DNA from: Candidatus Hydrogenedentota bacterium
GTDB lineage: Bacteria > Hydrogenedentota > Hydrogenedentia > Hydrogenedentales > SLHB01
Reading direction: 5' to 3'
Assembly (NCBI GenBank): GCA_034408725.1
Contig: JAWXCN010000111.1
Coordinates: 1-32,165, forward strand
DNA: 32,165 nt
Both the position numbers and the translations under genes were made by a program. A model generated the notes under the pieces. That model ran no database searches, was not told the origin of the DNA, and worked only from the letters and a program-made list of their open reading frames with translations. Below, piece by piece: positions 1 through 32,165 of this stretch (position 1 is the first letter of the stretch; every line of letters begins with the position of its first letter).

Positions 1-2
1 AC

Positions 3-182
3 CGCGCGCGCGGTCACAGCGTCAATGGCAAAGTTATCCCCGTGGATGAGCGCCATTTCAACCACTGGAACACCGACCCCTGGGACCTCGATTACGGTGG
101 TAATGGCGCCGTCCTCGCCGATGGCGCGGTATATCTTCTGCCCTACTACATGGGCCTCTACCACGGTTTCATTAAGGAATAA
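3..182 (+). CDS. 3' end of a hypothetical protein entering from the left edge (partial)
   Basis: Frame starting at nt 3 is open and reads RARGHSVNGKVIPVDERHFNHWNTDPWDLDYGGNGAVLADGAVYLLPYYMGLYHGFIKE, ending TAA at 180-182; protein-like composition and host-like codons; followed by a hairpin. Absent from the ORF track because it lacks a start. Confidence 0.8.
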   Translation, partial: RARGHSVNGKVIPVDERHFNHWNTDPWDLDYGGNGAVLADGAVYLLPYYMGLYHGFIKE

Positions 183-187
183 ACTAA

Positions 188-233
188 GGGGACAGCCACC
201 GGCAACGCGTTATGGTTGCCGGTGGCTGTCCCC
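188..233. repeat. Perfect 19-bp inverted repeat (hairpin; REP-like or bidirectional terminator)
   Basis: GGGGACAGCCACCGGCAAC (188-206) / GTTGCCGGTGGCTGTCCCC (215-233), 8-nt loop, between convergent genes; no clear U-tract. Confidence 0.85.
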
Positions 234-327
234 GATACGCTGTGCAAAACTCCGCAACCCAAATAAAGTTGTGGAGTTCCACAGCGCTACCGCGAAAAAA
301 CCGCGTGTGTTTAAATCCAAAATTTGG

Positions 328-660
328 TTATCCCTTGCTCCCCGGGGGATACGCTGGCGCCGCGTACACGTTGAAAGTTAACGCCGCTTCATTCTCGCGA
401 TTGCTAAAGCGATGCTTAATGCCCGCCGGAATGATCACAAACTCGTCCTTGCACACGCTCAACCGATTGCCATCAATTTCGCCTTCAATCCGGCCGTCAA
501 GCACCAATAGGACTTGATCGCTTTCTGAATGGTCTTCGGCGGTATCTCCGGTGGCTTGCCCCGCGTCAAGCCGCATCATCGCCACCTGGCAGCGTGGAGT
601 GGTTTGAAGCACCTCAAACCATTCCTCAAAACCATGCACCGTATGAGCACGAACCAACAT
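328..660 (-). CDS. Cupin-domain protein
   Basis: 110 aa with cupin motif 1 (EDHSESDQVLLVLDGRIEGEI) and motif 2 (DEFVIIPAGIKHRFSN). Confidence 0.88.
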   Translation of the reverse strand: MLVRAHTVHGFEEWFEVLQTTPRCQVAMMRLDAGQATGDTAEDHSESDQVLLVLDGRIEGEIDGNRLSVCKDEFVIIPAGIKHRFSNRENEAALTFNVYAAPAYPPGSKG

Positions 661-716
661 GTCGATCTAAACGGTGCATACCCAATTCTTATTCCACTGC
701 ATGTCACCCCATGCTT

Positions 717-756
717 GTCCGTGTCCGTCCGTGCGTGTCCGTGTCAGTCCATATTT
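717..756 (+). repeat. Degenerate 10-mer tandem repeat (GTCCGTGnnn x4)
   Basis: gtccgtgtcc gtccgtgcgt gtccgtgtca gtccatattt. Confidence 0.8.
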
Positions 757-783
757 CTCCCCAAACCACCCATCCAAATAAGC

Positions 784-863
784 TCTGGACGGGACAGACC
801 ACAAGGGCAGGGGGCCTGGACCTGTTGTTCCCTCGCGGCATAAGCCCGTCTGTCCCGACCAGA
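784..863. repeat. 16-bp inverted repeat with GGGACAG core
   Basis: TCTGGACGGGACAGAC (784-799) / GTCTGTCCCGACCAGA (848-863), one mismatch; shares GGGACAG with the 188-233 hairpin. Confidence 0.7.
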
Positions 864-1436
864 CCTCACTCGAATTTTTTCTTGTGACTTTTCTGAATAT
901 CCATATTCGCATCGCCGAAATCCGTCTATTTGAAGTCTCAAATTTGAGATACAAAATTCTTGTCGCGCCGTTTTGCGTGTTTTCGCACGTATAGAGTTTC
1001 CCACCGCTCTTTCTAAACACATCGGAAACGGGCGCGCGCAAGGGGGGGCGCGCGCCCGCTGCCCGCTATGGCGCTTCACTGCTGAATCCATTTCACGGGC
1101 GCACCTGCGTCCCGCGATAACGGACTGCCGAAAACCGGCGCAAGAGACCGGCTTACACGGTGTCAGCAGAAACTTCCGCGCGCTTGCGGCGCACTCCTTC
1201 CGTGACGGCCACTGTCCGGGCAACAATGCGTCCCGGCAGCACAACGCGAAGCGCCTCGCGGCGGCAGAACGCCACAGGCAGGCACATAACGCACAGTCCT
1301 CCGGCTAGTGATTGCCTGCGCGCCCTGCCCGTGGCGATATCCCAAATCCAATCCCAACAATCAGCAACACTACCCGCGATCCGCAATCCCCGTTACACGC
1401 GAGAATCACCAACCCGACGTTTTCTCCCCTCTTGGC

Positions 1437-1673
1437 AGGTATCGGGTTCCGGGTCCCGGGTTTCGGGTTCCGGGTTTCGGGTATCGGGTTCCGGGTATCT
1501 CGGTATTGGGTATTGGATATTGGATATTGGATATCGCGGGATCGGGTATCAGGTTCCGCGGAGCGCGATACATTATTCGCCAATGCCTACTACTCCGAAC
1601 CCGCTACTCACTATCTCGCGTCGTTCCGTTCTCATCTGCGGAACCCGATACCCGAAACCCGAAACCTGATATT
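1437..1673 (+). repeat. Heptamer-flanked dispersed element, copy 1
   Basis: About 16 GGGTWYC/GGATATT heptamers (1437-1557), core GCGGAGCGCGATACATTATTCGCCAATGCCTACT...TACTCACTATCTCGCGTCGTTCCGTTCTCATCTGC, then complementary heptamers GGAACCC GATACCC GAAACCC GAAACCT (1640-1667). Confidence 0.9.
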
Positions 1674-1684
1674 GGGGTTGCCAT

Positions 1685-1800
1685 CTCACTCCGTGCCTTC
1701 CTCACTCCCTGCCTTCATAGGTCCCATAAGTCTCATACGTCCCATGAGTCCCATAATCTCATCGATCTCACTCGCCACCTCGCCACTCGCTATCTCGCCC
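1685..1800 (+). repeat. Cluster of short tandem repeats (16-mer x2, 9-mer CATAnGTCC x5, 7-mer CTCGCCA-like)
   Basis: ctcactccgtgccttc/ctcactccctgccttc (1685-1716); cataggtcc cataagtct catacgtcc catgagtcc cataatctc (1716-1760). Confidence 0.75.
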
Positions 1801-1829
1801 TTGCACCCATCCCCGGCACTCTTTACACT
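1801..1829 (+). promoter_or_regulatory. Putative sigma70 promoter for the GNAT gene
   Basis: TTGCAC-17 bp-TACACT, 32 bp upstream of ATG 1862. Confidence 0.45.
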
Positions 1830-1861
1830 GTCGCCCCAACTCGGCCGGATTCACGCACACC

Positions 1862-2383
1862 ATGACCACTGCGCTTAAACACGGCATCGACTACACGATC
1901 GGCGAGATGTATCCCTCCGACTGGGACGCCGTGCGCGCCGTCTACGTAGAAGGTATCGACACCGGCAACGCCACCATCGAGACCCAGCCCCCGGATTGGG
2001 AGGTGTGGAACAAGCGCCATCTACACCACTGCCGCTTTGTCGCCCGCGCGGCCGACGCTATCATTGGCTGGGTAGCGCTCAGCCACATCTCCTCGCGCGC
2101 CGCGTACAACGGCGTGACGGAACTCAGCGTCTACGTCGCGGAACGCGCCCGCGCCCAGGGCGTCGGCACTGCCCTGCTAGAAGCTGTCATTTCCGCGTCA
2201 GAAAACCACGGCATCTGGACCATCCAGGCCGGCATCTTCCCCGAAAACACCCCCAGCCTAGCGTTGCACAAAAAACTTGGGTTTCGCGAAATCGGCACCC
2301 GTCAACGTCTTGGCAAACTCAATGACGAATGGCGCGACGTTGTGCTACTGGAACGACGCAGCACGACAGTCGGCGTAGAGTAA
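1862..2383 (+). CDS. GNAT N-acetyltransferase, phosphinothricin/methionine-sulfoximine acetyltransferase (Pat/YncA-like)
   Basis: Motifs GNATIET, SSRAAYNGVTELSVYV, RAQGVGTALL, GIFPENTPSLALHKKLGF, WRDVVLLERRS. Confidence 0.92.
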   Translation: MTTALKHGIDYTIGEMYPSDWDAVRAVYVEGIDTGNATIETQPPDWEVWNKRHLHHCRFVARAADAIIGWVALSHISSRAAYNGVTELSVYVAERARAQGVGTALLEAVISASENHGIWTIQAGIFPENTPSLALHKKLGFREIGTRQRLGKLNDEWRDVVLLERRSTTVGVE

Positions 2384-2415
2384 CCGGTCACACCGCGACG
2401 CAATGCCATTCAAAA

Positions 2416-2455
2416 GTCGGTGCAAGTCCGTGTTCGTCCGTGTTCGTCCTGCACC
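2416..2455 (+). repeat. 10-mer tandem repeat (GTCCGTGTTC family)
   Basis: gtcggtgcaa gtccgtgttc gtccgtgttc gtcctgcacc; same family and orientation as 717-756. Confidence 0.75.
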
Positions 2456-2460
2456 AAAAC

Positions 2461-2489
2461 TTGCACTTATCCCCGCTAACATCCAAAAT
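2461..2489 (+). promoter_or_regulatory. Putative sigma70 promoter for the ThDP enzyme gene
   Basis: TTGCAC-17 bp-CAAAAT; AAGGA RBS before ATG 2528. Confidence 0.35.
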
Positions 2490-2527
2490 CAAAAAACCCA
2501 GAACCCAAAATCGCGAAAGGACCTCGC

Positions 2528-4165
2528 ATGTCACACGGCGGCAAACTCGCGGCGCGCGCGCTAAAGAACGCGGGCGTCGAATGCATCTTCACCCTCAGCG
2601 GTGGCCACATCATGCCGATCTACGATGGCTGTCTCGATGAGGGCATCCGCATTATCGACGTGCGACACGAACAAGCCACAACGCACGCCGCGGACGCATG
2701 GTCCCGCGTGAACCCGGGAAAAATCGGCGTAGCCGTGGTCACCGCGGGACCCGGCGTGACTGACGCCGTCACCGGCGTTGCCAACGCATGGCGCGCGAAC
2801 TCCCCCATTCTCTGCATCGGCGGGCAAGGCCCCTTCGCGAATCTTGGCCGCGGCTCGCTCCAGGAAATGGATCACGTCAGCCTCATGCGTCCGATCACAA
2901 AATATTCCGCGGCGTGTTACGACACGGAGCGCATCCCCGAATACATCGAACGCGCAATACGCACCGCGATCTCCGGCATACCCGGCCCAGCCTTTCTTGA
3001 ACTGCCGATGGACGTTTTGATGAACGAAGCAAGTCTCGAACGCGCCACGTTCCCGCCGATCTCGACCGCGCCTCCGCTGGTTGGCCCGCAAGGCGAAGAA
3101 GTGCTGAAAGCCTTGCACATCCTCGCGGAAGCACAACGCCCAATGCTCATGGCCGGCACCAGCGTGAAATGGTCAAACGCCCAGCCGCAGCTCAACGCTT
3201 TCCTCGCAAAAACCAACATCCCCGCTTTCGCGAATGGCATGGGGCGCGGCACAGTCCCGCGCGATTCGAAACACCTGTTCAACCGCACGCGACGCGAAGC
3301 CCTCGAAGCCGCTGATGTTGTCGTGCTCGCGGGCACTATCCTCGATTTCCGCATGCGCTTCGGACAAAGCATCCCCGACAACGCGAAGATCGTCCAGCTC
3401 GAAATGGACAACCTCCTGATCAGCCACAACCGCGCGTCGCACGCCGCGCTCGTCGGAAATCTTGCAGTATCGTTCGACGCATTGATGCGCACGATGCAGG
3501 AAGAGAAAATCGCGCTCGACTTTTCCAGCTACAGTGCGGAACTGCGCGAAAAGGAAAACGCCTACGAAACCGGCCTGCGAGAAAAACAGGGCAGCGACGC
3601 CGTACCCATTGATGCCGACCGCCTGTGCCGAGAAATCGCAAACTATGTCGAACAGTTCGACGACATGATCGTCATCGGCGACGGCGGCGACATCGTTGCG
3701 TCCGCGGCAAAGGTTGTGCCCATCCCGAAAAACGGCTTCTGGATGGACCCGGGCCCGCTCGGCACGCTCGGCGTCGGCATGCCGTTTGCCATCGCCGCGC
3801 AACTCGCGCACCCGAACAAAAAAGTCCTCATCATCTACGGCGACGGCTCCTTCGGACTCAACGGTTTCGAATACGACACCGCCGTCCGCTTCAACCTCCC
3901 CATCGTAGGCATCGTCGGCAATGACGCCGCCTGGGGCCAAATGATGCGCCCGCAAATCGCGATCTACGGACGCCCCGTCGCAACACTTCTAAACTACACC
4001 CGCTACGACAAAGTCGTCGAAGCCCTCGGCGGCCACGGCGAATACGTCGAACAACCCAACGACATTCGCCCCGCACTCGAACGCGCCTTCGCCTCCGGCA
4101 AACCTGCGTGCATCAACGTAAAACTCCACCAGGACCAGAGCTACCGCGGCGGCGGCTATGTATAG
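2528..4165 (+). CDS. Thiamine-diphosphate-dependent enzyme, acetolactate synthase-like / 2-hydroxyacyl-CoA lyase-like
   Basis: 545 aa; FTLSGGHI, VRHEQ (catalytic Glu), TAGPGVTD, PGPLGTLGVGMPFA, ThDP motif GDGSFG...VGND. No ilvH/ilvC neighbours, so the biosynthetic AHAS role is not established. Confidence 0.9.
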   Translation: MSHGGKLAARALKNAGVECIFTLSGGHIMPIYDGCLDEGIRIIDVRHEQATTHAADAWSRVNPGKIGVAVVTAGPGVTDAVTGVANAWRANSPILCIGGQGPFANLGRGSLQEMDHVSLMRPITKYSAACYDTERIPEYIERAIRTAISGIPGPAFLELPMDVLMNEASLERATFPPISTAPPLVGPQGEEVLKALHILAEAQRPMLMAGTSVKWSNAQPQLNAFLAKTNIPAFANGMGRGTVPRDSKHLFNRTRREALEAADVVVLAGTILDFRMRFGQSIPDNAKIVQLEMDNLLISHNRASHAALVGNLAVSFDALMRTMQEEKIALDFSSYSAELREKENAYETGLREKQGSDAVPIDADRLCREIANYVEQFDDMIVIGDGGDIVASAAKVVPIPKNGFWMDPGPLGTLGVGMPFAIAAQLAHPNKKVLIIYGDGSFGLNGFEYDTAVRFNLPIVGIVGNDAAWGQMMRPQIAIYGRPVATLLNYTRYDKVVEALGGHGEYVEQPNDIRPALERAFASGKPACINVKLHQDQSYRGGGYV

Positions 4166-4288
4166 CTGAATACAAGTGCCGTCCTGGATAGAAGTCATAC
4201 CCCACCTAACCAACACTATAAAGGGCGTCACAACCCTCGTCCGGCACGAGGTCAAATTACACCAACCGAGCGGGATACAATCATCCGC

Positions 4289-5137
4289 ATGATCAACATC
4301 GTCACTTTCGCGTTCATTGGCGGACTAATCTTTTTCGCCAGCTCATTGCTTGCCTGCATCATGATCACGCTCTGGCCGTGCACCGAAAAACGGTGGCATC
4401 GTTCCATTCTCTCCGTATGCGGAATTGTCGCGGTCATGTTTATCGCCTTGTCCGCGACACCTATTCCATGGATCGTCTACGCGCTTTGGTTCATTGCGTT
4501 CATCATCGCCTGGATTCTCGTCGCGCGCGGCCACCCACGCGCTCGCTGGACCAACATTTCATTTTGGATCCTCTCACTCGCCATCGCCGGTTCAGAACTG
4601 CGCTATCATCTCCCGGCCACCATCCCCACATCCGGCATCGACACCCTCTACGTCGTCGGCGATTCACTCAGCATGGGCGCCGATCCCCCACACAAGAACT
4701 GGCCGGACATCTTGGGCAGCAAACTCGGCATGACAACGCACACCTATTCTTTCGGCGGCGCGCGGACGGATACCGCACTGGCAAATGCCAAACGAATTGA
4801 AAAAGAAACAGCGCTTGTCATCCTCGAAATCGGTGGAAACGACCTGCTCTACGGCGCCGAAGGGTTTGATGCCAACCTCGAAACAATCCTCGCAACCATC
4901 TGCACCGGCAAACGCAGCGTCGTGATGCTCGAATTGCCGCTGCCGCCAACGTACAACACATTCGGAATAGCCCAGCGCCGCCTCGCGCGCAAATTCGGCG
5001 TAACGCTCATCCCCAAACGCTACCTCGCGCGTGTTCTGACCACCGACGGCGCGACGACTGACGGACTACATTTATCCAATGTTGGGCACGCAGCGCTTGC
5101 GGACGCGCTCGTCACCCAATTCAGACATCCAGATTAA
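4289..5137 (+). CDS. Membrane-anchored SGNH/GDSL esterase/lipase
   Basis: About four N-terminal hydrophobic helices, then blocks GDSLS, GG, EIGGND, DGLH. Confidence 0.88.
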   Translation: MINIVTFAFIGGLIFFASSLLACIMITLWPCTEKRWHRSILSVCGIVAVMFIALSATPIPWIVYALWFIAFIIAWILVARGHPRARWTNISFWILSLAIAGSELRYHLPATIPTSGIDTLYVVGDSLSMGADPPHKNWPDILGSKLGMTTHTYSFGGARTDTALANAKRIEKETALVILEIGGNDLLYGAEGFDANLETILATICTGKRSVVMLELPLPPTYNTFGIAQRRLARKFGVTLIPKRYLARVLTTDGATTDGLHLSNVGHAALADALVTQFRHPD

Positions 5138-5276
5138 ATATTCTCAATTTTGTCATCCAAATACTTCGTTCCCATCGGCACAAATCTCGGAGCTAACCAT
5201 CCTAGTCATGTGATAAGCTGGAATGAGCATCGCCCCACGGTGCGTTCTCTGTTCATAACCAGTTGGAGGCCAACCT

Positions 5277-6353
5277 ATGAGTAAGCGTTCGGTGTGGATT
5301 GCGTTTTGTGTAGTGGTCATGGGTTCGTTTACCGGCTGCCACCATCTCGGCCCTCAATTTGCCACCGAAACCACCCCAGGCCTGATTGCCCCGGTCACCC
5401 GCGTCACCCCACTCCCCGGTGACGTGCTCAAAGTGGACCAGATCATGATCCTCGCCGATGTGACGAATTCGACGCTCGAACATGACGTATTCGGACTGGA
5501 GAAAAACCTTTTGAATGGTTTCGTCGACGCCATGCCCGACGCGCCCTATCAAATGGGTTTCAGTTCGTTCGCCGGCGTTTCGCAGGACGAGTGGATGTGG
5601 CTCCCGCTTCAATACGGCAACCTCGAATCCCTCAAGGACTATGCAGCAAATCTCCAATTCCTCGGCAGCACCACGCCCCTGCACCAGGGCATCGCCGTCA
5701 CCGGCAAGGAATTTGAAGGCCGCAGCAAAAAATCCGTGTTGGTCGTGTTCTCCGACGGCAGAACCCATCCGCATCAGCGCGTGCTCGATGCTCTCGCGGA
5801 CATCTCCATCGCGCACGACGGCGAGTTGTGCATCTATACCATCAACTGCGGCTACAGCGAACCGGGCCGCGAACTGCTCCAGAAAATGTCGCGCGTCACG
5901 CATTGTGGCGGCGCATGGCAGGCTCACGAAGTCAACTCCCCGTTGCGAATGGAGGCCATGGTCCGCGAAATCTTCTTCGGCCCGGGCGCTGCCCTCATCG
6001 AACAGCGTACGATAGTCCTGCAAAACGACGTCCTGTTCGACTTTGACAAGGCCGTGCTCAAACCCGAAGGAAGGGCCGCGGTCGATACGGTGATCGCTGA
6101 GGCCAGGTCGCGAAGACTGGACCGTCTCGTCATCGAAGGTCATACCTGCGACCTCGGCTCGGACGCGTACAACATGGACCTCAGCCAGCGCCGCGCCAAC
6201 GCCGTGCGGTCGTACATGATCGAGCAAGGCATCGACGGCAGCCGCATCACCACGGAAGCCTACGGCGAAAGCCGGCCCGCGGCAGCGAACATCAACGAAG
6301 CCAATCGCAAACTGAACCGGCGCGCAGAATTCAGATTCAGGTTCCAGAACTAA
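5277..6353 (+). CDS. Lipoprotein with vWA-like and OmpA-like peptidoglycan-binding domains
   Basis: GGAGG RBS; signal ending FTGC; MIDAS-like DVTNS...TPL...VFSDG; C-terminal VLFDFDKA, IEGHTCDLGSDAYNMDLSQRRA, YGESRP, NRRAE. Confidence 0.9.
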   Translation: MSKRSVWIAFCVVVMGSFTGCHHLGPQFATETTPGLIAPVTRVTPLPGDVLKVDQIMILADVTNSTLEHDVFGLEKNLLNGFVDAMPDAPYQMGFSSFAGVSQDEWMWLPLQYGNLESLKDYAANLQFLGSTTPLHQGIAVTGKEFEGRSKKSVLVVFSDGRTHPHQRVLDALADISIAHDGELCIYTINCGYSEPGRELLQKMSRVTHCGGAWQAHEVNSPLRMEAMVREIFFGPGAALIEQRTIVLQNDVLFDFDKAVLKPEGRAAVDTVIAEARSRRLDRLVIEGHTCDLGSDAYNMDLSQRRANAVRSYMIEQGIDGSRITTEAYGESRPAAANINEANRKLNRRAEFRFRFQN

Positions 6354-6374
6354 CCAGATCCATCATCCAACAAT

Positions 6375-6414
6375 TGTCTGCCATCCCGTCGCGCGACGGC
6401 ATGGCAGACATTTT
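6375..6414 (+). terminator. Rho-independent terminator after the OmpA gene
   Basis: TGTCTGCCAT c CCGTC gcgc GACGG c ATGGCAGACA followed by TTTT. Confidence 0.7.
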
Positions 6415-6459
6415 CCGTCTGTATACAACAAACTTGACGTTGCAGCCCATCGCCGACTA

Positions 6460-7305
6460 TACAGTCGCCTCGGCAACAACGCGCAAGGCTATATCGGCGA
6501 CAAACAATCCAGCGGCGAGCGCGTACAGTTCATCGCAGCCGGACCAGTGTTCATGGCATGGACCGGTCAAAACGACGAAGCGCTCGCCGCAAAACGCGCA
6601 ACGTTGCCCACCACGCTCCCCCTGTCCACCACGCTCCCCGTGTCCACAAAGTCCACAAAGTCCACAACCGAGGCCAGCTTCATAATCGACGACATCCCCT
6701 TCAACAACATCTGGCTTGCCCTCGCGTTTCTTGTGATCAACGTGCTCGCAGCCATTGCGTGGTTTTTCAAAGGTTCCGCATGGGCCACAAAAACACCGCC
6801 CAGACCCGGCGCGCAACCCATTCGCGCGAACGAGCTGCGCAACCGCCTGCTCGCGATCAACCAAACCGGCACGCCAGTCGAAGTAACCGACAACGGCGAC
6901 ACCATCGACATCACGTGGCGCTACGCCGACGCCCGCTGGCTCGATCACGCAAAGGCCCACGGCATGCGGCGCATTCACAAACTCTCGCTCGACCTTTCCG
7001 AAGACGATCACACCGTGCGCGTGCGCGAGTACATGTCCGCGGTCGATTGGTCCGCGGGCGTCGATGCTGCATCCATTCAATGGCGCGCCGCGATCGGCAT
7101 CCAGTTTTTCCAATACGAACACTAGCGCGTGTTCGGCCTCCAGATTGCTCCCGACGGTTCGTTGAAGCCGAACCTCTCCTACAGCTATACCTTCAACTTG
7201 CAGGAGTTGAAAGAGCCATTCGTTCAGGCGATAACCCGCGCCAGCTGGACGTGGCGTCCCGTGTTCTTCAATGCGCCAAAATCGCTGCGCTGGTTGACGG
7301 AATAG
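6460..7305 (+). pseudogene. Hypothetical membrane protein, interrupted by an in-frame TAG at 7123-7125 and apparently 5'-truncated
   Basis: Reading continues past TAG: ...FFQYEH*RVFGLQIAPDGSLKPNLSYSYTFNLQELKEPFVQAITRASWTWRPVFFNAPKSLRWLTE* (7303-7305). The frame is also open upstream of GTG 6547 (RLGNNAQGYIGDKQSSGERVQFIAAGP) without an obvious start or RBS. The 5' boundary is approximate. Confidence 0.7.
6606..6668 (+). repeat. In-frame 18-mer x2 plus 9-mer x3 repeat (GTCCACAAA)
   Basis: gcccaccacgctccccct gtccaccacgctccccgt gtccacaaa gtccacaaa gtccacaac; encodes PTTLPLSTTLPVSTKSTKST. Confidence 0.8.
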
Positions 7306-7348
7306 GTTGAGGCGCTGAGACGCACGTTTTATACTCGCTTCAGCAGCC

Positions 7349-7481
7349 GGGTATCGGGTTTCGGGTTCCGCGGAGGGCGATCATTATTTGTCAGTGCCTG
7401 CTCAATACTCTCTATCTCGCTTCCTGGCTTCCTCACTTCCCGTCTACTTCTGCGGTATCCGAGAACCGATAACCGGTAATT
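7349..7481 (+). repeat. Heptamer-flanked dispersed element, copy 2 (more diverged)
   Basis: GGGTATC GGGTTTC GGGTTCC GCGGAGGGCGATCATTATTTGTCAGTGCCTGCT...TACTCTCTATCTCGC...TCTGC GGTATCC GAGAACC GATAACC. Confidence 0.8.
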
Positions 7482-7511
7482 CGATTCCGAGTCGACGCAG
7501 GAACGCAATGT

Positions 7512-7539
7512 AAACCACGGAGACACGGAGCACACGGAG
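7512..7539 (+). repeat. 9-mer tandem repeat CACGGAG(A/C)
   Basis: aaaccacggagacacggagcacacggag. Confidence 0.7.
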
Positions 7540-7635
7540 AGCGAGGAAGGCTGTAGGATCATTTCGTTGACGTCACCGAATTGACCGAGATCACGAGTAA
7601 CGGAAAGCGGGACGTTTGAACATGCGAACCATCCT

Positions 7636-7661
7636 GTAGCGCCCGGCTTCCACGCCGGGCG
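7636..7661 (+). repeat. GTAG-type REP-like palindrome
   Basis: GTAG followed by CGCCCGGC-ttccac-GCCGGGCG; a 5' GTAG tetranucleotide plus hairpin is the established REP architecture. Confidence 0.7.
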
Positions 7662-7665
7662 TATT

Positions 7666-7743
7666 GTCCATGTCTATCCATATCCGTCCGCGCCAATCCG
7701 CGTTTTGTCCATGTTCGTCCATCCCGTCCACGTTCGTCCATAC
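7666..7743 (+). repeat. Degenerate 10-mer tandem repeat (GTCCAYGTTC family, about 8 units)
   Basis: gtccatgtct atccatatcc gtccgcgcca atccgcgttt t gtccatgttc gtccatccc gtccacgttc gtccatac. Confidence 0.75.
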
Positions 7744-7787
7744 CCGGCGTCTGTTTTCTGCCTATCGACAACCACAAAATCCTCACG

Positions 7788-7810
7788 GGAGCGCGGGCGT
7801 CCTCGCCCGC
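7788..7810 (+). repeat. GGAG-type REP-like palindrome
   Basis: GGAG C GCGGGCG-tcct-CGCCCGC. Confidence 0.65.
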
Positions 7811-7925
7811 TGATGTACCTTGCTGTGTCCAAATCCAAATGCCGCCGAGGACGCCCACCCTCCCAAGTCCCCCTTTGAAGGGGATTCAGGGGGATGTAGG
7901 ATTAAGCCATCAAAGAGTTCACGCG

Positions 7926-8150
7926 ATGGAAAGACTTCTAAAAGTCCCGCTAACACTCACCCCGCAGCCCGAAGGCGGATTTACGGTCACCAGTCCCCAA
8001 CTGCCCAAGTTGATCACCGAGGGCGATACCGTCGATGAAGCGCTGGGCAATGTGCACGACGCCATCGCAGCCGCACTGGAAATCTACGGGGACGAAAGAC
8101 GTCCGCTTCCCGGAAAGCTTCTCCAAGATTCGCCACACGATTCGATTTAA
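7926..8150 (+). CDS. hicB: HicB-family antitoxin (short, orphan, possibly decayed)
   Basis: MERLLKVPLTLTPQPEGGFTVTSPQLPKLITEGDTVDEALGNVHDAIAAALEIY...RRPLP matches the HicB-like signature GGFxVxxPxLPxxxTxGDTxxEAxxNxxDA. Start reassigned to ATG 7926. Confidence 0.8.
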   Translation: MERLLKVPLTLTPQPEGGFTVTSPQLPKLITEGDTVDEALGNVHDAIAAALEIYGDERRPLPGKLLQDSPHDSI

Positions 8151-8429
8151 TTTCCCCTCCCCCTCGTTTCCACGCTCGGGGCACAGACTGGCTGTGAAAA
8201 GCAGCCGTCGAAAATGGAGCTGCAGGTGCGCGCGTTCCTACCCCGAGTTAGGAAAGCAGGATGGATGAAAAAACCTAACCCTTGTTAATCCGCGTCACAT
8301 TTTGACAGTCACGGAGGAAAAGAGGCACAGTTCTAAAGACTTTTGGTTGTATTTCATTGACGGGGGATTAATCAATGCGAACATTCGGAACGTCGAAACG
8401 CTGCTTCCAGCTACGGGGAATTTAGCAAG

Positions 8430-11400
8430 GTGAAGTCGAGCGAGATTCGCCAAAACGAGGTGGCCTTTTGCGCGGATGTGAAGTCATGGGCCGATGCGCT
8501 AATTGCCAATCACCCGGAATGGCCATTCAGCCATGTCAAGATCGAGCAATATGGCATAGGTTCCCGCAAACGCTCCGATCTTCGCGTTTATAGAAAAGGC
8601 AGTGGCACGCCAGTCCTTGCGGGAGAGGTAAAACTTCCAGGAACTCCGGAAGGAAGAAGCCCATACGATTCGAATCTAATGCAGGACGCCTTTAACAAGG
8701 CGGACAATATACAATCTCCCTATTTTTTCACCTGGAATATCAACACGTTCGCATTATTTGATCGCAGTAAGTGGAACGTTCCGCTTTTTGAACGCCGGGT
8801 TCGTCAATGGGAACTTGGTACAGTGCTTACCTCGCCACTGGATTGCTCACGACCAGATGTGCAGCAGCGAGTTCGCGATCAATTGTTGCCCGCGATATTC
8901 GCCGAACTGGCGCGAATTGTCGATGGCAAAGTTACAGAATGGGGTATGCGTCCAGATGACTTGTTCATTCGGTCACTAGAAAGCCATCTCGAATGGCCTG
9001 TACTTGGCACGAGAGATTATCTCATTATGAACTCCAGGACTGACGATGTTTTCGCCACACAACTACAGAGTTGGATGGCCGAAGAAATGAACTGGACCTT
9101 CGATCCCAATGACGATGAGAATTGGGCTGAAGCTACAGAGCGCGCGGCGCGAACGCTATGCTACGTTTTCTGCAATCGGGCAATTTTCTATGAGGCAATT
9201 CGCGCGAAGTTCCCGCAGAATCTTACCGCCCTATCCATGCCCAGGAAAGGCAGGGGCACACATCATGGAGTCTACGAGTATTTTCGAAATGGTTTTAAGC
9301 AAGCGGTACTCGCAAGCGGGGACTATGAACCAGTCTTTTATCCACACGTGGATGATTGGGCTGGTTCTTTGGTTTTCGCATCAGACCAAGCATGTGAAGG
9401 GTGGCGCGGACTATTCGTAAGCCTAGCACAATACAATTTTCGACAGATTCCTCACGACATTATCGGGGGCATTTTTCAAAAGCTTATTTCCCCGGAAGAA
9501 CGCCAGAAATTCGGTCAATTTTTCACTGGCGAAGATATTGTTGATATCGTTAATGCGTTTTGCATACGTCGGGCGGGAGATCGAGTCATTGACCCCGCTT
9601 GTGGCTCCGGTAGCTTCCTTGTTCGCGCGTATCATCGCAAGGCGTGGTTGTCGGAACATAAAAGTGGTGGTCGCCGCAATCACGACAACAGAAAACGACA
9701 TTTTGAACTTCTTCAGGAGACATGTGGGTGCGACATAGCACTGTTCGCGGCTCATTTAGCAACCCTGAATCTTGCCGCTCGCCGTATTGAAGAGGAAGAA
9801 AATTACCCCCTTATCAGCCGGGGTAATTTTTTTGAGACTATTGAAGATCGACGTCACTTTTTCAAGATTCCGGGAAATCCAAAACCGTCCGGCGGCCGAG
9901 AGCTCGTGAGCGTTCCGCTAGCATCCATGGATGCAGTGATAGGAAATCCGCCTTATGTTAGACAGGAACAAATTCCACGAAAACTCGATTTGAAACGACA
10001 GCGCGGCGAGACAAAACATTCTCACGAGAGTCGTTTAAAAACAACGAAGGAACACTTGACGTCCCTCTGTAGCCAACTCTGGCCAGGCTTGAAGATGAGT
10101 GGCCGTAGCGACCTCCACTGCTATTTTTGGCCGGTTGCTGCAAGTTTACTGGACGAAGGCGGTTATTTTGGCTTTCTTACCTCATCAAGCTGGCTAGATG
10201 TTGAGTATGGGTTCCCGCTACAGCGCTGGATTCTAAAGAATTTCAAGCTAGTCGCTGTACTCGAAAGCTTGGACGAACCATGGTTTCAAGATGCCCGCGT
10301 AAAAACGTCCATTACAATTCTACAGCGATGCACTGACGAACGCGATCGCATGGACAATACTGTGCGTTTTGCCCGTTTCTTTAAGCCGGTAAAAGAAATT
10401 CTCGGCCTTCGACCTCATGGCGATGAATCTGCGCGACAAAACGCTGCTGAAGCTTTGCGCAAACTCATAGTTGGCACACGATCTCCATTCAGCGATGATC
10501 GCATGCGCATCATTCCTATCCGGCAGTCCGAACTTTGGACGGAGGGACTGAGGGCAGCAAATCTGTTGCGCGGGCACGATAAGTTTCCGAGTCAAGTGGA
10601 CGTAGATGGGCCGGAAGAGTCGACCTCCAATTCCACCGAAGCAGACGCGATGGAGCACATTGCGTCAGATTACGCTGCAGGGAAATGGGGCCGTTTTTTA
10701 CGAGCGCCAGACTTATATTTCCGCCTAATGCGGGTATACGGAAATCGGTTCGTGCGATTGGGAGAAGTCGCGGAAATCCGGTTCGGTATCAAGAGCGGCT
10801 GTGACGCTTTTTTTATGCCACGCGATGTTACAAATGCAATTTTGACCGAAATGCGGAAGGGTCTGCCATGGCACGATGTGCCATTGATGCGGACATGCAA
10901 ACGCAGCGAGATTGAAGACGGCAAGGTACGCGTGGTGCGCGCTGGAGACAATACGCTACATCCGGTTGAGACTAAGTTCCTTCGTCCTGAAGTACATAGT
11001 CTAATGGAAGTGCATCGTCCCGTTATCCGCGTTGCTGATCTCGACCGTGTGGTTTTGTGGGTAAATCAGCCTTTATCTGAACTAATCGGTACCTATGCAG
11101 AAAAGTACATCCGTTGGGGTGCGAAACAAACCTTCGCATCCAAGAAATCGAAAGCAGTACCAGTTCCGTTGCGAAGTTCGTGTGCTGGCAGGCCGTTGTG
11201 GTACGACCTCACCGGAATTGGCGTTGGAAAAATATTTTGGCCAATGGCTCAAAAATACAGACACATCGCGCCGCTAAATCCTGATGGCCTAGTATGTAAT
11301 CATAATCTCTTTTACCTCGACGCATCCACACTCGATACTCACCAAACTATCAGTCTGTGCGGCGTTTTAAACTCCACGATAGTAGCACTGTTCAAACACT

Positions 11401-12161
11401 TTTACGGTCGTTACGCAGGTTCCGAAGGAACACTTAAAACCGAGGTCGTCGACACCGTGCTATTGGAAATCCCTGATCCGCGTGCAGTACAACCGGAATT
11501 GGCCGAACGCATGAAACATGCACTCGATAGAATGAGTCAGCGTAAAGTAACTCATATGGTTGATGAGGCATTGCTGCGATGTCATTCTCAAGAGGCTATG
11601 CGAGACATACTGAATGGCGAAGCGGCTTTGCCGCTAGAACTGCGCCAAGAAGATAGACGGGACTTGGACGGGTGCGTCTTTGAATTACTCGGTGTAACTG
11701 ATCAAAGGCAGCGAGAGACGCTTATTGACGAACTTTATACGGTAGTTACAGCCTATTATGGCTATCAGCGAACACAAGATATACAGTCCACCGAAAATAG
11801 GTCTGGCAAGAAAAGTGGTCGAATTAGTCCTCAAGACCTCGCAGAAAGTATTTGGCGTACGCTTGATGACAAAGCGAAGCGTTTGCCTGTTACGGAGTGG
11901 ATTGCGAGTGAATTTGGTGCGGTGGAAACGGTCCACATTCCCGATGGAAAACCTGATGCCCTCGGCTCGCAAGATATGTTTAATCCATCCACTGTAAAAG
12001 CGTGCGAGAAAGCCCTTTCTCTGCTTGGCAAGAACTTGCTCATGTCGGGAGAACGGTATGAGGAAGCGGCGCGTTCTCGCACCGGAACTCTTGCGCTCCA
12101 GGAGAAAGTCAAAGATTTGCTTATGCAGTGGCGAATCCATGGCAGGGGCAATGCGAATTGA
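8430..12161 (+). CDS. Fused restriction endonuclease / N6-adenine DNA methyltransferase (type IIG/IIL-like R-M enzyme)
   Basis: 1243 aa; N-terminal PD-(D/E)xK-like RSDLRVY...AGEVKLP; ERQKFGQFFT; SAM motif I VIDPACGSGSFL; motif IV IGNPPYVRQE; C-terminal putative TRD. Visibly AT-richer than the flanks. Confidence 0.9.
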   Translation: MKSSEIRQNEVAFCADVKSWADALIANHPEWPFSHVKIEQYGIGSRKRSDLRVYRKGSGTPVLAGEVKLPGTPEGRSPYDSNLMQDAFNKADNIQSPYFFTWNINTFALFDRSKWNVPLFERRVRQWELGTVLTSPLDCSRPDVQQRVRDQLLPAIFAELARIVDGKVTEWGMRPDDLFIRSLESHLEWPVLGTRDYLIMNSRTDDVFATQLQSWMAEEMNWTFDPNDDENWAEATERAARTLCYVFCNRAIFYEAIRAKFPQNLTALSMPRKGRGTHHGVYEYFRNGFKQAVLASGDYEPVFYPHVDDWAGSLVFASDQACEGWRGLFVSLAQYNFRQIPHDIIGGIFQKLISPEERQKFGQFFTGEDIVDIVNAFCIRRAGDRVIDPACGSGSFLVRAYHRKAWLSEHKSGGRRNHDNRKRHFELLQETCGCDIALFAAHLATLNLAARRIEEEENYPLISRGNFFETIEDRRHFFKIPGNPKPSGGRELVSVPLASMDAVIGNPPYVRQEQIPRKLDLKRQRGETKHSHESRLKTTKEHLTSLCSQLWPGLKMSGRSDLHCYFWPVAASLLDEGGYFGFLTSSSWLDVEYGFPLQRWILKNFKLVAVLESLDEPWFQDARVKTSITILQRCTDERDRMDNTVRFARFFKPVKEILGLRPHGDESARQNAAEALRKLIVGTRSPFSDDRMRIIPIRQSELWTEGLRAANLLRGHDKFPSQVDVDGPEESTSNSTEADAMEHIASDYAAGKWGRFLRAPDLYFRLMRVYGNRFVRLGEVAEIRFGIKSGCDAFFMPRDVTNAILTEMRKGLPWHDVPLMRTCKRSEIEDGKVRVVRAGDNTLHPVETKFLRPEVHSLMEVHRPVIRVADLDRVVLWVNQPLSELIGTYAEKYIRWGAKQTFASKKSKAVPVPLRSSCAGRPLWYDLTGIGVGKIFWPMAQKYRHIAPLNPDGLVCNHNLFYLDASTLDTHQTISLCGVLNSTIVALFKHFYGRYAGSEGTLKTEVVDTVLLEIPDPRAVQPELAERMKHALDRMSQRKVTHMVDEALLRCHSQEAMRDILNGEAALPLELRQEDRRDLDGCVFELLGVTDQRQRETLIDELYTVVTAYYGYQRTQDIQSTENRSGKKSGRISPQDLAESIWRTLDDKAKRLPVTEWIASEFGAVETVHIPDGKPDALGSQDMFNPSTVKACEKALSLLGKNLLMSGERYEEAARSRTGTLALQEKVKDLLMQWRIHGRGNAN

Positions 12162-12340
12162 CCATTTCTTAAAGCGTGACTTGATATGCGAGGTGGTCGT
12201 GGAAACTTTCTTCGTACTATTGAGACTACCGGCATATGCTGACGTCTGACAGAATTGAACGGCTGGTTGCACGACGGGCCTAAATAGCACAAGAAATAAT
12301 AAAAAACACTAGCTTTGAATCACTGTGGAAGGTTACGTCT

Positions 12341-12988
12341 ATGGCGTTGATGGCGCAGGATATTGTCATTACTGACGTTGCTACGTCGGGGGTTTGTTTA
12401 GCTAACTTAGCGGGCATTTCTTCCGCACCTTCCGCGCAATACATAGGAAAATGCTTTGCATTCGATGAGGGTCGCGTTTCTATTGAAGCTGACCAAGTGG
12501 GGCAATGTGTGCATGCGCACCTGCTTTGCCAAACAATTATCGGCCTCTGGAAAGAACAGTGCACGGAAAAAGTATTCGTTTGCTATTTGTTGCATCCGGG
12601 AATGGTGCGATTATTCTTCTGTTCACAGCGAAAAAAGTATCCCGCGAAATTTCATACCGTCCTGACTCAATGCGCCGGCTATCTAGAATGTGGTCAGGAT
12701 GCTTTCGCTCTCGAGAGCATTCGACCACTGGCTTTCTGGGAGCCGCCTTGCACCTCGGTGGCGCTTTGGCCAACTGGATATTACGGAGAGACGGATGGGC
12801 AAAGAATTGTGGATACAGGAAATTTGTTGGCATATTTCAGCTTCGAAGAGGAATCAGGTTGCGAGGAAATGGAGCCCGAGTATATTCGGATTCCCACATC
12901 AGAGCACTCGGAGTTTTTATTGGGTAAAGAAACGTATCGTTATCTTAATCGCTGGATCCGGATAGCCGATGGCCAAGTAGCAATGTAG
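12341..12988 (+). CDS. Hypothetical Cys-rich protein
   Basis: 215-aa ORF in the AT-richer block, GGAAGG upstream of ATG, same strand as the R-M gene; no recognised motif. Confidence 0.55.
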   Translation: MALMAQDIVITDVATSGVCLANLAGISSAPSAQYIGKCFAFDEGRVSIEADQVGQCVHAHLLCQTIIGLWKEQCTEKVFVCYLLHPGMVRLFFCSQRKKYPAKFHTVLTQCAGYLECGQDAFALESIRPLAFWEPPCTSVALWPTGYYGETDGQRIVDTGNLLAYFSFEEESGCEEMEPEYIRIPTSEHSEFLLGKETYRYLNRWIRIADGQVAM

Positions 12989-13276
12989 GGAATAACGCAG
13001 TTCCCATACAACCGACAGGGACGCCACGCGAACATGAAGGTTGTATGGAACGCGAGTGTGGACCGGGACAATTCCAAGGCAGTTCCCGATCTCCCCTTCC
13101 GAACGATCCGTGGCCCTCGGGAGAAGGTACGTCTCGGTAAAAGGTACTGCAGGAATGGACTGGACGAAGTAGACGCGCCGCCCCGGCGCGTGTCGGCATC
13201 TATAGACCCTAAAAAGCAATTTTTTTCTGTAGTGTTGCAGTCGGCGACCATTCATCCGGAGAATGGTTTTTCAGTT

Positions 13277-13301
13277 GTGGCCGGTCTCCAGACCGCGCCA
13301 C
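13277..13301. repeat. Imperfect palindrome at the right edge of the AT-richer block
   Basis: GTGGC-CGGTC-tcca-GACCG-c-GCCAC. Confidence 0.55.
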
Positions 13302-13360
13302 CCACGCGACCCGCAAGTCTCCCCTCCTACCCAACCAGTTAACCCATCATTTCTCCGTAT

Positions 13361-13405
13361 CCGTCCACACCGTCCACACCGTCCATATCGTCCACATCGT
13401 CCACA
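13361..13405 (+). repeat. 9-mer tandem repeat YCGTCCACA x5
   Basis: ccgtccaca ccgtccaca ccgtccata tcgtccaca tcgtccaca. Confidence 0.88.
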
Positions 13406-13427
13406 GCGACGACGTTTCCCCCCCAAC

Positions 13428-13499
13428 GGAGCGCGGTTTTTCCAACCCGCGATTGAATTACCCCCCCCCGACAAACGCGGGTCAGAAACCCGGCCCTCC
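13428..13499. repeat. Inverted pair of GGAG-type REP-like units (REP doublet)
   Basis: GGAGCGCGGTTTTTCCAACCCGCG (13428-13451) and CGCGGGTCAGAAACCCGGCCCTCC (13476-13499), approximately reverse complementary. Confidence 0.65.
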
Positions 13500-13614
13500 G
13501 CAATTGCACAGTATTAGCGTCTTGGACAATTAACTACCTTTCGTTTCGCGCGACGACTATCCGTAGTCACTCCCGCACTGCAACATGCCGCCCATACTTA
13601 TGGGAGGTAACATC

Positions 13615-14499
13615 ATGGCAGCCAGTCTCACCACGCTCGGCACCCCGCGCGCTCCAGGCTGGTCCCGCGAATGGTTTGCCCGCGTCGAAGCCGAGGAACA
13701 GCAGTTAAACCGCCGAATCTGCGGCGGTGTTACCCCTGCCATGACCCCCTGCACCCTGTCCTCCGATCACTCCTCAGGTCGTTGTCGGTTCCACGGCGGC
13801 ACCCCCAACATCGGCCCGCCTGCGGACAATCTTAACGCGCGCGTGCACGGTCTGTACTCGCGGCGGTTGCAGCGGTGCGGGGTGCAGTGTCCGTTGTGGG
13901 AGTCGTGCGGGTTTGCGTCGGACGACATCCTGGCATTGCCGGTGAAGCAGAGGCCGTATTGCGCGTATGAGCGGGAGGAGTACGCGGCGCTTGTGGCGTT
14001 TTATTTCAAGGACGAGCTGGAACCGGAGATCGCGTGGGAAGACGACGGCGACGCGGAGAATGACCATGACGATTGGGGTTCGTCGTTGTCGCGGTCGGAG
14101 TGTCCGGAGCCGTTTCTGATGCATCAACTGGTGTTGTTGACGGTGATGTGCACGCGGGCGGCGGCGGTTCTGGGTAACGCGACGTTGACGGACGCTGTCG
14201 AGGTGGAGTCGGAGCGTTACCGGATGAAGACGGTGAAGCCGGGCGCGGCGTTGGAGGCGTTTTTGCGCATTGCGCGGGAGTTCCGCGGGTTGCGCGCGGT
14301 GATCAGTACGAAGAAGTTAATCCCGGAGCCGCGGAAGATGGGGCTGGCGTCGCGGTATCGGGATTTGATGATAAAGACGCGGGGAGTTGAGGAAGAGGCG
14401 ATTGCGGAGACGGAGCGACGGCGAAAGGAGGAAGCGGGTATCGGGTTCCGGGTTTCGGGTGTCGCAGATGAGAATGGAGCGACGCGAGATAGTGAGTAG
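13615..14499 (+). CDS. HGGxSTG-like Cys/His-rich protein with NARxHGLYS motif (phage small-terminase-like N-terminus), function unknown
   Basis: GGAGG RBS before ATG 13615; ICGG...PC...GRCRFHGGTPNIGPP...NLNARVHGLYS, then CGVQCPLWESC...YC; acidic linker; helical C-terminus. Confidence 0.8.
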   Translation: MAASLTTLGTPRAPGWSREWFARVEAEEQQLNRRICGGVTPAMTPCTLSSDHSSGRCRFHGGTPNIGPPADNLNARVHGLYSRRLQRCGVQCPLWESCGFASDDILALPVKQRPYCAYEREEYAALVAFYFKDELEPEIAWEDDGDAENDHDDWGSSLSRSECPEPFLMHQLVLLTVMCTRAAAVLGNATLTDAVEVESERYRMKTVKPGAALEAFLRIAREFRGLRAVISTKKLIPEPRKMGLASRYRDLMIKTRGVEEEAIAETERRRKEEAGIGFRVSGVADENGATRDSE

Positions 14500-14585
14500 C
14501 GAGTAGCGAGTAATGAACAGCAGGCTTTGGCGGATAATGTATCGCCGCCCGCGAGACCCGGGACCCGATATTCGCCCGGAACCCG
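14436..14585 (-). repeat. Heptamer-flanked dispersed element, copy 3 (inverted)
   Basis: Reverse complement aligns with copy 1: GCGATACATTATCCGCCAAAGCCTGCT...TACTCGC TACTCGC TACTCACTATCTCGCGTCGCTCCATTCTCATCTGC GACACCC GAAACCC GGAACCC GATACCC. Confidence 0.9.
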
Positions 14586-15521
14586 CTATTTCCCCAACGC
14601 GTCCGACAGCGTCTTCGCGGCGGCGATTGCCGGTTCGCGGCCGCGCACGCCGGTCACGCCGGCGACATACGCATCGGTGTGAAATACGGCGTCAAAGAAA
14701 CCACCGCCGGCGTCCGCGGAGGTGATCGGCGCGGATGCTTCGACGTTGTCCGCATATTTTGTCAGGTAGTCGACATACTTTTCGTGCGTCACCTTTGCGG
14801 TGGCCGCATCGGTTTGACGAGAGACGAATACTTTGTATTTCTCATCACCATCGGCATAGACGGCCGTAAACGTATCGCGCAGGAAATCGAGGCTGAGCGC
14901 GTCAACGAGAAAATATTGGATCGACGTTTCTACCCGGTTTTTCGCGGGCAATACGCCGGGGCCCCAAAGTTTCTCCGGCGAATCTTCGAGCCGCGCTGCC
15001 AGCGCGTTGCCCACCGACAGCAGCAGCGCGTCGGTGTTTTCCGCGTCGCGCGGGCCGAGCATGGTCGCGTAATAGCGGCCTTTCCAGAAGATGAGGTCGG
15101 CGCCGGTGCGGTAGGCGGCGCGGCCAAGCTCCACCGGTTTCTCATCTCCGCCGCGCTCGACGGAGAACACGCCAAAGGCGTTGTGCGCGGTGCCCATGTC
15201 GTAGAGATAGATGTCGATAAGGTCCGACTCCTTCGTGTCGTTCGCGAACGATACGAAGGTCAATCCAATGACGTCGTAGGCCATGTACAACTCGGAGCGG
15301 CCATTGATCTTGTCGTACATGTTTTCCGGCACGTACCGTTCCACGGCGCCGGCGCGCTTCCATCCCTTCGGCGGATCCAGCTCCAACGCCGTGGCAATGG
15401 TATCCGTAACCTTCAACATCGCAGGGGTCGGCGCGCTCGTAGCGGCCAGCGCCCCTTCGTCATCGGCGCGCGCGCTCACCGCGCCAATCGCCAACCCCAG
15501 GGCCAGGAGGTATCGCGTCAT
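14586..15521 (-). CDS. Secreted DUF6599-like protein
   Basis: Signal peptide (..AVSARA|DD); motifs ENMYDKINGRSELY, DIYLYDMGTAHNAFGVFS, FWKGRYY. Confidence 0.82.
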   Translation of the reverse strand: MTRYLLALGLAIGAVSARADDEGALAATSAPTPAMLKVTDTIATALELDPPKGWKRAGAVERYVPENMYDKINGRSELYMAYDVIGLTFVSFANDTKESDLIDIYLYDMGTAHNAFGVFSVERGGDEKPVELGRAAYRTGADLIFWKGRYYATMLGPRDAENTDALLLSVGNALAARLEDSPEKLWGPGVLPAKNRVETSIQYFLVDALSLDFLRDTFTAVYADGDEKYKVFVSRQTDAATAKVTHEKYVDYLTKYADNVEASAPITSADAGGGFFDAVFHTDAYVAGVTGVRGREPAIAAAKTLSDALGK

Positions 15522-15569
15522 CTGTGTCCTTTTTCCTCTCGCGCCAATTCCGATTGCAACGCAGTCACT

Positions 15570-16532
15570 TTACGTAGCGACGGCCGATTCCAGGTACGCT
15601 TCCAGCTTGTCGAACGAACCGGACCAACCAAGCGTCATGCCGCCCCGCTCGTTGACAAAGGCGTCGATTTCTTCCGGCGTGACCGCGCCATACGGCTGCC
15701 AGGTAACGGTGACGCGCGTGGCGTCCGGGACTTCTGCCGCAAGCGCGACGGTCGTGAGCATGGTTTCCGGCCACACCGGCGCCATCGGATGCCGGGAGAT
15801 GTTCTCGTTCTCGTCGACAAACTGCTGGGTGTATACAATGCGATCGGGCCGCTTCATTTCAAGATACTGTGTTCGCCCGCGCAGTTGCATCCCGGCATCG
15901 TTGGACATAACGAACACCGAACTTCCGCCTTCGCGCATGTCGCATTTCAGAAACTTCATCGTGAAACCCGTCGGCGGCAACCATTGCACGAAATGCTCCG
16001 GCGATGTCCACATGTCGTACAGCGTCTCGATCGGTACGTCGAACGTGCGGTTTATAACAAAGTGTTCTTTCCCGGTGGCGTTCTTCTCCAGGTATTCCGC
16101 CAAGCGGTCCCAGGTGGCATTTCCACCTGCCAGTTTAATGAATGCGCGGGTTTCCGCGGCCGCTTCCGGCGTGGGCAGCGTCATCCGCATGTCAATCCGC
16201 GTCTTGCCATCGACCTCCGCAAATTCGGCGGTCACACGGAACAGTGAAGGCCGATCGTCGTAGCCGCCGTGATCATAGACCAGTCGCTTTTCCTTTTCGA
16301 CTTCATGGTACAGCGTCTTGTTGGGATAGTCCGTGCCGTCCGGTCCGTACATCGTATAGTGCCAGATGCCGCCGGGCCGCAGATCTTTGCTGTGCGTCGT
16401 CAACGTGAACCCGCGGGGACCCCACCATTGCGCCACCTGCTTCGGATTGGTCCACGCCTCCCACACCAGTTTGACGGGTGCGTCGTATACGCGCGTGATT
16501 ACGATCTCGTTCGACTTATTTTTTGCGCCCAT
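15570..16532 (-). CDS. Tandem SRPBCC/AHSA1-domain protein
   Basis: Two repeats of the ITRVYDAPVKLVWEAWTNP..QWWGP / INRTFDVPIETLYDMWTSPEHFVQWLPP pattern; DLRPGG / DMREGG; overlaps the ArsR stop. Confidence 0.92.
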   Translation of the reverse strand: MGAKNKSNEIVITRVYDAPVKLVWEAWTNPKQVAQWWGPRGFTLTTHSKDLRPGGIWHYTMYGPDGTDYPNKTLYHEVEKEKRLVYDHGGYDDRPSLFRVTAEFAEVDGKTRIDMRMTLPTPEAAAETRAFIKLAGGNATWDRLAEYLEKNATGKEHFVINRTFDVPIETLYDMWTSPEHFVQWLPPTGFTMKFLKCDMREGGSSVFVMSNDAGMQLRGRTQYLEMKRPDRIVYTQQFVDENENISRHPMAPVWPETMLTTVALAAEVPDATRVTVTWQPYGAVTPEEIDAFVNERGGMTLGWSGSFDKLEAYLESAVAT

Positions 16533-16881
16533 GATTCGTTCCTTTCGACTTTTTCTTTTCGACGACCGTCTTCAAATAGGCATCCAGACGATCGAAACTC
16601 TCTTCCCAGAAGGTCCTGTATTGCTCCACCCAATCGACCACGTCGCGCAGGGATTCGCCATTGATTTTGCAGGGCCGATACTGCGCATTCCGCGATTTGG
16701 TGATGAGGCCGGCTTTCTCCAGCACCTGTACGTGCTTGGTAACGGCGGGAAGGCTCATGTCCTTCAAGAACGGCTTGGCCAGGTCGGAAACGTTCGCCTC
16801 GCCGCGTGCGAGACGGGCAAGCATGGCCCTCCGGGTGGGATCGGCCAAGGCGGCGAAGGTCTGGCTGAGATGATCCTGCAT
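16516..16881 (-). CDS. ArsR/SmtB-family transcriptional regulator
   Basis: TFAALADPTRRAMLARL, MSLPAVTKHVQVLEKAGLI, WEESFDRLDAYL, typical of ArsR regulators coupled to SRPBCC genes. Confidence 0.94.
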   Translation of the reverse strand: MQDHLSQTFAALADPTRRAMLARLARGEANVSDLAKPFLKDMSLPAVTKHVQVLEKAGLITKSRNAQYRPCKINGESLRDVVDWVEQYRTFWEESFDRLDAYLKTVVEKKKSKGTNHGRKK

Positions 16882-16915
16882 GCGCTTGTGTTTCCGCTGT
16901 AATTAATGCTTTGAT

Positions 16916-16937
16916 TAATTAACCGATAAGTTAATTA
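16916..16937. promoter_or_regulatory. Probable ArsR operator palindrome
   Basis: TAATTAAC-N6-GTTAATTA overlapping the -10 element and predicted start site. Confidence 0.7.
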
Positions 16938-16962
16938 TAAGGCGGAGATGGAAATCTGTCAA
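16934..16962 (-). promoter_or_regulatory. Consensus sigma70 promoter for the ArsR-SRPBCC operon
   Basis: Minus strand TTGACA (16962-16957), 17 bp, TATAAT (16939-16934). Confidence 0.85.
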
Positions 16963-16995
16963 GGCCTTCTTGTTTACGTTTCGCCGCGAGGCGCC

Positions 16996-17024
16996 TTGAC
17001 GAAATCAGCGCAATACTTTAGGCT
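16996..17024 (+). promoter_or_regulatory. Putative divergent sigma70 promoter for the aldo/keto reductase
   Basis: TTGACG-17 bp-TAGGCT; AAGGA RBS before ATG 17064. Confidence 0.55.
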
Positions 17025-17063
17025 ACTCAGTAGTCCCATCGCCAAACCGAAAGGAATCTCGCC

Positions 17064-18122
17064 ATGAAATCCCCCGTGCCGAGCGAAAATCTTAACCGAC
17101 GCAACTTTATGCAGGTTTCAGCCGCTGGAGTCGCCGGGCTTGCGGCAATGCCCGCGCGCGCGGAATCGCCCATCGTGAAAAAGACTCCGGGTGACGATGG
17201 GCTCATCCACCGTAACGAACGGCCCGGCATGCAATACCGGAAATTGGGCCGCACGAATTTCGTGGCGAGCCGGCTGGTATTCGGGTGTGGCGCGGCGTTG
17301 TCTGGCGGCAAGGCGGTGCGTCTGCTGGACCAGGCGTTTGAAGCGGGCGTCAACTTTTACGACATCGGCTCGAATGCGTATTACCGCGGCAGCGAGAAGG
17401 CCCTTGCGCCGTTCCTGAAAGCCAACCGCGATCAGGTTTGGGTTTCGTCGAAGGCGCCGTTGCAAGTTCCCGCCGATCACGTTTTAGGAAAACCGCTTTC
17501 CGCCGCGCAGGGCAAGGTTATGGCGGACAAATGGACCACGCTGATGGAAGAGAGCCTGCGCGATCTCGATACGGACTACGTCGACGCTTATTACCTGATG
17601 GCCGTGGGCGATCCCGTGATCGTAAAAAACGAAGAAATTCACGGCGCGTTCGTTAAAGCGCGCGACGCCGGCAAGATCGGGCACTTCGGCGTGAGCACGC
17701 ATAAGCGCGCGCAGCAGGTGCTCGAGGCGGCGGTCGAGACCGGCTGGTACGATCTCGCGATGATCGCGGTGACCCCTGCGGGCTGGTATGAATGGGAAAC
17801 GCGCGCGATTGCCGAGGGTACACCCAACCTGAAAGAGTTGCGCCCGCAATTGGACAAAGCGCGCGAGGCGGGCATCGGGCTCGTCGGCATGAAGGCTTCG
17901 CGCTTCCTGTCTGGAATGACGTCGGGCGGCAAAGGAAACGAAACAGCGTTCGATTCGCATTACGACGAAAAATACCGCGCGAACAGTCTCACCGCGTTCC
18001 AACGGTCCTACGCGTATGTGCTGGAGAATGGCCTTGATGTGGTCAACGCCGACATGCAGAACTTCAAACACTTCGAGGAAAACGTCGTCGCCGCGCGCGA
18101 GTCGCACACGTACTTCGCGTAG
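17064..18122 (+). CDS. Aldo/keto reductase family protein with twin-arginine signal
   Basis: NRRNFMQVSAAGVAGLAAMPARA; MQYRKLGRT; GVNFYDIG; WVSSK; ESLRDLDTDYVD; GKIGHFGVSTH; GIGLVGMK. Confidence 0.88.
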   Translation: MKSPVPSENLNRRNFMQVSAAGVAGLAAMPARAESPIVKKTPGDDGLIHRNERPGMQYRKLGRTNFVASRLVFGCGAALSGGKAVRLLDQAFEAGVNFYDIGSNAYYRGSEKALAPFLKANRDQVWVSSKAPLQVPADHVLGKPLSAAQGKVMADKWTTLMEESLRDLDTDYVDAYYLMAVGDPVIVKNEEIHGAFVKARDAGKIGHFGVSTHKRAQQVLEAAVETGWYDLAMIAVTPAGWYEWETRAIAEGTPNLKELRPQLDKAREAGIGLVGMKASRFLSGMTSGGKGNETAFDSHYDEKYRANSLTAFQRSYAYVLENGLDVVNADMQNFKHFEENVVAARESHTYFA

Positions 18123-18124
18123 GA

Positions 18125-18205
18125 TTATCGTAGCGGGTCGATCACTGTGTCAGAAAGTCGAACCGGTAAAAATCGGCATCACGCGTATAAATGCGCGTGA
18201 TGCAT
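18125..18205 (-). pseudogene. Remnant of a PIN/VapC toxin gene (ATG fused to the last about 24 codons, frameshifted)
   Basis: Minus strand: ATG C ATC ACG CGC ATT TAT ACG CGT GAT GCC GAT TTT TAC CGG TTC GAC TTT CTG ACA [CA] GTG ATC GAC CCG CTA CGA TAA = ITRIYTRDADFYRFDFLT/VIDPLR*, the PIN C-terminal TxDxDF...VxDP motif, directly after the antitoxin stop. Confidence 0.75.
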
Positions 18206-18445
18206 CTACTTGTCCTCCCGAGTTCGTTCCATCAGGTCGTACAGAGCGTCCCGATCGGCAACATCGACTCGTGGCTGTCCCATATGGAAAGTAGGTAGTG
18301 GCGGCATTGGCTTGTTTTGTCGACGCGGCGAAAGCAATGCACGCAACGCAGTTTCGACCAACTCGGACATCGTTCGTCCTTGGCGGGCAGCTTCTTCCTT
18401 TAACCTGCGCATAACAGTTTTGTCGATATTGAGGGTGGTCTTCAT
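18206..18445 (-). CDS. Ribbon-helix-helix (CopG/VapB-like) antitoxin
   Basis: MKTTLNIDKTVMRRLKEEAARQGRTMSELVETALR...LPTFHMGQPRVDVADRDALYDLME; start reassigned to ATG 18445. Confidence 0.88.
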   Translation of the reverse strand: MKTTLNIDKTVMRRLKEEAARQGRTMSELVETALRALLSPRRQNKPMPPLPTFHMGQPRVDVADRDALYDLMERTREDK

Positions 18446-18495
18446 ATGGAAAACCATATCATATATATTGGCTTTCCGTTAAGTGTCCGTAGCCA

Positions 18496-18528
18496 AAAAA
18501 AGAGGGATAGCCTTGGTAAGGCTATCCC
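18496..18528 (-). terminator. Rho-independent terminator of the DUF362 operon
   Basis: GGGATAGCCTT-acc-AAGGCTATCCC then TCTTTTTTT on the minus strand. Confidence 0.85.
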
Positions 18529-18553
18529 GAAATCTGACAGCGAATTTTGGTGT

Positions 18554-19756
18554 TTACGCCAGCATGTGTTCGCGTGCGGCCCTCAGGCGCCGTTCGATGT
18601 CGATTCCTTGCGGGCATGCGCGGGAGGCTTCGGAGAAGTCGACGCCATCGTAATCGCGCTCGAGCGCGGGCAGCGCGTTGTAGAGTTCGCGGGCTGTCTC
18701 CGGTTCGTGATAACTTTCGAAGTACATGAGGTAGCGCATAGCGTCCGCGATCTTGAGGTGGCCGTTAATCTTTGATTCGCAGATATTGCTGCACCCTTTG
18801 CAATGTGAGGCGGCGGTCAACGCCGCGAGACGGTTGAGTTGGGTAAACTCGTTCATGGTGAGTTGCACGGGCGATGCCGCGGCGGAACAGTTTTCCTGCA
18901 CGAGTTGTACGTTGGTCATGCCGGAGACGGCGGCGTCGATGCGTTCGTCAGCCCAGACCGATTTCAGTTTCGCCTGGCCCAGGGTAAAGTTCTTCGATTG
19001 GAAGCCGAGGACTTTCTCCTGATCGTCGGGGACGGACGCCTGGGTCTTCATCGCGATTAGGCCGATGCCCGCGGCCTTGCAGTTGTCGATGGCCTGGTTC
19101 AGTTGCACATCGCCGTATTGGCGGAAGTTGAATCGGAACATGATCGCGTCGATGCCGCCGACTTTCGCGGCCTTGTTCATTAGTTCGACGACATTGCCAT
19201 CGTGGCAGGAGAAGCCGAAAAACTTTGTTTTGCCCGATTTCTTGAGTTCATCACCCATCTTGATGAATTCGGGTTCGAGCAACCGCTCTTCCTTGACCAT
19301 GTGCATGAAAAACATGTCGAGGTATTCAGTGTCGAGGTCCCTCAGACAGGTATCGAAATTCTTTTTGAAGTTTTGCGCGTTGGCCGCGTCGCCAAGCAGG
19401 CACACCTTCGACGTGATCCAGAGTTTCTTCCGATCACCAATCTGCTTGACGAACGGCGCAATGGTCTTTTGGGACTGCCCGCCGGCGTATGCCTGCGCGG
19501 TATCAAGATAGTAGCATCCCATCTGAAATGCGCGGTGGAGGCGTTTGTCATACGTGGGATCAAATTTCTGCGAACCGCCCATCAAAACGATGGGCACTTC
19601 CGCGCCGGTCTTGCCCAACTTCTTGCGGGGCACGAGGGCCGCTTCCTGTGGCGCTTCCTCCGCGCCGTGCGCGGCGCCCGTCATTACGCTGGCTCCGGCG
19701 CCCGCGGCGACGGCGCCTTTCATGAAATCCCGTCGTGCTATGCGATCTCGGCTCAT
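18554..19756 (-). CDS. Aldo/keto reductase with twin-arginine signal and C-terminal Fe-S-like Cys motifs
   Basis: ARRDFMKGAVAAG; tetrad in LDTAQAY, ITSK, FFMH; C-terminal CKGCSNICESK and CPQGIDI; GGAG RBS. Confidence 0.92.
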   Translation of the reverse strand: MSRDRIARRDFMKGAVAAGAGASVMTGAAHGAEEAPQEAALVPRKKLGKTGAEVPIVLMGGSQKFDPTYDKRLHRAFQMGCYYLDTAQAYAGGQSQKTIAPFVKQIGDRKKLWITSKVCLLGDAANAQNFKKNFDTCLRDLDTEYLDMFFMHMVKEERLLEPEFIKMGDELKKSGKTKFFGFSCHDGNVVELMNKAAKVGGIDAIMFRFNFRQYGDVQLNQAIDNCKAAGIGLIAMKTQASVPDDQEKVLGFQSKNFTLGQAKLKSVWADERIDAAVSGMTNVQLVQENCSAAASPVQLTMNEFTQLNRLAALTAASHCKGCSNICESKINGHLKIADAMRYLMYFESYHEPETARELYNALPALERDYDGVDFSEASRACPQGIDIERRLRAAREHMLA

Positions 19757-19794
19757 GGTGCGGTCTCCCTTAATTGGCGGCGCTTTGGGCGCGG

Positions 19795-21438
19795 TTAGGC
19801 TACTTCTCCACGCGATTTGAGCAACAACTTACGTTCATCGGATCGGCTTTCGCCGACCGCGGTCACATAGACGGCGCGCTGGTCTTTTACCGGACATTCA
19901 TTCTCGCATATTCCACAGCCGATGCAAAGGTCCGGCACCATGAACGGCTTGTTCAGAACGACGATATTGCCATAAACGTCTTTTGCTTCTTCGTCTTTGG
20001 TTTGAATTGCCTTGGGCGACGTCGGGCACACTTCCTCGCACACGACACAGGGTATTTCCATCGCATGCGGCAGGCAGCGGCCCACGTCGAAGAAAGCCGT
20101 ACCCAGACGGATGGGGCCTTCTTCCGTGTACGTTCCCTTGCCCAGTTTTTCTTCGACGGTGATTTTCCGGATAGCGCCCGTCGGGCAGACTTCCGAGCAC
20201 AGCGTGCATTTCAACTGGCAATGGCCAATCTTGAAATTCATCACCGGTGTCCAAAGGCCTTCCAGGCCGGCTTCCTGGTAGGTCGCCGGTTGAAGCACAT
20301 TGGTGGGGCACGCATTGATGCACTGGTCGCACTTGATGCATTTGGAAAGAAAGGCGTTTTCTTCGACAGAACCGGGCGGACGCATCAGTTTGGGTGAAAA
20401 GTTTTCGTTGGTGTTCACGCCGTGATTCTTGATAAATGGGTAGGCCAACAACCCAAGAATTCCGGCGAAAACCAAGCGCCGACGCGACATGTCCGGTCCG
20501 GGGACTACCTGCTTGGTGTCGAGTTTCACCATCGAGAACGAGAGCGCGTCCTCGGGGCAATCGTCGATACAGTTCATGCACGAGAAGCACTCACTCAAGC
20601 GGAGTTTGCCTTGCGGGTCCGCGGCGCCTTCGCAGCGGGAGAGGCACAGGTTGCAGTCGGTACACTTATGCACGTCGCGGTTGATGCGGAATAGTGAGAA
20701 CCGCGAAAAAACACCGAGCAGCGCGCCGAGGGGACAGAGCACGCGGCAGAAAAACCGTGGAATGATGATGTTCATGCCGACGAGGCCGACGATGACAAGT
20801 CCGATCCAGAAAGACCCGACAAACACGCGGCTGTTCACGCCCGGTTTGAACTTCATGTTGTCGAGCCAAACGGTGTCAAGCGCCATTCCGTTTGCAGTGA
20901 GCGAGGCCTGATCGATGACCATGTCGGTGGCGGGTGTAACGACGGTTGCGAAGGTGCGGTACATTAAACAAATGGGATCGAGCAGGCCAATCTGCAATGC
21001 GCCCATCGACGCCATCAGCAGAAAAACCGTGAGGATTCCGTATTTCAGAAAATAGATGCCGCGGTAGCGATTTTCGTCGATGCGGGATTTGGCGTTCCCG
21101 ATATTGAACAGCCAGCCGACGAATTGGTGCAGCGTTCCATAGGGGCAAATCCAGTTGCAGAACACCCGTCCGAACAGCAATGTGACGCCAATGATGAGAA
21201 TACCCCAGCCGAGATACCGGTAGACGTATCCGGTCGAGAGCATGGTGGCGATCATCACGAGCGGGTCCATCTCGAGGATGCGCGAAACGGGATAGCCGCC
21301 GAGGCGGGAAGTCCAAGTCGCCCAAATCGAAAAGATAAACACTGCGAAGAAGAATATCTGCGAGAGGATGCGCGCGTTGGTGAGCCGCAATGCCTTGCGG
21401 GTGTTGAAGCCTTTTAGATACGCGGTGAGTCGTTGCAT
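19795..21438 (-). CDS. Membrane 4Fe-4S polyferredoxin (NapH/MauN-like fused to NapG/MauM-like domain)
   Basis: [23 protein letters not shown], CxxCxxCxxxC(P) clusters, RPPGS..E..F...[24 protein letters not shown]. Start reassigned to ATG 21438 (MQRL), just downstream of the DUF362 stop. Confidence 0.92.
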
Positions 21439-21457
21439 AACAATGTTGCCGTGTGCA

Positions 21458-22549
21458 TCACACGATGCGGATTCTGCCGTCCCAATTGATGCTTCCGCTG
21501 CCCTTCTCTTCCGCCTTGAACAGATACTGCGGATAATCTCGCCCACGCTCGAGCAAATGTTCGAATGCCCAGGCATCCGAGGCCACCGGGTCAACCGAAG
21601 CGATGACTGTATGGCCCGGCTTTACGTTTGACGGATCACCGCCGGTCGGTCCGTTTTGCATGAGGATGTGCGTGCCGTCCAGAATTGTCATGGTTGGCCG
21701 AATCATGATGGATAAATCGGAGACAATTCCGTGGATATCCTGATGGAACTGGTTGCGCGTGCCGCCAAGCAGCCCGTACCAGTTCTTGATACCCATCGAC
21801 GCATGACAGAGGTTGTGATCCTTGACCGGCGCCAACCCTATTACCTTGTCGACGTTCGTGAACGGCCGTTGAAAGAACCACCAATGCTCGATCAATTCCG
21901 CACCGGGCGTGTTCAACATCTTGAACGCGTTGGAGTCCGGAAGGTAGACGCGGCCCCCACCCTTTTCCGTCGCGAAGCTGACCTTGCTTTTTTCAAAGCA
22001 GTCCGCGGGCGACTCGATAGGATTATCCGCGACGCGGACTTCCTGCGCGCGGCAATCAACGAGCAGCATTTTGATAATCAGTTCGACCAACTCCGGATTC
22101 GAAGTTGCGCCCAAATTGGGTGCGCGATCAAAAGCAACATTCGGTTTAAGCAAAACGATATCGCCGGGCTGGACGTAATGTTTAATTCCGCCGATGGCAT
22201 CCAGCGCGGCCATCAGTTTTTCCTGCGGTGTGCCTTGGCGTCCAATACCGACATCCGGCTTTCCGAACGGCTTCTCGACGCGGTAGTCGCGCAGGCTGAA
22301 AGGTGTGTGCTGGGGCACGCTCCGCAGGCCGCTTTTGTCACGCAACGAAAGCGGCCAATTCTCCGGGGCCGCGGCGAGGTAGGTTGCCGCCCCGGCGATT
22401 CCCCCAACGGTACTGATGCGCCGGAAAAACGTGCGACGGTTCATTTCCGACTTGACGTAGTCAGGATGCTGAATAGGCTTCGTCTTCGGGGGCTTCTGCT
22501 TGGGGGGATTGTTCCGGCTTTCCGGGTCCTCGGGTCTGCTGGTATCCAT
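21458..22549 (-). CDS. DUF362 family protein with twin-arginine-like leader
   Basis: MNRRTFF..; [59 protein letters not shown]. The start could instead be the MNRR Met near 22444. Confidence 0.9.
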
Positions 22550-23672
22550 CGCCTAGATCGTCCAATGCCGATCTCAACAGGGTTGACGCCTGTTCGAGCA
22601 CAGCGGTTTCCGGCGCGCCGTCCACGCCGTACACGAAGTTGTTCTGTTTACCGAGCGACAGGTAGGCGTCGAGCACCTTGTGCTTCAACACCACTTCGCT
22701 CTCAGTCCGGCTGACTTCATCGTAATCGAAGAGCTGGTTTTCCAGCAACTTATCAAATAACGCCGTTGCCTCGTCCGGTGACGCGGCCTCGTGCATGTAA
22801 TACCTAAACACGGAATCTGATCCGGACGTTCCAAACCAGAAATCCTTGGCAAAATCGTACTGAAATACGTCCGATTTTTCAAACTGAATTCCGTCAAAAG
22901 GCACCTTAAGTCCGTTGGCCAAGACGGTATACGGGGCAGGCAGGGCGCCTTCTCCAGCCATGTCGGCAAAGGTCCCAGCGAGTTGCTTGGCCTTTTCCTG
23001 GATTTCGGGTGCGTCCGAGTTGCCGGAAACCTTGAAGTAGTATGGTCCGGCTATGCCAATTGCTCCCGCGGACGTTGGATAGTAGTTCGCAGCGCCGGTA
23101 GACACAATTTTTGCTGTTTCATCCCGTTGGGCCGCGAATATGCCGAGTGCGTTGGGCAACGCGCCCATGTCGTAAAGTTCTATTGAAAGGTCATGTCCGG
23201 CTTCCTCTTTGGCCAGTGAAATGTAGTCCATTTGGACGAATCCGAATTGAAAAAACTGGTCCGCCGCACCGTTGATTTTCTCGTACAGATTCTCTGCCGT
23301 GAAGTGTTGCAGGCGCGATGATGGTGTCCACCCTGCGTCAAGGATGGTATTGGGAAATGGGGCCATCTCAACCGCGGGTGCATTCGCGGCGCCGCCACTT
23401 CCAAGGGTTGCGGGGTCCACCCAGCGCAATAGCGGGGTGCGGTATAGGGTGTCGTGCACCGTGCCCTCTTCGAGCAGCGCCATCGAAATGTCCCGTTCGC
23501 CGGGGTCAAAATCCTCTTTCTTGGACAAAAACCATACGCCCATGACCACTACTGCAACGCCGAAGATCGCGCTTGCAACTATTTCGACCGTCGAAATACG
23601 TTTTCGGAGCACTTTGCGTTTGCGGTCGGTGAAAACCTTATGGTCACGCGAACTGATAAACCAACGCGGCAC
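22461..23672 (-). CDS. Membrane-anchored DUF6599-like protein
   Basis: One N-terminal TM helix; ENLYEKINGAADQFFQFGF, IELYDMGALPNALGIF, GPYYFKV; paralogous to 14586-15521. Confidence 0.82.
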   Translation of the reverse strand: MPRWFISSRDHKVFTDRKRKVLRKRISTVEIVASAIFGVAVVVMGVWFLSKKEDFDPGERDISMALLEEGTVHDTLYRTPLLRWVDPATLGSGGAANAPAVEMAPFPNTILDAGWTPSSRLQHFTAENLYEKINGAADQFFQFGFVQMDYISLAKEEAGHDLSIELYDMGALPNALGIFAAQRDETAKIVSTGAANYYPTSAGAIGIAGPYYFKVSGNSDAPEIQEKAKQLAGTFADMAGEGALPAPYTVLANGLKVPFDGIQFEKSDVFQYDFAKDFWFGTSGSDSVFRYYMHEAASPDEATALFDKLLENQLFDYDEVSRTESEVVLKHKVLDAYLSLGKQNNFVYGVDGAPETAVLEQASTLLRSALDDLGDGYQQTRGPGKPEQSPQAEAPEDEAYSAS

Positions 23673-23876
23673 TGCTCTTCTCCACTGCGTTCACTTCCAA
23701 AACTTTGTCATCCTACTATACACCAATTGCCCTTGGAAGGCATTTGCGCGCAGCGCGATTTCGGAAAAATCTAAAGCGAAACTGGCTGGGAAACGGAAAG
23801 CGGTCGCTACCCGCTACCGCAGTCCAAGGCGCTCCGCGCGGATTCTGGACGTTGGTTGGCTGCGCAGAAATGAAAG

Positions 23877-23910
23877 CGCGCCGGGCCGCGTTATTGCCAG
23901 GCCCGGCGCG
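23877..23910 (-). terminator. Probable terminator after the FecR/DUF6600 gene
   Basis: CGCGCCGGGCC / GGCCCGGCGCG 11-bp stem followed on the minus strand by CTTTCATTTC. Confidence 0.6.
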
Positions 23911-23933
23911 GACTTCCGCTCTTGGTCGTGGAA

Positions 23934-26213
23934 CTATGTGCGGTCTCGCTGTTTTACGTTCCTTTTTTCACCTGACTGCCTGGCCCTGGCCTCCGGGGCC
24001 GGTTCCGGCTCTGCTGGCGGTTGCCCGCTCTCGACCTGTGCCTCTTCCGGGCGGGCCGTCGGTGATTCGACTCGCTGCGGGGATTGCGCCTCTGCCCGAT
24101 TGCGGGATTGTGCTCTGTCCACCTCGGGAGTGCTCTTTTTGATCGAGCGTTCGCGATTGGCGCGCGCCCGTAGATCGGACTCGCTGCGGGACCGAGCCGC
24201 CCGTTGTTGGGCTTGAGCCTTGGTCCGGGCCTGGCTATCCACTTCAGCTTTCGGTCGTACCTGTCGTTCCGCTTCGGTTCGTGACTGCGTACGCCGGTCC
24301 GCTTCGGCCCTCGCCTTTGCCTGGCGATCGGCATCTGATTTGGATCGCGCCTTTTGCTTGTTATCGGCCTTGACCTTTGCCTTCTGATCGGTGTCGGCCT
24401 TAATCCGGGCCTGACGCTCTGCCGGCGTTGTGTCTTGCTTCGCGCGTTCGGTTTCGCGCGCGGTCGCGTCCGGCTTCGTCTTTTGCTTCTGTTCCTTTAC
24501 CGCGGTGGGCGGCTGTTCCACTTGAGGCTGTTCCACTTGAGGCTGTTCCGTTTGCCGGGAGCGACGGACGCGATCGGCGTCCTCGGTTCGCGCATCGGGC
24601 CGCTGCTGTTTGTCCACCGACCGTTTGGGTTTATCCTTCGCAACAGGGTCAGTGAGATCGTCCCGCCGTTTTGCGCGCTGCTCGTCTCCTATGACAACTC
24701 CGTCGTCAGGAACGGGGCGCAGTGTTTCGTCCGTCCTCGACGAACGCTTTGCGACTTTTTCTTCCGCTGGTGTCCGGCTCGCTTGCCGTTGCTCGCGTTC
24801 GAGACGGACTTCCCGCGTTTTCGCGCGCCGTCCATCCGGGTCCGCGACCGTCGCCTGTTTGGGTATTTCGCCCTGTGCTGTCGCTTTGGCCTTTGGCTCT
24901 TGGCGTGTTTTCTGTTCAAGGTTCGTCGCAATCTGGTGTGCCGTCGCGTCGTTCCTCTTCGATCGTTCCAACCCGCGAATGACGCGGTCGGGCCGATGCT
25001 GATATTCGCGAATCTGATTGTCCTTGTACGGCACATTTACATGGTGAGACCGCCGGTCAGTTCCAATGTTCCAAATGTTTATGTTCGTTATATTGATATT
25101 TTGCACCACAACCGGACGCACCGGCGCGATGTACGATGGTCCGTAATACAACTGGTTCTGGGGAACAAACGAACTTGCCACCAGGCTAAAGAGCACGCCA
25201 GCGATGTTAAATGTTGCGGTATTGGTCACGAGCACCGGGCGGTTGTCGAACCCAACCGGTGTCCAAAGCATGTTATCGCCGTAACGAACGGACGCGACCC
25301 ATGCCGGCGACCATTGCCGATCATATTGCCAGACCCATCCGTAACGATGAATGTAGTTCCAGCGGCCGTAATGCGAAGTTACATACGAAAAAGGATCGTT
25401 GCCGACCCACACGCTTCCGACTGAGGGAACATAACTCCAATGCCCTTGCCTATATGGCACGTAATTGGACTCTACCGTTGGCCGCCAATAGGGGCGGTTT
25501 TCATGCGTGATCCAGTCGCCATAAGAGCTCAGGTCGGCGATGCCGATGGTATCGTTGGACACGGGAACAGTAGTTGGAATCCGGGAAACTCCCGTGACGA
25601 GGATTTGGGACCGTTCACGATTCCATGCGTCAAAATCATCTTCATACGCGGGATCAAACGATACGGATTCGGAAGGCAGATACCCGGGGTCAACATACAC
25701 GCGTTCACGATCGTAAACCGTTTGACCTCCTCCGCCTCCGGATTGCACGCGGGCTGAACCCCAGTGCACGCTGACAATAGTCGAGCCATCGCTCGCGATG
25801 TCAATCCGCGCGGCTGTATCGCGATCCACAAGTACACTGCCTGCCGGCGTTTGGATAATCACGTCGCCCGTGCTGCGGGAAATCCGGTGAACATAAAAGG
25901 AGCCCGTCGATGCGCGCAGTTCCACGGGCGACAGCGCGAAAATCACTGCCCGGCTGCCATCCGCCATGCGCACAAAGGTACCGCCCGCGAGTTCCATTTC
26001 CGCAGTGGCTCCCTGGTCTGCCCACAGCGTATCGCCAGGAAGAATGAGAGTATTTACGGTCGCGAAACTCCAGTCCGCGTCATCCGTGCCCCGCACCATC
26101 GTGCCGCCCGCATCGAAACTGATGCGCGCGTGCAGGTCTCCTTGTGCCCATGCGGGCGCCAGAAGCGCTGCGATGGCTAGCAGTATCACGGGAAACCGGA
26201 ATATTCGATTCAT
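23934..26213 (-). CDS. Secreted FecR-like + DUF6600 protein with long charged low-complexity tail
   Basis: AGGAGGAGG RBS, ATG 26213, signal peptide (APAWA|Q); DDFDAWNRER, DLSSYGDW, PYRQGHW, HYGRW, WSPAWV; C-terminal R/K/E/Q-rich region with QPQVE repeats (15-bp unit at 24511-24549). Confidence 0.88.
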   Translation of the reverse strand: MNRIFRFPVILLAIAALLAPAWAQGDLHARISFDAGGTMVRGTDDADWSFATVNTLILPGDTLWADQGATAEMELAGGTFVRMADGSRAVIFALSPVELRASTGSFYVHRISRSTGDVIIQTPAGSVLVDRDTAARIDIASDGSTIVSVHWGSARVQSGGGGGQTVYDRERVYVDPGYLPSESVSFDPAYEDDFDAWNRERSQILVTGVSRIPTTVPVSNDTIGIADLSSYGDWITHENRPYWRPTVESNYVPYRQGHWSYVPSVGSVWVGNDPFSYVTSHYGRWNYIHRYGWVWQYDRQWSPAWVASVRYGDNMLWTPVGFDNRPVLVTNTATFNIAGVLFSLVASSFVPQNQLYYGPSYIAPVRPVVVQNINITNINIWNIGTDRRSHHVNVPYKDNQIREYQHRPDRVIRGLERSKRNDATAHQIATNLEQKTRQEPKAKATAQGEIPKQATVADPDGRRAKTREVRLEREQRQASRTPAEEKVAKRSSRTDETLRPVPDDGVVIGDEQRAKRRDDLTDPVAKDKPKRSVDKQQRPDARTEDADRVRRSRQTEQPQVEQPQVEQPPTAVKEQKQKTKPDATARETERAKQDTTPAERQARIKADTDQKAKVKADNKQKARSKSDADRQAKARAEADRRTQSRTEAERQVRPKAEVDSQARTKAQAQQRAARSRSESDLRARANRERSIKKSTPEVDRAQSRNRAEAQSPQRVESPTARPEEAQVESGQPPAEPEPAPEARARQSGEKRNVKQRDRT

Positions 26214-26512
26214 TGCGAGTCCTCCTCCTAATGCAAAACGAGCGCATGGCTTACATGGCCGCGCGCGGTACGGTTTGTTCGTCAGAGAAAAAAACACCCG
26301 CGTCACCGCCGCTATGCCGCGTCGAATCACTTACGGGATTTGTCCTACGGTCAGCGAGGAAAAGCCCCCACATTGCCGTTGACGCCACTGGGGTTGTGTT
26401 TTGTTCAGAATTTGGCGGATTCATCAATATTCTCTGATTGGTTCATTCGCCGTGCGTGAACGTGAGTTCTGCCTGTCCAAACACGTATGCTCCTGGCAAT
26501 GTTTAAGGATCG

Positions 26513-29359
26513 GTGATTTCAGCAATGCATCAAGATTTTTCCACTGCCACGCAACGCGCTGGCCGAACCATCATGGGCCTGTTCCTTTTCCTGCTGCCGC
26601 TGGCGATATATCCGTTTTCCGCATTGCCAACGGTGGATATCAAGTGGTTGCTGATCGGAATCGCCGGGCTTGCGTCCGCCACACTTTCGGGAGTTGCGCC
26701 GCAAGCCGGACGAGGACTTACGTTGTTAAGACTGCCCACGCTGGCCCTGGCGGGGATGGTTACATGGGCCTTGATTGGGGGCTTATGGGCCGCAAACCGC
26801 GGCCTCGTGCTGGTCGAATCCACGCGGCTCCTTTCCTACGTGTTGTTGTTCGCGTCAGCGTCAGCGGTATTCAGCATGCCGCGGCACGTGGAACGGGCAC
26901 TGATATGCTTCGTAAGCGCGATGGCCGTGGTTTCGCTCTATGGCTTCGTGCAATGGGCCGGATACGATCCCCTGCCTTGGGACCCGTCGGTTATGGATAC
27001 CAATGAATACCGCCATCTCCCATCGACATTGGGGAATCCCAACATCGCGGGGCACGCACTTGTTCTATCGATAATCTCGGCAGTTTCGCTCGCCATTGTG
27101 CGACGCAAATGGTGGTTGTTGGGCTTTGCCGCGTTGAACGTTGCGCACCTCGTGCTGACCCGTCATCGCGCCGGCATTGCCGCACTCATTGCCGCCGCGA
27201 TATTGGCAATTGTCATGGTGCGGGTTTCACGCATGACTGGCGCGTCCCGTACGAAGGCGATTCGCGCTCTTTTCATAACCGTAGCCTCTGGCGCACTTGG
27301 AATAGTTGGCTTGCTTACCGTTCACTACGCGCTGTACGGCAGCGTTGTCCCAAGTGAACAATCCCTCCTGCTTCGCATCAATTCCATTTACGGAAGCGCA
27401 CGCATGGCAATGGAGAATCCCGTTTTTGGGTTTGGACTGGGCAACTACGAAATCGCCAACGTTCCGTTTTGGACGCCATTTGAACAAGAAACCTTTGTGC
27501 GGGCAGGGAGATACAACACCCACGCGCACAATGAATATGCGAATTTCGCGGCGGAAACAGGTTTCCCCACCGCGCTGCTATACATGCTATTTCTATTCTC
27601 GGTGTTGTTTCGCGGTTTGGGCGCGGCGATGTCCACGGCCAATGGTGAGCGTCGCGGCACGGGGGTAATTTGCGCCATCCTCGCGTTCGCATTCGCGATC
27701 GACAGCCTCTTCGGGTTCAACTTCCGCGCGCCCGTTTCCGGGGCGTGCATGGCGATTATTGCTGGCGCGTGCGAAGGCGTGCTCGGGCCTCAGCGTGTAT
27801 CTTCGACGGCCGGACGTCGCGTGACGTGGGTTGCTTGCGTGGGCGCTGGCGCGGCATGCGCCGTGCTTGGCTGCATGACCTTCGTTTCGCAGCGGGAACT
27901 GTTGCGGGCAAAGGGCGCCATGCTATGGGACCAGCCGGCGGAAGCTTTGCACCATATCCAGCGCGGCGCGCGGCGCGCCCCGTGGAACTGGGAGTTCCCC
28001 CTCGCATTGGCAAACGACCAAATGCGGCGCGGCGAATGGGCCGATGCCATTTACTCGTATGTCCGCGCACAAAAGCTGCATCTCTATTCGCTGGGAACGA
28101 TCATGGGATTGGCCCGTGCGGAGACCGTGGGCGCTGGCACGCTCTGGTCAGCCGACCGCGCTGCCGCGGTATCGCGCGCGGAAGGATATTTGCGCGAAGC
28201 GGAAACGCTGTGCCCCGCCTTGCCGGACATTGAGGAAGTGCGGGGCAATTGCGCGATGGTGCTGGCGATGGATTCCCGAAGCGAATCGCGAGTTGCGTTG
28301 TTGGAGTCAGCGCGCGATCACTTTCTCAACGCAATTGCCGATGGCACTGCTGACCGCGCTAAACTGTATCATCTAACCGCGATCACGACGCTCGAATTGG
28401 GCGACGCAGCGTCCGCGCTGGAATACCTCATTCGCGCCGTGGAAGACCCGGCAGCGCGTGAGCCGGTAATGGAGGCGTTCGTCTCGCTTGTTGAACAGCA
28501 AGGTAAACTTGACGTTGCGGACAGCGTCCTTGCCGCAGTGCGCACGCGGCTTGCGCGACAACCCAATGCAGGGACGCACTATCGCGCGCTCATCAGTTCC
28601 ACCCTGGGCATGGTGCGGGCGATGGGGGGCGCGGACGCTGAAGAGGTGCTCCCGTTATTTGAGGAAAGCGTCGCTGCATATCCCTTGCTCACGCGGACCT
28701 GGGAAGTATATTACCGCGTCGCCGAATCGCATGGCGCGGTTGATCGGTTCAAAGCTGCGTTCATCCGCGCGATGGCAGACATACGCACAACAACGCAATC
28801 GGTTCCCGTCGCCTGTCTGGCCGTCTCACGGGTCTGGATCGTGTCCCCTCCTGATACCGGGGGCGCGCTGGACATGCTTGCAAACTCACTCGCGTCCACG
28901 GATGCGTACCGGCCCGACACCCGCAACGCGCACCTTGCGTGGGCAGCGCACATCGTAAGCCAGAGCATTCCCGGAACTGCCGCGCCAAGCCTGACGATAA
29001 ACGCCGGAATCGTACTCGCAAGAACTGGCCGGCACGTCGACGCTTTACAGATGTTTGACGCCGTGGGCCCGAATTTACAGCCGGTGGCTGCACAGGCGGT
29101 ACTCCGTGAACGCATCTATTCGCTCCTCGCGCTGGGAAAAGCTGTCGAGGCCGAAGACCTCGTGAGGAGCGCATTGCGCATAGCGCCCGGCGACCCTGAC
29201 CTTGCACTGGCGCTTCCCCGCATATTAGCGAAGCAAGGCCGTTTGAAAGAGGCCCAGTTTGAGTACGAGCTGCTGGCGGCTTCTGTCGATCCCAATAGCC
29301 CGTTGCGCGCGAGCATCGATGCAGACCTCAAAGACCTCCAATCTTTGAAAACTCCTTAG
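26513..29359 (+). CDS. O-antigen ligase/Wzy_C-like membrane protein with C-terminal TPR-like repeats
   Basis: About 12 TM helices; STLGNPNIAG, RAG, NPVFGFGLGNY, HAHNEYANFAAETG; helical TPR-like C-terminal half. Exact start uncertain (26513, 26525 or 26573). Confidence 0.88.
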   Translation: MISAMHQDFSTATQRAGRTIMGLFLFLLPLAIYPFSALPTVDIKWLLIGIAGLASATLSGVAPQAGRGLTLLRLPTLALAGMVTWALIGGLWAANRGLVLVESTRLLSYVLLFASASAVFSMPRHVERALICFVSAMAVVSLYGFVQWAGYDPLPWDPSVMDTNEYRHLPSTLGNPNIAGHALVLSIISAVSLAIVRRKWWLLGFAALNVAHLVLTRHRAGIAALIAAAILAIVMVRVSRMTGASRTKAIRALFITVASGALGIVGLLTVHYALYGSVVPSEQSLLLRINSIYGSARMAMENPVFGFGLGNYEIANVPFWTPFEQETFVRAGRYNTHAHNEYANFAAETGFPTALLYMLFLFSVLFRGLGAAMSTANGERRGTGVICAILAFAFAIDSLFGFNFRAPVSGACMAIIAGACEGVLGPQRVSSTAGRRVTWVACVGAGAACAVLGCMTFVSQRELLRAKGAMLWDQPAEALHHIQRGARRAPWNWEFPLALANDQMRRGEWADAIYSYVRAQKLHLYSLGTIMGLARAETVGAGTLWSADRAAAVSRAEGYLREAETLCPALPDIEEVRGNCAMVLAMDSRSESRVALLESARDHFLNAIADGTADRAKLYHLTAITTLELGDAASALEYLIRAVEDPAAREPVMEAFVSLVEQQGKLDVADSVLAAVRTRLARQPNAGTHYRALISSTLGMVRAMGGADAEEVLPLFEESVAAYPLLTRTWEVYYRVAESHGAVDRFKAAFIRAMADIRTTTQSVPVACLAVSRVWIVSPPDTGGALDMLANSLASTDAYRPDTRNAHLAWAAHIVSQSIPGTAAPSLTINAGIVLARTGRHVDALQMFDAVGPNLQPVAAQAVLRERIYSLLALGKAVEAEDLVRSALRIAPGDPDLALALPRILAKQGRLKEAQFEYELLAASVDPNSPLRASIDADLKDLQSLKTP

Positions 29360-29480
29360 CGCGGGATGTCAACACCGCGCCTCGTTCAAGCGTTCGCCAC
29401 ATGGACATCCGGGCATTCGCGGGATATGCTTGGTCAAAGTTTTCTCAATTTCCTATAGGTATGCGAGGGACAGAGTAGTG

Positions 29481-30653
29481 ATGCGTCGTTTTACGGCCGG
29501 GTGTTCGGGTTTTGCGATGGTGGCCTTTGCGGGCTGTTATGGTCCGGACACAGATGGTGTTGTCCCAGTTGACCCGGCGCAGGGAAATAGGCCGGGAGAA
29601 TCCGCGGGCATGATCGCGTTTGCGCCGATCCCTGTTCCCTATTTGGGCAAGGGTGAGTTCTGGGGCCGCGAGCTTCTCGCTGACAGCTTGTTTAGCGAGT
29701 ACGCGCCGGACCCGGAAGCCGGCTTAACCGCGGTGTCCGGCGGATGGCGCGCCTTTCCCGCTGATGCGGCCGCAACGGCGATCACCCATAAACCCGCCGA
29801 TGATGAGCAGGGCCGGTATATGCTGGAGTTCGCAGCATCAAGCGCGGCAATGTACGTTGCGCAAACGACCGTTCCCCTTGATGTTTCCGTCCCTGACGCA
29901 TGGATTACAGGCACGATGGAGGCGCGCGCGACCGCTGCAAATGAATTGGGCTTGACGGTCGGTTTTGATCACAATGGCACGCCGGTCACTGTAGGCGCTT
30001 CACATCCCGGCGACGGCTCGTGGCAAACAGTCTCGTGCGCCGTGCCGCTGTTGATACCTCATGCAGGTCTGCGCTTGACCGCGAGCGTCACCAAACGCGG
30101 TGCGGCGCCATCCGATGCCGCGGTAAAACGGGTCTCGTTGCGCGTGGTAAATCAGAAGCCCGCGGAATTGCAGTCCAACAATATTCTGCTGAATGGATCG
30201 TTCGAAGACTACGCTTTTACCGGAAGTTTCTATCCGTGGTTCGCGCGGCGCTGGGGTGGCGAGGAAGGTGACGCCACCATGATGGCGGGCGGCGCAAACC
30301 ACGTCATCCAGTTGTCCGAGCCGCCGCCCAGCGGCGGCGTTGCGTTGACGCAGCGCGTGCTTGGTCTGACGGACGCGGATAGAGGGCGAACGTTGACGGC
30401 TACCGCCGAAGGCACTGCGAGTGGAAAAACAGAATTGATTCTGTCAATCCGATGCACGAAGGACGGAGAGTCCTGGATGGAATATACCAAACTCATCGCG
30501 CATCCCGGTGCCGGCCAGCAAAGCACCATGACGGTGTCAACGTCACTGCCAACTGACCGCATGCCGGACGAAGTGTTTATTGATGTCTACCGCAAGCGAG
30601 TCACAGGCAACCCCGTGATATTTGACAACGTGACGTTGGGCTTTGCGCCTTAA
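29481..30653 (+). CDS. Putative lipoprotein with two beta-sandwich (carbohydrate-binding-like) repeats
   Basis: MRRFTAG...VAFAGC lipobox; ELLADSLFSE / NILLNGSFED and HPGDGSWQTVS / HPGAGQQSTMT internal duplication; ends IFDNVTL. Confidence 0.7.
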   Translation: MRRFTAGCSGFAMVAFAGCYGPDTDGVVPVDPAQGNRPGESAGMIAFAPIPVPYLGKGEFWGRELLADSLFSEYAPDPEAGLTAVSGGWRAFPADAAATAITHKPADDEQGRYMLEFAASSAAMYVAQTTVPLDVSVPDAWITGTMEARATAANELGLTVGFDHNGTPVTVGASHPGDGSWQTVSCAVPLLIPHAGLRLTASVTKRGAAPSDAAVKRVSLRVVNQKPAELQSNNILLNGSFEDYAFTGSFYPWFARRWGGEEGDATMMAGGANHVIQLSEPPPSGGVALTQRVLGLTDADRGRTLTATAEGTASGKTELILSIRCTKDGESWMEYTKLIAHPGAGQQSTMTVSTSLPTDRMPDEVFIDVYRKRVTGNPVIFDNVTLGFAP

Positions 30654-30665
30654 CTGGACAGACCA

Positions 30666-31721
30666 ATGGCCGATCCCGCATCGATCCGAATCGCGCAAGC
30701 GTTGTATTTCTTGTTTGTTGCGACTTGCGCGGGCGCAAATGGGACCTGGGAACCGCGCGCGCCGCTCAATCAGCAGCGGCAGGAAACAGGCGCCGCAGTA
30801 GTTGACGGAACCGTGTTTGTCATCGGAGGGCTCGTGGCCGGTGGCCCGAACCAAAATACGGCAACCGTCGAGGCGTATTCGATTGTCGCGGACGAATGGG
30901 ATTTCGTCGCGCCACTGCCGTTTGGCGTGGACCACATGGCCTGTGCGTCGGTCAACGGAATTGTCTACAGCATCGGCGGCTTTGATGTCGCTCGGACTCG
31001 CCGCGCCGAGGCGTTTGCCTACAACCCCGCGCTCAATGCCTGGTCTGCCATTTCCTCAATGCCAGAGCCGCGCGCCGGTTGCTGGGCCGCTTCTTACGAA
31101 AACAGAATCTACGTATTCGGGGGCGTGAATGCCGCGAACGTGGCGACAGCGACGACATTTATTTACGACACCGTCACGGACGAATGGACGCGTGGAGAAG
31201 ACATGCCGACTCCGCGAGAACATTTGATGGCGGTGACGCTGGGAAGTCACATCTATGTTGTCGGCGGGCGCGCCGGGGGAGCTTCCACCGCTGCCAATGA
31301 GCGGTACAATCCGCGCAACGGGCGCTGGCGTACGCTGGCGCCTATGCCGACAGCCCGCGCCGCGGCTTTCATGGGTTCGGTCGACGGGGTCCGCTTGTTT
31401 GTGGCGGGGGGCGAAACTCCTCAGCTATTCGCGGTAAACGAAGTCTATGACGTCCGGCGCGATGCTTGGCACACGGATTCGCCGATGGCAGTGCCCCGGC
31501 ATGGGCTCGCGGGGATCGCCATTCCGGGCGGCATTCTCGCGCCCGGTGGCGGAATCATTCAGGGACTGCAAGCGACCGCGCACGTAGATGTTTTTGTGCC
31601 GGGAGAACCTTCGGTGCCGGCGGCGTCAAAGACGGCGTTAATTGCTACGGCCGCGCTCATCGCGTGCGCAACATTATGCTACCGGCGCGCAGTCCGAATG
31701 CGCGCTTCCAAGTCTTCGTGA
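30666..31721 (+). CDS. Kelch-repeat beta-propeller protein with C-terminal TM/basic sorting-like tail
   Basis: Six Kelch repeats (VFVIGG, VYSIGG, IYVFGG, IYVVGG, LFVAGG, ILAPGG with Y..W..MP); tail VPAASKTALIATAALIACATLCYRR. Confidence 0.92.
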   Translation: MADPASIRIAQALYFLFVATCAGANGTWEPRAPLNQQRQETGAAVVDGTVFVIGGLVAGGPNQNTATVEAYSIVADEWDFVAPLPFGVDHMACASVNGIVYSIGGFDVARTRRAEAFAYNPALNAWSAISSMPEPRAGCWAASYENRIYVFGGVNAANVATATTFIYDTVTDEWTRGEDMPTPREHLMAVTLGSHIYVVGGRAGGASTAANERYNPRNGRWRTLAPMPTARAAAFMGSVDGVRLFVAGGETPQLFAVNEVYDVRRDAWHTDSPMAVPRHGLAGIAIPGGILAPGGGIIQGLQATAHVDVFVPGEPSVPAASKTALIATAALIACATLCYRRAVRMRASKSS

Positions 31722-32165
31722 ATGTGTTCCCATCGCACATGGCGTTCGGCGCGCAGTTCAGCAATTTCCCGCCTGTAGCGGTCATACTCCTTCATCACGC
31801 CGCGAATGGCTTGCACAATTCCTTCGGGCGTGTTGTCGCAGTGCACGGTTCCCTTGTAAAAAATGCGGCGCAACACCGCGAAGTCCGAGGTGATCAATGG
31901 CCGCTTCACGGTAATTGCCTCGCTGCCGCCGCGTTGCATTGTGAAATCGTTCGTGGTCAACACCAGGACGGCCGACGCGCTCCGCAGCAGGCCGGCATAA
32001 TCGTCATTGTTGAGGAATCCGGTGAACGCGACGTTGTCCGGTTTGTTGTCTAATACCGTGCGCGGCGCTTTCTTCATGTTTCCCGTGACGTAGAACCGCA
32101 CTTCCGGCAGCGCGTGCGCGGCCTGCATAATCTCAGCCACGGGCTCGTCCGCGTCAAAACTGCAC
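31679..32165 (-). CDS. GT-B (family 4-like) glycosyltransferase, C-terminal part (partial)
   Basis: DNVAFTGFL..DDYAGLLRSASAVLVLTT...EAITVKRPLITSD; frame runs off the right edge. Confidence 0.85.
   Translation of the reverse strand, partial: CSFDADEPVAEIMQAAHALPEVRFYVTGNMKKAPRTVLDNKPDNVAFTGFLNNDDYAGLLRSASAVLVLTTNDFTMQRGGSEAITVKRPLITSDFAVLRRIFYKGTVHCDNTPEGIVQAIRGVMKEYDRYRREIAELRAERHVRWEHIHEDLEARIRTARR

Follow-up and report, generated by a model that had tools for sequence, protein, structure and literature searches.

Why does the strand composition of a single bacterial gene reverse partway through its coding sequence? The question is posed by contig JAWXCN010000111.1 of a Candidatus Hydrogenedentota bacterium, which belongs to a phylum that, to our knowledge, has no cultured model; the window analysed here is the full 32,165-nt stretch of this contig, read on the forward strand. 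A preliminary description had noted the reversal by eye, had placed it on the codons of an NLNARVHGLYS motif and had proposed that DNA is processed bidirectionally from a site within the gene, possibly by a terminase-like protein.

An abrupt strand-composition flip inside one reading frame

The C-to-G flip is real: within one ORF, third codon positions go from C-rich to G-rich, and a recount returned exactly the same numbers for all four of the 60-nt segments counted by hand (13621-13680, C26/G17; 13741-13800, C25/G14; 13861-13920, C12/G30; 14341-14400, C8/G28). A single plus-strand ORF does run across the flip, but it does not extend over 13300-14585 as first thought. The uninterrupted frame spans 13585-14499 (304 aa). 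The database places the gene start at 13615, on the second Met, which gives 294 aa and is the likely start. The gene is best listed in two parts:

13615-13857, plus strand: small-terminase-like gene, 5' part, with a Cys-rich HGG / NxNAxxHGLY domain and C/A-type ("amino") codon bias; longer ORF from 13585
13858-14499, plus strand: same small-terminase-like gene, 3' part, with the end of the Cys-rich domain, an acidic linker, a helix-hairpin-helix domain and the tail; G/T-type ("keto") codon bias

Over the first ~81-91 codons the coding strand is rich in C+A; the ~210 codons that follow are G+T-rich on that same strand. At third positions, codons 1-84 have 43 C and 16 G of 84 (GC3 skew -0.46), as compared to 140 G and 34 C of 221 in codons 85-304 (+0.61); four-fold sites in 13858-14499 read G 85, C 8, A 7 and T 11. 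That the 3' frame is truly coding follows from its GC content of 62/46/79 % at codon positions 1, 2 and 3 and from the G-richness of position 1. The change is best placed at codon 91 (~nt 13858, between NARVHGLY and SRRLQ), directly 3' of an invariant H78-G79-Y81-R83-R84 block, and the transition is confined to about 50 nt. Its LRT of 56 was matched by 0 of 2000 permutations and is the highest among 2595 genome ORFs with 250 aa or more; the runner-up reaches 34.9. The segment 14001-14500 (skew +0.37) falls within the 11 most extreme of 20259 500-nt genome windows, and a GC3 skew above +0.49 was found in 0 of 3165 genome ORFs of at least 200 aa.

A more ordinary explanation would be an assembly chimera joined at the conserved motif, or a plain chromosomal origin or terminus. 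A mis-join there is conceivable in a multi-copy family, the cumulative skew minimum of the contig lies nearby (~8 kb), and in four sequencing runs the island-side contig, aligned to 12500-13389 (in run X1 a 5532-nt record reaching back to ~7858), was deeper than the contigs to the right (13.6 vs 8.2, 10.7 vs 5.6, 3.6 vs 2.7 and 7.3 vs 3.7). Against this, contigs of three runs bridge the flip with 0 differences (X1, which may be the source sample, 13438-15500; X2, 13752-13928; X3, 13781-14235), while in run X4 the contigs meet at 13811 and leave it unbridged. Moreover, both flanks are neighbours in a same-genus relative (G003), paralogs and relatives carry a like bias, and the best dnaA match lies on contig C270, with weaker same-domain matches on C191 and C22 and none on the present contig. 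The flip is neither an assembly chimera nor a dnaA-marked origin region, and we regard artefact or landmark as extremely improbable.

A solitary gene of probable phage small-terminase ancestry

The suspicion of a terminase-like protein gained support from a tail match, from relatives linked to the large terminase (TerL) gene and from viral relatives; profile and fold comparisons gave weak matches. The protein matched no Pfam family, and its profile match to phrog_9231 is weak (E 1.5e-3) and restricted to aa 60-94. In the tail, 27 of 37 residues are identical to those of a 169-aa ORF that immediately precedes a TerL gene, and in genome G001 (contig C5) the N-terminal domain and TerL share one fused frame of 967 aa. 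In other relatives the two genes form a divergent pair across cargo (G020:C23 and G002:C65), and a TerL fragment adjoins the C35 pseudogene. Distant viral relatives of the motif region in IMG/VR match phrog_1889 (1e-18 to 4e-8) and are small-terminase (TerS) genes upstream of TerL and portal genes. With an AF2 model (pLDDT 76), the top BFVD matches were unnamed (E 4.7e-5) and were followed by many small-terminase entries (E 0.02-0.4), including P27-family and COG3747 ones. Foldseek against the PDB returned no match at E <=0.001 and a wide VIA structure search only generic helical matches (Z <=8.6), both compatible with a small-terminase fold. As judged from these comparisons, the gene appears to derive from a phage TerS that now stands alone: no TerL was found on the contig and no other phage genes beside the flip gene. 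A candidate prophage on contig C79 was dismissed, since all it contains is a single TerL where the contig ends.

The label "HGGxSTG-like" given at first sight applies in part. The C...C...GRCRxHGG core (aa 46-72) is shared with the HGGxSTG proteins of NF041373, and the partial homolog P0062 is so named by its source; yet the score (19.3 bits, E 6.6e-4) stays below the curated cut-off of 29, and the motif, which reads RCRFHGGTPNIG, has HGG and no STG. It occurs once, as HGGTPNIG, and is not repeated. The name "HGGxSTG" appeared in no paper in our literature search.

TerS proteins of pac-type phages such as P22 and SPP1 have their pac site within their own gene. Beyond the likenesses above, the present family differs from phage TerS in that the flip gene is solo and family proteins are longer (294-430 aa) with a 7-Cys domain; the family is also multi-copy per genome and lies beside defence cargo, and its phage relatives have ordinary skew.

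Insertion with a defence island between conserved genes

The flip gene bounds, on the right, a low-GC defence island of ~7 kb that is placed between two conserved convergent genes:

7334-7381, no strand: heptamer (CGGGTTY) repeat element, left border of the insertion; repeat families D1 and D2
7839-8150, plus strand: HicB-like antitoxin gene (PF15919, E 8.3e-5; 23.2 bits, below the Pfam cut-off of 27)
8430-12161, plus strand: type IIG restriction-modification enzyme, low-GC cargo, with Eco57I/MmeI-type methylase domains (PF07669, 5.4e-14; PF02384, 2.3e-11; PF20473, 3.7e-7)
12341-12988, plus strand: 215-aa ORF of the low-GC island, 0 Pfam families matched
14586-15521, minus strand: convergent conserved neighbour (DUF6599; PF20244, 1.1e-45), right flank of the insertion, with an orthologue in the syntenic contig G003:C570

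GC content is ~0.48-0.53 across 8251-13000. In G003, contig C570 has both flanks only 1.4 kb apart, with neither island nor gene, and homology with this syntenic contig stops at ~7305. When the three island ORFs (7839-12988) were scanned against Pfam, the HicB-like and restriction-modification proteins and the one ORF without a match accounted for all of them; no replication genes were found, and the integrase, regulator and primase-replicase module that would liken the island to phage-inducible chromosomal islands was absent.

Repeats near the flip had been described as mirrored about it, with the following elements on the two sides:

13274-13322, plus strand: dispersed ~49-nt repeat copy, C-rich as oriented here; dozens of matches (80-96 % identity) across many contigs, in either orientation
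13361-13405, plus strand: five tandem copies of CCGTCCACA; the genome has 56 such GTCC-type arrays, this one included
13427-13500, no strand: palindromic dispersed repeat copy, ~74 nt; repeat pair I1
14430-14580, no strand: palindromic heptamer element, supplying the final ~23 codons of the ORF and spanning the 87-nt gap to the convergent gene; I1, I2, I5 and D1

The element at 14430-14580 is indeed an inverted copy of 1541-1666. The arrays do not follow suit, as all four GTCC-type arrays of the window (717-13399) are on the plus strand and none lies right of the flip, so the point is weak. The array of CCGTCCACA lies 450 nt upstream of the flip, and a similar one is found 79 nt upstream of the C83 paralog. 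Copies of genome-dispersed repeats make up 13274-13500, where the C-rich arm is non-coding, as well as the final 70 nt on the G-rich side, so the composition of these segments does not reflect local history. Being spread over the whole genome, the GTCC arrays were rejected as DnaA boxes. The flip gene holds no iterons and only repeat pairs of chance size, and scans of the locus for Rfam families, promoter-like sites and terminators gave nothing above chance.

Opposite strand-bias dialects across the gene family

Relatives, found among genome contigs with an alignment as the query (a single-protein scan of these contigs gave none), come almost only from Hydrogenedentota-type MAGs, with several copies per genome. 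Skew anomalies proved strongly enriched at these homologous genes. An absolute GC3 skew of at least 0.4 occurs in 20 of 39 family ORFs vs 11 of 107 neighbour ORFs, and one of at least 0.6 in 11 of 39 vs 0 of 107. In family members, and in the TerL genes linked to them (GC3 skew +0.73 and +0.59; fragment, +0.67), keto/amino strand bias is extreme and takes either sign, or the two signs combine in a mosaic. In G-type members four-fold sites carry G, Y-ending codons lean more to T and R-ending codons use G, and C-type members use C- and A-ending codons; examples are L059 (G138/C7 and G66/A7) and L039 (C201/G10 and A38/G5). These dialects belong to a Hydrogenedentota terminase module, that is, the TerS-like gene plus linked TerL.

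The position of the switch is not a family rule. At the present locus it does fall where first described, just after HGLY in the NLNARVHGLYS codons, but other mosaics switch at codons 38-65, ~190 or ~228 and many members switch nowhere. The change points of L034, L040, L047 and L062 (L040 and L062 being 93 % identical) lie within or just before a second conserved block, RR(I/V)CGA...TPC, and that of L031 upstream of both blocks. Within the subfamily of the flip gene, three members switch before codon 30, at 91 and at ~190, and both dialects occur: the G001 copy is C-type to codon ~190, the G002 copy mostly G-type. Read in the coding sense, sign switches within genes or fused frames are mostly C-to-G (flip gene, L031, L040/L062, L047, C83, G001 and the G001:C5 fusion), the opposite being seen in L034.

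The bias acts at the DNA level. GC skew at codon positions 1 and 2 tracks that at position 3 (rho 0.85 and 0.72, n=39), and in divergent modules both genes are G-rich on one DNA strand while the intervening cargo is not skewed. These observations bear on selection on the message, in which the halves would use disjoint codon sets (NNC/NNA vs NNG/NNU) for translation rate, tRNA dependence or escape, or unstructured RNA. The synonymous codons of the two dialects are indeed almost non-overlapping, and a strand of only A+C or only G+T would have little self-complementarity; but the bias extends to codon positions 1 and 2 and to upstream non-coding DNA, follows the DNA strand in divergent modules, and is used in neither form by highly expressed markers. 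Since the GC3 skew of RpoB, RpoC, EF-G and DnaK is near 0 (-0.15 to +0.05), a translational optimum is ruled out, and we consider message selection as a whole very improbable.

Transcription-linked asymmetry would instead act in the sense direction over the 5' part and antisense over the 3' part, for example by read-through from 14586-15521 or from an internal antisense promoter. Consistent with this, the skewed domain approximates one transcription unit, with the skew of the upstream 400 nt following that of the family gene (rho 0.58) and that of the downstream 400 nt barely so (0.34, p 0.058); coding strands are on average C-rich (c = -0.086), the convergent neighbour is close by and switch points differ among relatives. 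Transcription bias enriches G+T on the coding strand, however, and far more weakly than here; L024 and L084 are C-type from end to end although each faces a convergent neighbour, divergent modules are G-rich on one DNA strand and not each on its own coding strand, and the scans of the locus gave no promoter-like site. No RNA runs containing the window were found among those searched. We deem this explanation quite improbable. As for amplified local replication skew, it is ruled out as a general rule by L024 and L085, whose sign is opposite to that of their neighbours.

A proposed junction between two oppositely biased family segments

We tentatively favour, at somewhat less than even confidence, that the flip is a recombination or gene-conversion junction of two oppositely biased family segments, located at their most conserved motif. 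Two segments of the same subfamily, written in opposite dialects, would have been joined inside the flip gene by recombination or gene conversion between family copies, with an end point in the HGLY/SRRL motif. The dialects themselves would stem from long-lasting strand-asymmetric mutation pressure of the deamination type on the module backbone and not from codon selection. What is observed is the flip itself, a bias that runs through the whole family, descent from a terminase, the insertion and, in a relative, cores that have been homogenised: three copies in genome G018 are 88-96 % identical at the nucleotide level across a ~700-870-nt core while their flanks are unrelated, and the copy pair L037/L038 of another MAG is 89 % identical over 811 nt. 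These sequence comparisons indicate that gene conversion or recent spread operates in the family.

The recombination event itself we infer, since no donor copy was found and the nearest DNA relative of the flip gene is 67 % identical over 757 nt. Protein identity to the P0002-P0012 subfamily is 64-75 % in the N part and 67-77 % in the C-terminal domain; both halves are nearest to the same subfamily, so no phylogenetic discordance is seen that would prove a mosaic. Inversions between inverted copies are rejected as a source of the junctions because both polarities should then be equally frequent, and 24:4 was observed. A Campbell-type insertion of a 159-kb replicon between two G018 copies is likewise unsupported, as no ParB was found there.

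Random hybrids are expected to run C-to-G as often as G-to-C, and mostly C-to-G is seen; similarly, a pure recombination model predicts no excess of C-left/G-right loci, which make up 24 of 28. The origin and extremeness of the dialects also lie outside what recombination accounts for.

Origin-type polarity around family genes

The C-left/G-right, or origin-type, polarity first noted at the flip gene recurs at 24 of the 28 scored family loci, more than expected by chance. Once gene orientation was allowed for, a side term of +0.11 was left (bootstrap CI 0.06-0.17). The mean outward skew lay between +0.03 and +0.09 for each 1-kb bin on either side as far as 9 kb, the null being -0.002. The notion that family genes mark skew switches fared unevenly in a 400-kb stretch of G018, where the sharpest switch (-0.16 to +0.18) coincides exactly with one of two family copies and the other copy lies on none.

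Such data raise the possibility of an origin-like process, in which DNA synthesis or exposure of a single strand would begin time after time at the terminase-like gene, or next to it, and travel outward in both directions. G+T would be left on the outward-reading strand, and the start point relative to the gene would decide between G-type, C-type and mosaic. Deamination of an exposed single strand gives keto/amino strand bias, which is the pattern seen. The polarity and outward skew agree with this reading, as do the predominance of C-to-G in-gene switches and the differing switch points of the three subfamily members. There is also a precedent: in Bartonella, a phage-derived origin within a lambda-O-like gene is described to drive run-off replication of the chromosome (PMC3610622, in the passages available).

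Several observations stand against it. G003 shows an equally C-rich left flank without the gene. The flank effect is partly a matter of convergent gene orientation and the general C-richness of coding strands, the non-coding half of the left arm consists of dispersed repeats, and the second G018 copy lies on no switch. Cargo between skewed backbone genes is unskewed, and phage small-terminase relatives show ordinary skew. The flip has the polarity of an origin, but iterons in the gene, promoter-like sites and replication genes in the neighbouring island were not found, nor was the combination of clustered initiator boxes or iterons with an AT-rich unwinding element at the switch. An origin-polarity skew switch alone does not define an origin. 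We judge the origin-like process rather unlikely. Lambda O with ori-lambda and the Bartonella system (PMC3610622, PMC2697382) resemble what is proposed for the locus, in which the gene of a phage-derived protein would contain or adjoin a bidirectional start inside the chromosome, and the skew polarity fits; they differ in that the flip gene is terminase-like and not O-like, is known here from sequence alone, and has no helicase or initiator module and no iterons. The passages of both Bartonella papers available to us do not mention skew.

A wider version holds that each solo terminase-like gene, whether or not TerL accompanies it, marks a mobile site of phage descent at which synthesis or strand opening starts bidirectionally, for example in-situ replication feeding packaging or transfer; a chromosome would have several such sites. 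The bias would be written on the module and weakly on tens of kb around it, and the flip gene would have its start point inside the coding sequence. We give this version only a slim chance. If the bias does record a real strand-asymmetric process, replication, packaging or transfer of phage origin would take place on the chromosome at these modules, and composition alone would pinpoint such sites in metagenome genomes. On a plainer reading, a family at opposite strand-bias extremes, with mosaics, is an unusual natural case of mutation pressure versus selection at synonymous sites, and it calls for caution when origins are predicted from skew or foreign DNA is recognised by its codons.

Known systems with related features

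Replication-associated GC/TA skew and the strand asymmetry of vertebrate mitochondria make one strand G+T-rich and the other A+C-rich, with G nearly absent from third positions in genes read from the latter. The terminase modules share these traits and the effect on amino-acid composition, but their bias is limited to a ~1-7 kb module backbone, takes either polarity and switches in-gene. A literature search on GC skew with phage replication or packaging, and on prophages of Hydrogenedentes, found no description of this kind, including in the accessible parts of PMC9540758.

P2/P4-type prophages and satellites carry defence hotspots. The family loci differ from these in showing no integrase, capsid or replication genes; what is left is the TerS-like gene, accompanied in some cases by TerL. 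Variable defence cargo beside conserved phage-derived genes is nonetheless common to both: family loci hold a type IIG restriction-modification enzyme, Hachiman, a dCTP-deaminase-like gene, ABC-3C, or DUF2290 with a helicase. In Hydrogenedentota, a gene of terminase descent is thereby linked with defence islands of variable content.

A sharp strand-composition flip inside one reading frame

The window is all of contig C111 (32165 bases), one of 280 contigs in a 5.17-Mb genome. Its switch from C-rich to G-rich falls within a single gene:

13585-14499, + strand, ORF with the flip, 304 aa (database gene call from 13615, 294 aa)

The four 60-nt C/G counts on which the preliminary description had based the flip were all reproduced exactly, and the skew at third codon positions (GC3 skew) is -0.46 in the 5′ part (C 43 / G 16 of 84 third positions) and +0.61 in the 3′ part (G 140 / C 34 of 221). 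Codon positions 1/2/3 of the 3′ part have a GC content of 62/46/79 %, and the first position is G-rich, so this is a coding frame. At E <= 1e-3, the window protein has matches to 63 database proteins. The change is best placed at codon 91, directly past NARVHGLY, with an LRT of 56 that was reached in 0 of 2000 permutations and is the top value among the genome's 2595 ORFs of 250 aa or more (runner-up, 34.9). In addition, positions 14001-14500 (skew +0.37) are within the 11 most skewed of 20259 windows, and none of the 3165 ORFs of 200 aa or more that were tested in the genome has a GC3 skew above +0.49. The gene that carries the flip is terminase-derived and part of a defence-island module; the flip itself is a real, statistically exceptional feature.

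An assembly chimera, raised earlier as a possible artefact, is contradicted by independent contigs from three public runs, which bridge the flip without differences (13438-15500, from a run that may be the source sample, 13752-13928 and 13781-14235). Moreover, on contig C570 of G003, a relative of the same genus, the left flank (window 2896-7305) and the right flank (14595-15461, 17139-17453) lie just 1.4 kb apart, so the flanks truly belong together and 7.3-14.6 kb of the window is an insertion or replaceable segment. Heptamer repeat elements (7334-7381 and 14430-14580) border this insertion. At the syntenic site (L110 4260-5664, on C570), a different gene of ~450 aa replaces both the terminase-like gene and the island, the ~7 kb of low-GC defence cargo to its left; what lies between the two conserved convergent genes therefore varies. 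A dnaA-marked chromosomal origin was ruled out, the best dnaA match lying on C270 and none being found on the window contig.

In four public runs, the island-side contig had 1.3-2x the depth of the contigs over the terminase-like gene and right flank. It maps to 12500-13389 and, in run X1, back to about 7858 (7858-13389 vs 13438-15500), and the contigs break at dispersed repeats between the two sides. The island may occur in more strains, or in more copies, than what adjoins it on the right.

A small-terminase-derived gene beside defence cargo

The window protein matched no Pfam family, remained sub-threshold for NCBIfam HGG_STG (19.3 bits vs a cut-off of 29) and had a weak small-terminase match in PHROGs. 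The family alignment shows three parts: at the N-terminus, a domain that carries seven conserved Cys together with HGG and NxNAxxHGLYxRR; next, an acidic linker that varies; and last, a helix-hairpin-helix domain that is conserved but whose tails vary. Modelled with AF2 (pLDDT 76), the protein had many viral small-terminase entries among its BFVD matches and no clear match in the PDB.

Genomic context, which we grade as stronger evidence of terminase ancestry than profiles or structure, supports the earlier terminase-like reading. On C153 of the same genome, a terminase large subunit (TerL) gene (phrog_2, 1.8e-20) is immediately preceded by an ORF of 169 aa that has 27/37 residues in common with window protein aa 247-280. 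In the relative G001, the family Cys-rich N-domain and TerL are fused in one 967-aa frame (L112 329-3130, minus strand, on C5), while on G020:C23 and G002:C65 cargo is flanked by a family gene and a TerL gene in divergent orientation. Motif-region relatives on IMG/VR contigs are phrog_1889 small terminases upstream of TerL and portal. The window gene is small-terminase-derived; it stands alone, with no TerL on its contig.

Among 51 loci in species genomes, 45 hold full or partial family members, mostly in MAGs labelled Hydrogenedentota, and 6 the short motif only. The family is present in 13/41 relatives' genomes searched, with at most 8 matches per genome, and is adjoined by variable, often low-GC, defence cargo:

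Window: HicB-like gene and Eco57I/MmeI-type enzyme
Other family loci: Hachiman, DUF2290 with UvrD-type helicase, ABC-3C, dCTP-deaminase-like gene

On C35 of the window's genome (53550-55660; L026 8550-10660), a G-rich TerL fragment lies directly beside a C-rich frameshifted family pseudogene, both adjoining a DUF2290/UvrD-helicase island. Copies on C83 and C235 are likewise broken; the family thus decays often. The small terminase-TerL pair on C153 (21416-23395) has no other phage genes nearby.

Strand bias across the family

Skew anomalies recur at homologous genes, as the preliminary description had proposed to check. Across relatives, family GC3 skew ranges from -0.83 to +0.74, some members being mosaic; absolute values of at least 0.4 occur in 20/39 family vs 11/107 neighbour ORFs, and of at least 0.6 in 11/39 vs 0/107. 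The bias goes beyond plain G vs C to keto vs amino: at four-fold sites and in R-ending codons G-type members favour G, and in Y-ending codons T, whereas C-type members favour C and A. Codon positions 1 and 2 track position 3 (rho 0.85 and 0.72), as do the upstream 400 nt (rho 0.58), and high-expression marker genes use neither dialect. TerL genes linked to the family have GC3 skews of +0.73 and +0.59; in divergent modules, family gene and TerL are both G-rich on the same DNA strand, but the intervening cargo is not. True phage relatives show ordinary skew. We read the bias as a DNA-level, strand-asymmetric pressure acting long-term on the module backbone. This family-wide phenomenon is apparently undescribed, and the window flip belongs to it. 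In the 967-aa fusion, the bias turns from C-type to G-type near the junction of N-domain and TerL.

Why the flip sits here

The simplest account, to which we give somewhat less than an even chance, is that a recombination junction made the flip. The flip is sharp and directly past the most conserved block, four other family change points fall at the second conserved block, and both dialects are present in the window gene's own subfamily. Three copies in the relative G018 (L042, L045, L054) are 88-96 % identical in nucleotides across a coding core of about 700-870 nt, with unrelated upstream and downstream sequences; this is clear evidence of gene conversion or recent spread, and it indicates that only the core has evolved in concert or recently spread. 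Against recombination, a donor search found none, the protein shows no discordance, C-to-G junctions are in excess and family loci are associated with regional C-left/G-right skew.

The last two points keep alive the origin-like process at the gene that was first proposed. We nevertheless consider it unlikely: a search of the site for iterons, promoter-like sites, replication genes and RNA families came up empty, and dispersed repeats, whose composition is their own, make up roughly half of the left arm and the end of the right one.

The regional association was scored, regardless of orientation, as right-flank minus left-flank skew at 28 loci with at least 1.5 kb on either side (36 rows minus 8 duplicates of the same place). 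It was positive at 24/28 (two-sided sign test by hand, about 2e-4, with same-genome copies taken as separate places and the genomes being kin), and 8/15 loci with 8-kb flanks exceeded the 95th percentile for random places (n = 5000). Neighbouring genes in the window's genome have strand-based skew in common (r +0.51 for same-strand, -0.49 for opposite-strand pairs). For the scored loci, a regression over 252 flank genes gave a coding-strand term of -0.086 and a side term of +0.110 (locus bootstrap CI 0.063-0.166). A causal role of the family gene is opposed by G003, which lacks the gene and has the same C-rich left flank, and by insertion between convergent genes, which accounts for some of the effect.

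Skew domains span ~100 kb across a 400-kb stretch of G018, where the sharpest switch coincides exactly with one of the two family copies and the other copy lies on no switch. On C153, an origin-type switch between two convergent genes (about 16400-16480; L108 about 2400-2480) is the genome's only one with a flank difference of at least 0.2 and lies 5 kb from the small terminase-TerL pair. At window 23750-25250, where GC is about 0.63, the AT skew is very strong and falls to -0.63 (T >> A on the + strand). This stretch is inside an ORF of 799 aa on the minus strand (23934-26330), and short tandem repeats occur there at 24050-24190 and 24511-24549.

Repeats around the flip

Of the proposed mirrored repeats, the element at 14430-14580 is indeed an inverted copy of 1541-1666. 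Right of the flip, however, there is no GTCC array, which weakens the symmetry argument:

712-750, + strand, GTCC tandem array
6642-6667, + strand, GTCC tandem array
7707-7746, + strand, GTCC tandem array
13361-13405, + strand, GTCC tandem array

The elements at 1438-1669, 7334-7381 and 14430-14580 are palindromic, with CGGGTTY heptamer runs on both arms, and are dispersed over many contigs. One supplies the last codons of the window ORF; P0003, a homolog from another assembly, has a similar tail, GLGFAVSG.

The GTCC arrays (56 genome-wide, 52 of them outside the window) are intergenic and consist of units of 9-10 nt based on GTCC(A/G)(C/T). Two family copies (C111, C83) each have one such array at most 200 nt upstream. 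Their GTCC strand is the locally C-rich strand in 35/56 arrays, a weak tendency (Wilcoxon p 0.013).
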